Assembly: GCA_964016885.1 (NCBI GenBank)
Contig: OZ024743.1
Location: 73,346,001 to 73,410,000, forward strand
Direction of reading: 5' to 3'
DNA length: 64,000 nucleotides
Source of the DNA: Eledone cirrhosa
Lineage: Eukaryota
A program made the position numbers and the translations under genes. The notes under the pieces were generated by a model, which was not told the DNA's origin, ran no database searches, and saw only the letters and a list, made by a program, of their open reading frames with translations. Within the stretch, counting starts at the first letter, position 1, and every line of letters starts with the position of its first letter. This document shows positions 1-64,000 of this stretch, piece by piece.

Positions 1-1370
1 TATGAATTTGAGTCCATCAAAGATAAAATCTGTTTTAATGCGTGTGTGTAATTTAGATTGATGTGTGTCTAGCCAATATTCAATTGACATTATTCCATTG
101 TCATAGGTTATGTCCGTATATAAGTTGACAAAAATTGTGTTCACTGTTTTTGGAAGATAATTCAGCGTGTCTAGGTCATCTCGTATTGTAGCACTTCACA
201 TGTTTTAACTAGGGCTTTAAAAGTATGTCCAGGAAGTTACTCAGTGTGCGTGTTACACATGCAGGGCCTGCTATAACAGGCGTAAGGTATAATTGCCTGG
301 GAGTGTTAACTGGAAATATTTGTTTTTCGAGGTTTTACGAGTGTCATTTATCAGTTTACATCTATGTATTTTCGGTGGGCCGTAAAATATGCTAGCTTTT
401 TATTTGGTTAGACCGTTGCAATACTTATGTTAAAAGATGTTCCATTATTTGGTTATTGTTTGTTGTTGGCTTAATTATTGTCGTCTAATAATTTCAGTGC
501 CAAATATTTATAGTAGTGTGTGTTTATGATGGCTACAGTGCTTTCTTTATCGACGTATTTATTAGTGATTTCAGTGTTTTCTTATAAATCGATTAGGTTT
601 TTCCATTGATGTTTTGAGAAATTTGATTTGGTTTTTCTATTTACAATTTTTCAAAGGGAATTTTCATAATGTGTTCGCAATAGGATTCTAGTAGAATTCA
701 TAATGTGTTCGCAGTAGGATTCTAGTCCTTTATTCCTTCCTTTCTTCGGGCAGAAATCACGTTTCTTCTTAGCTAGTGATTCATCTTCATTGTCATTGTT
801 TTCTGAGAAACAAACCAGCTAATCTGAGCTTTTGACAACATTCCGTGATGGCGATTTTCATTTTGGGGATGTTTGATCTTTAGAGGTGGGTGTAAATTTC
901 AGTCCCTTGTATATTATATCTATTTGCGTTTTTATAAATGTTTTCTTTGAGATGTTGATTCCCTTCGTTTTCTCGTGTTTGGAGGCCATCGACTGTCGTT
1001 GTATTTCTGTCATTGTGCTAAATACCATTATTTTCAGTGCAGCTGTTGTTTGTTGTTACTCTGTTTCGTGTTGGTCTGTGCAAATGATTGTAGAGTAGGG
1101 GTGATACCTTTTATAGTCGCGCTTGTGTAAGGGTTCTGTTGGAATTTCATGTAGTTTGCATGGATTTCCTTTGCAATTTGTAGGGCTTATGTTATGGAAT
1201 TGTCCATTGTCGTTTTGGAGTTTGGTTCTTTGGAAGATTTTTTTATTTTTGTAATCGTCATATCTGAAGAAGTGTCGGGATCCAATCACATGATCAAACC
1301 AAAGTTGTCGATATGGAAACAAATTGTAATATCTTATGAAATTTACAAAAAGCTTCAATTCTTATGGTCA
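1..1370 (-). mobile_element. Decayed Penelope-like element, N-terminal/RT region, runs off the window start
   Basis: Manual minus-strand translation across frameshifts gives INISKK..IIYKGLKFTPT, YGPPKIH, PVIAGPACVTRTLS and IRDDLDTLNYLP..VNLYTDI, matching PLE RT N-terminal motifs. Confidence 0.65.
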
Positions 1371-1377
1371 CTTTATA

Positions 1378-1680
1378 TATCTATCTATCTATCTAGGGCG
1401 GCTAAAATTCGTGAGATCCATGGACGAGTTCTCTCCAGCGGTCTCTGTCCCTCATTATCGCTGCCATGTCCTGCGTCTCCAATAGACCAGTGTCTGTCCT
1501 TAGGGCATCAACATACATTAACCTTGGTCTTCCTCTTCCAGTGTGTCCATACAGGGGCTCCCACAGGAGCACTGAGTGCAGTGTCAACTCTGGATGTCGG
1601 TGAGCATGTCCAGCTAACCTCAATCTCCTCTGTGTCACTTTTGAGCTGAATTTTGGGTGGCTCCCATACAGCTCTGAGGA
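1378..1680 (-). mobile_element. RTE-clade LINE 3' end with (GATA)n tail
   Basis: RRLRLAGHAHRHPEL..VLLWEP..GRGRPRLMYVD C-terminal motif, followed by a short tandem-repeat tail. Confidence 0.75.
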
Positions 1681-2526
<846 letters not shown>

Positions 2527-2545
2527 TGTATATATATATATATAC

Positions 2546-2796
2546 TAAACATAAAGGGAATCAAATGCTGTGTGCAGGAGAGGAGATTGCGTTGGTATGG
2601 ACATGTGTTGCATATTAAGGATGACAGCTGTATACAAAAGTGCAGACCACTCAAAGTTAATGAAAACTTTGGAATGGGGAGACACAGGCAGACTTGGGAA
2701 GAGGTGATTAAAGCCGACCTTGCCCAATTGCACTTCTCAAAGAGGATGAAACATGACCAGGATCTCTGGCGATACGCAGTAATACAGAAGACCTGA
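2546..2796 (+). mobile_element. RTE-type LINE 3' fragment
   Basis: RRLRWYGHV...GRHRQTWEEVIKADL motif. Confidence 0.65.
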
Positions 2797-3462
2797 CTTC
2801 CCACGAGCACAAGATCTCATACCAATGGAGTAAAGGCCAAACTAAATGCATCCTGTAAATCACCCCCCCCCCCCCCAGCCCACTCTGTAAAGTGGCCGCG
2901 ATGGTGACACGGCAAAAAGTGCCCAGCCCACTCTGTAAAGTGGTCGTGTAGGTGTCGCGACAAAAAGCACCCAGTACTCACTGTAAAGAGAGGTTGACGT
3001 TGGCAAGGCATCCAGCTACAGCAACTAAGCCAGAACCAGACCGGTATGAAGAAGACATGGTCACCTGACCTAGGGATTGCCGACGACAGGACAATACTGC
3101 TTAGCTCATGCTTGCGTGGAAAATGGACGTAAAGACGGAGGTGACGATGATGATATGTGCGTATATATACAAATATGTATATATAGATCATGTGTGTATA
3201 TATGTATATAACATCCAGCCCACACTGTAAAGTGATCGTGTAGGTGTCATGACAAAAAGCTTCTAGCCTACACTGTAAAGTGGACGTGTAAAAGACACGG
3301 CAAAAAGCACCCAGCACACACTTTCAATGTGGTTGGCATTAGGAAGGGCATCCAGCCGCAGAAAATCACCCAAACCAACGTGCCTCTAAATGGGACAAAC
3401 CCATGTCTAACCCATGCTAGCCTTGAAGATGGAGGTTAATCGATGATGATGATGATGATGAT
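2797..3462 (+). mobile_element. SINE-like/non-autonomous repeats with internal ~50-bp subrepeats and (GAT)n tails
   Basis: Repeated cccagcc-cactctgtaaagtgg modules and ggaagggcatccagc motif; two gatgat tails. Confidence 0.55.
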
Positions 3463-3727
3463 AAGCAACATATTTCACCATAACAATCGGGATTTTATAC
3501 TGGAATGTTCATCTTTTGCTCTTATATAGACTCATTGATTGCATGTTTCAATTCAGAAAATAGAATTGTACTCATGTATTTACAGTACTAATGTAATATA
3601 TAAATAAACATTGAATTGTACAGTATTTCTATTTCATCCCACGAAACAGGTGATCACATCGAATGTTGGGTGTTTTATACCAAAATTCTTTATAAACTTC
3701 AACACCTACATATATATATATATATAT

Positions 3728-4070
3728 TTCGCTTCTGAATTTGTTTAGCAAGATTCTTTATCTGAAATCGTGTGTTGAAACCGATATTGTTATACTTTGG
3801 GAGGGTCATGTTGCCAATAATAAAACACACGCACCAGTTGATTTCACTTCAATTTATTATAATAAATTTATAATAAATTTATAAATTTCTGGTTGGTTGG
3901 TTGGTTCCACAACCAGATAGTTGTTTATACATAGTCATAGTTCTTTCGTCACACACTCTGTGGCCTCTTCAGTGACTGGGGATTCCTTTCTTTGTTTCTG
4001 TGCCTCTCCTTTGAAGTGAAAGCAACTGGTGCGTGTGTTTCTTATTGGCAACATGACCCTCCCAAAGTAT

Positions 4071-4078
<8 letters not shown>
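3728..4078. mobile_element. Mini inverted PLE terminus in (TA)n, related to the 37.3-44.6 kb element
   Basis: 3784-3852 is the reverse complement of 4011-4078; shares atattgttata(c/t)tt(t/g)gggagggtcat with 37373-37398; TA on both sides. Confidence 0.75.
3933..3977 (-). ncRNA. Type I hammerhead ribozyme motif
   Basis: agtca-CTGAAGA-ggccaca gagtg tgtgac-GAAA-gaac-TA-tgact; 5-bp stem I. Confidence 0.6.
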
Positions 4079-4116
<38 letters not shown>

Positions 4117-4169
4117 GAAAGGTATAGAAAGTATTGTAGCTAGAAGCCAACAGTATTCCATAATATATA

Positions 4170-4234
<65 letters not shown>

Positions 4235-4240
4235 ATACAC

Positions 4241-4303
<63 letters not shown>

Positions 4304-4305
<2 letters not shown>

Positions 4306-4392
4306 AGGTGTCCCAAAAAATGTATACACACAATATTTATTAAAATGCTGTTGAAATATTGAAGTATGTATACATTTTGGGGGGACATCCTG
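4304..4392. mobile_element. Tc1/mariner-type MITE
   Basis: Imperfect TIRs caaggtgtcccaaaaaatgtataca / tgtatacattttggggggacatcctg, flanked by TA. Confidence 0.7.
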
Positions 4393-4542
4393 TATATGTA
4401 TATATATATATTAGGAAAACAGGTGAGAAGTGAGGAGAAATTTAAAGAGAGATTTATTTGATCACAGCTGTTCTTTCACTAATGTTTACATAATCATTCC
4501 ACAAATACGATTTTAGGAACATAACATGAAACCTCTCTTATC

Positions 4543-5045
<503 letters not shown>

Positions 5046-5091
5046 ATATATATATATATATATACATACAGTATATATATGGACCGCATAA

Positions 5092-5124
<33 letters not shown>

Positions 5125-5311
5125 TTTAAGCGCTCCATAACTGTATATTGGATGAGTGTTTAGATTATAGTAGCTGTTAACGCTATATAACAAGAGACCT
5201 TTCTTCTAAGTATCCATTGTGGTCATACAGTTTGCAAATAGAATGTGAGTTTATGGGTTTTTTACTAGTAGTGTGCATTCATTGATTCTTCGGAGGATTT
5301 GCAGATTCGAA

Positions 5312-5490
<179 letters not shown>

Positions 5491-5570
5491 TTCTTTGTTT
5501 ACCTGTATGTACTTATAAGTACATTCAGATATATTAGGTGATTTAACAGAGAGTAAGTTTTAAAAGTGAA

Positions 5571-5720
5571 GTCGCATGGCTTAGTTGTTAGAGCATTGGG
5601 CTTGCAATCGAAAGGTTGTGAGTTCAATCCTCGGACCGGGTGATATGTTGTTTTCTTGTTTCTTTATTTCACGTTGTTTCCAGTTTACTCAGCTGTAGAA
5701 ATGAGATGATAGGACTGGGG
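5571..5720 (+). mobile_element. tRNA-derived SINE head
   Basis: A box tggcttagttgttag and B box gagttcaatcc, followed by non-tRNA body. Confidence 0.6.
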
Positions 5721-6669
5721 TCCCTATCACTAAATTACCCAAGATACCTGCAACGAGATATATCTTGGAGGAGGCCAGCTAAGCCTGCATAGGTGAGCTG
5801 TCACACACGCAAGTTTTAAAAGTGAGAAGGCAGGAGGTCAACGAAATAGCCAGGCTTGATATACAGAAAAGTATAATTAAAACTTCCATACAGCATTACC
5901 CATTGTAACCTACGGCTGCAAAAGAGTAGTAACCTTAAAAGCAAGTTAACGAAGAAGATAGACATTAGTTAGCATCCCTCAACTTCGTGGTTGGTTACTT
6001 AGAAGTATTTTATATCTTTTGATACACCATAGTTATCCTGTTTATTTTTGGCTTTATACAACTCTTTAAGAATTACAACCTCCTGTCTAGTATTCCAGAC
6101 CCTGACATCCCCCAAATACTTTCCTTAATACCCAAACTATTCGAATTCCTTCCACCCTCCTCTCTGCTCTCTGCTTCTTTCAATCTCTATTATGTAGGTT
6201 ATTTTTGTTTTCAAAGTCCCCTCTAATAAATATTATCTGGTCGTGATGAGAGGTTATATATATATATATGAATGTATTGAAAATCTATTAACTAAAGCTG
6301 CTTTTCTCTATAATTATTCTGTTCTTGTAGTTTCATGATATTATCTAGCCGTAATTTGTTTTCAAATCTAATAATACACAAATCTAATGAAACTAACATA
6401 AAGGTTAATTCAGGTCGAAAGTGTTTGTATGTATATTTCTGATATTACTTATGCCAAAATAGTAAGTACAAAATAGCAATAACCACTATATTCAAAATTA
6501 TATTCACCTTGTTTCCTTGTAATGATCGGTGATGTTTTCACGAGAGGTGTCTTTTAAGCTGATGATGTATATCGTACATTATTCTATGTACTGTACATGC
6601 ACCGTTGATGAGTTGTAGTGCACCTGAGCACTGTACACAATAATTTTATTATTATTATTATTTTATTAT

Positions 6670-7030
6670 TATAGTTTCAACGGAGAGAAATAAACTAAAG
6701 AGAAAGTAGTTGACCCAATCTATAGATCTTATGGGAAATGTAAAGGATAGTGCTTTGGTGGCGAAAGGGATTTTTGAAATGCAAAGACTTTCGGACATAG
6801 GCAAAGCTTTGAAAATTAATGATGATGCAGTGTCGTCATCTTTTGATAGAATACACGATTGAGATTTTGAGGAGCCACAAATCTCGAGAAGGAACTGATG
6901 AGTGGGGTTTATCCATCAACGTTCCTATGGCATAGAAATTCCAATTCCTGCTACAAGTGCCGGATTTAATCGGGCGAAAATGGGCAATTGCTCTCAGGCC
7001 CCTAACAGAGGGGGTCCCCACCGGCGACGG
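6670..7030 (-). mobile_element. Decayed CRE-like LINE fragment
   Basis: SG..NWN.YAIGTLMD and RH..LIFKAL resemble the CRE zinc-knuckle/RLE region; heavily degraded. Confidence 0.35.
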
Positions 7031-7188
7031 CTGTAGCAATTTATTTGTGCCCTTAGCCGAGCTTTTTGGTTTTAGTATGGTTAGAATTTTTGAATTTAAT
7101 ACCTGTATGTATAACTTTTCAATTCCAATTTCTTTAGCCAGGCTAACTTTGATATGTAAAATTGGGGGGTTTGCTGTTTATTCTATTT

Positions 7189-7270
<82 letters not shown>

Positions 7271-7500
7271 CCACCGCCGGACCCCCCCCCCCCCACACAC
7301 ACACACACACACCACCACCACCACCACCACCACCACCACCCAGCCCCCACTCCCGAAAAGAAACTGAAGTGCTGTGGGCCTCCTAAGGTCTAAATTCAAT
7401 CCTGCCTGCTACCAATCTAGTGATAAACATAGACACAAGTAATTTCGATGTTAGAGATGATTTTTATTTTAGAAATTTAGAAGTCGTCATGACATGTGTA

Positions 7501-7800
7501 ATAATGGTTTCTACTTTTGGCACAAGGCCAGCAATTATCCCAGTACATTACTGGTACTTTATTTTATCGACCCCGTAAGGATGAAAGGCAAAGTTAACCT
7601 CGGTGGGATTTGAACTAAGAATGACAAGGGCCGTAACTCTATGCGTCAAAGCATGGCGTCCGACCCTCTACCGCCATGCTTTGACGCATAGAGTTAAAGC
7701 ATGGCTGTAGAGGGTCGGACGCCATGCTTTGACGCATAGAGTTATTGTCATTCTGAGTTCAAATCCTGCCGAGGTTAACTTTGCCTGTCATCCTTACGGG
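7501..7800. mobile_element. Fold-back pair of the abundant tRNA-derived SINE
   Basis: Minus-strand copy 7501-7675, then a plus-strand partial copy with gagttcaaatcc..gaggttaactttgcc..catccttacggg. Confidence 0.75.
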
Positions 7801-7849
7801 AATGATCGTCAAGTAGGATAGCGCATTAAATGAATAAACTGAACAATTC

Positions 7850-8540
7850 AGCGAGTGTTTATATACGACAAGTCATGCTTTGACACATTCTCCGTCTCCA
7901 ACTTAGTTGCCTCGACCACAAACCCCGGAAGACAAACAAGAAGACAGGAAGACAAGCAAATAGTGGAGCTTGTCCGGCCGATTCTTCTTTGCACAATTTT
8001 CCATCGAGACCTCAGGTATTCTCGGACACCATACTACTCCGTAAAATCGGAACATCAGCTCATCTGAGGAAGGGTCCCAGCGAGGAGAGCTGACTGACGC
8101 AGTATTTGTCGCTGGCTATTGTCAGCGGAAATGTCTTTGCCATTTTGTCCGCGGAGCTTAGCCGACACACCACTCTGACATAGGTGTAAAGTCTGTAAGG
8201 TTTACCCCTTCCACCTTTCCTTCTTCCTTCCTCAAGTAGTACTGAATTAATTAAGACGGGTTTTTAATTTCTTGCGTTTACGATTAGGATGGAACTGGGT
8301 TGATTCACATGTTCTCTCAGGTTCTAAAAAATAGGTGGGTGGAGGGAATCGAAAATTTTTCTAGGTTGTTTCCCTTGAGGTTTTTAAAAACCATAATTAG
8401 TCGTTTACTTTACGTTTTGAGACCCCAACCCATCCTATTTATTTTGTAATGTTCTTTAATTTTTGTCATGTATAATGTTTTTGTTTTTTTGTTATATCTA
8501 AAGAAAATTAATTGTCGCAAGAATTCTACCACTTAAAATA
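7850..8540 (+). mobile_element. CRE-like (restriction-like endonuclease) LINE 3' end
   Basis: D.SCFDTFSVSNL, RFFFAQFSIETSGILG and LTQYLSLAIVSGNVFAIL match the CRE C-terminal consensus (P.A.ET.G..G; QR.SLAI.RGNA.SIL). Confidence 0.65.
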
Positions 8541-9399
8541 AAATTTCCTCGGAGATAGATTAGCCAAATTTAATAAGTAGTGGTGAAGCAATCTGAATAA
8601 TTAATAAGTTGGGTCGGGGAAGATTCTTCGAGACCCAAGAGTAAATTACATATTAAAAGTATGTGTATACGTTATTTCATTTTTAACAACGACGATTATG
8701 CCGGATAGTTAGGAATATGTTAAAATCATTAAGGAATACTAGCAGAAAAACCAGCCATCGGGTGGTTTTCTGCTAGCCTGTGTAGTGTGCATATTGATAT
8801 TATATGCAAGTGTATTTGCATGTAGATATGATACATCAAATAAAATCGTAATTGACAATATACACAGAAATTGAACGAAGACTGTGTTACACTGTCTTAT
8901 GTAATCAGTAACGTAATCCATGATACATTAAAAAAAGACGATATTATATGTAAACTGCATTAGGAGAAAATTAGTGACGGAAATATATGAATGTTTATTT
9001 AAGGGATCTCTAACAGGAAGTGTTCATTTGAAAGTTTTAAAGAAGTGAATCTTTAAATAAACGATAAAATATATTTAATCAACAGCTACGAAATTTAGTA
9101 CATAAATTATGTAATATTCATTCATTATTTATTCAAAGTAATCCAACTTATTTTACTAATGGTATTAAAAAAATTATAAACCGTAGGCAGTCCCGCACTC
9201 CTTACTTTATTATAGTTTAGATACATCATAAATAAAAGGTTACACTGGTTTTATTCGTCTGTCGTTTAGCAAGTTGCATAGAATCTTGTTCAATATATGT
9301 ATAGTGCGGTAATATAGAGTGCGACATTTCTATTATACAAACCTTATAATCTTTTGTGAAACATCAAATTGTTTTTCACTATTTTAGAATTGTACGACA

Positions 9400-9585
9400 G
9401 GTAATTGGCAGTATCGGTAGAGGGCTGGACTCCATGCTTTCTAGCATAGTTACGTCCCTTTACAGTCTGAGTTCAAATCCCGCCGAGGTTAACTTTGCCT
9501 TTCATCCTTACGGGGTCGATAAAATAAAGTACCAGTAATGTACTGGGTAATTGCTGGCCTTGTGCCTAAAGTAGAAACAATTATA
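9400..9585 (+). mobile_element. tRNA-derived SINE (Nin-like domain)
   Basis: ttggcagtatcggtagag..gagttcaaatcccgccgaggttaactttgcctttcatccttacggggtcgataaaataaagtaccag; about 10 copies in the window. Confidence 0.8.
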
Positions 9586-9694
9586 TTAAAGCAAAGTTTA
9601 CTCCTTCGTAGAGCAACGGTGAAATTGAATTTGACCATGACAAATTTAAGAGGGAAACCCTATACAATACGTGTATATACGTAATTATATATAT

Positions 9695-10105
9695 ACAGGC
9701 AATACTAAATTGCGTGCAAGAGGTGTAAGGGAGATAACCGCGAAAGTCCGAAAGTTTCTAGTTGATAAGAAAATTAGGATGCTGTTGGAATTCAATCCGA
9801 AGCTTTGTAGTTATGTAAGGGGTGTTTCCAGACGTGTGGACAACATGTGAAGAATTCATTTCTTGAGTTTAGGCAATCACTATTGCGTAATCTCTTTAGA
9901 ATAGTTATTCGTTCATCAATACATAGTCCACACGACGGATTGCCCCTTGCGTATGGCTTGGACTTAGTGATGGCTTTCCATTGAATGGAGTAGTCTATAC
10001 TTGAGTCCCATACGTGGCTCGCGAGTTTCGTGGATGAACGTCTGTCCGGGTACATAAAGCTCGACTGGTGGTTCAGGAAGCGTCCCTTAAATCGGCCCTT
10101 CGCCA
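9695..10105 (-). mobile_element. PLE GIY-YIG 3' fragment, same family as 45562-47720
   Basis: GRFKGRFLNHQS..SSTKLASHVW..CGLCIDERITIL..CPH, near-identical to ORF 47077-47406. Confidence 0.85.
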
Positions 10106-10295
10106 TATCTGTCCTTGATTTGGGTTGGGGTTCTTCTCTCTTTCCATATTGTTCTCTATTATTTTTTTTGAGTAAACATTTCCGGTTCATTTTCATCGGC
10201 AGAGGTTGAACAAGTTGGTCCTCAGGGCTAACGAAACGTACGTACCTGGTATGGCACCGTTGTAGTAACTGGCCTTGATTATGTTTATATATATT

Positions 10296-10390
<95 letters not shown>

Positions 10391-10671
10391 ACTTATAATC
10401 GTTAATGCTCACAGGATGGTTTTTGAGAGGACGTCTTATTTTCTGTTTTAACAGGAGCAAGCTTCATGGAATTTCTCTTGAGAGATTACAAACTAAGCCT
10501 GAAAGCATGGCGTTTGTCTCCGAATGGTTCCAACAAAACTATTCTTGACTGTCTTATTAATATGAGGAAAGTATTCATCCAAAAAGTGATAGTCGCAACA
10601 TCAGCTGAAAACACTCTTCTGCTACTGGAACATGTAAGTTAAATTATCCTTTAATATTTACTTACACAAGG

Positions 10672-10885
10672 GCAGTGGATTGGCAGTATCGGTAGAGAGT
10701 CGGACACCATGCTTTGCAGCATAGAGCTACGGCCCTTTATGATCTGAGTTCAAATCCCGTCGAGGTTAACTTTTCCTTTCATCCTTACGGGGTCGATAAA
10801 ATAAAGTACCAGTCACGCACTGGGGTCGATGTAATTGACTTCCCCCTCCCCCCAAATTGCTGGCCTTGTGCCTATATTAGAAACC
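10672..10885 (+). mobile_element. SINE copy
   Basis: Homologous to 9400-9585. Confidence 0.8.
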
Positions 10886-10982
10886 AATATTTACTTACAC
10901 AACCCTACCCAACAACAAAAAACAAACAACCTAAAGTAGCCAAAAACACACAAAAGAAAAGAAATTTACGCAGTTAAATATA

Positions 10983-11183
10983 ATCATTTCTACTATATGC
11001 ACAATGCCAGCTATTATTGGGGCGGGGAGTCGATTAAATCGAACCTAGGGCATCATTTTATCGACCCCGTAAGTATGAAAGGCAAAGCTAATCTTGGTGA
11101 GATTTGAACTCAGAACGTAAAAGGCCATAACTCTATGCCACAAAGCATGTTATCCGACGACCTAACGATACTGCCAATCTACC
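10983..11183 (-). mobile_element. SINE copy
   Basis: Reverse complement of the same SINE family. Confidence 0.75.
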
Positions 11184-11619
11184 ATCCTAAAAACAATATT
11201 ATTTTTCTTCTTTGGGGATTGAACTCTGAACAGTCACTGCTATTTAAAATTGGCAATTATATAATCACCAGTTGTACAACACATCCACCGTGTCTCTTCC
11301 TACACATTTACAAACCACAACAGAAAAATCCTTCCAAATTCCAAAGAGGATCTTAAGCCACACAGTATCAGGAACATGATTTAATATATACAATCTTTAA
11401 AAGAAAAAAAGAGCAATAAAAGAGGTGAAGAATATGAGAGAATAGATGTGAAATAAAGAATAAAAGAGATGAGAGAATGCTAGGAAGGAAGAATACAAAA
11501 AAAAAAACAGTAAAAAAATCACAGCATACAAAATTCAATTATTTATATAAATATGGACTTCAGGGATTACTTTTCTAGAAATAAATTTTTAAGTAATAGT
11601 ACTAGAATATATTTGTTTT

Positions 11620-11945
11620 GTTTTTTTAATTCTGTGGAAATGCCTTTGCAGTTTTGTCTGTGTGGCGCAGCCGAAACACCTCCCCGACATAGGTGTAGAA
11701 TCTGTCATTTTCTTCCCTTCCCCCTCTCTTTCTTCCTTACCTAATAGTTCGTCACAATTCCCTATAGTCCTTTCTCTTTTCCTCCTTTTCCTCTCATTTA
11801 TGACATTTATAGCCCTTTCTTCTACTTTCCTACAGAGCCAGATCTGCCCTTCTTTACTCCTTCTCCCCTTTTTCATTGCTTAATTTTGTTTTTATCCATT
11901 TTTTATATTTGCGATCATTTTATAACTTTTATTTGTACAATATAG
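11620..11945 (+). mobile_element. CRE-like LINE 3' UTR fragment
   Basis: ggaaatgcctttgcagttttgtc..gacataggtgtagaatctgt shared with 8125-8200 and 26120-27170. Confidence 0.5.
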
Positions 11946-12744
11946 CAGAGCTACAATGCTAATTTCGAATAAATTACAATTAGATAAACATATTTTTTTC
12001 GTGGGCAGAATCATTAGGAGGTGGGTAGACATCATTTAGTAAATATTTCAATATAACATTGAAATTCAATTAAGAAAACATAAACTGAAATTGTAATCAA
12101 TTATGTAAATGTTTAATTTTATTTAAACTATTACTGAGTTATTATTGTACAGCTTGTTACGATCGGTTCATGTAAATTTTCCAGTTTTAAAGATTTCATA
12201 TGTCTACAATAACTGAAATGAAAGAATCTTCACTCTAAATGCCCACTACAATTGTAATGCTGTCAAGGTGAAGCCCAAGCCTTTATATCTTGTACCGAAC
12301 ATATATCTTACATTTTTATTTCTTAACCACGAAAGGCAGCGACCTTGACCCTTTAATTGTTCAGATTGTCTGAGAGAAGTAGCAACAAACCGGATAGCTG
12401 ACACAGATGCCTGCACACCAATAGATGACAAAATGGCTCCAAGGATCAGATGATGCTGTTTATGTCTCCCAATCAAGAAAACAGAACTCAAAAGCCGAAA
12501 TAAATACGACTAGACATCTCGTCCAACGCTTTAATAATACCACCATTCCGCCATATTGGATTGGTACTTTCCAACCCCGAGTGGTAAAAAGGCAAAGTTG
12601 ATCTTGGGGTATGAGGGGTGTTGTTTTAACTCCAATCACTATAATAGCTCTGCCGAATTTACTGGGTAATCTGCATGTATATATTGCAGTGTATGACCAG
12701 CTTGAAATGGTATGATGTAATACTATGAACAAGGGGAACGTGGC

Positions 12745-13152
12745 TGGAAAGTACGTTGGGATGATATATAAATACGAATCAAAGCTATCTATATTTGATT
12801 TAATCTTGAAGATGAAAGAGACTACATGTGATTCTCTTTTGAAGTACATATCAAAGAATGTACTCCATTGGCGGCACTGAAAAGTACGTTGGGGTGACGA
12901 GACGAGATGTGATTCTCTTATGAGGTACATATTAAAGAATGTACTCCAATGGCGGCAGTGGAAAGTACGTTGGGATGATATATAAATACGAAACAAAGCT
13001 ATTTATATTTGATTTAATCTTGACGAGATGTGATTCTCTTATGAAGTACATATCAAAGAATGTACTTCGGTGGTGGCAGTGGAAAGTACGTTGAGGTGAC
13101 GAGATGAGATGTGATTCTCTTATCAAAGAATGTACTCCATTGGCAGCACTGG
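12745..13152. repeat. Imperfect modular minisatellite
   Basis: Four gaaagtacgttg modules alternating with gagatgtgattctctt..aagaatgtactcc modules. Confidence 0.8.
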
Positions 13153-13559
13153 ACGTAAAGTGATAATTTGTTCACTTCAAATGAATAAGTAAAAAATTAC
13201 ATGAGCACGATATATTTATTGATTTCACAGTTTGATTTAGATATGACGCCATTGACTCCCCGACATATATGATAACTGAACTAATTATATTTCAAGTGGA
13301 ATATTCTAATTGAAATAGGAAAGAGAAATGAGAATCTTTTAGGAAAGAAACGTGTTGATATTGAAAAAATATAATAAACTCCGAAATTATCTTGAATGTT
13401 CAACTGAAGACTGAGTTGACAACCAGCCAATTCCTGAATCTTGATTGACTCAGTGGAGTTAAGTTCAAACTAAACAATCGACAATGAAATTAAATCTTAT
13501 TTCCACTTCAAGTCAAATTACTTGTCCATCTAATCTAATATTATTTATTGCAGCAGGAA

Positions 13560-13561
13560 TT

Positions 13562-13622
<61 letters not shown>

Positions 13623-13708
13623 GAGGAGGAGGAGGAGGAGGGGGGGCAGCGGCAGTAGCAGCAGCAGGAGCAGCAGCAGCAGTAGTAGCAGTAGTAGTAG
13701 TAGTAGTA

Positions 13709-13780
<72 letters not shown>

Positions 13781-13782
13781 AT
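13560..13782. repeat. (TAG)n/(GGA)n/(GCA)n compound microsatellite
   Basis: Direct inspection. Confidence 0.95.
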
Positions 13783-13834
13783 GATTCTGATAATAAAAAT
13801 GACGATTTCGTTATTCATAATGAAAATAATGATT

Positions 13835-16800
13835 TCATTTATTGGCCACAAAGGGCCGACATATAGGGGACAATACAGAAAACTGGGACAGTGGGGTTTT
13901 ACAGAAAAATCGAGTAAACAATATGAATAACAATAACAAAGTAACAAGAAAATTACAAGAAAAAAAAACCCAATAGGGGGGATGACCACCCAGGGTTCGC
14001 TCAGATACCCCACCAATCCTGAACGACCCGACGCTTCGAGAGCACCCTGGAAGGGCGTCCCTCACCTCCTCAAATTTACCTACCTACAGCCGCATGACCA
14101 GAGTAGGCCCACTCACACGGACCATTCTCACCACATTCATCCACCTTTCAGCTAATATACTGGGGGGCAGCACTTCTCTCTCCACCCGCACCTTCCTTTC
14201 CAAGTGAAACTTGAAAAAGTTGATGAGGGATTGGCCGAAGAGAAAAGTGTCTGTCTTCAGTCCTTTCAACCTCGTCCACCATACAACCTCTTTCGCTACT
14301 GCCACCAGACAGAGGAAAATTGCCTGCCCTTCCTGGCCAAAAGAAGGCGGCGGGTCGATCTTCACTATGGACTCGGCCGATAGCCGGATCCATTATACAC
14401 GCGACAAAAACTGTTCAACATAACTCCACATGTCAGTAATGCACGGACACTGGACGAGTGCGTGCAGAACGGTTTCGTCGCTCTGCGCGCATCTCGGGCA
14501 GGTCCGTCTGACAGCACTTCCGTGCCTGTAGAGTTTATCTCGAACCGGCAGTGCCCCCCGGTAGTACTGCCAAGCGAGGGATAATTGGAAATTATCCATT
14601 GTCCCCGGCTCGAAAGTCCTTTGGTACAGACTGGTTAGTTCGACTTCGTTGACTCCCTGAGCCTCTCCGAGTGCGTCGTCGCACTTGCCCACCACTATTC
14701 CTCTATAGAACTCGAGAGTGGAAGTTCCACTGACCGCATTGCCCGCCTGGTAGAGGGCAGTGAGTGCCTGGCAACATTCTAGATGCCAGTCACCCAGTCT
14801 AGGTCTCTACTTGACCCAGGACTGCAGCTCAGTCAAAGAAACGAGCTGCGGAAAGGCCCGTCTGACAAACGGCGACCACACCTGTTCACCGTTTAGGCAG
14901 ACTATCTGGAGATGCCGCAGCCTCAGCGTGTGCCTGCGCATCATTAGCCACGGCATGCCCAGCCGTCCACGTAGAGGGTGCTGGCAGCAGATGGACCGCC
15001 TCACCAGCGGAACCTGACCCCTCCACAAGAATTTGAAGAGGAGCCGCTCCAAGATGGCGAGGCGAGAACGGGGGCAAGGGACGACGGTCAGACGGTAGTA
15101 GATGACGGACGCGATGTACGCGTGGGCCACCTCCGCCCGACCTTTCAGTGATAGCTTCATCCCAGCCCATTTCTGGGTGAGACTGGCTACCCTGCCCGTC
15201 ACCTCGTCCCAATTCTTATCCATCTGGAGGTCTGGCCCGAACCAAACCCCGAGCAACTTTACCGGTCTGTCTGTCCAGCGCCTAACGACGGTGTTGGACG
15301 GCATGGCCTTGCCTCTCCAGGTGCCGAATTGCAAGCCCACCGACTTTTCCGGGTTAAGTTTTGTTCCCGTAAACCTTTCATATACCTCCAATAAGTTGCC
15401 GACCACCTCGATTTCTGAGGTGTCCGACACCATAACAGTGATGTCGTCCGCATAAGCCTACACAGCCTTTCCGCGTCCCGGTTCGAGTGGGATGCCCTGC
15501 AACAGCTCCAGCTTTCGCAGTAAAGGCTCGAGAGTCAATACGTACAGAAGGGAGGAGAGAGGGCACCCTTGACGGACCGATCGGGAGACCTGAAAGGGTT
15601 CCGAGAGGTGGCCATTAATTTTGACCATCGAGCAGGTGCCGCTGTGAATTGCAGCGATCCAGCTTCTGAAGACAGGGCCGAAACCAGCCGCCTTGAGGAC
15701 AGTCTCCAGGTACCGATGGTCGACCCTATCGAATGCTTTCGATTGATCTAAGTTGATCAGAGCACCACCGAAGCCAGGTTTACAGGCTACCCTCTCTATG
15801 ATGTATCGCATTAGGTGGAGGTTGTCGTGTATGGACCTGGTTGGGATTGCGCAAGTTTGCGCCTCCCCAACCAAATCTTCGACGACAAGCGCCAACCTCT
15901 TCGCTAACACCATGGCCAAAATCTTAAATTCTGTGTTGGGCAGAGTTATGGGCCTGAAATTGTCTAATGTGTTCCTCTTGTTCTCGTCTTTCCTTATCAG
16001 CGTCACTACACCCCTGCTCACAGAACTGGGAATACTCCCGTTTTGCTGCCAGTTGCAGTAGACGCTTCGTGGAGATTGGAGCACAAGTCTGGCATATTTA
16101 CGTAAAGCTCGTAGGGCAAACCATCCAATCCGGGTGACTTGCGCCTCATGCAGCCGACAAGGGCATCCTGAATCTCGGCTGAAGTAATTGGCCTTTCGCA
16201 GCACCCAGCGTCAGCCGTCGAGAGTTGCGGCAAGCCATCGAGGTAGGGACTGAAGTCCGCACACCATCTCTGACCCGCCACTTTCCCCGAACAACCGGGC
16301 AAAATGTTGGCGAAAGGCCTCACACATAGCTCTGACTATGCAACCTTCGTGTTTCGCATTGAAGAAATGGTCTAATGCCATTCTCGCCGCTAGCATATCA
16401 GTTGCAATGCCACTACCAATAGCCTCGTCTAACTTATCTACCAACTCACCCTCCTTTCTAGTTTTCTCTAACGCTACTACTTTGCTAAACTCTATCGACA
16501 TTACTCTAATCTCTCTTTTGAGAAATTAGAGTAATCCTGGTCTCGCTGACTGCAATTACATCTATTTCTATAGACCTCATGTCGTTTACCAGGTGACCCT
16601 GCTTCCAGGACGATCCCAGGCCTCGAATATTTAAACATCCTACTCTTAATACGGCCATGTTGGCAGGTTAAACAAAGAGAGAGGAAGGTTTACTTACCTT
16701 CTGGGCTCTTGTGAAGGTCGGGTTGTTCGACCTCCATAGTTAGTGGTGTTTCTTTTGGGAACCCCTTTAAAAGTCTTGAAGTGGGTTTTACGTTCGGGGT

Positions 16801-18630
16801 TCCCACGTCCCGAGGAAAGCTGTCTCGTATTTCTTTGTATAAATCGATCGACATTCGCACCAGAACCAAATCTTCCGGCACGCGAAGTGTGCTCGATTAA
16901 AAATATTCCCCTCTTTTTGTATATTTTCGCTTCGTGCTACGAGGGCCATCAATTCCTTGTTGGCCCTCCTGACGAGCACGAAGTTTTGTATGTTTTGTTG
17001 GTGTGATTTTATTTCTTTGCGTGGCTGTGGTGGTGATGGTTTTGGTGGTGTCGTTTCGGTTGTGTCTGTGTTTGTTGTGAGTGCGGTGTCTGTGGTTTCA
17101 GATTTTTGTGTGTATATTTGTTCTTGCGTCTGTTTAGATTGTTTGCGTTTGGGGGATTCTGGTGATGGTGATGGTGGTATTGATGTTGGTGTTATTGGAG
17201 AGATGTTTGCGTGGGTGGTGTCTGCGTTTTTTATTGTGGGTGATTTTGTGCTTTGTTTAGTTTTTTTTTTCTTTTTGTGTTTCCTTTTTTGTATTTTGGG
17301 GGATTTTTGTTTTCCCTCATCTTTACTACTGGTAGATGAGGGTTCTGTGTCTGTAAGTGTGGCTGTGTGTGTGTTTATGGTTTTATTGGTGTGTGTATTT
17401 TTTTTTTGGGGGGGGGGGGGGGGGGACAGCTTTCCTCGCCCCCTGATCTGGCCTGATCTGGAGAAGGATCTCCAGGTCAACCCCGGACCAGTCCTCTCTG
17501 GCCGTTCTGGTCACTTCTATAGGGACGGTATCCGTCCCCTCCACAATCACACATCCCAGAAGCCCAACACATGTCAAGTCCTGGTGGGATTCTCGGAATG
17601 CGGAGACGGGCTGTTCTTTTTCCTATGTGGGAGGGGTACATTATGACCTTGCTGGTTTTGCAAGGAGTCATAGCGTGTTTCATAGCGAGGGCTTCTGACT
17701 TGAACAACACCGAAATGGTGCCGTACTGTCTGCCCCTCTCTATGTATTCGGTGTCTTCTCTGATGCACCTCAGCGCGTCTTCGACATCTGCTTGTGGGAT
17801 TAAAGCTACCCTTTTGGTTTATGCTGAGATGCATCTATAATGCACCGTTCTGCGCTCCACTGCCTCAATAGCTTCTACTGGGACAGTTAAGTTGGCCCAG
17901 GTTTGCTCTTGCTTGATGAGCTTCCATGCCTGGGCCAACTTTTCATCTTTGTTTGAGAGGTCCATGTTGAAGCATGGCCTCTTTTTTGCTGCTGCCGCAG
18001 CGAAAGTGTTCTTCATGTTTTCGTTGGGGGTGTTGTTGTTGTTGTCGTTGTTTTGTTGGTGGTGTTGTTATCACTGTCGCTGTTATCATTCTTGTCTTTG
18101 TTGCCACTGTTGTTCTCGGTGCAGTTGGTACTGTTGCTGTTGTCGCTATTTGTTTTCATGGTAGTGAAATGACAAATGCAACAACAATATCAACATATTG
18201 TTGTTGCATTTGTCATTTTTTTTTTTTTTTGTTATCGTTGTCGCTGTTACTGTCATTTTTTTCAAAATTAGAGTTCTCATTGGTATCATTGGTGTCTTTG
18301 TTTACATTGTTTGTGGTGGTGTTTGTGTTATCAATTTGTGTTAATTTCGCTGTAGCGCTCCTCTCAACTTCTACGTCGTTGTCGCACGACAGCAGACATA
18401 TCACTGCGGGGGGGGGCTCAGCCATGTTTTTTTTTCTCCGTAAATTTTTTAAAATGTAAAAAAGGTTCAAATATTTGGGCCAAAAGGCCCAAATATTATA
18501 CTTTCCCCTTGACAGGGCAAAGTCTAAGGGCTTATATCCCTTACACAACAAGAAATATTTAACAGCAAATAATTTTAACAGTCAAATAAAGCGACTTACT
18601 GGGAGCGAGCAAAATTCGTCCGATTAGACC
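13835..18630 (-). mobile_element. Near full-length Tx1/L1-clade LINE; ORF1 and ORF2 frameshifted, APE domain largely deleted
   Basis: ORF2 starts at 16658 (MAVLRVGCLNIRGL..IAVSETR); KSPGLDGLPYE, NFRPITL, LDQSKAFDRVDH, VRQGCPLS, AYADD; C-terminal CPRC..ETVLHALVQC; ORF1 fragments 16690-18423; AATAAA at the 3' end; flanked by trinucleotide repeats. Confidence 0.9.
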
Positions 18631-18681
<51 letters not shown>

Positions 18682-18689
18682 TGACCAAA

Positions 18690-20375
18690 AGTATGAAGCT
18701 AACATCGGGTGGAGAATCCTTGGGAGGCGTGAAGATCAAGTGAGGTATCTTCTAGGGAGATAGTTTTTCCCCTCTGTTGTTTCTCCTTGCCCTGATCCCC
18801 CTGACCATTATACTGCGAAAAGTGAGAGCAGGATACAATTTGGGAAAAGGAGACCTTACCATCAATCACCTCCTCTTCATGGACGATCTTAAACTCTTTG
18901 GGAAGAGTGAGAAGGAGTTGGATGCACTTGTTGACACTGTCCGTATTTTCAGCAATGATATATGTATGCAATTTGGTATTAGTAAGTGTGGAGTCATTGT
19001 GATGAAGAGGGGTAAGTTGAGCAGAAGTAACGGAATCCAGGTACCAACAGGTGAGATGATAAAGGAAATTGACTCTGAAGAAGGATACAAGTATTTATGT
19101 GTTCTGGAGGCAGATGACATCAAGAACAAAAAAAATGAAGGACTTGATTATATCTGAGTACATTAAGAGAGTAAGGAGCGTATTAAAATCACATCTAAAT
19201 AGTAGGAATGTCATAAGTGCAGTGAATTCCCGAGCTGTGTCTGTTATTAGGTACAGTGCGGGAATTCTGAAATGGAATGTTGCTGAACAAAAAGAAATGG
19301 ATAGGAAGACTAGCAAGCTATTGACTATCTACATGTTCCACAAGAGGAGTGATGTCGATAGACTCTACTTAAAGAGATCTGAAAGTGGAAAGGTCTTATC
19401 AGCATAGAGGACTGTGTTCAGATGGAGTAAAACAACCTGCACAAATACATGACTGACAGTAGGGAGCCAATGCTAAGAATTGTGCTGAAGGAGAGAACAA
19501 TAGATCGGAGGATGTCCAAGGAGGAAATAACAGCAAGGATGAAGAGCAACCTTCATGAAAAATCCCTTCATAGTACTTTCTTTGAGAAAACTGAATTTAG
19601 AGATCCACAGACATGGAACTGGTTAAAAAGAGGAGACCTTAAAAAGGCTACAGAAGGAATGCTAATGGCTGCGCAAGAGCAGGCTTTCAGAACGAAGTGG
19701 ATGAAACACCATATTTAGAAGGAGGATTCTAGCCCACTGTGTAGGATCTGTGGAGAGAGAGAGGAGACTGTGGCTCACATTGTATCCGAGTGTAAACACC
19801 TAGCCCAGACTCACTATAAAGGCTGGAGACATGATGCGATGGGCAGGATGATCCACTAGCATCTATGCAAAGTAAACAATTTACCCCATTCTGAGAAGTG
19901 GAATGAGCATAAACCAGAGTCGGTGATAGAAAATGATCAGGTGAAGTTGCTATGGGATTTTAGTATACAGAAGGACAAGAAACTGGAACACAATAGGCCT
20001 GACCTGGTGGTTTTGGACAAGAAAGAAAGATCATGCCTGATTGTAGATGTAGCCTGCCCATTTGACACGAGAGTGCAAAAAAAGGAGAGGGAGAAAATTA
20101 ACCGATACCAGGACTTAAAGTGGGAGGTAAAAATGATTTTGACTGCCATGAAGTCAGAGTCGTCCCGATTGTCATAGGCGCACTTGGTACTATCTCAAAG
20201 AGTTTCCAAGGATGGTTAAAGAAAATTAGTCCAGCCCCGCTTTTAGGAACACTTTAAAAGTCATGCTTGCTGGGAACATCAAGAACCCTCCAATACGTCC
20301 TGAATATCTGAGGCTTGATATTCATTTCAACAAACTTTCCAGTTAAATAACATCAATGACTGAGACTCAAAGAAC
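18690..20375 (+). mobile_element. 5'-truncated R4/Dong-clade LINE (RT + CCHC + RLE)
   Basis: GIF.GD, HLLFMDDLKL, CRICGEREETVAHIVSEC, KLLWDF..NRPDLVV..IVDVACP; abuts (AAT)n, the known Dong target. Confidence 0.88.
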
Positions 20376-20379
20376 AATA

Positions 20380-20690
20380 ATAATTGTTTCTACTTTTGGC
20401 ACAAGGCCAGCAATTAACCAGTGCATTACTGGTACTTTATTTTATCGACCCCATAAGGATGAATGGCAAAGTCAACCTCGGCGGGATTTGAACTCAGATC
20501 GTAAAGGGACGTAACTATGCTGGAAAGCATGGCGTCCGACCATCTACCGATACAGCCAATCCACATAATAATGATAATAATAATTGTTTCTACTTTTGGA
20601 ACAAGGCTAGCAATTATTCCAGTGTATTACTGGTACGACCCCGTAAGGATGAAAGGCAAAGTTGACCTCGGCGGGATTTGAACTCAAAAT
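20380..20690 (-). mobile_element. Two adjacent SINE copies (second truncated)
   Basis: Reverse complement of the SINE at 9400. Confidence 0.8.
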
Positions 20691-20714
20691 GATACAGTAA
20701 CTGCAGATGAGAAT

Positions 20715-20924
20715 GTGAACTCCGACAGAACCATCAAGGCCAACAGACTTGGTCTGGTTGTGAAGGATCATAAAAAGAAAACATGCTTCTTAATTGACAT
20801 AAGCATTCCATCAGATCGCAAGAAGAAGAAGAAGAAGAAGAAGAAGAAGAAGAAGAAGAAGAAGAAGAAGAAGAAGAAGAAGAAGAAGAAGACGAAGAAG
20901 AAGAAGAAGAAGAAGAAGAAGAAG

Positions 20925-20983
<59 letters not shown>

Positions 20984-20985
20984 GC
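20715..20985 (+). mobile_element. Short R4/Dong RLE fragment followed by (AAG)n(AAC)n
   Basis: DRTIKANR..LVVKDHKKKTCFLIDISIPSD. Confidence 0.6.
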
Positions 20986-21699
20986 GTTATGTCAAATGTA
21001 CAACAATATATGGGAACAAGTTAATCCTTTTACACACACACAAATACGAATTAATACAATTAAGGACAACTTACAAGACACTAAGCCATCACCTCTGTAG
21101 GATCAGAGTCCTATGTTAAGCCGACTAATTTCTATTTCTATCAGAGGTTCTGGAATTTTTCGTAAGCTTTCCCTGGGTCCCAAACATTTACCGGAGCAGT
21201 TTAAGGATTATATAGTCCAATAGTCCGTGCTTTTTTAGTAAACCAGCAAGAAGAAATGATTACGAAGCAAACTCCTTAATCATTCGAACATACTACGTCT
21301 ATCGAACTTACTAAGCTTTAAATAAAACAAAACTGTCGTTACTCTCTGTGTTACTTTTTAGGTATAGCTTCTCTTTTCAACTGTGAATTTGATATGTCTC
21401 TGTTTCCAGGTTAAATACTTCGAGGCTAGACTTCTTTATTGGTATTTTTCTTATCTGTTATTCATGAAAAAGGTTGTGCTCACGGTACATTTTCATACCT
21501 GAAAGATTGTTTTGAGGGTATGAGGATGTGTGTTATCCTTAAAAGGGAAACAGGCCCCGAATGGTGGCAACAGCGATCGAGTGTTTGATTTAAGAGATAT
21601 TTTTAACTCACTGATCAATGCCGATGGTCGTCTCATTTGACTGTATATTATATATTTACTAATAACAGAGTTGATAGTTGTTGAGATATATCTCATCAT

Positions 21700-22430
21700 T
21701 GATATAGAACTGCTACATCAACCGAACTGAAAGGATTAAAAGGGGATGATGGACAATAGATGAACTCTCTGGAAAAACAAAATGATACAGAACCTGGAAA
21801 CGGAATTGATCAACGACCAAAAGTTATATGGCATAACACATTATTTTTAGAGGATTTTTAGATGAGTGACTAAAATATTTGTCATCTAGGGAATAGGAAA
21901 TGTTATTCAGCTGAGAAGGTTATCATTGTATATTTTAGTGTTGAGTTCCTGTACAGAATTAAGATATCTGCTAGAAATTATAAGTGTTTTGGTAACATAG
22001 CATCCTTCCTTCAGTGAACGAAAAACAAACAAGATTTAATGAATAGGTGCACCAATATACTGTTAACATTTCACAAAGTGATTTACGTAAGATGCTCTGT
22101 TAGTCTATGGTTTATACCGAGGTAAGACAGACGCCGATTGCTACTAAATTTGGCTAGAGAAGTATATTGAGAGAATTAACAAAAAAACAGCTTATATGCA
22201 CAGCTAAGAGGATAAATGGTGAATGCATAGAAGTAGAAACTGGTTGCAAAGAATAGAAAAATAAGAACTTTGTTGGAAAAAACTGGGACAAACAATGTTA
22301 TATTGGCTGTTTGCCAAGACAATGGATGCTATAAAAGAAGAACCGCAGTATTACTTTAAAGACTAAAGAAACAAACAGACATTCTTATCACGGCTTACAG
22401 AAGTAATTAGAAATAATTTCTTTAAAACGA
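21700..22430 (+). mobile_element. Highly decayed R4/Dong-like fragment
   Basis: ILLTFHKV..V.LWFIPR*DRRRL resembles KLLT.H..HP..RLYIPR..GGRGL. Confidence 0.35.
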
Positions 22431-24017
22431 CAGGTATTTAGTGGTTAGCAAGATAGTGGTTGTTATTCTGTTTAGCCCCAGGTCAGCCAGGATTACGCAG
22501 ATCAATAACCAAAATCATTATAAGTGTGGAAATCTCGTCTATGTTAAGGACAGTAGATGGGCGAACGAGATATCTGGTGGTATTTGATCGGGTTCTTTGC
22601 TTCTGGTTTCAAATCCTGTGGTAACCTAATTGTGTGATTTAATACCAATACCTGAAACGTAGATAGTGGAGTCAAACCTGTTGCCAGGATTCGGAACACG
22701 TTTTAAGGATACCAGCCTTCCTACTTACCTCACAACAATCTTTTAGGTATGAACATGTACCATGAGCACAGCCCTTTTCATGACTAACAGATAAGAATAA
22801 TACCAATAAATAAATATAGCTCCGAGACATTTAACCTGAAACAGAACTATGCAAAATTCACAAGTGAAAAGAGGAACTCTATCTAAAGCGTCAGAATAGT
22901 TGAGGAGTTTGCTTCGCAATCATTACTTCTTGGATTTGATCCCACTGCGTAGTATCTTGGGTTAGTATTATTAACCATAGTCTTGTGGTGAGTCATGTCA
23001 CAGGAGCGAAATTTACGACTCGAAAACTCTTTGCAAGCTCGTTAGATGGACTATACTAGTAACTCAAAGACCAGACTTATTACATAGTGTCTCACTGAAT
23101 CTCCCTGAGAATTACGTTAAGAATACACGTATATGGAATGCGCAGTCACATACACGTTGATATAATGAGCAGGCTGTACCATTGTTTGATCAACTGAAAC
23201 ACTCATCAGAGAAACCGACGAAGATCCCTTCCAGAAATTTTTACTATTATGTCTGTCATTTCATACTATCCAAAGTAGTTTGATTTAACTTACGATGGAA
23301 TCAATAACATGATTGATTTCAGAAGATAGATAAGATCACTCATATTTCTAAACAATATCAATAAATAGGTTTCGGTAATAATGCAATTCGGTTTATTAAT
23401 ATTTCAGAAGTATTTAAGAGAAAATTTCTTCTAAAGTACTTAAAAACATATAGTCATTATTTGCAGCATTTCTGTAATAACCATTATCATGAATGTTCCT
23501 TTCAGCTTTCTTTAATTTAGTTTTCTTTTAACTCAGTTTCTTATACTTCAAATTTATATTTCGTTTTGCCAAAATCATGCTTAACTATTATAATCAGCTT
23601 AATAGCAGCAAAGAAATTTAACTTGAAAGATATTGTAATGATGTTACAATGGAAAAATTGGAGGATGATTAAACATTTTTGAAAAATTTGCCATTACTCT
23701 TAAATCTTTACACATAAATGTGTGTCAGTGTTCGTGAGTATGTGTGTGCACATTTGGGTATATGTGCGTGTGTTTGTGTGTGTGTGTACATTTGTGTATA
23801 TGTGTGTGTGAGTGTTTGTGTGTGTTTACATTTGTGTAAATGTGCGTGTGTGTGTTTGTGTGTATGTGTGAATGTGACAGTGTATTTGCGTGTGTATGTG
23901 TGTAGGTGTGTGTGTCTTTGTGTGTGTATATGTGTGTGTGGGGGGAGGGTCTGTGTGCCTGTGTGTTTGTTTCTGAATGTTTATGTGTACCTCTGCTAGT
24001 GCGTGTGTCTGTGTGTT

Positions 24018-24091
<74 letters not shown>

Positions 24092-24254
24092 TGTGTTTGC
24101 GAATGTATGTGTGTGTGTGTTTATGGATATCTCTGCATATATGTGTGTGTCTATCTTTAATAAAAAAAATTCTATGTTTATTTCCAAAGAGTTTTCATAA
24201 ACACCTTTATTTTTAAAATGATGAACAGTTAATGGCGGTAGCGTGCTGGCTGTT

Positions 24255-24995
24255 ATTGGCTTCTGGTGGTGATGATGATGATGATAGTGGGTTGATGGTG
24301 GTTATGATGGTAATGATTATGGCGGTGGTGGTGATGGTGGCGGTGGTGGTGGTCGTGGTGGTGATAGTGGGGTTGATTGTGGTTATGATGGTAGTGGTGA
24401 TGGTGGTGGTGGTTGAGATGGTGGTGATAGTGGTGGTGGTGGTGGTGGTGGAGGTCGAGGTAGTGGTGCTGATTGTGTTGTTGGTGGTGTGGAGTTGAAG
24501 GTCATGGGGGTAGTGGTAGGTCTTCTGGTGGCGGTGGATGTGATTGTAGTTCTGGTGGTGTTTATTGGGGTGCTGGAGATGGGGATGGTGCTGGTGATGC
24601 TGGTGGTGCTTGTGGTGTTAGTGGCGGTGATAGTGGTGGTGGTCGTGGTCATCGTGGACTTGGTCGTGGAGGTAGTGGCTGGATTTATGGTGATGGTCGT
24701 GGTTATTGTTGTTGTCACTGTTGTAATCAACGGGAGAAAGAGACAAGGACGACGTAAATGTTGATAACGATGACAATGAAGACATCAAAAACGACAATGT
24801 CAACGATGATGATGATAATGATGATGATGATGATGATGATAATGATGATGATGATGATGATGGTTATGATGATGGCGATGATGATGATGATGATGGTTAT
24901 GATGATGGCGATGATGATGATGGTTATGATGAAGATGATGGTTATGATGGTTTTGATGATGATGATGGCTATGATGATGTTGATGGCGATGATGG
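24255..24995. repeat. (GGT)n/(GAT)n degenerate trinucleotide low-complexity region
   Basis: Direct inspection. Confidence 0.9.
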
Positions 24996-25124
24996 AACCA
25001 TTTGAATATTTAACCGCAATAATCTACACAGCCAGAACAGACGACTCCCTAACAAAGACACTTTACTCTCAATGACTCAGTCCACCGTAGAATAAATAAA
25101 TACAGTGAGATGTAATTTGTACCT

Positions 25125-25717
25125 AATACCAACTAATTCGGTATTGGTTCCAACCCTTAACTATGGCCATGAATCTTGGGTAATGACCGAAAGAATATAA
25201 TACAAGCGGTCGAAATTGGGTTCCTCCGGAGGGTATTTGGAGTAACGTTAGTTGATAGAGTGCGTAATTCGGAAATCAGAGTCTCTCCAGGTAGAGCCGC
25301 TACTTCTCTGAATTGAAAGATCACAACTCTGGTACTATGGGCATGTGTTTAGTATATTTCACGAAAGAATCGCAGGACAGTCTTTACGGGCAAAATGCAG
25401 GGGTAGACTGCGAGCAAGATTGTTGGATAATATCAATGAGCTTGGTTGGTCTCGCCTGGGTATACAGCCGGATCAGTTGGAGACGATTGCTTCTCGCACG
25501 ACCCGCTGGACGGCGTGTTTGGGGACTCTGACCCCACGACCTTCTCTGGAATACATGGGTGAAGAAGAAGAAGAAGAAGAAGAAGAAGAAGAAGAAGAAG
25601 AAGAAGAAGAAGAAGAAGAAGAAGAAGAAGAAGAAGAAGAAGAAGAAGAAGAAGAAGAAGAAGAAGAAGAAGAAGAAGAAGAAGAAGAAGAAGAAGAAGA
25701 AGAAGAAGAAGAAGAAG
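25125..25717 (+). mobile_element. RTE/Expander-type LINE 3' end with long (GAA)n tail
   Basis: PTL.YGHESWVMTE..GFLRRVFGVT..DRVRNSEIR..VEPLLL.IERSQ. Confidence 0.75.
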
Positions 25718-26119
25718 ACGACGACGATGACAACGACCAACTAATTGAGTTAATAAACTAATGATATATATCCCAACACATTTAAAATTACTTCTGATGG
25801 AACGGTTTAATCTGATATTCATATATAAATATTTGAAGTAGATAAAATATCATGATCTAATTGATTATATGAATGGACGTAAGTAAGTAGATAGAGAGCG
25901 GGGAAGGAGAGAGCCTGGGGGAGAGGAGGGAGATTAATTGATTGATTGAATGAGTGATAGCTAGGTGGGTAGATAGAAATACAGACAGACAGAAACTAAA
26001 ACAGACCTATAAATGGTGTTTCAATAACTATTAGTAGCCACTGAACTTATTTCGAGAGCAAGATATTTTTAACTTTGAAACGACGGCTATGCTCGTTTAA
26101 CTTCAAATATAATGTATTT

Positions 26120-27170
26120 ATTTAAATTTCAAGTATAATAAAAGTGTTTTTATTCACAGTTGTATAAACAACGTTACAAATATTGATAGAAATATGAAGT
26201 AAAAAAGATAAAAACAAAATTAAGCAATGAAGAGATGGGGGAGCGATAAAGAAGGGCAGATCTGGCTCTACAGAAAAGTAGAGGAAAAGGTTATAAAAGT
26301 CATAAATGAGAAGGAACGGAGGGAAAATGCAAGGACTATTAAGCCACGGAAGGGAGGGGGAATGGGTGAGGATGATAGGCACAATGCCTAGGGTGGGATA
26401 GGGATTTGGCTGTGCCCCGCGGACAAAACTGCAAAGGTATTTCCGCTGACAATGACCAGCGACCCGCTCATAATCTATGCCCATTTAAAGGTAAGGTCAT
26501 TGTCATGGAAGTCAGCGAAATCTTTGTGTTCTCCATGCTATATAATCATCCTTCACTCAGAAGAAGAATCCACACTCACTTTCAACAGAACAAATGTACA
26601 ATTGCTATATATATTAGTGAAAGTCAAGCAGCATTCCTTCCAAGTAGAACGAAAACACTCATTTCAAAAATAAATTTCCATTAACGTCCTTGTGTACATT
26701 TGGGAGTGCGTTTATATTTTAGGAAAACTGAAATGGAAGTCGTTGTCATGGATTTCTCAAGAGAACTGGTATTGTTTGATCCTAATATATTTGTTTTGTT
26801 TGAAAATCTAAATTTATAAAGTTTATAATTAATTTATTTTACAAACAAAAGTTATAAAATGATGGAAATATTTAAAAAATGATAAAAACGAAATTAAGTA
26901 ATGGAACAAAATGTGGAAGGTTAAAGAACAGCAGATCTGGCTGGAGAGGAAAGTAAAGGAAAGCACTATAAATGCCATAAATGAGAGGAATGAGGGGGGA
27001 ATGAGGGAAGAAAGAGCAGGGATTGTGATGGGAAGAGCAAGGACTATTAAGCAACGGAAAATAGATAGGAGGAAGGAGAATGGGTAACAGATTCTACACC
27101 TAGGAGCAGTATTTCGCCCCCAGACAAAACTGAAAGGCATTTCCGCGGACAATGGATTGCGATTTTTTGT
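26120..27170 (-). mobile_element. Two tandem CRE-like LINE 3' ends (26120-26700 and 26825-27170)
   Basis: SLVIVSGNTFAVLSA motif and 3' UTR shared with 7850-8540 and 11620-11945. Confidence 0.55.
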
Positions 27171-27469
27171 AAAATGCGGAAGTGAAAAATTTGAGATAAG
27201 AGGAAGGTTTTTATTAAAAGGCATTATTTTAGGTTATTTATGATATGATAAAATAATATGGAAATTATCAAATATTAAGAGCTAACGAGTGTTCAACACA
27301 CAGCTTCATCAGCAATAATCTAAACAATATTTTTTTACAAATTAGAACATACAAAAAGGAAGAGCCACATTGAATGCTACAATCCACTAACTAAAAACCA
27401 CAACGGTGTGATTGTAGCTGGAACAGATTTGAAATGTATTTTTCGATCAGATTAGACATGGAGGTAAAA

Positions 27470-27690
27470 TAATGGTTTCAGATTTAGGCACAAGGCCAAC
27501 CATTTTAAGAGAGGCTAAGTCGATCAAATCGACACCAGTACATTACTGGTACTTTATTTTATAGACCCCGTAAGAATGAAAGGCAAAGCTGACCTCTGCG
27601 GGATGTGAAATCAGATTGTAAAGGGCCGTAAATCTATGCAACGAAGCATTGTGTGCGGTGCTCTAACGATACTGCCAATCCATCGGACCG
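27470..27690 (-). mobile_element. SINE copy
   Basis: Reverse complement of the SINE at 9400. Confidence 0.75.
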
Positions 27691-28143
27691 TAATTCTAAG
27701 CTGCAAAACATTGTTTCTGACGCTCTACCGATTCTGCCAATCCACTGCTCTTACATAGAGGTAACAACAAGAATAATCGAAATTGAAAATAATTTTTATT
27801 CAGGAGCGCATGAAAGCTGAGATTCTGGGAGAAAATTAAAGAATCTGAACTCATTTCCTTTACCATATAGAAACCTAACAACTAATCCAGTAGATATTAT
27901 CAATGTTTTTCTCTTGTTGTATCTCTGTATTTTCTATCACATAACAAAATAATAAAAGCAGGAATAACTTTAAAAAACATTTTCATTGAAATATTTGTTG
28001 AAGTATATTTTTTCTTCAACATCCCTGCAAGTATTATGTTGAAATTTGTGTGTCTTCTATGACATTTACATAAATATAGTTTTTTTACATACTCAATGCA
28101 TGTTTATCTGCCTACAGGGATATAATATTTACATAATACATAT

Positions 28144-28185
<42 letters not shown>

Positions 28186-28794
28186 AAATATATACATATG
28201 TATATATATATTATAAATATATATATATATATTATATATATGTCAATATATACTTATATATATGTATATATATATATATATATTATAAATATATATATAT
28301 ATTATATATATGTAAATATATACTTATATATATGTATGTATATATATATATATATTATAAATATATATATATATTATATATATATATGTAAATATATACT
28401 TATATATATGTATATATATATATATATATACAACGTTTTTAGGTATATGTGTATGTCTGATTTTTTTGCACATATTTTTGCACATTTTTTCGTCTGCATT
28501 TAACCTTTCGTATGGATAAACAAAAACTTAGTTAAGTATTCTGGATCTGAGAAGAGAAAAATTAGTGTCAAAACCAATAAATATGTACTGACACGATACC
28601 AAAAATGAAATTCAGAGTATTCATACTAAACTCATTCAACCAATTTAATCTTCCCTCCGTAAAAAGAATGATATTCATCTTGACGTGAATTCAACTTGGC
28701 TTCGAAAGGAATAACAAGTAAAATACGATATATTCATACAAACCTACATCTCTCTTACTTTCTCCTTCTATCGCCATCTATATCCATGTCAATG

Positions 28795-28853
<59 letters not shown>

Positions 28854-28895
28854 ATATAATTATATTTACATATATATTTATATGTATACATGTAT

Positions 28896-28999
<104 letters not shown>

Positions 29000-29014
29000 G
29001 GAGAGAGATCAATA

Positions 29015-29055
<41 letters not shown>

Positions 29056-29944
29056 GAAGAGAGAGAGAGGGGAGAAAGAGACAGTAAGATAAAAAGACAT
29101 TTACACGTATACCCAAATATTTGCACACACTCATACCTGTTTTTTAATGTATTTTGATCTTGGTTTGGTTTGATGATGTTTTTGTTTTTTTTTATAATCA
29201 TATACTAGGAATGTATACAAAGGTAATATTGTATGAGTACTTGATGAAGATCTCAAGTTTGTTTTTATCTTTGCTGCAAGTATGGCAGATCGAATACTTA
29301 CACATCTCTTCAGAGAAAAATATTCTAACATTTTGAAAGAATTTTGAAGTTGGTGAGGAAACGAATACAAAAATAAAAATGAAAGTTTAAAAAACATTTC
29401 TTAGACTGCCTCAATTCATCATCTGTTCAATTTCTATTTAATTTGATCTCTGTAGCTTGAATTACGTCACAGAAAATATATACTGAGATATTTTTAGATT
29501 TTCTTCAAAAATAATTTCTGCTTAAGTTGAATTTATACAAAATCATGTTAAGTGACGTCAGTGGACAGTAATGGGAGATAATTGACAATCGCTCAGAAGC
29601 TTATTCGTCTTACACAAAGATATTGATATATATACCATTCATTTACATAGCTAACAGTATAGGCAGAGAATTGTATGCATAAATATTGGCGTGTTTATCT
29701 ATTTCATATTTTCTCCTTTCTGATATATATACACCACAGTAGCCAGCTCATCGGGTCATGCTATCTTCAGTAGCAATGTCCAGCATTATACTGTGGGAAA
29801 ATAGTGTCATAAGACCGGACTTAGCTATAACATGTATCTAGTCACGGACGATTGCAGAATTCTTGAAAGAAAATATATATAACTACAACTTAACAGCCAA
29901 CCTTGTTGCAAATGAGTACCATGATAAAGAAAGGTTTATGTCTA

Positions 29945-30390
29945 TCTTCTTTTCTTTTTCTTCTTCGTCCACTTATTCCTGGGAGGGTCGTGTCCCAACA
30001 GAAGCACACGTCTCCAACTGATCCGGCAGGATCCCCAAGCGAGACCAGACAAGCTCATGGATGTTATCCAACCATCTTGCTTGGGGTGTCCCCTGAGTCT
30101 CCTGCCGATTGGTTTTCCCTGTAAAATCTGTCCTGAGATACTTTCCTGAGATGTTCTAACCACATACACATTGTATTTGAGCTATGATCTCTCAATTCAG
30201 AGAAGTAGCGACTTTACCTGGAGTAACTCTCTGATCTCCGAGCTACGTACTCTATCGTGTAACGTTACTCCAAAGACCCTTCAGAGGAACCCCATTTCGG
30301 CAGCTTGTGTTTCCAATCGTATTCTTTCGGTCATTACCTAAGATTCATGTTTATTGGTAAGGGCTGGCACGAATACCGAATTGAATATTG
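29945..30390 (-). mobile_element. RTE/Expander-type LINE 3' end, same family as 25125
   Basis: Reverse-complement similarity to 25125-25560; purine tail. Confidence 0.7.
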
Positions 30391-30931
30391 CGAGGTTCAC
30401 AGCTGTGACTGTTCAATAGAAATTATCATTAGCATGTAAAGCTGGTCTGAAATATAATTAGATAAATCCTAGGCCGGAACGAAATGACACTATTGCTTTT
30501 ATAAGGTCAGCAAGTAATCACATTTGTATAACGTAGATAATATATTACTTGTATTAGTTCACATTTTAACAGCAAGCCGTTCAATTACGAAAGCATAAGT
30601 AACTACATCCTTTTAAGCCAGTCCAATGCACGTGTCCTCAAATTTTACATTCAGTCTCTTCCCAAGCTATAACCATTCTAAAAATGTATCCGTCCTATAT
30701 GTTTCAAAACGAACTCGTTATTATCATTTCCAAAACGAAATGAGCGATCACTTCCTCTATAACCGGAAACTACTCATCTAATTATTCGAACATGATTGCG
30801 CATCTTAATTTCTAAATTCTATAGCATTGCATTGAACAGCGACCTTCTCTTCAGGAAGACAAATATCATAAGTTATATGATATGATTGCATGAATTAGAA
30901 GATGTATACACACACACACACACACGCACGC

Positions 30932-31049
<118 letters not shown>

Positions 31050-31401
31050 TTATATATATATATATATGTGTGTGTGTGTGCGTGTGTGTGTGTGCGTGTG
31101 TGTGTGTATATGTGTGTGTGTGTGCAAGTAGCCTGATATGCTTTATGAATGGTAATTCACAGTTATTTTTTCTTCTACAGCCATATTCACCACAACTACG
31201 TGAACAAGCTTACCTAAATCAATCCAATACTTCTGGTACAATGTCATATATACACTCAGGTAGTATTTCAGATCAAAAGTCACAATTAGAAATAATAATT
31301 ACATTTCATGGGGTATTTTATAAAATTTCCTATACTGATGTTGGTTTTATATTCTAAGAGAAGTACTGCATTACTTAAAAGTAGTTTAATAATCAAATAT
31401 G

Positions 31402-31534
<133 letters not shown>

Positions 31535-31579
31535 CTATCTATCTTTCTATCTCTCTATCTCTCTATCTCTCTATCTCTC

Positions 31580-31614
<35 letters not shown>

Positions 31615-31739
31615 GAAAAGAGTCAGGACCACGATGGGTGAGCTCCGGCCGTTTCGACAGCTCAGCCGTCGGGGTCCTGACTCTTTTCCTATTAACCACT
31701 CTACTACCCTAATTATTGAGTACTCTGGTGCGTATATAA

Positions 31740-31769
<30 letters not shown>

Positions 31770-31776
<7 letters not shown>

Positions 31777-32037
31777 GTGAGTTTTTTTTTACAAAATGAA
31801 AAATAACCGAGGTGTCCTACACGAGTGGAAGTATAAAGAAAAAGGGATGAAATCGAAAATGCAACTGAAGTCTTATTTTTTTTAAAATATATATATTTAT
31901 TTGGTTCCTTTACCGGTTTCGCAGTTCTTCTGCTTTTCAAAAGGTGAGTTGAGATGGAGGGTCTGTGGTTTTTCTCACATCTGGTTGGTCTCTAAATGTT
32001 ACTTGTTTTATATGGAAAAACTGGCTCGAAAACCAGG

Positions 32038-32042
<5 letters not shown>
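31770..32042 (-). mobile_element. PLE-terminus-like repeat with a variant HHR core (other copies at 48060-48520 and 57017-57560)
   Basis: Three homologous copies next to (TA)n; cctt-TTGAAAA-gcag aagaa ctgc-GAAA-ccgg-TA-aagg at 31907-31944. Confidence 0.55.
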
Positions 32043-32088
<46 letters not shown>

Positions 32089-32095
<7 letters not shown>

Positions 32096-34417
32096 CAAAT
32101 AACGAAACGAAATTAAATTTCGTTTCGTTTGTAACTCACTTTTGTATGACTGACGCTTAAACAATTAAGTTAAAAATGTACATCCACATATGTATACTGA
32201 AATACTAGTATGCATATGAATACACACACGTATACATATGTAGATGTACCGAGTTTTTCACTGGTCACTTTACTGTGAGTGTCCAGCTATTCTGTATGTA
32301 AACACACAGACAAACCGGTTTTTAGAGTCATACTGGTTTTTGAGGAAACACCTTTCCTCTATTCTCCAGAAAGCCAGACAAGGAATATTGAACTAGTTTC
32401 GATGTTGTTACATCTCATCAGCAATATTTACCTATCTTCCGGCCTCTCTAGAGAATCGTAAAAGCACATATCGTTATATGCTTTTTCTATGAAAATTAGT
32501 AGTGGGCAGACTAATTTGCATAGAGCGTGAGTGCGTACCGGTTCAACGGAGACGATAAAAACAAATAACGAAACGAAATTAAATTTCGTTTCGTTTGTAA
32601 CTCACTTTTGTATGACTGACGCTTAAACAATTAAGTTAAAAATGTACATCCACATATGTATACTGAAATACTAGTATGCATATGAATACACACACGTATA
32701 CATATGTAGATGTACCGAGTTTTTCACTGGTCACTTTACTGTGAGTGTCCAGCTATTCTGTATGTAAACACACAGACAAACCGGTTTTTAGAGTCATACT
32801 GGTTTTTGAGGAAACACCTTTCCTCTATTCTCCAGAAAGCCAGACAAGGAATATTGAACTAGTTTCGATGTTGTTACATCTCATCAGCAATATTTACCTA
32901 TCTTCCGGCCTCTCTAGAGAATCGTAAAAGCACATATCGTTATATGCTTTTTCTATGAAAATTAGTAGTGGGCAGACTAATTTGCATAGAGCGTGAGTGC
33001 GTACCGGTTCAACTTAATTGTTTAAGCGTCAGTCATACAAAAGTGAGTTACAAACGAAACGAAATTTAATTTCGTTTCGTTATTTGTTTTTATCGTCTCC
33101 GTTGAACCGGTACGCACTCACGCTCTATGCAAATTAGTCTGCCCACTACTAATTTTCATAGAAAAAGCATATAACGATATGTGCTTTTACGATTCTCTAG
33201 AGAGGCCGGAAGATAGGTAAATATTGCTGATGAGATGTAACAACATCGAAACTAGTTCAATATTCCTTGTCTGGCTTTCTGGAGAATAGAGGAAAGGTGT
33301 TTCCTCAAAAACCAGTATGACTCTAAAAACCGGTTTGTCTGTGTGTTTACATACAGAATAGCTGGACACTCACAGTAAAGTGACCAGTGAAAAACTCGGT
33401 ACATCTACATATGTATACGTGTGTGTATTCATATGCATACTAGTATTTCAGTATACATATGTGGATGTACATTTTTAACTTAATTGTTTAAGCGTCAGTC
33501 ATACAAAAGTGAGTTACAAACGAAACGAAATTTAATTTCGTTTCGTTATTTGTTTTTATCGTCTCCGTTGAACCGGTACGCACTCACGCTCTATGCAAAT
33601 TAGTCTGCCCACTACTAATTTTCATAGAAAAAGCATATAACGATATGTGCTTTTACGATTCTCTAGAGAGGCCGGAAGATAGGTAAATATTGCTGATGAG
33701 ATGTAACAACATCGAAACTAGTTCAATATTCCTTGTCTGGCTTTCTGGAGAATAGAGGAAAGGTGTTTCCTCAAAAACCAGTATGACTCTAAAAACCGGT
33801 TTGTCTGTGTGTTTACATACAGAATAGCTGGACACTCACAGTAAAGTGACCAGTGAAAAACTCGGTACATCTACATATGTATACGTGTGTGTATTCATAT
33901 GCATACTAGTATTTCAGTATACATATGTGGATGTACATTTTTAACTTAATTGTTTAAGCGTCAGTCATACAAAAGTGAGTTACAAACGAAACGAAATTTA
34001 ATTTCGTTTCGTTATTTGTTTTTATCGTCTCCGTTGAACCGGTACGCACTCACGCTCTATGCAAATTAGTCTGCCCACTACTAATTTTCATAGAAAAAGC
34101 ATATAACGATATGTGCTTTTACGATTCTCTAGAGAGGCCGGAAGATAGGTAAATATTGCTGATGAGATGTAACAACATCGAAACTAGTTCAATATTCCTT
34201 GTCTGGCTTTCTGGAGAATAGAGGAAAGGTGTTTCCTCAAAAACCAGTATGACTCTAAAAACCGGTTTGTCTGTGTGTTTACATACAGAATAGCTGGACA
34301 CTCACAGTAAAGTGACCAGTGAAAAACTCGGTACATCTACATATGTATACGTGTGTGTATTCATATGCATACTAGTATTTCAGTATACATATGTGGATGT
34401 ACATTTTTAACTTAATT

Positions 34418-34422
<5 letters not shown>
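32089..34422. mobile_element. Retrozyme-like tandem array A: 466-bp unit, ~2 units (HHR on -) plus ~3 inverted units (HHR on +)
   Basis: 466-bp periodicity with no differences seen; inversion junction at 33011-33013 (aac microhomology); (TA)n on both sides; one HHR per unit. Confidence 0.88.
33220..33264 (+). ncRNA. Type I HHR of array A (also 33686-33730 and 34152-34196 on +; 32384-32428 and 32850-32894 on -)
   Basis: aatattg-CTGATGA-gatgt aaca acatc-GAAA-ctag-TT-caatatt; palindromic minimal stem III ACTAGT. Confidence 0.9.
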
Positions 34423-34477
<55 letters not shown>

Positions 34478-34733
34478 CGGTTGTTGTTGTTTTCTATTTT
34501 TATGAGGATCTCAGTACGGATGTTTAACTCTCTGTTGTTGTTGTTGTTGTGAACCCTGATTAAGATGACTGTCGAGGCGTGTAATTTTAATGACGACTTA
34601 ATTTACCATATCTATTTCTACTGTAGTCTGACCTGGAGAGGCTCCTCCTGGGTTTAAAATTGCCGTAGAAACATCGTATGTCAATACAGCATCGTTATGA
34701 TTCTCTCAGGAGTTACGGGACCAAGCATCCACG

Positions 34734-34845
<112 letters not shown>

Positions 34846-34850
34846 ATATG

Positions 34851-35669
34851 CAGGGTGTCAAAGTCTCTTTACGATTTAAAAAAATTATTACAAAATCAAA
34901 TGAACAGACAAATATGTGAAAATTGTTACAAAACAAGGAGTAGATATTGAAGTATTTTTTAATTAATTTAATACACCTATATATGGGCACTATTAGTAGC
35001 ACGAAGATGGTACTCGATTCCTTGCCATGTTTACTGTAAAATAACCTCATCAATAGAGGCAATAGCATCAGTGATCTTTTGTTTTAGATCAGTGATCTCC
35101 CGTATCTTTGTTCGATGCACGATATCTTTAACATAAAGAAGTCCAAGGATGTCATATCTGGTGAACTAGGTGATCAGGGAATTGGGCCATCCCTTCCAAT
35201 CTACCACTCTAGAAATGTTCGAACATGCAGTCCCCAGTGTGGTGGTGCAGCATCTTGCTGGAAAATGATTGTTGGTTGAAGGTCATCTAGTTGTGGTGCA
35301 ACATATTCAGTCAAAAGGTCAAGGTTTGCAGTAATTGATGTCTCGTTGAAGAAAAATGGGCCAATGATTTGATTGCACATAATCCCACACCACATGATGG
35401 ATCCCTTCCATACGTACTACTGTAGTTTCGCTGAGTCTGCGTATCTGATTTTGTTTCAATAAACCATGACACACATTGTGCTATTTCTTAAGGAGTAGCC
35501 AATTTTTATGGGTTCGTTTAACAGTACCTCTTTCATCAACAGAATACCACAAATGCACAAATGCAGTTTGATTAAAAACTTTGCTGAGAACATGGAACAA
35601 ATCTGATATCTCATCAATTGCCTTTGTAATATATTTTTCAAATTGTAAAGAGACTTTATGAACACCCTG
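34851..35669 (-). mobile_element. Internally deleted Tc1/mariner (IS630-Tc1) DNA transposon
   Basis: TIRs cagggtgt..aaagtctctttac / gtaaagagacttt..acaccctg; WCGI..IIGPFFF..FQQDAAPPH; PSSPDMTSLDF. Confidence 0.85.
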
Positions 35670-36244
35670 TGCGTGTATGTGTGTGTGTGTGTGTGTCTGA
35701 GTAAGTATATGTGCGTGCCTGAGTAAGTGTGTGAGTGAGTGAGTATCCGTAAGTGGTTCACGACTGAAAGAAAAGAGTACTCAATACACATGTAGAGTTT
35801 TAATATTCATTTATTAAGGCTAAAAAGTGAGTCGTGTTACTCTAGAGTTTCGCCTGTTTATCACAGGTTCTGTACGAAACGGGCGAAACTCCAGAGTAAC
35901 AAAATTCACATTTTACCCTAAATAAAAATTAATTGAGTTCTATTATTAACAGGTGGAATAAGATATATATATATACACATGAATGTATGTATACTATATT
36001 TGGTAATATACTATATGTTTAATTAAAACATTTAGAAGACCATACGCTGTCAGTTTTAAAGTAGTGACTATATTACTTACTTCTTTTCGGCGAAAGAAGG
36101 GATAGAAACTGACAGTCTGTCTCACGCTGGTTGGCATTCATCAGAGCCACGTACTCCCCTGGTTTCGCCGAAAATTATAGAAGCTGGATTCTTATAGAAT
36201 TCCAGTAATAATCAGGAGCTGATTATACAGAGCGATTGCCGGTC

Positions 36245-36296
<52 letters not shown>

Positions 36297-36434
36297 ATGG
36301 AGGCGGTAAAAACCAGTTAAACCATTACTCACCATAGTACTCGATACTTGTAGTAGTAAAGTGGGTAATATGAAAAATAGCCCCTACGGCTGAGCTCCGG
36401 CAGTTTCAAAAGCCAGATCCGGCCGGAGCTAAGA

Positions 36435-36502
<68 letters not shown>

Positions 36503-36550
36503 TAATATGGAAACCGAAGAATCAGTGATACATCGGAACACAATTTATTG

Positions 36551-36641
36551 CGTATTACAATTGTTTCTCCGGCGAACAGCTCGAGGTGCGTTCTGTTTGT
36601 GGATGGAGCCTGACTCTGGATTCGCAAGTTCCTCAGATACG
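36551..36641 (-). ncRNA. Type I HHR motif with an extended stem II, in a short TA-flanked insert
   Basis: cgtat-CTGAGGA-(~62 nt; gcgaa/ttcgc and gctc/gagc pairings)-GAAA-caattg-TA-atacg. Confidence 0.55.
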
Positions 36642-36675
36642 TCTAGTGATTTCGAAGCAAATTCTCTTTCTCTTC

Positions 36676-36747
<72 letters not shown>

Positions 36748-36854
36748 TTTCTCTACATTCGATATATATAGCGTTAACCTAATATATCCCTTCCATGTAC
36801 TGTACCGATTGTGTTGTTATTTCTGTTTACCTTTTATATATATATATGTATATA

Positions 36855-36967
<113 letters not shown>

Positions 36968-37119
36968 GAGCTGTTATTTTTATATTTTTATTCTCTTTCT
37001 CTTTCTAACATTCCCTCGACCCTCCGTAATCTCTTCTATTCACTCTTTCTTTACGCTCTTTACCTTTCTCCTTCTCTCCTCTCTCATGTTGTAGTGCATA
37101 CTTTTACATAAATATGGTG

Positions 37120-37170
<51 letters not shown>

Positions 37171-37224
37171 ACGTGTGTGTGTATGTATATGTATAGATGT
37201 ATTTGTATATATATATAGATATAT

Positions 37225-37255
<31 letters not shown>

Positions 37256-37279
37256 CATACATGCATATATATATATATA

Positions 37280-37319
<40 letters not shown>

Positions 37320-37893
37320 GGCGATGAATTAGTTTTGCGAGGTTTTTTATATGAAATTGTGTGTCGAAACAGATATTGTTATATTTGGGGAGGGTCATAT
37401 TTGCGTAATATTGCCAGAATTAATAACAGAACACACTCACTGTTTGGTTGGTTTTCGCTTCTCGCTGTCTTTTATATATATATATCTGCGATCTAACTTA
37501 CTCGGTCCTCAATGTTGCCATTGACTGACCGGCGGTCAAAAATAATACAGATACAATATAGACAAACACATATATATATAGTTTACATAAATCTTTCGTT
37601 GCACATCTGCAACATCGTCAGTGGTGTTATATTCATTGTTCCTCCTGTTGTGTTGTATGTCTACGCCATTTTTTTTGTTCAGTCTGTCTATATATTTATT
37701 TATTTATTTGCTTGTTTGTTTATCTTATTTTATTTTGTCTTCTTTGCGCATGCGTTTGCGTGTGTGTATAGTGTTATGTGTGATGTGTGACTAGTGTGTA
37801 TAGTGTTGTGTCTGCTGGGTGACTAGTGTGTGTTTATGTGCTTGTGTATGTATTTATTTATCTTATTTTATTTAATTTAATTTACTTATTTAT

Positions 37894-40800
37894 TTATACT
37901 TCTCTTAGGTCAGTGTTGTTTGTTTGGGTGTTGTTGTTGTTCCACTCATTCTTTCTGTTTAGCTTTGGTCTTCTAATTTCTATTTCACTGGCCTCTCTGA
38001 TTTGCCTATCTGCTGGGTCATTCCTATGTTTAGATATTATTCTAATTTCTATGTTGTCTATGTTACCGTCATGATGTTGTCTAGCATGTTCGTATAGTAC
38101 TGACCCGTTTTTTCGTCCTTTTAGTTCCCCCCAGTGTTGGTCTATCCTTTCACCTATGCTACGAGCTGTCTCACCTATGTATGTTGTTGTCGTGTTTCTG
38201 CAAGTACCCTCTGTACATCTTATGCTATAGACTACGTTTCTAGTTTTACAGTTTATCCGGGGGTTCACCTTACATATGATACATTTCCTATTGGTACAGT
38301 GGGTTTTCTTAAAAGGGTAGGTTTTGCTGATCAGGGATTTTATGGTGGTTCCTGGCTTTTCTACCACCTTTATTTTTAAGTGGGTCTTTCTCAGGGCCTT
38401 TCTACACTGGTTAGCTAATTTCCCTCCAGGGGTGGCGTCCACAAACATGACACTCTGATATCTCTGGTTGTCGTACCATGATGTGGCCTTCCCTATCTTA
38501 TGTCTAGCCCTATCTAAGCTATTCCATGATTTGCTCCTGTATAGTGGGCAAATTCCTTTCATGTCCAGTTCTATGAGGGTCTTATACTTTTCTATGGCTC
38601 CTTCGTATACTCTGACTCTGTCTCTTTGGTTGTAGCCAGAGAACTGCATGCAGTTGATGAAGTGTTGGATGTGTCCTTCCATTTCTGTTGGGTCGCACAT
38701 GCTGGACACATTCTTCATCACTCGTACCAAATCTGCGATCAGAATATTAAACTTAGCACTACTGGACATTGCTGAGTTTTTGAGTATCAGGTATTTGGAG
38801 GCCATGGGTTTCGCATAGTGTGAGTGGAGAATTTGGGCTCTCTCGTCTATAGTGTTAATCCAGAGTTCTGTGTCTAATACAGGTAGTCTATTGTTAGGGT
38901 GTTTGGAAGGGAAGTCTATAGTTACAGTTATACTCTGGTGTATGGAATTAGCTATCTGCTGGATGCTTTCCATCGTGCTACGTTCTAAATCAAACTTGCT
39001 AGTGCTCTCTAGTGGGGGTGTTCTTATAACTATATTGATATCGTCTACATAACGAGAGTACATGATGAGGTCTATGGAGCTTTCATTAAGGAGATCTTTA
39101 AGTCTCCTTTCCCACCATACCATGAAAAGGTTGGCAACATCGCCAGCTATGCTGACGCCGATGGCTGCTCCCTCATTTTGGGTGTAGATTTTCTCATTGA
39201 ACTTAAATATGTGGCTCTTTAGGGTAGTTTTGATACTAGCCCCTATTGCATGTGCGACCATTTTTCTTACCTGATCAGTGTTTTGGGGGGTCCGTATAGC
39301 TTTGGTCCACCCAATCCACCTTCCTATGGGAGTCTTTTTAGCCATTGAGGTTATGGTGGGGGGTCTACCTCTTATAGGTCTACTAGGGCAGAAACATCTA
39401 AGGTCATGGCTGTCTAGGTAGTCAGTGTCGTAGGTAAGTCTAAGTAGGAGGCCCAGTTCGTCTGTGTCGACGTCGCAGAACTCCACCTCACTCTCAATGA
39501 TCATCTCCACACATCTTTTCACAGCAAAATCAATGTTAATGGATGGGTACAGTGACACCACATCCATGCTGCCTATTATGCAGTTGGATAGGCTCCTGTT
39601 TTTGTTGCACTCACTGATTCTGCTGAGGAGGTCCTCTGTACTTTCACATACATCTGGGGACATCTTGATTATGGGGCGTATAACCATTGAGAGGAAGTAG
39701 GAGATCCTGTAGTTGCTAGCTATATTAGCTCCGCATACAGGTCTTGTTGGTGGTCCTGTTGTCGGGTCGTCGACTGTCTTGTGGTCTTTGCGGAGCCCAT
39801 ACAAGGGTGGTATGCCATTGTTAGACGCCTGGAAGTTGTTGGCAGTGCGTCTGCTTGGCTTTAGGATGTCAGTCCACATCATCATGTGAGCGTTGAGGAT
39901 TTTTTCTCTCCCATCGTGTGTTAGTTGTGCAACTTCGCTCGTGTTGGTGATGTGGGGTTGCATTGCCTCGATGTAGTTCGGCATGCTATCTATTGACATC
40001 CTACCAGACTTATCTGTGGGTAGACACACTACCTCACCATCCCTTGTGCGCTGCTTGAGGCTAACCAAGCCTTCTACAGGTTTTATCCCAAGTTGTTGGG
40101 CCTCTGGTCTGCTCTGTCTCATAGTGTACCTGTCTACTACTTGTCTAATCTTATTTCTAGCTATGGTGAACTGTGCCTCCGTCTCGTCATCTATTTGTTG
40201 TGGTATGCAAACTCTTTTATTAAAGGGTAACCTCGTAGGATAGATATTACCCATCTTATATGTTTTGTCAGCTGGGTTGAAAAATAGTTTCTCTAAGGGG
40301 TTGTCGTTATTTCTATCGTCATAGTTGTGTGTGTTGCTATTATTATTATCATGGTGGTTGTTGTTGTTTCTATCATTAGCATTAATATTATTATTGTTAT
40401 GATTGCTAGATGTATTGTTGTTTACTTCACCGTTATTGTTGTTGTTGTTACTGCTATTTCTACCATTGTGGTTGTTACTATTATTATGTTTCTTGTTTTT
40501 GTTGATGTTGCTACATGTACTATTTCCATTATTACCACTGGGGTTATTGTTGTTGTTGTTGTTCGTATTGTTACCGTTATTACTACTGTGGTCACTGTTG
40601 CTGTGTCTGTGGTTAACGTTTCTATTATTATTATTATTGTGGTTGTTGTTGTTCTGTCTATCGCTAGTATTATTACCATTATCACTATTTCTCACTTTCC
40701 TGCCATTGTTATGGTTATGGCTGTTATTTCTATACCCAGAGTTATTGTTTATATTACTACTACCGTTATTATTGTTGTTGTTGTTTACCTTTGCATTCCA

Positions 40801-41163
40801 ACGTATTTTTGTGAAACACTTTTCCAGCTCCGTTTTGCATTCCATAGTGTTAATCTTTTTGTAGATGGCAAATTTTGGTGGTAACTTTAGGATTTGTTGT
40901 TCTTGTTCACTGATTAAAGTGTTCCCATAGATATTTACTGTGTGGTCATTGGTAAATTCTTCCGGTAGTTTTACATCACTCATACGGATGTTGTCGATGT
41001 TATCTGGGTATTTTTGAGAATATTCGATTTTCCTTTCTTGTAGTTTTTTCTTATTCATCCATTCTAATTTCTTCTTGAAATGCCTACAGCATTCGTTTTG
41101 AGCATATTTCGTTTCGCGTCGGATGACGCTCATGAAGTCATCTCTCTCGTTTGCTGTGATGAG
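37894..41163 (-). CDS. PLE polyprotein (RT + C-terminal GIY-YIG), 5'-truncated, uninterrupted
   Basis: PTDKSG, LYGLRKDHK, GSMDVVSLYPSI, QNEGAAIG, RYVDD, LPVLD; C..C..C linker; NVVYSIRC..C..YIGETARS..ER..QH; LNRKNEW. Confidence 0.93.
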   Translation of the reverse strand, partial: LITANERDDFMSVIRRETKYAQNECCRHFKKKLEWMNKKKLQERKIEYSQKYPDNIDNIRMSDVKLPEEFTNDHTVNIYGNTLISEQEQQILKLPPKFAIYKKINTMECKTELEKCFTKIRWNAKVNNNNNNNGSSNINNNSGYRNNSHNHNNGRKVRNSDNGNNTSDRQNNNNHNNNNNRNVNHRHSNSDHSSNNGNNTNNNNNNNPSGNNGNSTCSNINKNKKHNNSNNHNGRNSSNNNNNNGEVNNNTSSNHNNNNINANDRNNNNHHDNNNSNTHNYDDRNNDNPLEKLFFNPADKTYKMGNIYPTRLPFNKRVCIPQQIDDETEAQFTIARNKIRQVVDRYTMRQSRPEAQQLGIKPVEGLVSLKQRTRDGEVVCLPTDKSGRMSIDSMPNYIEAMQPHITNTSEVAQLTHDGREKILNAHMMMWTDILKPSRRTANNFQASNNGIPPLYGLRKDHKTVDDPTTGPPTRPVCGANIASNYRISYFLSMVIRPIIKMSPDVCESTEDLLSRISECNKNRSLSNCIIGSMDVVSLYPSINIDFAVKRCVEMIIESEVEFCDVDTDELGLLLRLTYDTDYLDSHDLRCFCPSRPIRGRPPTITSMAKKTPIGRWIGWTKAIRTPQNTDQVRKMVAHAIGASIKTTLKSHIFKFNEKIYTQNEGAAIGVSIAGDVANLFMVWWERRLKDLLNESSIDLIMYSRYVDDINIVIRTPPLESTSKFDLERSTMESIQQIANSIHQSITVTIDFPSKHPNNRLPVLDTELWINTIDERAQILHSHYAKPMASKYLILKNSAMSSSAKFNILIADLVRVMKNVSSMCDPTEMEGHIQHFINCMQFSGYNQRDRVRVYEGAIEKYKTLIELDMKGICPLYRSKSWNSLDRARHKIGKATSWYDNQRYQSVMFVDATPGGKLANQCRKALRKTHLKIKVVEKPGTTIKSLISKTYPFKKTHCTNRKCIICKVNPRINCKTRNVVYSIRCTEGTCRNTTTTYIGETARSIGERIDQHWGELKGRKNGSVLYEHARQHHDGNIDNIEIRIISKHRNDPADRQIREASEIEIRRPKLNRKNEWNNNNTQTNNTDLREV

Positions 41164-41164
41164 A

Positions 41165-44092
41165 AAGTGTTTCACAAAAATACGTTGGAATGCAAAGGTA
41201 AACAACAACAACAATAATAACGGTAGTAGTAATATAAACAATAACTCTGGGTATAGAAATAACAGCCATAACCATAACAATGGCAGGAAAGTGAGAAATA
41301 GTGATAATGGTAATAATACTAGCGATAGACAGAACAACAACAACCACAATAATAATAATAATAGAAACGTTAACCACAGACACAGCAACAGTGACCACAG
41401 TAGTAATAACGGTAACAATACGAACAACAACAACAACAATAACCACAGTGGTAATAATGGAAATAGTACATGTAGCAACATCAACAAAAACAAGAAACAT
41501 AATAATAGTAACAACCACAATGGTAGAAATAGCAGTAACAACAACAACAATAACGGTGAAGTAAACAACAATACATCTAGCAATCATAACAATAATAATA
41601 TTAATGCTAATGATAGAAACAACAACAACCACCATGATAATAATAATAGCAACACACACAACTATGACGATAGAAATAATGACAACCCCTTAGAGAAACT
41701 ATTTTTCAACCCAGCTGACAAAACATATAAGATGGGTAATATCTATCCTACGAGGTTACCCTTTAATAAAAGAGTTTGCATACCACAACAAATAGATGAC
41801 GAGACGGAGGCACAGTTCACCATAGCTAGAAATAAGATTAGACAAGTAGTAGACAGGTACACTATGAGACAGAGCAGACCAGAGGCCCAACAACTTGGGA
41901 TAAAACCTGTAGAAGGCTTGGTTAGCCTCAAGCAGCGCACAAGGGATGGTGAGGTAGTGTGTCTACCCACAGATAAGTCTGGTAGGATGTCAATAGATAG
42001 CATGCCGAACTACATCGAGGCAATGCAACCCCACATCACCAACACGAGCGAAGTTGCACAACTAACACACGATGGGAGAGAAAAAATCCTCAACGCTCAC
42101 ATGATGATGTGGACTGACATCCTAAAGCCAAGCAGACGCACTGCCAACAACTTCCAGGCGTCTAACAATGGCATACCACCCTTGTATGGGCTCCGCAAAG
42201 ACCACAAGACAGTCGACGACCCGACAACAGGACCACCAACAAGACCTGTATGCGGAGCTAATATAGCTAGCAACTACAGGATCTCCTACTTCCTCTCAAT
42301 GGTTATACGCCCCATAATCAAGATGTCCCCAGATGTATGTGAAAGTACAGAGGACCTCCTCAGCAGAATCAGTGAGTGCAACAAAAACAGGAGCCTATCC
42401 AACTGCATAATAGGCAGCATGGATGTGGTGTCACTGTACCCATCCATTAACATTGATTTTGCTGTGAAAAGATGTGTGGAGATGATCATTGAGAGTGAGG
42501 TGGAGTTCTGCGACGTCGACACAGACGAACTGGGCCTCCTACTTAGACTTACCTACGACACTGACTACCTAGACAGCCATGACCTTAGATGTTTCTGCCC
42601 TAGTAGACCTATAAGAGGTAGACCCCCCACCATAACCTCAATGGCTAAAAAGACTCCCATAGGAAGGTGGATTGGGTGGACCAAAGCTATACGGACCCCC
42701 CAAAACACTGATCAGGTAAGAAAAATGGTCGCACATGCAATAGGGGCTAGTATCAAAACTACCCTAAAGGGCCACATATTTAAGTTCAATGAGAAAATCT
42801 ACACCCAAAATGAGGGAGCAGCCATCGGCGTCAGCATAGCTGGCGATGTTGCCAACCTTTTCATGGTATGGTGGGAAAGGAGACTTAAAGATCTCCTTAA
42901 TGAAAGCTCCATAGACCTCATCATGTACTCTCGTTATGTAGACGATATCAATATAGTTATAAGAACACCCCCACTAGAGAGCACTAACAAGTTTGATTTA
43001 GAACGTAGCACGATGGAAAGCATCCAGCAGATAGCTAATTCCATACACCAGAGTATAACTGTAACTATAGACTTCCCTTCCAAACACCCTAACAATAGAC
43101 TACCTGTATTAGACACAGAACTCTGGATTAACACTATAGTCGAGAGAGCCCAAATTCTCCACTCACACTATGCTAAACCCATGGCCTCCAAATACCTGAT
43201 ACTCAAAAACTCAGCAATGTCCAGTAGTGCTAAGTTTAATATTCTGATCGCAGATTTGGTACGAGTGATGAAGAATGTGTCCAGCATGTGCGACCCAACA
43301 GAAATGGAAGGACACATCCAACACTTCATCAACCGCATGCAGTTCTCTGGCTACAACCAAAGAGACAGAGTCAGAGTATACGAAGGAGCCATGGAAAAGT
43401 ATAAGACCCTCATAGAACTGGACATGAAAGGAATTTGCCCACTATACAGGAGCAAATCATGGAATAGCTTAGATAGGGCTAGACATAAGATAGGGAAGGC
43501 CACATCATGGTACGACAACCAGAGATATCAGAGTGTCATGTTTGTGGACGCCACCCCTGGAGGGAAATTAGCTAACCAGTGTAGAAAGGCCCTGAGAAAG
43601 ACCCACTTAAAAATAAAGGTGGTAGAAAAGCCAGGAACCACCATAAAATCCCTGATCAGCAAAACCTACCCTTTTAAGAAAACCCACTGTACCAATAGGA
43701 AATGTATCATATGTAAGGTGAACCCCCGGATAAACTGTAAAACTAGTAACGTAGTCTATAGCATAAGATGTACAGAGGGTACTTGCAGAAACACGACAAC
43801 AACATACATAGGTGAGACAGCTCGTAGCATAGGTGAAAGGATAGACCAACACTGGGGGGAACTAAAAGGACGAAAAAACGGGTCAGTACTATACGAACAT
43901 GCTAGACAACATCATGACGGTAACATAGACAACATAGAAATTAGAATAATATCTAAACATAGGAATGACCCAGCAGATAGGCAAATCAGAGAGGCCAGTG
44001 AAATAGAAATTAGAAGACCAAAGCTAAACAGAAAGAATGAGTGGAACAACAACAACACCCAAACAAACAACACTGACCTAAGAGAAGTATAA
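41165..44092 (+). CDS. PLE polyprotein, second (inverted) copy, 5'-truncated, uninterrupted
   Basis: Same motifs; 7 amino-acid differences from the left copy by manual comparison. Confidence 0.93.
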   Translation, partial: KCFTKIRWNAKVNNNNNNNGSSNINNNSGYRNNSHNHNNGRKVRNSDNGNNTSDRQNNNNHNNNNNRNVNHRHSNSDHSSNNGNNTNNNNNNNHSGNNGNSTCSNINKNKKHNNSNNHNGRNSSNNNNNNGEVNNNTSSNHNNNNINANDRNNNNHHDNNNSNTHNYDDRNNDNPLEKLFFNPADKTYKMGNIYPTRLPFNKRVCIPQQIDDETEAQFTIARNKIRQVVDRYTMRQSRPEAQQLGIKPVEGLVSLKQRTRDGEVVCLPTDKSGRMSIDSMPNYIEAMQPHITNTSEVAQLTHDGREKILNAHMMMWTDILKPSRRTANNFQASNNGIPPLYGLRKDHKTVDDPTTGPPTRPVCGANIASNYRISYFLSMVIRPIIKMSPDVCESTEDLLSRISECNKNRSLSNCIIGSMDVVSLYPSINIDFAVKRCVEMIIESEVEFCDVDTDELGLLLRLTYDTDYLDSHDLRCFCPSRPIRGRPPTITSMAKKTPIGRWIGWTKAIRTPQNTDQVRKMVAHAIGASIKTTLKGHIFKFNEKIYTQNEGAAIGVSIAGDVANLFMVWWERRLKDLLNESSIDLIMYSRYVDDINIVIRTPPLESTNKFDLERSTMESIQQIANSIHQSITVTIDFPSKHPNNRLPVLDTELWINTIVERAQILHSHYAKPMASKYLILKNSAMSSSAKFNILIADLVRVMKNVSSMCDPTEMEGHIQHFINRMQFSGYNQRDRVRVYEGAMEKYKTLIELDMKGICPLYRSKSWNSLDRARHKIGKATSWYDNQRYQSVMFVDATPGGKLANQCRKALRKTHLKIKVVEKPGTTIKSLISKTYPFKKTHCTNRKCIICKVNPRINCKTSNVVYSIRCTEGTCRNTTTTYIGETARSIGERIDQHWGELKGRKNGSVLYEHARQHHDGNIDNIEIRIISKHRNDPADRQIREASEIEIRRPKLNRKNEWNNNNTQTNNTDLREV

Positions 44093-44362
44093 ATAAATAA
44101 GTAAATTAAATTAAATAAAATAAGATAAATAAATACATACACAAGCACATAAACACACACTAGTCACCCAGCAGACACAACACTATACACACTAGTCACA
44201 CATCACACATAACACTATACACACACGCAAACGCATGCGCAAAGAAGACAAAATAAAATAAGATAAACAAACAAGCAAATAAATAAATAAATATATAGAC
44301 AGACTGAACAAAAAAAATGGCGTAGACATACAACACAACAGGAGGAACAATGAATATAACAC

Positions 44363-44400
44363 CACTGACGATGTTGCAGATGTGCAACGAAAGATTTATG
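44363..44400 (+). ncRNA. HHR-like motif in the PLE 3' region (mirror copy 37586-37623 on -)
   Basis: ca-CTGACGA-t-gttgca gatg tgcaac-GAAA-gatt-TA-tg; stem I weak, but layout matches the motif at 3933-3977. Confidence 0.45.
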
Positions 44401-44605
44401 TAAACTATATATATATGTGTTTGTCTATATTGTATCTGTATTATTTTTGACCGCCGGTCAGTCAATGGCAACATTGAGGACCGAGTAAGTTAGATCGCAG
44501 ATATATATATATAAAAGACAGCGAGAAGCGAAAACCAACCAAACAGTGAGTGTGTTCTGTTATTAATTCTGGCAATATTACGCAAATATGACCCTCCCCA
44601 AATAT

Positions 44606-44725
<120 letters not shown>

Positions 44726-45487
44726 AACTATATTCAATTCTACACGATTGTTCCGTTTCAAAGGCCAACAGCGAAATCAACAACAACAACAACAAAGTTG
44801 TGAAATTTTTCTGTATTGTGAAAGTTGTAACATCTTCATTTCAGCCTTCATAGTCATATATATTTTTTAGACGTGTTTAAGGATGGGTGCCTTTATATTT
44901 ACTTATATACTTGTGTGAAGGCATTCCTGAGCTTTCTTATGATTAGATGTGGGTGTAGAAGAATGTATGTATGTGTATGCGTGTTTGGCTAGCTTATATA
45001 TGTGTGTTTGTGTATGAATTTATTTGATTTTTTTTTTTCTTCCATTATATCATCTCTTATTTTCTCGAAAAACACCCTGAAACAAGCTTTATGTTATTGA
45101 CAGATTTTTTTTTATTAAACTTTGTAAAGTTTTGGATTCTATACAATATATTGCAGTGATTGGGCGATCATTTCCTTTGTTTCTCTTAGTTACTTTATAT
45201 TGTTTCTACTGTTGGTAATTTCATCCTCGTTTGTTTATTTTTTTATGCTTTTAAAAGAAAGGTTTACAGAAGAAAAGTGGTAGAGAAACATTTGTAAATA
45301 AGTTTCTTAATATATCAGTATAGAAGGTATATATTATTTTACGCATAGAAATTACTTCTAAGGACTAGAACTGTTTCATTGGTTCGAAATTAACAGGGAT
45401 ATGAATCCGGGCGTTCATGATGATTTCAAAAGAATTAAACACTTCTAGTCCTTTCCATATGATATATATATATGCTTAAACTTTTAA

Positions 45488-45561
<74 letters not shown>

Positions 45562-45566
<5 letters not shown>

Positions 45567-47720
45567 GTAGGTACACAACAGTTAGTTCACCATACCGAGA
45601 ACAATTGTTTCACCTTCGCAGATCTTCAGCTCGGGATGTGTATGGTTATAGGAACAGGAAGGACAACCGTACGAACGCGCATGCGCAGAAACTCGGTCAC
45701 TTCACACAGGCAATACTAGACTGCGAAAGCTAACCCTATGGCCTACCACGACATTAATACAGAAGCCAAGGAACTCGCCACCGACCTTAAGGTAGATAAG
45801 AAGCTACAATCTCTAGCTAAGCGGGAGGCGTTCCTCTCCCTGAAAGATCACAAAGTAGACTTTACTTCTAACCCCACATGTAGACTAATAAACCCGGCAC
45901 GCACAGATATGGGACTAGTCGGTAAGGCCATACTTAGAAACATAGTTAAGACCATTAGGACCAAGTCCAACCTGCCCCAGTGGGAGAACAGCGACTCCGT
46001 CATTAAGTGGTTTAACTCCTTAAAATCCAAAAAAGCGAAGTTCACAGTTTGACATTGTCGATTTTTACCCGTCGATCTCAGAGACCCTGTTAAACAAAGC
46101 GTTGGACTTCACTACCACTTATACCACCGTCGATGGTTTAGACAGGGAAATGATCGCTCACTGCCGGAAAACCCTCCTCTTCAACGACGGAGTAGCCTGG
46201 GCAAAGAAGTCTACATATTCAGACCTGTTCGACGTCTCCATGGGATCGTTTGACAGTGCTGACGTATGCGAATTGGTTGGCCTTTTTATCTTAGAAATAT
46301 TACGTGTTAGATTCCCGGACTTCCAAACGGGAATATACCGTGACGATGGACTGACTTTATCGAGCCATAAAAGTGGTCACGACCTCGACCGGTTTAAAAA
46401 AGACTTAGCTTCTACTTTCAATGAGTTAGACCTTAGGATAACAGTAGCCACCAACCTCTCTAGCGTAGATTTCTTAGACATTAATTTAGACCATCGCACA
46501 CACACCCACAGACCCTTCCATAAGCTAAACGAGAAACTTAATTACATTCACAAGGACTCATGCCACCCTCCCACTGCTTTTAGAAACTTCGTTAAGAATA
46601 TCAGTACTAGAATCTCAAACCTCTCCTCTAATAAGGCTATCTTTGACAGGGCGGCACCCTACTATAACACGGCGTTGGCTAACAGCGGCTTCTCACAACC
46701 TATCAGCTACTCTCCCACTAGCAACAACACCATTAAGAAAAGTAAGTGCATCAATAGACAAACTATCTGGTTCTCTCCTCCCTTCTCACTCAACGTTAAA
46801 ACCAATGTAGGAAAAAAATTTCTAGCCCTCTTAGATAGACACTTCCCCATAGGTCATAAATACCGCTCCATCTTTAACCGACACAAAGTTAAACTACGAT
46901 ACTCCTGCATGAAGGCCCACATCACCAGCAGCCCTAGGAGCATCACCCCACTAGGGTGCTCTTGCCGTAAGCCTGAAGCTCGCCCCCTTCAACAGCAATG
47001 CAACACACCAGCTGTAATCTATGAAGCTGTGGTCACTTCCAACCGACCAAAGGAACCACAGTAGGTCAAATCCTATGTGGGCATGGTGGAGGGCCGATTC
47101 AAGGAGCGTTTCCTGAACCACCAGTCTACCTTCAGATACTCGGACAGACGTTCATCCACGAAACTCGCGAGTCACGTATGGTCCCTCAAGGACTCAAGTA
47201 TAGGCTACTCCATTCAATGGAAAGCCATCACTAAGTCCAAGCCATACGCAAGGGGAAATCCGACGTGTGGCTTATGTATTGACGAACGAATAACTATCCT
47301 AAAGAGATTACGCAATAGTGATTGCCTAAACACGAGAAGTGAATTTTTCACACGTTGTCCACACGTCACCAAATATCTATTGCATAACTACAAGGCTCCG
47401 GACTGATTCTTTGTAATTTTAATTGTTTTATTTTATTTTCAACCTAAAAACTTTCCGGAGTTTCGCATTTATCTCCCTTACACCTCCCGCACGCAGTCTA
47501 GTATTGCCTGTGTGAAGTGACTGAGTTTCTGCGCATGCTCGTTCGTACGGTTGTCCTTCCTGTTCCTATAACCATACACATCCCGAGCTGAAGATCCGCA
47601 ATGGTGAAACAATTGTTCTCGGTATGGTGAACTAACTGTTGTGTAACCACTTCTACCTAACTCGTCCCTTGGACTGAGTGCTCTACCACTACGGATATTA
47701 CCGTCCAGTGTTCCACCACT
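45562..47720 (+). mobile_element. 5'-truncated PLE (second family) with an inverted upstream pLTR (45562-45725); frameshifted RT + GIY-YIG
   Basis: LKDHK..CRLINP, DIVDFYPSI, FDVSMGSFD, YRDDGL, DFLD, WFSPPFS, VIY..YVG, CGLC, CPH; 45562-45725 is the reverse complement of 47492-47655; TA flanks. Confidence 0.92.
47583..47622 (+). ncRNA. Type I HHR in pLTR (mirror copy 45595-45634 on -)
   Basis: ccgag-CTGAAGA-tccgcaatggt-GAAA-caattg-TT-ctcgg. Confidence 0.8.
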
Positions 47721-48059
47721 ATATATATATATATATATATATGGAAGGTAGAAATGTGATAGTATGACATCAAAACATTTATTTATAAAGTGGGGATTTC
47801 CGCATTTAATCGTGGTACCGGTTTCAGTTCAATGACAGAAGTGTAAAGTGCAGTTAAATTGCATATTTATACGAATAATAATAAAATGGAGGGAAAAATT
47901 ATTAGTTTTTACATACATATTTAGAGAGGAAAGTTCATAGAGTAAAATGCGAAGTTGAACATGTTAGCTTCCTTTATTAATTGAGCCCTTATACATATTT
48001 CAATGACGATAGATATCGGGATTTCATCAGACAGCAAAAATTGATTAAAAGTTAACAAT

Positions 48060-48520
48060 TCCGAGGCAATTTATGGTGCAAGAGAGTGGACTAAAAAAAT
48101 GTGTATTTTTCTTGACCATTATCGTTTGTTTTGTAGAAAACTTTCTATAACTCACCATCCTTTTCTGGCACATACATTATATGTCCAATCATTTAACTGT
48201 GAAAATGGCAATAAAGAACCCTCAAAACTGGCGCGATGTACCTATTCACGTGACAGTCATCAACCAACCAATTTATTTTAATAATAACCCCCACCATTTC
48301 GAGCCACTCTTTTCACATAAAACAGAAAGAACTTTCAAAGACAAACCAGGTGCGAGACAAACCACAAACCCTCCATCTCAATTCTACTTTTTAAAAGCAT
48401 AAGAACTGTAAAACTGGTAAAGTAAATAAATGAATATTATCAAAAAGACTCCAGTTGCATTTTCGATTTCTTTTCATTATACTTTCACCGGTGTAGGACA
48501 TATCGTTTTTTATTTTAAAA
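48060..48520 (+). mobile_element. Older copy of the 31770/57017 repeat family
   Basis: aaaccacaaaccctccatctcaa..gactccagttgcattttcgatttc is reverse-complement similar to those copies. Confidence 0.6.
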
Positions 48521-48598
48521 TATATATACAGAGAGAGAGAGAGAGGGAAATGCACATATATATGTAAATATATACATAGAAATATATATATATATATA

Positions 48599-49018
48599 CG
48601 TTATTCCGGGTTGAATCGGAGGTAACCACAGCAGAGTATAAAAGTTTTAATATAGATGAGATTCTACAGGACTAGAACTGTTTCATTCTTTAGAAATCAT
48701 CAGGAATCTGGGTATCAAAAAATAAATATGGTATTTATAGGTCTCTTCAGGTGGTAGGAGAGGGTGGGCAGTGGGATGGGTAGAGGTCATTGGTTGATAG
48801 AAAAGGGAATTCATTAAAAGTTAATTCTTTAAAGAATTAGCTTTTAATGAATTCCCTTTTCTATCAACCAATGACCTCTACCCATCCCACTGCCCACCCT
48901 CTCCTACCACCTGAAGAGACCTATAAATACCATATTTATTTTTTGATACCCAGATTCCTGATGATTTCTAAAGAATGAAACAGTTCTAGTCCTGTAGAAT
49001 CTCATCTATATTAAAACT
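48599..49018. mobile_element. Mini palindromic PLE-like terminus in (TA)n
   Basis: 48643-48830 mirrors 48831-49018 almost perfectly; ~44-nt extra tail on the left; CTGATGA-tttctaaagaat-GAAA-cagt-TC at 48958-48986; decayed relative at 45355-45455. Confidence 0.75.
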
Positions 49019-49019
49019 A

Positions 49020-49106
<87 letters not shown>

Positions 49107-49444
49107 ATATACATATTTACTTATACACAATCACACGCATACAGACACACACATAAGGGGGAGTTATATAGAAAGCACGTTATACCACGACTGCATCCTT
49201 ATGACGTCCGTTGTCCACGTAATGGTAATTCGTGAAGGTTTAGGTATTGTGGTGTTCGGAGTGTTAATGATTTGATTGGTTTTGTTTGTTTTTTCTAATG
49301 TAGAACGTGTCTGTTGGATGGGTTTGCTTGTGTGTTTATGGATTAAGTTATCTTGAATTTCTCGACAGTGTGTGTCTGGTGTAGATTTTAGATAATCTTT
49401 GTGTTTATTTCAAGGCAATTATCATTCATTATTTCATATATATA

Positions 49445-49834
49445 TGGGGGGTGGATTGGCAGTATCGGTAGAGGGTGGAACGCCGGGCTTTCCAGCATAG
49501 TTACGTCCCTTTACGATCTGAGTTCAAATCCCGCCGAGGTTGACTTTGCCTTTCATCCTTACGGGGTCGATATAATAAAGTACCAGTAATGCACTGGATA
49601 ATTGCTGGCCTTGTGCCTAGAGTAGAAACAATTATTTCATATATATATGGGGGGTGGATTGGCAGTATCGGTAGAGGGTGGAACGCCGTGCTTTGCAGCA
49701 CAGTTACGTCCCTTTCCGGACTGAGTTCAATCCCGCCGAGGTTAAATTTGCCTTTCATCCTTACGGGGTCGATAAATAAAGTACCAGTAATTAACTAGGA
49801 TAATTGCTGGTCTTGTGCTAAAAGTAGAAACAAT

Positions 49835-49836
<2 letters not shown>
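49445..49836 (+). mobile_element. Tandem SINE dimer
   Basis: Two consecutive SINE copies, each bounded by attatttcatatatat. Confidence 0.8.
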
Positions 49837-49880
<44 letters not shown>

Positions 49881-49960
49881 ATAAGTTGAAAATGCAATTG
49901 GAGCCTTTAAGAAGGCTTATTTACAATAACATATGTAACTGTACCAGTTACATAAGTTTC

Positions 49961-49992
<32 letters not shown>

Positions 49993-49994
<2 letters not shown>

Positions 49995-50194
49995 AGGGAG
50001 TGTGGTAAAGAACCAGGTAGACCAGAGTACTCGATACTTTGGGTAGTAGAGTGGGTAATAGGAAAAGGTTCAAGACCCCGACTGCAGAGCTCAACCCGTT
50101 TCGACAGCTATTTCTGGACTACTGGACTACTTCAGGAGTCCAGAAATAGCCGTCGAAACGGCTTGAGCTCTGCTGCCGTGGTCCTGAACCTTTT

Positions 50195-50198
<4 letters not shown>
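49993..50198. mobile_element. Mini inverted PLE-like terminus (relatives at 31612-31732, 36295-36432 and 61030-61670)
   Basis: 50059-50121 mirrors 50137-50198; ~66-nt extra tail; gtc-GAAA-cggc-TT-gagctc half-HHR. Confidence 0.65.
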
Positions 50199-50245
<47 letters not shown>

Positions 50246-50250
<5 letters not shown>

Positions 50251-50374
50251 TTGAAAAAAATGAAAACGAAATTTCATTTCTCACTCTTAGTATGGCACTT
50301 ACTTAAATGTAAGTATGTATGTATACGTACATACATATATGTATACAGACGTACAGTAGCATGCATATATATAC

Positions 50375-50425
<51 letters not shown>

Positions 50426-50888
50426 CATATACATATATACATACAGGTACACATACATATATGCACGCATCAGTTTAGCGGACGTTTATTACAACGCCGC
50501 TTTGTTCGTTTGTTTGTCAACAAACCGAACAGCCTGAATTTATGCCATACGGTGTTAAGGCAACCGCGTCACCTTTTTGTTCAACACTGACACAGGAACG
50601 ATGTACTAGTTTCAAGCTTGTTAGCTATCATCAGCACCGTTTACCCATCTGCCAGATAGTTGAACGTTCGAAAGTATATACTTTCCTTATGAAAATTAAC
50701 GGCTGAGCAGCCTAATTTGCATATTGAGTGAGTTAAATCGGTCAGGCATACCGAAAACGATAAGTTGAAAAAAATGAAAACGAAATTTCATTTCTCACTC
50801 TTAGTATGGCACTTACTTAAATGTAAGTATGTATGTATACGTACATACATATATGTATACAGACGTACAGTAGCATGCATATATATAC

Positions 50889-50939
<51 letters not shown>

Positions 50940-51402
50940 CATATACATATATACATACAGGTACACATACATATATGCACGCATCAGTTTAGCGGACGTT
51001 TATTACAACGCCGCTTTGTTCGTTTGTTTGTCAACAAACCGAACAGCCTGAATTTATGCCATACGGTGTTAAGGCAACCGCGTCACCTTTTTGTTCAACA
51101 CTGACACAGGAACGATGTACTAGTTTCAAGCTTGTTAGCTATCATCAGCACCGTTTACCCATCTGCCAGATAGTTGAACGTTCGAAAGTATATACTTTCC
51201 TTATGAAAATTAACGGCTGAGCAGCCTAATTTGCATATTGAGTGAGTTAAATCGGTCAGGCATACCGAAAACGATAAGTTGAAAAAAATGAAAACGAAAT
51301 TTCATTTCTCACTCTTAGTATGGCACTTACTTAAATGTAAGTATGTATGTATACGTACATACATATATGTATACAGACGTACAGTAGCATGCATATATAT
51401 AC

Positions 51403-51453
<51 letters not shown>

Positions 51454-51916
51454 CATATACATATATACATACAGGTACACATACATATATGCACGCATCA
51501 GTTTAGCGGACGTTTATTACAACGCCGCTTTGTTCGTTTGTTTGTCAACAAACCGAACAGCCTGAATTTATGCCATACGGTGTTAAGGCAACCGCGTCAC
51601 CTTTTTGTTCAACACTGACACAGGAACGATGTACTAGTTTCAAGCTTGTTAGCTATCATCAGCACCGTTTACCCATCTGCCAGATAGTTGAACGTTCGAA
51701 AGTATATACTTTCCTTATGAAAATTAACGGCTGAGCAGCCTAATTTGCATATTGAGTGAGTTAAATCGGTCAGGCATACCGAAAACGATAAGTTGAAAAA
51801 AATGAAAACGAAATTTCATTTCTCACTCTTAGTATGGCACTTACTTAAATGTAAGTATGTATGTATACGTACATACATATATGTATACAGACGTACAGTA
51901 GCATGCATATATATAC

Positions 51917-51967
<51 letters not shown>

Positions 51968-52430
51968 CATATACATATATACATACAGGTACACATACAT
52001 ATATGCACGCATCAGTTTAGCGGACGTTTATTACAACGCCGCTTTGTTCGTTTGTTTGTCAACAAACCGAACAGCCTGAATTTATGCCATACGGTGTTAA
52101 GGCAACCGCGTCACCTTTTTGTTCAACACTGACACAGGAACGATGTACTAGTTTCAAGCTTGTTAGCTATCATCAGCACCGTTTACCCATCTGCCAGATA
52201 GTTGAACGTTCGAAAGTATATACTTTCCTTATGAAAATTAACGGCTGAGCAGCCTAATTTGCATATTGAGTGAGTTAAATCGGTCAGGCATACCGAAAAC
52301 GATAAGTTGAAAAAAATGAAAACGAAATTTCATTTCTCACTCTTAGTATGGCACTTACTTAAATGTAAGTATGTATGTATACGTACATACATATATGTAT
52401 ACAGACGTACAGTAGCATGCATATATATAC

Positions 52431-52481
<51 letters not shown>

Positions 52482-52944
52482 CATATACATATATACATAC
52501 AGGTACACATACATATATGCACGCATCAGTTTAGCGGACGTTTATTACAACGCCGCTTTGTTCGTTTGTTTGTCAACAAACCGAACAGCCTGAATTTATG
52601 CCATACGGTGTTAAGGCAACCGCGTCACCTTTTTGTTCAACACTGACACAGGAACGATGTACTAGTTTCAAGCTTGTTAGCTATCATCAGCACCGTTTAC
52701 CCATCTGCCAGATAGTTGAACGTTCGAAAGTATATACTTTCCTTATGAAAATTAACGGCTGAGCAGCCTAATTTGCATATTGAGTGAGTTAAATCGGTCA
52801 GGCATACCGAAAACGATAAGTTGAAAAAAATGAAAACGAAATTTCATTTCTCACTCTTAGTATGGCACTTACTTAAATGTAAGTATGTATGTATACGTAC
52901 ATACATATATGTATACAGACGTACAGTAGCATGCATATATATAC

Positions 52945-52995
<51 letters not shown>

Positions 52996-53458
52996 CATAT
53001 ACATATATACATACAGGTACACATACATATATGCACGCATCAGTTTAGCGGACGTTTATTACAACGCCGCTTTGTTCGTTTGTTTGTCAACAAACCGAAC
53101 AGCCTGAATTTATGCCATACGGTGTTAAGGCAACCGCGTCACCTTTTTGTTCAACACTGACACAGGAACGATGTACTAGTTTCAAGCTTGTTAGCTATCA
53201 TCAGCACCGTTTACCCATCTGCCAGATAGTTGAACGTTCGAAAGTATATACTTTCCTTATGAAAATTAACGGCTGAGCAGCCTAATTTGCATATTGAGTG
53301 AGTTAAATCGGTCAGGCATACCGAAAACGATAAGTTGAAAAAAATGAAAACGAAATTTCATTTCTCACTCTTAGTATGGCACTTACTTAAATGTAAGTAT
53401 GTATGTATACGTACATACATATATGTATACAGACGTACAGTAGCATGCATATATATAC

Positions 53459-53509
<51 letters not shown>

Positions 53510-53972
53510 CATATACATATATACATACAGGTACACATACATATATGCACGCATCAGTTTAGCGGACGTTTATTACAACGCCGCTTTGTTCGTTTGTTTG
53601 TCAACAAACCGAACAGCCTGAATTTATGCCATACGGTGTTAAGGCAACCGCGTCACCTTTTTGTTCAACACTGACACAGGAACGATGTACTAGTTTCAAG
53701 CTTGTTAGCTATCATCAGCACCGTTTACCCATCTGCCAGATAGTTGAACGTTCGAAAGTATATACTTTCCTTATGAAAATTAACGGCTGAGCAGCCTAAT
53801 TTGCATATTGAGTGAGTTAAATCGGTCAGGCATACCGAAAACGATAAGTTGAAAAAAATGAAAACGAAATTTCATTTCTCACTCTTAGTATGGCACTTAC
53901 TTAAATGTAAGTATGTATGTATACGTACATACATATATGTATACAGACGTACAGTAGCATGCATATATATAC

Positions 53973-54023
<51 letters not shown>

Positions 54024-54486
54024 CATATACATATATACATACAGGTACACATACATATATGCACGCATCAGTTTAGCGGACGTTTATTACAACGCCGCTT
54101 TGTTCGTTTGTTTGTCAACAAACCGAACAGCCTGAATTTATGCCATACGGTGTTAAGGCAACCGCGTCACCTTTTTGTTCAACACTGACACAGGAACGAT
54201 GTACTAGTTTCAAGCTTGTTAGCTATCATCAGCACCGTTTACCCATCTGCCAGATAGTTGAACGTTCGAAAGTATATACTTTCCTTATGAAAATTAACGG
54301 CTGAGCAGCCTAATTTGCATATTGAGTGAGTTAAATCGGTCAGGCATACCGAAAACGATAAGTTGAAAAAAATGAAAACGAAATTTCATTTCTCACTCTT
54401 AGTATGGCACTTACTTAAATGTAAGTATGTATGTATACGTACATACATATATGTATACAGACGTACAGTAGCATGCATATATATAC

Positions 54487-54537
<51 letters not shown>

Positions 54538-55000
54538 CATATACATATATACATACAGGTACACATACATATATGCACGCATCAGTTTAGCGGACGTTTA
54601 TTACAACGCCGCTTTGTTCGTTTGTTTGTCAACAAACCGAACAGCCTGAATTTATGCCATACGGTGTTAAGGCAACCGCGTCACCTTTTTGTTCAACACT
54701 GACACAGGAACGATGTACTAGTTTCAAGCTTGTTAGCTATCATCAGCACCGTTTACCCATCTGCCAGATAGTTGAACGTTCGAAAGTATATACTTTCCTT
54801 ATGAAAATTAACGGCTGAGCAGCCTAATTTGCATATTGAGTGAGTTAAATCGGTCAGGCATACCGAAAACGATAAGTTGAAAAAAATGAAAACGAAATTT
54901 CATTTCTCACTCTTAGTATGGCACTTACTTAAATGTAAGTATGTATGTATACGTACATACATATATGTATACAGACGTACAGTAGCATGCATATATATAC

Positions 55001-55051
<51 letters not shown>

Positions 55052-55514
55052 CATATACATATATACATACAGGTACACATACATATATGCACGCATCAGT
55101 TTAGCGGACGTTTATTACAACGCCGCTTTGTTCGTTTGTTTGTCAACAAACCGAACAGCCTGAATTTATGCCATACGGTGTTAAGGCAACCGCGTCACCT
55201 TTTTGTTCAACACTGACACAGGAACGATGTACTAGTTTCAAGCTTGTTAGCTATCATCAGCACCGTTTACCCATCTGCCAGATAGTTGAACGTTCGAAAG
55301 TATATACTTTCCTTATGAAAATTAACGGCTGAGCAGCCTAATTTGCATATTGAGTGAGTTAAATCGGTCAGGCATACCGAAAACGATAAGTTGAAAAAAA
55401 TGAAAACGAAATTTCATTTCTCACTCTTAGTATGGCACTTACTTAAATGTAAGTATGTATGTATACGTACATACATATATGTATACAGACGTACAGTAGC
55501 ATGCATATATATAC

Positions 55515-55565
<51 letters not shown>

Positions 55566-56361
55566 CATATACATATATACATACAGGTACACATACATAT
55601 ATGCACGCATCAGTTTAGCGGACGTTTATTACAACGCCGCTTTGTTCGTTTGTTTGTCAACAAACCGAACAGCCTGAATTTATGCCATACGGTGTTAAGG
55701 CAACCGCGTCACCTTTTTGTTCAAAACTGACACAGGAACGATGTACTAGTTTCAAGCTTGTTAGCTATCATCAGCACCGTTTACCCATCTGCCAGATAGT
55801 TGAACGTTCGAAAGTATATACTTTCCTTATGAAAATTAACGGCTGAGCAGCCTAATTTGCATATTGAGTGAGTTAAATCGGTCAGGCATACCGAAAACGA
55901 TAAGTTGAAAAAAATGAAAACGAAATTTCATTTCTCACTCTTAGTATGGCACTTACTTAAATGTAAGTATGTATGTGCCATACTAAGAGTGAGAAATGAA
56001 ATTTCGTTTTCATTTTTTTCAACTTATCGTTTTCGGTATGCCTGACCGATTTAACTCACTCAATATGCAAATTAGGCTGCTCAGCCGTTAATTTTCATAA
56101 GGAAAGTATATACTTTCGAACGTTCAACTATCTGGCAGATGGGTAAACGGTGCTGATGATAGCTAACAAGCTTGAAACTAGTACATCGTTCCTGTGTCAG
56201 TGTTGAACAAAAAGGTGACGCGGTTGCCTTAACACCGTATGGCATAAATTCAGGCTGTTCGGTTTGTTGACAAACAAACGAACAAAGCGGCGTTGTAATA
56301 AACGTCCGCTAAACTGATGCGTGCATATATGTATGTGTACCTGTATGTATATATGTATATG

Positions 56362-56412
<51 letters not shown>

Positions 56413-56875
56413 GTATATATATGCATGCTACTGTACGTCTGTATACATATATGTATGTACGTATACATACATACTTACATTTAAGTAAGTGCCATACTAA
56501 GAGTGAGAAATGAAATTTCGTTTTCATTTTTTTCAACTTATCGTTTTCGGTATGCCTGACCGATTTAACTCACTCAATATGCAAATTAGGCTGCTCAGCC
56601 GTTAATTTTCATAAGGAAAGTATATACTTTCGAACGTTCAACTATCTGGCAGATGGGTAAACGGTGCTGATGATAGCTAACAAGCTTGAAACTAGTACAT
56701 CGTTCCTGTGTCAGTGTTGAACAAAAAGGTGACGCGGTTGCCTTAACACCGTATGGCATAAATTCAGGCTGTTCGGTTTGTTGACAAACAAACGAACAAA
56801 GCGGCGTTGTAATAAACGTCCGCTAAACTGATGCGTGCATATATGTATGTGTACCTGTATGTATATATGTATATG

Positions 56876-56926
<51 letters not shown>

Positions 56927-56994
56927 GTATATATATGCATGCTACTGTACGTCTGTATACATATATGTATGTACGTATACATACATACTTACAT
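50246..56994. mobile_element. Retrozyme-like tandem array B: 514-bp unit, ~11.15 units (HHR on -) plus ~2 inverted units (HHR on +)
   Basis: 514-bp periodicity, also visible in the ORF track; inversion at 55975-55976 (gt microhomology); (TA)n on both sides. Confidence 0.9.
56146..56190 (+). ncRNA. Type I HHR of array B (also 56660-56704 on +; 50597-50641 + 514k, k=0..10, on -)
   Basis: aacggtg-CTGATGA-t agct aaca agct t-GAAA-ctag-TA-catcgtt. Confidence 0.85.
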
Positions 56995-57016
56995 ATATAT
57001 ATATATATATATATAT

Positions 57017-57560
57017 AAAGAAAAAGAGATGAAATCGAAAATGCAACTGGAGTCTTATTTTTTTTTAAATATATATATTTATGTGGTTCCTTTACCGGTT
57101 TCGCAGTTCTTCTGCTTTTCAAAAGTAGAGTTGAGATGGAGGGTCTGTGGTTTTTCTCACATCTGGTTGGTCTCTGAATGTTACTTGTTTTGTATGGAAA
57201 AAGTGGCTCGAAATGCCAGGTTTTTCGAGAAGTAATTTGATTGGTTGGTCAATAATTATAATAAATTTCGCGCCAGTTCGCGTTACAATAGTTCTTCAAA
57301 TAAGAGGGGGGGGGGGGTTTCACAGGTTGTTTTTTCATATATGAGTGTTTGAATTTCTTTTTACTTGAAAAAAGAGGGCTCACGAAGGCTTTGTTGGGGT
57401 TGGTTATAAATGAAATTATGGCTGTCACGTGAACAAGTTTTCATTAAATTTTCGCGCCCTTATTTGGAAATCCATTCTGTAGCCTTTTTAGAGAATTTTA
57501 TGATAAGTAAAAGATAATGGTCAAGAGAAATGGGATGGGAGAATTGTTCTGGTTCAGTGA
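57017..57560 (-). mobile_element. Copy of the 31770 repeat family with a variant HHR core at 57089-57126
   Basis: High similarity to 31832-32042. Confidence 0.6.
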
Positions 57561-57642
57561 ATATGGTTAGTTTGCTGGGGTGTCAGAATTCAGATCTTCT
57601 ATTGAATAAAGAAAGTAAAGATATGTATGTTTATTTGTGTGC

Positions 57643-57737
<95 letters not shown>

Positions 57738-57803
57738 AATTTCTTTTTACTTAAAAAAAGGGGGCTCACGAAGGCTTTTGTTTAATAAACGTGATTTGAT
57801 TGG

Positions 57804-61024
<3,221 letters not shown>

Positions 61025-61029
61025 AACAA

Positions 61030-61664
61030 AGGAGGTGTGGTAAGGATCCAGATGGACCATAACGCACCAGAGTACGTAATACTCTTTCGCCTAGCCCGAG
61101 GCAGCCCATCGGGCTTTTGTAGCCTCAGTACACCGACCCCAGTAAAATATATATAGCATTGGCCGAAAACGCAATACCAACTAAAAATATAGCAGCTGCT
61201 TTAGACTCTAGAGATTTTTTTATTACTTTTTACTATTTAATTTTATTATTTTTCCTTTTTTTTATTTATTGTCTTTTAATCTCAATTTATTAACCTTTTA
61301 ATTCTATAACGTCCCTCTCTCAAATTCCTCCAGAATCCTTTTTCGCCTGCTTCTTAGCTAGCCTAATTTCATACATACTCCTTAGAATTTGGTGTATAGA
61401 ATTCACTTTCAACGCTTGACCGGCTCCACTCACTCCCTTATTGTTCTACAGGCAAGTTCAGCCACCATCACCTCCCACCCACTGATATGAAAGATTTAAT
61501 TGTGTTTACGAGAAATTTTGACCAATTCTTTTGACAACTACAATCTTCCCATATAAGGAATTACCTCTTGAAAAGTTCGTCTATTTATTACCACGCTAAA
61601 AATTCGAATTTAGTCCAGAAATAGCCGTCGAAACGGCTTGAGCTCTGCCGTCGGGGTTAAACAT

Positions 61665-61670
<6 letters not shown>
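61030..61670. mobile_element. Rearranged copy of the 49993 family in (TA)n
   Basis: Left end gtgtggtaag..accagagtac and right end agtccagaaatagccgtcgaaacggcttgagctctg are shared with 49993-50198. Confidence 0.5.
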
Positions 61671-62613
<943 letters not shown>

Positions 62614-63399
62614 TATATACGAGGGGGTGGTTTTCTATTTGCTATATATACACATATATAATTATTATGAGGTGCTAACCGACCAGGGACGTGCAGACTG
62701 CATATGACCATCGACCTTTTAATGCTATATATATTTGTGTGTGTGTATGTCTGTCTGTATGTGTGTGCATGTGTGTGTGTGTGTATGTGTGTCTGTCTGT
62801 CGGTTTGCATGTGTGTGTGTGTATGTATGCGTGTGTGTATTGCTACATTCCGTTTCCATTTCTTTAAAAGTTATATTGGTTACTTATTTCTAGAAATATA
62901 ACAGTAATACCATACATTAGCTACATGATTAAGCTCTTATTTTTCACTCTTATATTATATAGAAAGCAGTCACTTTATATTTCCATTATCCTTTACGCAT
63001 TTTTCCACAGATTAATTTACCTATTTTTGTGATTTTTCTTTTAAATTATATAAATACTATCTTATAAATATATTCCTCGGCATGCTATGTTTATTTTTTA
63101 TTGACAAGTTGCATATTCTAAAATGTTATATACATACACATAGAAATATGCTTGTGAAATATGCCTGTGTGTATTTTTATGTGTAAGTTTATGTATATGC
63201 ATGTATTTATATTCGAAGAGGATAATGTATGTGGATATTTATTGTTTGTTCCTATGTATATATATATATATATATCCGGGAGAGATGACCCCTTAGCCTT
63301 TGTCAAGGCAGAATTCTAGGAGAAGGAAAACTCTGATATAACACCTGCAACCCTGATGGTATCCAATGATGTTGACTTGTTCTTCTTTTTGGTAAATAT

Positions 63400-63690
63400 C
63401 ATCTTGGTTAAGAGAGTGGGACTGGCTTTGTGCAGTGCCTTTGCTCACTATAAAAGCTTCACGGCACAGGCATTGCTTTATATCTGGAGATCTCTCTGCA
63501 TTTGTCGTCACATGGTACCATGGGCCCAGCACTATGTGTCAATAATTGTCACAAGTGTAGTGTTTGTACCAGAGCTTTCAAGTCGCTGGCTGGACTAAAA
63601 AGTCACACTCGTTCAGCGCATCAGTAGGGGTTCTCCTACATGGATATAAAGTAGTGGTCGTACTCGAAAACGAGTTGGCAGCCACCATAT
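63400..63690 (+). mobile_element. RTE-type LINE 3' end
   Basis: [20 protein letters not shown] zinc finger, then a terminal stem-loop (actcgaaaacgagt). Confidence 0.55.
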
Positions 63691-63845
63691 ATATATATAT
63701 ATATATATATGTATGTCTGTATATATATATATATATATATATGTATGTCTGTATATATATATATATATATATGTCTGTATATATATATATATATATATAT
63801 GTATGTCTGTATATATATATATATATATATATGTATGTCTGTATG

Positions 63846-63876
<31 letters not shown>

Positions 63877-64000
63877 CTGTATATATATATATATGTATGT
63901 CTGTATATATATATATATGTATGTCTGTATATATATATGTATGTCTGTATATATATGTATATATATATGTATGTCTGTATATATATGTATATATATATGT
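63690..64000. repeat. Compound (TA)n / gtatgtct microsatellite
   Basis: Direct inspection. Confidence 0.95.

Follow-up and report, generated by a model that had tools for sequence, protein, structure and literature searches.

The 466-bp tandem array at positions 32089-34422 of a 64,000-nt stretch of Eledone cirrhosa DNA (contig OZ024743.1; the whole stretch is called the window here) is a single fresh insertion of a non-LTR retrozyme, a non-coding hammerhead repeat with dispersed copies. Its informative feature, which the first-pass annotation had not noticed, is a pair of fixed outer ends. The class is known; the anatomy of the insertion is undescribed and highly regular, ties the repeat to the biochemistry of Penelope-like elements (PLEs) and points to rolling-circle copying. 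We consider it probable that an ADAR-edited RNA circle was copied by rolling-circle reverse transcription, carried out by a PLE reverse transcriptase (RT)-endonuclease and primed at both (TA)n ends. Copying of a small RNA circle into TA repeats by a PLE enzyme is likely, a route that has been proposed and that we did not find shown in print. Our search of the accessible literature found nothing on cephalopod retrozymes, inverted two-site insertions or edited arrays.

The array consists of two arms in opposite orientation. The minus-strand arm (32089-33013) measures 925 nt or 1.98 units (2 x 466 - 7), and the plus-strand arm (33011-34422) measures 1412 nt or 3.03 units (3 x 466 + 14); the earlier reading of two units minus 7 nt and three units plus about 14 nt is thus exact to the base. 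No difference separates any of the units (100% identity). As had been described, the array lies inside (TA)n, with tracts at 32042-32091 on the left and 34421-34475 on the right. The first-pass annotation had placed an inversion at a 3-nt microhomology. The microhomology is present, as an AAC by which the arms overlap (33011-33013), but a better reading of the "inversion" is that each arm was primed on its own and that their inner break points were joined at random. With phases counted from the predicted hammerhead cut, the outer end of the minus arm lies at a site we call P1 (302 nt past the cleavage site) and its inner break at phase 310, while the outer end of the plus arm lies at a second site, P2 (phase 233), and its inner break at phase 220. 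In an internal plus-strand unit, P2 (phases 228-233) falls at 33485-33490, followed by a 13-bp hairpin (33518-33546) and then by P1 (33559). The 70 nt from P2 to P1 form the "tail". Another plus-strand hairpin (33590-33628) carries the octamer ATGCAAAT, is kept in both families described below and is a hot spot of array-wide A>G change.

A type I hammerhead was found in every tandem unit. The first plus-strand copy (33192-33287), recognized by its fold and by Rfam model HH9, has an extended stem I. The HH9 match (33209-33280; E 2.1e-7, 36.5 bits) scored under the gathering score of 52, and Rfam at gathering thresholds gave 0 matches across the 64-kb window. The core CUGAUGA (33227-33233) is followed by stem II (33234-33247) and GAAA (33248-33251). 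The 7-bp stem I (33220-33226 with 33258-33264), the UA bulge (33218-33219) and the long extension (33192-33287; fold z -4.7, with 0 of 200 shuffles as good) were all located as first reported, and so was the GUU (33255-33257) just before the predicted cut at 33257/33258. Helix III is the palindrome ACUAGU alone (33251-33256), of 1-2 bp, and a palindromic mini helix III of this kind would be the mark of the dimer-dependent hammerhead type. Such motifs perform poorly as monomers and cleave as dimers in tandem RNA (PMC4209133, PMC7229834); axolotl HHR_Amex1 has a like helix III, palindromic and dimer-dependent. Across about 80 loci none of the 16 core positions varied, compared to 88 of 450 positions elsewhere (p 0.033), and the cleavage base was only U or C. 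A compensatory A-U/U-A double change in stem II was seen at 27/58 loci and in 7/24 aligned units. Because the core is invariant, cleavage has probably been selected, which implies selection on the ribozyme.

The monomer from cut to cut (33258-33723, plus strand) is the predicted 466-nt circle. It has 36% GC and no ORF above 60 codons. Reading on around the circle did not lengthen the longest stop-free frame beyond 60 codons, and the idea of a coding circle was rejected. The predicted fold of the circle reached -158.8 kcal/mol (z -11 against 60 shuffles), and covariation over the whole circle was weak (3 double changes in 153 pairs; 55 of 500 shuffles did as well). One sequencing run yielded a lone 495-nt contig (465 + 30, closed on itself), which was set aside as evidence for circles, since a tandem DNA array gives the same; contigs were examined for four of six runs from three studies, none of them on record as RNA.

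With non-LTR retrozymes (PMC7229834; bioRxiv 10.64898/2026.07.22.740005) the element shares a small low-GC tandem unit, one type I hammerhead, the lack of an ORF, a highly self-paired predicted circle and co-occurrence with PLEs. Its 466 nt lie above the 170-400 nt given in PMC7229834 and within the 51-972 bp of bioRxiv 10.64898/2026.07.22.740005. The unit is short, low in GC and non-coding, without an apparent LTR-retrozyme layout, and dispersed mono-, di- and multimeric loci are all present. By every feature that could be tested, the sequence is that of a non-LTR retrozyme. The unit holds no RT + GIY-YIG ORF and is thus not an autonomous PLE, but it appears to insert like one. Newt satellite 2 is also built of tandem hammerhead units, which cleave in a dimer-dependent manner (PMC7229834). 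The accessible portions of the two animal retrozyme papers, both of which leave mobilization as a hypothesis, report no two-armed head-to-head insertions, no fixed priming sites, no (TA)n targeting and no A>G-marked arrays. In its accessible part, the preprint by Li, Clavereau and Pollet bases its case for a PLE origin on co-occurrence and on pLTR homology in vertebrates, with no account of insertion anatomy. In Xenopus, 24 of 57 families had a homologous annotated element; none was found for the 466-bp family.

The promoter of newt satellite 2 is of the octamer-containing snRNA type, although our literature search for this promoter did not find it. An essential snRNA-type promoter at the octamer of the 466-bp family was weakened as a candidate by A342G lineages that spread to at least three loci; in this family, unlike newt satellite 2, mutated-octamer lineages still spread.

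Searches of the 3.0-Gb genome showed that the monomer is not confined to a single locus. The exact 40-nt hammerhead core occurred in 947 copies (0 for the reversed control), and a hairpin motif common to both families gave 17,269 matches (reversed control 0). The P1 junction pattern (phase ~302 + TA repeat) gave 2,394 matches, with 95 distinct places among the 100 matches listed. The P2 junction pattern (phase 228-233 + TA repeat) is stricter, recovering 6 of the 22 P2 ends directly seen in the first P1-picked set; it gave 1,088 matches, with about 70 distinct places among the 100 listed. We estimate roughly 2,000 or more loci for the 466-bp family. A second array in the window (50246-56994), 16 kb away and built of 514-bp units, proved homologous (local score 105 against a shuffle maximum of 32) and follows the same two-site rule with P1 at 358 and P2 at 297. 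The ends of the two families fall at homologous positions, which bears out the proposal that the arrays are independent insertions of related families. The general mobile system proposed along with it is also borne out by the thousands of dispersed loci, although the class was already known, as non-LTR retrozymes, and already linked to PLEs.

An older third subfamily of about 430 nt is related to the 514-bp family and keeps the octamer hairpin, with its 3' strand changed, and the ACUAGU helix III. Some older long arrays have higher-order repeats of 6 and 9 units; DNA-level amplification follows later in old long arrays. Very long arrays of about 30 to 100 units, some with higher-order structure, were seen at C1:81.85-81.88 Mb, C1:5.74-5.75 Mb and C3:12.27-12.32 Mb.

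The ends of 117 distinct 466-bp insertions were tallied by hand. These loci had been found by similarity (14), by P1 (29), by P2 (14), by internal motifs (8) and, in a replication set of 53 P1-picked regions from which one duplicate was dropped, by P1 again (52). With 81 loci picked by P1 and 14 by P2, only the opposite end is informative at those loci. P1 on one arm was combined with P2 on the opposite arm at 88 of 117 loci, and at none of the 117 did the two arms share an end site. The combination was present at 50/65 loci of the first set, and the replication set, picked by P1 alone, had P2 at the other end in 38/52. P1 and P2 arms occur on either side, and each may be long or reduced to ~10 nt. 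The remaining 29 loci comprised 12 with a single arm, 10 with another second end, 3 with an ambiguous tiny arm, 1 apparent two-family chimera and 3 assigned to no pattern. The worst fit was among the eight motif-picked loci, chosen regardless of their ends and mostly older, with one clean P1 and P2 pair. In the 514-bp family, whose P1 pattern had 378 matches genome-wide, 30 P1-picked loci had P2 at the other end in 12 cases, P1 in none and nothing within 1.5 kb in 18. A perfect hairpin directly precedes P1 in both families. A suspected P1 and P1 pair at C1:26.56 Mb proved to be two insertions, and at a suspected same-site pair in the 514-bp family the arm simply continued.

The inner break points were spread over all phases. 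They were not enriched at the cleavage site (6/204 within 5 nt, 4.8 expected), and cut linear RNA has therefore left no genomic trace. Phases 1-25 held 18 of 204 breaks (p 0.03, post hoc), and 7 of 89 in the new set (p 0.20).

A target-site duplication, which in non-LTR retrozymes exceeds 4 bp when present, is not readable inside (TA)n. One 466-bp locus lies in (ATG)n/(CAT)n without TA, which favours target tracts that existed beforehand over TA flanks added by the insertion. At C1:58.7-59.3 kb, a two-armed insertion lies between (GAT)n and (CAT)n with no TA added, and occupies the centre of another inverted-repeat element. At C1:53.48 Mb, a 466-bp P2 arm adjoins 14 nt that match the 514-bp P1 end; this apparent chimera may be a single insertion for which two different RNAs were primed.

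Three PLE insertions in the window have the same build as the retrozyme: an inverted arm, a one-sided tail and TA flanks. The first, PLE1 (37320-44613), has an RT + GIY-YIG-type ORF and is 5'-truncated, with head-to-head arms 99.7% alike and a 53-nt tail on one arm only. The second (45562-47720) has a short inverted arm and a tail of ~65 nt, and the third (57852-60972) a 109-bp inverted arm and a tail of ~100 nt; all three lie in (TA)n. The inverted 5'-truncated copy, the one-sided tail and the (TA)n bias are described as PLE-specific and unexplained (PMC8557442). In vitro, a PLE protein cut AT-rich DNA on both strands and extended each of them; reverse transcription began at two internal sites, ~110-120 nt into the ORF region, which mark the limits of the genomic tail, and the protein is predicted to be a dimer (PMC11167929).

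Like endonuclease-bearing PLEs (PMC8557442, PMC11167929), the retrozyme has an adjoining copy that is inverted and 5'-truncated, a tail on one side, targets that are AT-rich or (TA)n, copies in tandem, and a stem-loop close to two internal RT start sites, with a hammerhead upstream of these sites. In the 466-bp family, the two internal start sites and one-ended tail are those of the 88/117 loci, and the inverted, 5'-truncated adjoining copy lies in a microsatellite target. Because its ends at two sites parallel the two PLE start sites, its tail is one-sided and its targets are AT-rich, the retrozyme carries the PLE fingerprint. There are differences: unlike these PLEs, the retrozyme lacks an RT or endonuclease ORF and has many complete units on both arms, and its tail is 60-70 nt instead of 30-40. 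The bulk data given in the accessible part of PMC11167929 showed no start-site difference between strands, whereas the retrozyme ends differ at 88/88 two-site loci.

PLE1 is our best candidate for the source of the enzyme, being young, abundant and TA-targeted, with a Cx4CxxC motif ahead of the nuclease in its translation. This motif has been hypothesized to mediate the microsatellite bias of Neptune elements (PMC8557442). The PLE1 family is the youngest of the three and gave 3,611 pattern matches genome-wide; a DNA similarity search with the PLE1 3' end returned no match. Nine of ten head-to-head PLE1 pairs had a tail on one side and none on the other, and the remaining pair, with tails on both ends, lies in a region that looks duplicated. 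The tail is located within the initial 30 codons of the ORF. Among named homologues of the PLE1 RT, the best is from Octopus vulgaris (68% identity). Pfam gave one weak GIY-YIG match and left two of the three PLE ORFs blank; the PLE assignment is made from translation motifs and from homologues carrying PF00078, PF26215 and PF28514. The retrozyme showed no similarity to the 3' ends of the three window PLEs, with scores within those of shuffles, and two exclusion patterns revealed no ORF-bearing relative, only an older relative of the 514-bp family. The PLE1 family has a long Asn-rich insert and occurs in seamless 4.15-kb tandem units (C1:14.38-14.40 Mb). Two adjacent PLE1 units share one frameshift, as if one defective RNA had been copied repeatedly.

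The two arms of a locus were closely alike. Median arm divergence was 0.6% within loci (36 loci) compared to 3.6% between loci (4,232 arm pairs); an arm's own partner was strictly the nearest at 16/36 loci and closer than the other-locus median at 36/36. Subfamilies were mixed between arms at none of 42 two-arm loci, and a rare allele was fixed in both arms at 36 of 66. Arms were longer than a linear cleaved monomer permits in 44/58 cases for P1 and 36/47 for P2. At C1:30.83 Mb all 18 complete units (12 and 6, on opposite arms) were identical, and the substitutions that set them apart from another locus's haplotype were A336G, A340G and A341G only. These fall within 6 nt of one stem and are present in all 19 copies of the segment, on both arms. 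In a second lineage five A>G changes were added and later another three; two of these sites were also changed on an unrelated background.

Rare alleles fixed array-wide (at five or fewer loci) comprised 26 A>G and 6 T>C, with 6 G>A and 8 C>T, whereas single-copy changes were symmetric (39:37; Fisher p 0.005 against the rare fixed alleles); the 26:6 count is post hoc, its threshold having been chosen afterwards. Alleles at one locus only gave 11 A>G and 4 T>C (p 0.07). As the test was first defined, on strictly private changes, A>G:T>C was 10:0 in the first set; this excess did not replicate in 53 new regions (3:3), and the pooled ratio was 9:3 (p 0.15). Clustered sense-strand A>G changes in duplex RNA are the signature of ADAR, and cephalopods have high ADAR activity; the bias could instead come from a polymerase. 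Because identical changes stand in every copy on both arms, the template is most simply explained as a single monomer copied many times, presumably a circle.

The main rival to a circular template is a linear one. The template for PLE two-site priming could have been a linear multimer, transcribed from a source array of homogeneous units and left uncut, with circles as a by-product and unequal crossover lengthening the arrays afterwards. We regard this as unlikely, though several results are consistent with it. Hammerhead cleavage was unnecessary for insertion in vitro, where unprocessed RNA was the dominant substrate (PMC11167929), cleavage was seen in one of nine Xenopus dimers (bioRxiv 10.64898/2026.07.22.740005), old arrays have higher-order repeats and PLE1 itself occurs in tandem units. 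A linear multimer would, however, be expected to be edited unit by unit, yet the three A>G changes at C1:30.83 Mb extend through every copy of both arms; the rare alleles common to both arms, at more than half of the two-arm loci, and the invariant core with the selected cleavage it implies also argue against it. A linear template would still require an earlier step from monomer to multimer.

Rolling-circle copying would proceed as follows. The hammerheads, dimerized through the palindromic helix III, would cut a tandem transcript, and a host ligase would close the 466-nt monomer into a circle that, alone, would cut poorly. Some A residues in the stems of the circle would then be edited by ADAR. 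By analogy with PLE biochemistry, the enzyme would cut both strands of (TA)n, and one DNA end would prime at P1 and the other at P2 through 1-3 nt of T/A microhomology. Each end would be extended separately; the sequences themselves show arm lengths that are independent, from ~10 nt to 15 units and more, and that cross the would-be ligation point, with inner ends joined head to head at unconstrained phases. The DNA-level higher-order duplications seen in older long arrays would be gained last.

Two further explanations dispense with a PLE enzyme. Another retroelement, such as a TA-targeting LINE with L1-type twin priming, might mobilize the RNA, the likeness to PLEs being coincidental. Window LINE-type RT ORFs, the absence of a window PLE sharing sequence with the retrozyme and the mention of LINEs among possible helpers (PMC7229834) are in its favour. 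The one-sided tail, however, is described as unique to PLEs (PMC8557442, PMC11167929), and the three window PLE insertions share the retrozyme build. Both outer ends of the retrozyme are internal fixed sites without poly(A) or a 3' tail. In L1 twin priming the second site varies, unlike the fixed second site of retrozyme insertions, and we judge a LINE helper very improbable. Least credible of all is a satellite or foldback element that spreads as DNA, through recombination or extrachromosomal circles, with the hammerhead as a passenger. This would suit the long arrays and their higher-order repeats but not the ~2,000 or more dispersed loci with common ends defined on the hammerhead strand, the strand-asymmetric A>G alleles, or the invariant catalytic core with its compensatory stem II pair.

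Rolling-circle copying by a PLE enzyme may be taken a step further, and here we put the chances at about even. The family may record the full life cycle of a retrozyme, in which a dimeric Penelope enzyme takes up one ADAR-edited circle, each active site engages a different start site and rolls out one arm, and edits enter the genome and accumulate over generations; the rule of one site for each end would then explain the PLE tail generally. If true, a viroid-like genomic parasite owes its evolution to RNA editing as a driving force.

By what route animal retrozymes move, and whether they use the circle as template, are described as open questions (PMC7229834; bioRxiv 10.64898/2026.07.22.740005), as is the way in which PLEs produce tandem and inverted insertions (PMC8557442). 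The 466-bp family offers thousands of young insertions of a 466-nt template, with two start sites already mapped and with edits that serve as natural barcodes, and both questions become directly testable by giving a small circular RNA to the published in vitro PLE assay. There would be technical interest, too, in an RT able to travel round a circle and lay down concatemers in (TA)n from each of the two DNA ends.

Other elements were seen in the window. A short element with a hammerhead-like core on the minus strand abuts TA tracts at 31771-32041, 48295-48500 and 57031-57215, and also lies beside both arrays and many other loci; it probably represents a further PLE-type 3' end that is nested in these tracts. 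At 1604-2548 and 14807-16210 there are fragments of LINE-type reverse transcriptase ORFs. A short inverted-repeat (hairpin) element with (TA)n flanks occurs at 31612-31690, 50021-50121 and 61611-61672 and recurs beside other loci.

Follow-up and report, generated by a model that had tools for sequence, protein, structure and literature searches.

A 514-bp hammerhead array in Eledone cirrhosa read as a Penelope-type retrozyme insertion, most likely from a circular RNA

How animal retrozymes spread, which enzyme mobilises them and whether Penelope-like elements (PLEs) use circular templates are questions that have stood since 2014–2020. Tandem cDNA made from circular RNA by a PLE reverse transcriptase (RT) has been proposed for metazoan non-LTR retrozymes (Cervera and de la Pena 2020, PMC7229834; review, PMC7761336), a circular template for PLEs was proposed in 2014 (Cervera and de la Pena, PMC4209133), and a 2026 preprint (Li, Clavereau, Pollet, bioRxiv 10.64898/2026.07.22.740005) calls the mechanism unresolved while leaning to unequal crossover. 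A tandem array on contig OZ024743.1 of Eledone cirrhosa, lying in the 64,000-nucleotide stretch analysed here (the window), raises these questions at a single locus: by what enzyme, and from what template, was it written? We read it as a non-autonomous non-LTR retrozyme laid down by one recent PLE insertion, most likely from one circular RNA (roughly two chances in three). Element class and model are not new, and the rolling-circle PLE model has been published as a hypothesis; it is the insertion-level evidence that appears to be new. In this genome the family is very young and very abundant; its priming sites are defined to the base, some of its arrays are marked by alleles, and one array is a candidate product of a dimer circle.

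Array architecture and hammerhead motif

The array at 50246–56994 consists of 11.15 + 1.98 copies of a 514-bp unit, set head-to-head within (TA)n (Table 1). Unit positions (U) are numbered along the RNA-sense unit, i.e., the reverse complement of 50246–50759. Arm A measures 5,731 nt (11 × 514 + 77) and runs from a 5′ end at U438 to a 3′ end at U514, the leftmost base, where the final TAT is common to arm and TA tract; its units 1–10 are identical and unit 11 bears a single substitution. Arm B matches the reverse complement of the unit without exception over 1,020 nt (2 × 514 – 8), with its RNA 3′ end at site B (U453–456), 58–61 nt short of site A. The tail present at the left end contains a U7 run preceded by an AU-rich hairpin. 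The internal TA/CA tract (164 nt between anchors) is identical in 13/13 units and forms one long hairpin in the predicted fold of the putative circle. With a GC content of about 34–35%, the units follow each other head-to-tail without terminal repeats or an LTR, and no ORF of 100 aa lies wholly within the array, which is non-coding and lacks the RT/GIY-YIG ORF of an autonomous PLE.

Table 1. Features of the array and of the comparison insertions in the window
Feature	Position	Strand	Remark
Arm A	50246..55976	-	11.15 units in tandem, with site A as 3′ end of the RNA
Arm B	55975..56994	+	1.98 units, 5′ end U462
Head-to-head junction	55975..55976	.	arms overlap 2 nt (microhomology)
Sole substitution inside array	55725..55725	+	
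Terminal tail U454-514	50246..50306	-	left array end only
Left target tract (TA)26	50197..50248	.	
Right target tract (TA)n, about (TA)10	56995..57017	.	
U6-like promoter candidate (one of 13)	56064..56113	+	function inferred from sequence
Type I hammerhead motif (one of 13)	56146..56190	+	cleavage predicted at 56183, following GUA
Allele U194C (family majority T)	56221..56221	+	fixed in 13/13 units, both arms
Internal TA/CA microsatellite tract	56323..56473	+	locus barcode
Sister retrozyme insertion, 466-bp unit	32089..34422	.	no mismatches, TA flanks, 5 hammerheads
Sister insertion arm	32089-33013	-	925 nt
Sister insertion arm	33011-34422	+	1,412 nt
Penelope-like element, two head-to-head arms in (TA)n	37320..44610	.	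RT (YVDD), C-terminal GIY-YIG-type motifs

Thirteen type I hammerhead motifs were found, 11 on the minus and 2 on the plus strand, with the RNA 3′ ends facing outward. Each combines a 7-bp stem I, CUGAUGA, a 4-bp stem II, GAA and a palindromic stem III (ACUAGU), and core and stems I–III are present in 13/13 units; the cut is predicted after U156. The sequence-only reading, which had described about 13 near-identical non-coding units with one substitution, a length-invariant TA/CA tract, a single inversion in (TA)n with RNA 3′ ends outward, and one such hammerhead per unit, was thus borne out in its architecture.

The motif is atypical in having a U-U mismatch at the base of stem II. Its fold is energetically compatible (–17.6 kcal/mol with the core open vs. 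–19.7 free), and its pairing is retained despite altered letters in the sister 466-bp family. No Rfam match was obtained in the window at gathering score: Hammerhead_HH9 scored 18.5 bits on the window family (E 0.044; cut-off 52), and the sister family hammerhead reached 36.5 bits (E 7e-8), also below cut-off. Such an atypical, sub-cut-off hammerhead may cut slowly, leaving linear multimers. Nevertheless, the 37-nt core has 10,333 exact matches in the genome vs. 0 for a reversed control, so its occurrence is not chance. Together with the short non-coding hammerhead units, these dispersed copies support the earlier assignment as a retrozyme, and the array is a member of a dispersed non-LTR retrozyme family.

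Two fixed 3′ ends and the PLE signature

Among 127 sampled family loci, arms varied from 0.1 to 15 units and 67 head-to-head junctions were present. Fifty-two of these joined an arm ending at A to one ending at B, none joined A to A and two joined B to B; in 11/67 one end lay at neither site, and 2/67 were cut by the edge of the retrieved sequence. In loci picked by their hammerhead, 62/69 arms ended at A or B, which make up 5.6% of unit positions, and 18/23 junctions were A+B. (Conservation by position along the unit, which choosing loci on the hammerhead biases, is given no evidential weight.) Insertions are therefore characterised by two fixed 3′ ends, separated by about 60 nt and each belonging to a different arm. 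No tail-to-tail arm pair occurred among the listed junctions, and TA repeats adjoined the ends of nearly all arms listed. The earlier expectation of other loci with variable unit number, TA flanks and inversion was borne out by this sample, except that there are two fixed 3′ ends instead of one; likewise, the second priming event that had been postulated stands, not as an incident but as the rule, with its own fixed site about 60 nt upstream.

The same build recurred in 7/7 two-arm inserts compared in the window, including the RT-GIY-YIG element, which has a 53-nt tail at one end. The sister insertion, whose arms overlap by 3 nt, is built alike and has a 69-nt tail at one end; insertions of the 466-bp family are built like those of the 514-bp family. 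PLE insertions are known to carry an inverted 5′-truncated second copy and a tail at one end, and to target (TA)n (PMC8557442), and an anole PLE starts reverse transcription in vitro at two adjacent internal sites, with both strands extended (PMC11167929). By their placement, the A and B ends are the PLE signature of an inverted copy plus tail, and the family has very probably been mobilised by PLE machinery. The proposed PLE-type insertion into (TA)n is thus supported by head-to-head arms, A+B ends and TA flanks. The PLE in the window serves as a comparison object rather than as the partner of the retrozyme. Its ORF gave an E of 1.6e-4 against Pfam RVT_1, below cut-off, and weak RT matches only against PDB.

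The two arms appear to be written separately. Their lengths were uncorrelated, the A arm being longer by more than one unit in 11/47 loci and the B arm in 8/47, and general fold-back copying was rejected on the latter count. Where no bases were inserted, junctions overlapped by at least 2 nt in 25/43 cases vs. 19% for random joins. In LINE-1 twin priming, the two target strands likewise prime one RNA and the inversion is joined by microhomology, with a variable second site and two segments that do not overlap. Here, in contrast, both sites are fixed and 46/47 A arms extend beyond site B. The PLE insertion rule quantified in this way, i.e., one arm per start site, fits a dimeric enzyme.

The asymmetry of the junctions also speaks against unit number or inversion having arisen artefactually during assembly or in the library (by collapse, polishing or a fold-back chimera), since fold-backs are symmetric and the observed junctions follow the A+B rule. 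Near-perfect unit identity would suit such an artefact, yet the assembly resolves unit-level variants at other loci, and a minority allele survives in 13/13 units of the array, so family reads did not overwrite it. Moreover, one short-read contig (run X1) contains an opposite-strand family joint with a 4-nt overlap, a weak sign that possibly stems from the source sample; X1 belongs to a set of 6 runs among which no RNA run was listed, a result without bearing on expression. We consider an artefact highly improbable.

Circular or linear template

The array ends (U514, U453) lie away from the predicted cut after U156, and the sequence-only reading had argued from this that a cleaved linear monomer was not the template. 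In the sample, 108 arms passed the predicted cut 213 times, with 3 stops within U150–164 vs. 3.0 expected; since no 5′ ends pile up there, the cleaved linear monomer is indeed excluded, but an uncleaved linear multimer is still compatible. The same PLE twin-site priming on an uncleaved linear multimeric donor transcript, with arm length set by ordinary 5′ truncation, would account equally for the ends, the inversion and the lack of stops at the cut. It would suit the weak hammerhead score and the in vitro preference of a PLE for unprocessed RNA, the main substrate of the anole enzyme (PMC11167929).

Arms within one locus differed by a median of 0.8% vs. 2.8% between loci (49/71 pairs scorable), and their TA/CA tracts were identical in 88/299 pairs vs. 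343/74,787 between loci, indicating that the arms of one locus share a template. At the window array, the U194C allele has 44 exact copies in the genome, 13 of them in the array, with no other run at unit spacing; the 24 examined of the 31 other copies (all but 7 on contig C14) differ from the window unit at ≥5 positions. A180G, tried as another private allele, was rejected because it occurs 62 times and is carried by further runs of 5 and 3 units. At locus L119, X units of about 544 nt and Y units of about 500 nt follow one another in strict alternation through both arms (7 + 7 units), as would be expected from a dimer circle, of which L119 is a candidate product. Its Y allele has 9 genome copies, 6 of them in L119, and no second alternating array with this allele is present in the assembly; L182 (two Y-like units without an X unit) and L183 (unrelated) were rejected as donors. 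However, the L119 arms both start at U455–457 and measure 7.0 and 7.1 units, so one could be a fold-back copy, which would halve the L119 evidence. Conversion between adjacent inverted arms could, as a separate matter, inflate arm identity.

A linear multimer would thus need a tandem donor bearing U194C or the L119 alternation, which the assembly does not contain, although the search covered a single assembly from which the donor could be missing; copying alone can neither fix a new allele in all units nor lengthen arrays. Long potential donors are present in the sister family, and arrays with non-periodic shared variants, such as L126, whose two arms contain the same block of variants, call either for a multimeric template that was heterogeneous or for exchange at a later stage. 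Although old donors are heterogeneous, 15/20 arrays of at least 5 units are star-like, holding single-unit variants only; in the other 5/20, variants are common to unit subsets, four of these without strict period. Around the putative start site, stops were slightly more frequent than expected (U100–115; 6 vs. 3.1, p 0.09), which would again agree with linear transcripts. On balance we regard the linear donor as unlikely, and the allele evidence raises the earlier claim of a circular template to about 0.65, which leaves it short of established.

A further alternative, which we consider less probable still, is that the original PLE-type insertion was short (about 2 + 2 units) and that unequal exchange or slippage later brought it to 11 units. 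Growth of this kind does occur: sister family arrays of 31 and 69 units contain repeated blocks, DNA-level duplication having enlarged these two very long arrays, and L153 shows local two-unit repeats. Some copies thus form long satellite-like blocks, part of what the sequence-only reading had named as a sign against it, but these retain PLE-type ends. Variants common to several units abound in expanded arrays (22 columns for the arm of 69 units, where a strict higher-order period was rejected with a best lag match of 0.24), whereas the window array has none, and nine units would have had to be added with the slippage-prone tract unchanged and one substitution. Older arrays (L036, L083, L120 and L183) carry 6–10 single-unit variants, none shared, indicating that they were at full length at birth. 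One substitution in 13 units and identical tracts support the single recent insertion event that had been proposed.

Proposed mechanism and known systems

Each unit carries a U6-like promoter candidate, composed of a 12-nt octamer-containing box (U37–48), a conserved T-rich box (U61–72) and a TATA-like box (U80–86). Of 8 U6 loci examined, 6 (3 distinct upstream sequences) have a match to the 12-nt box at –77 to –79, and the box is absent within 150 nt of the 5 U2 loci listed, out of 6 retrieved; its distance to the TATA box is about 43 in the unit vs. 47–48 in U6. A Pol III transcript would have to pass through the U7 run, which immediately precedes site A.

Under the circular reading, units would be transcribed into multimers, perhaps from this internal promoter, and cut by the hammerheads, after which, by analogy with other retrozymes, a host ligase would close 514-nt monomer circles and sometimes dimers. 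A PLE endonuclease would nick both (TA)n strands, and two RTs, presumably of PLE origin, would prime internally at A and B, about 60 nt apart around the hairpin, consistent with the one fixed end observed per arm. Each RT would run independently through the ribozyme site of the putative circle, here for 11.15 and 1.98 turns, before stopping at a near-random point, as the observed stops suggest. The two cDNA ends would join via 1–6 nt microhomology, as seen at the junctions, and fill-in would yield the head-to-head array. Later, the internal tract would slip and some arrays would lengthen by DNA-level duplication, as in the two long ones. Somewhat better than even, in our estimate, is the broader proposal that the loci are records of germline rolling-circle reverse transcription, in which a PLE RT pair primes twice on a single ribozyme-made circle (monomer or dimer) and, displacing strands, copies it through as many as about 15 turns (7 kb); given their own U6-like promoter, insertions of more than one unit would be self-sufficient sources. 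If true, multi-turn circRNA concatemers are written into chromosomes by a natural RT, which thereby seeds satellites. That the autonomous PLE has the same geometry suggests a like origin for tandem and inverted PLE structures.

As in metazoan non-LTR retrozymes (PMC7229834; PMC7761336), the tandem units of the family are non-coding and low in GC, each has a single type I hammerhead, dispersed copies number in the thousands, the predicted circle is self-paired and PLEs co-occur. The unit is longer (514 nt vs. about 170–400 nt RNA), and circles, shown for those retrozymes, are here predicted from sequence. Two-arm head-to-head insertions with two fixed ends in (TA)n are not evident in the text of PMC7229834 examined, where ‘inverted’ and ‘target site’ have no match, and according to the review (PMC7761336) retrozymes seem to lack promoters or motifs indicating an autonomous partner, unlike the present family with its promoter candidate and PLE end signature. 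In the 2026 preprint, retrozymes are held to be non-autonomous PLE derivatives, a partner conclusion with which ours agrees, and its unit sizes (51–972 bp) include the 514-bp unit. It relies on co-occurrence and pLTR homology, mostly in vertebrates, favours local unequal crossover, and reports in vitro cleavage for 1/9 Xenopus retrozyme dimers; ‘tail’, ‘junction’ and ‘promoter’ have 0 matches in its main text. By contrast, comparing the unit with the ends of PLEs in the window gave no pLTR homology (nothing below E 0.02 once simple sequence was set aside). The openly accessible literature searched contained no description of retrozyme insertions with two arms and two fixed ends.

With EN+ PLEs (Craig et al. 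2021; Frangieh et al. 2024), the family shares the inverted truncated copy, tail, (TA)n target and adjacent start sites, but it has no ORF, its tail is about 60 nt long vs. 30–40, and its arms reach as many as 15 turns in the sample. That literature (PMC8557442; PMC11167929; PMC4209133) also notes Chlamys elements, for instance MRC1, that are non-autonomous and arranged head-to-tail. Hammerhead repeats with an internal promoter, here a candidate one, are also known from newt satellite 2 (snRNA-type Pol II) and the schistosome hammerhead satellite (Pol III; PMC2220036); the box of the present family matches U6 and not U2 upstream regions of its own genome.

Finally, 5′ stops were in excess at U1–60 (20 vs. 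10.1 expected; p 0.004, one of six windows tested), and there was a mild surplus of arm pairs whose stops lay no more than 45 nt apart (8 vs. 3.7; p 0.02, four tests having been made).

The window array and its hammerheads

The sequence-only reading had described about 13 near-identical 514-bp units with one substitution, a constant TA/CA tract and one inversion, and this description held on recheck. The two arms (see table) overlap by 2 nt, the internal tract is identical in 13 of 13 units, and a core scan located 11 hammerhead cores on the minus strand and 2 on the plus strand. That the unit number or the inversion is an artefact is very improbable.

Features in the window and one comparison locus (window coordinates unless a contig is given)
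Feature	Position	Organisation	Details
Left arm, 514-bp array	50246-55976	11 units + 77 nt	one substitution, at 55725
Right arm, 514-bp array	55975-56994	1,020 nt	exact copy of unit sequence
Sister retrozyme insertion	32089-34422	466-bp unit, 2 + 3 units, no mismatches	two-arm build like 514-bp array
Penelope-like element (PLE)	37320-44610	two head-to-head arms, tail at one end	RT motif YVDD, CxxxxCxxC motif, GIY-YIG-type motifs
Further PLE-like inserts	4620-5070; 45560-47720; 48598-49018; 49994-50197	two arms, in (TA)n, one-end tail	
L119	G000:C1:125825800-125833799	two unit types in strict alternation over 7 units, each arm	

Numbered in RNA sense (U, the reverse complement of 50246-50759), the unit contains a hammerhead in which a U-U mismatch closes the 4-bp stem II; stem I has 7 bp, stem III is palindromic (ACUAGU), and a GUA cut is predicted after U156. 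An Rfam search of the window at gathering score yielded no match, and the unit matched Hammerhead_HH9 weakly (18.5 bits); the hammerhead of the sister 466-bp family, with a canonical stem II and a GUU cut triplet, scored 36.5 bits (E 7e-8). The sister array retains the hammerhead core, and its stems I and II stay paired with different letters. Because this pairing covaries between both families, the hammerhead reading of the 514-bp unit is solid as a motif, its activity being predicted. Across the 3.0-Gb genome, exact matches number 10,333 for the 37-nt core, 0 for its reversed control and 958 for the sister core.

The array agrees in every testable feature with non-LTR retrozymes as presented in PMC7229834; by these features it works like one and is one, with cleavage and a circle predicted. 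The array is genuine and of recent date, and PLE mobilisation of a retrozyme explains it well; a rolling-circle step is favoured, though unproven, and the open mechanistic question becomes a specified experiment. Insertion-level PLE signatures, a one-arm-per-site rule, allele-marked arms and a dimer-period array were not found in the openly accessible retrozyme literature searched; supplements and subscription papers may bear on this.

Insertion signature of Penelope-like elements

The sample of 127 loci comprised the window, the best DNA matches, loci holding the first 100 matches to the core and loci from the first 70 of 389 end-A-junction matches; it covers chiefly contigs C1-C2, more than half was chosen on end A, and the hammerhead-picked subset was counted separately. 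In that subset, 62 of 69 arms had their RNA 3′ end at site A (U505-514) or site B (U446-464), i.e., within 5.6% of positions. Across the 127 loci, head-to-head junctions joined A to B in 52/67 cases, A to A in 0/67 and B to B in 2/67, with one end at neither site in 11/67 and 2/67 cut by the fetched edge; the unbiased, hammerhead-picked subset gave 18/23 A+B junctions. TA repeats adjoin nearly all arm ends in the sampled loci, and all seven two-arm inserts compared in the window have a single-end tail (roughly 45-85 nt, judged by eye). The proposed PLE-type insertion in (TA)n is supported by flanks, inverted arms and tail; the expectation of one fixed 3′ end elsewhere gave way to two, one per arm, while inversion and TA flanks recurred.

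Two-arm insertions resemble LINE-1 twin priming. PLE insertions are characterised by an inverted truncated copy, a one-sided tail and (TA)n targets (PMC8557442). In vitro, a PLE enzyme initiates from two neighbouring internal sites that bound the tail and extends both target strands, and it is predicted to act as a dimer (PMC11167929). Mobilisation of the retrozyme by PLE machinery is very likely. Within the window, no homology of the 514-bp unit to PLE ends was found.

The two arms of the long PLE of the window differ at 21 of 3,475 nt, and protein pieces 99-100% identical to this PLE occur elsewhere. The element is young; its RT-GIY-YIG frames are open in both arms, and its N-terminus includes a long Asn-rich stretch. 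Loci L039 and L084 hold near-identical pieces. A scan indicated hammerhead-like motifs in three of the four further PLE-like inserts, and the RT-GIY-YIG frame of the insert at 45.6-47.7 kb is broken. Broken non-LTR-retrotransposon-like frames (ORF1-like and RT-like pieces, by eye) lie at 14084-17818 on the minus strand.

Template of the arrays

The 5′ ends of arms were scattered. Over 213 passes of the predicted cut site, 3 stops occurred vs. 3.0 expected; because of this match the main template is other than cleaved linear RNA, as the sequence-only reading had argued for a cleaved monomer. Junctions without inserted bases overlapped by at least 2 nt in 25/43 cases, vs. 19% for random joins. 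Arm lengths within a locus were uncorrelated (rho 0.03, 47 pairs) and the longer arm could be either A or B, which rules out general fold-back copying.

Both arms of a locus derive from one source sequence. Median arm divergence was 0.8% within a locus vs. 2.8% between loci (49 scorable of 71 pairs), with no closer arm elsewhere in 26 of the scorable pairs and a few outliers, and tracts were identical in 88/299 cross-arm pairs vs. 343/74,787 between loci (window omitted from the within-locus counts). The window allele U194C fills 13/13 window units and 0/366 other sampled unit copies spanning the site. Genome-wide, its pattern occurs in 44 copies with no further run at unit spacing, and the 24 of 31 other copies fetched each differ from the window unit at 5 or more positions; the assembly therefore lacks a linear 11-unit donor.

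It has been proposed in the literature that a PLE RT makes tandem cDNA from a circular template (PMC7229834; PMC7761336; PMC4209133). We place at roughly 65% the probability that the array was templated on circular RNA, the circle and self-cleavage being predicted. The proposed reverse transcription around a 514-nt circle, about 11 turns plus 2 from a second priming, is favoured by the allele-marked arms and the lack of excess cut-site stops but unproven; against the allele evidence, A180G of locus L208 also fills other runs, and an excess of stops at U1-60 likewise weighs against this reading.

An uncleaved linear multimer is a less probable template, to which the missing U194C donor is unfavourable, although a donor may be absent from a single assembly. 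The hammerhead of the 514-bp unit may be slow, the anole PLE favoured unprocessed RNA (PMC11167929), and 8/9 Xenopus retrozyme dimers went without cleavage (10.64898/2026.07.22.740005). Moreover, 5/20 arrays of at least 5 units have variants common to subsets of units; in L126 such a block is present in both arms, which calls for either a multimeric template of mixed units or exchange afterwards. Locus L119 argues the other way. Its units, X (about 544 nt) and Y (about 500 nt), differ in one substitution, the A run and tract structure, and their alternation is exactly that of a dimer circle turned 3.5 times, making L119 a candidate dimeric-circle product; the Y allele has 9 genome copies, 6 of them at L119, with no second alternating array. 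Since both L119 arms have the same start (U455-457) and length, one may copy the other.

Expansion of the array at the DNA level after insertion is rather unlikely. The remaining 15/20 arrays have single-unit variants only, as expected if the units of each were born together, and these include older arrays with 6-10 such variants. Nevertheless, sister arms of 69 units (L241-L244, G000:C1:81846600-81886599) and 31 units (L211-L240, G000:C1:5736822-5753369) have block duplications: numerous variants are shared, in blocks that recur without a fixed period. Arrays do therefore expand at the DNA level in this genome, and these two represent satellite-like growth out of a PLE-type insertion. The sequence-only reading had held large satellite blocks without TA flanks or fixed ends incompatible with its account; the long sister arms are satellite-like but retain PLE-type ends, and sister family insertions show the two-fixed-end pattern too. 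A 2026 preprint argues a PLE origin of retrozymes from phylogeny and favours unequal crossover for arrays (10.64898/2026.07.22.740005).

Among other relatives, L203 (G000:C14:25077900-25084500) is an old, diverged 514-family array whose pattern recurs about every 10 units; one allele is found in nine spaced copies on C14, which suggests that the array belongs to a larger higher-order satellite. Family members often have beside them a third relative, of greater divergence (73-80% identity) and with an A end of its own (L036, L038, L073, L092, L104 and others). At L040, L128 and L148, PLE fragments or further family copies are nested in a unit's internal TA tract; the retrozyme element therefore brings along its own target.

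Promoter candidate

Both families retain a 12-nt box with the octamer ATGCAAAT, a T-rich box and a TATA-like box, together a promoter candidate. Vertebrate U6 genes have an octamer-containing element far upstream. In 6/8 fetched U6 loci (3 distinct upstream sequences), the 12-nt box recurs at -77 to -79 with at most 1 mismatch, and TATA lies near -30; the upstream region is interrupted in the other two. Around 5 U2 genes, the box was not found within 150 nt. Box and TATA are 43 apart in the retrozyme unit vs. 47-48 in the U6 genes. Because a U7 run lies just 5′ of site A, Pol III would need read-through. Retrozymes apparently lack promoters according to a review (PMC7761336), although promoters are reported for newt and schistosome hammerhead satellites (PMC2220036).

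At L168-L173, the genome's U6 genes have the octamer-containing box at about -77, near a TATA box. A 202-bp SINE-like repeat, a dimer at window 49428-49850, is also inserted upstream of two U6 copies, breaking up their upstream region (C19 U6 cluster; L174, L175).
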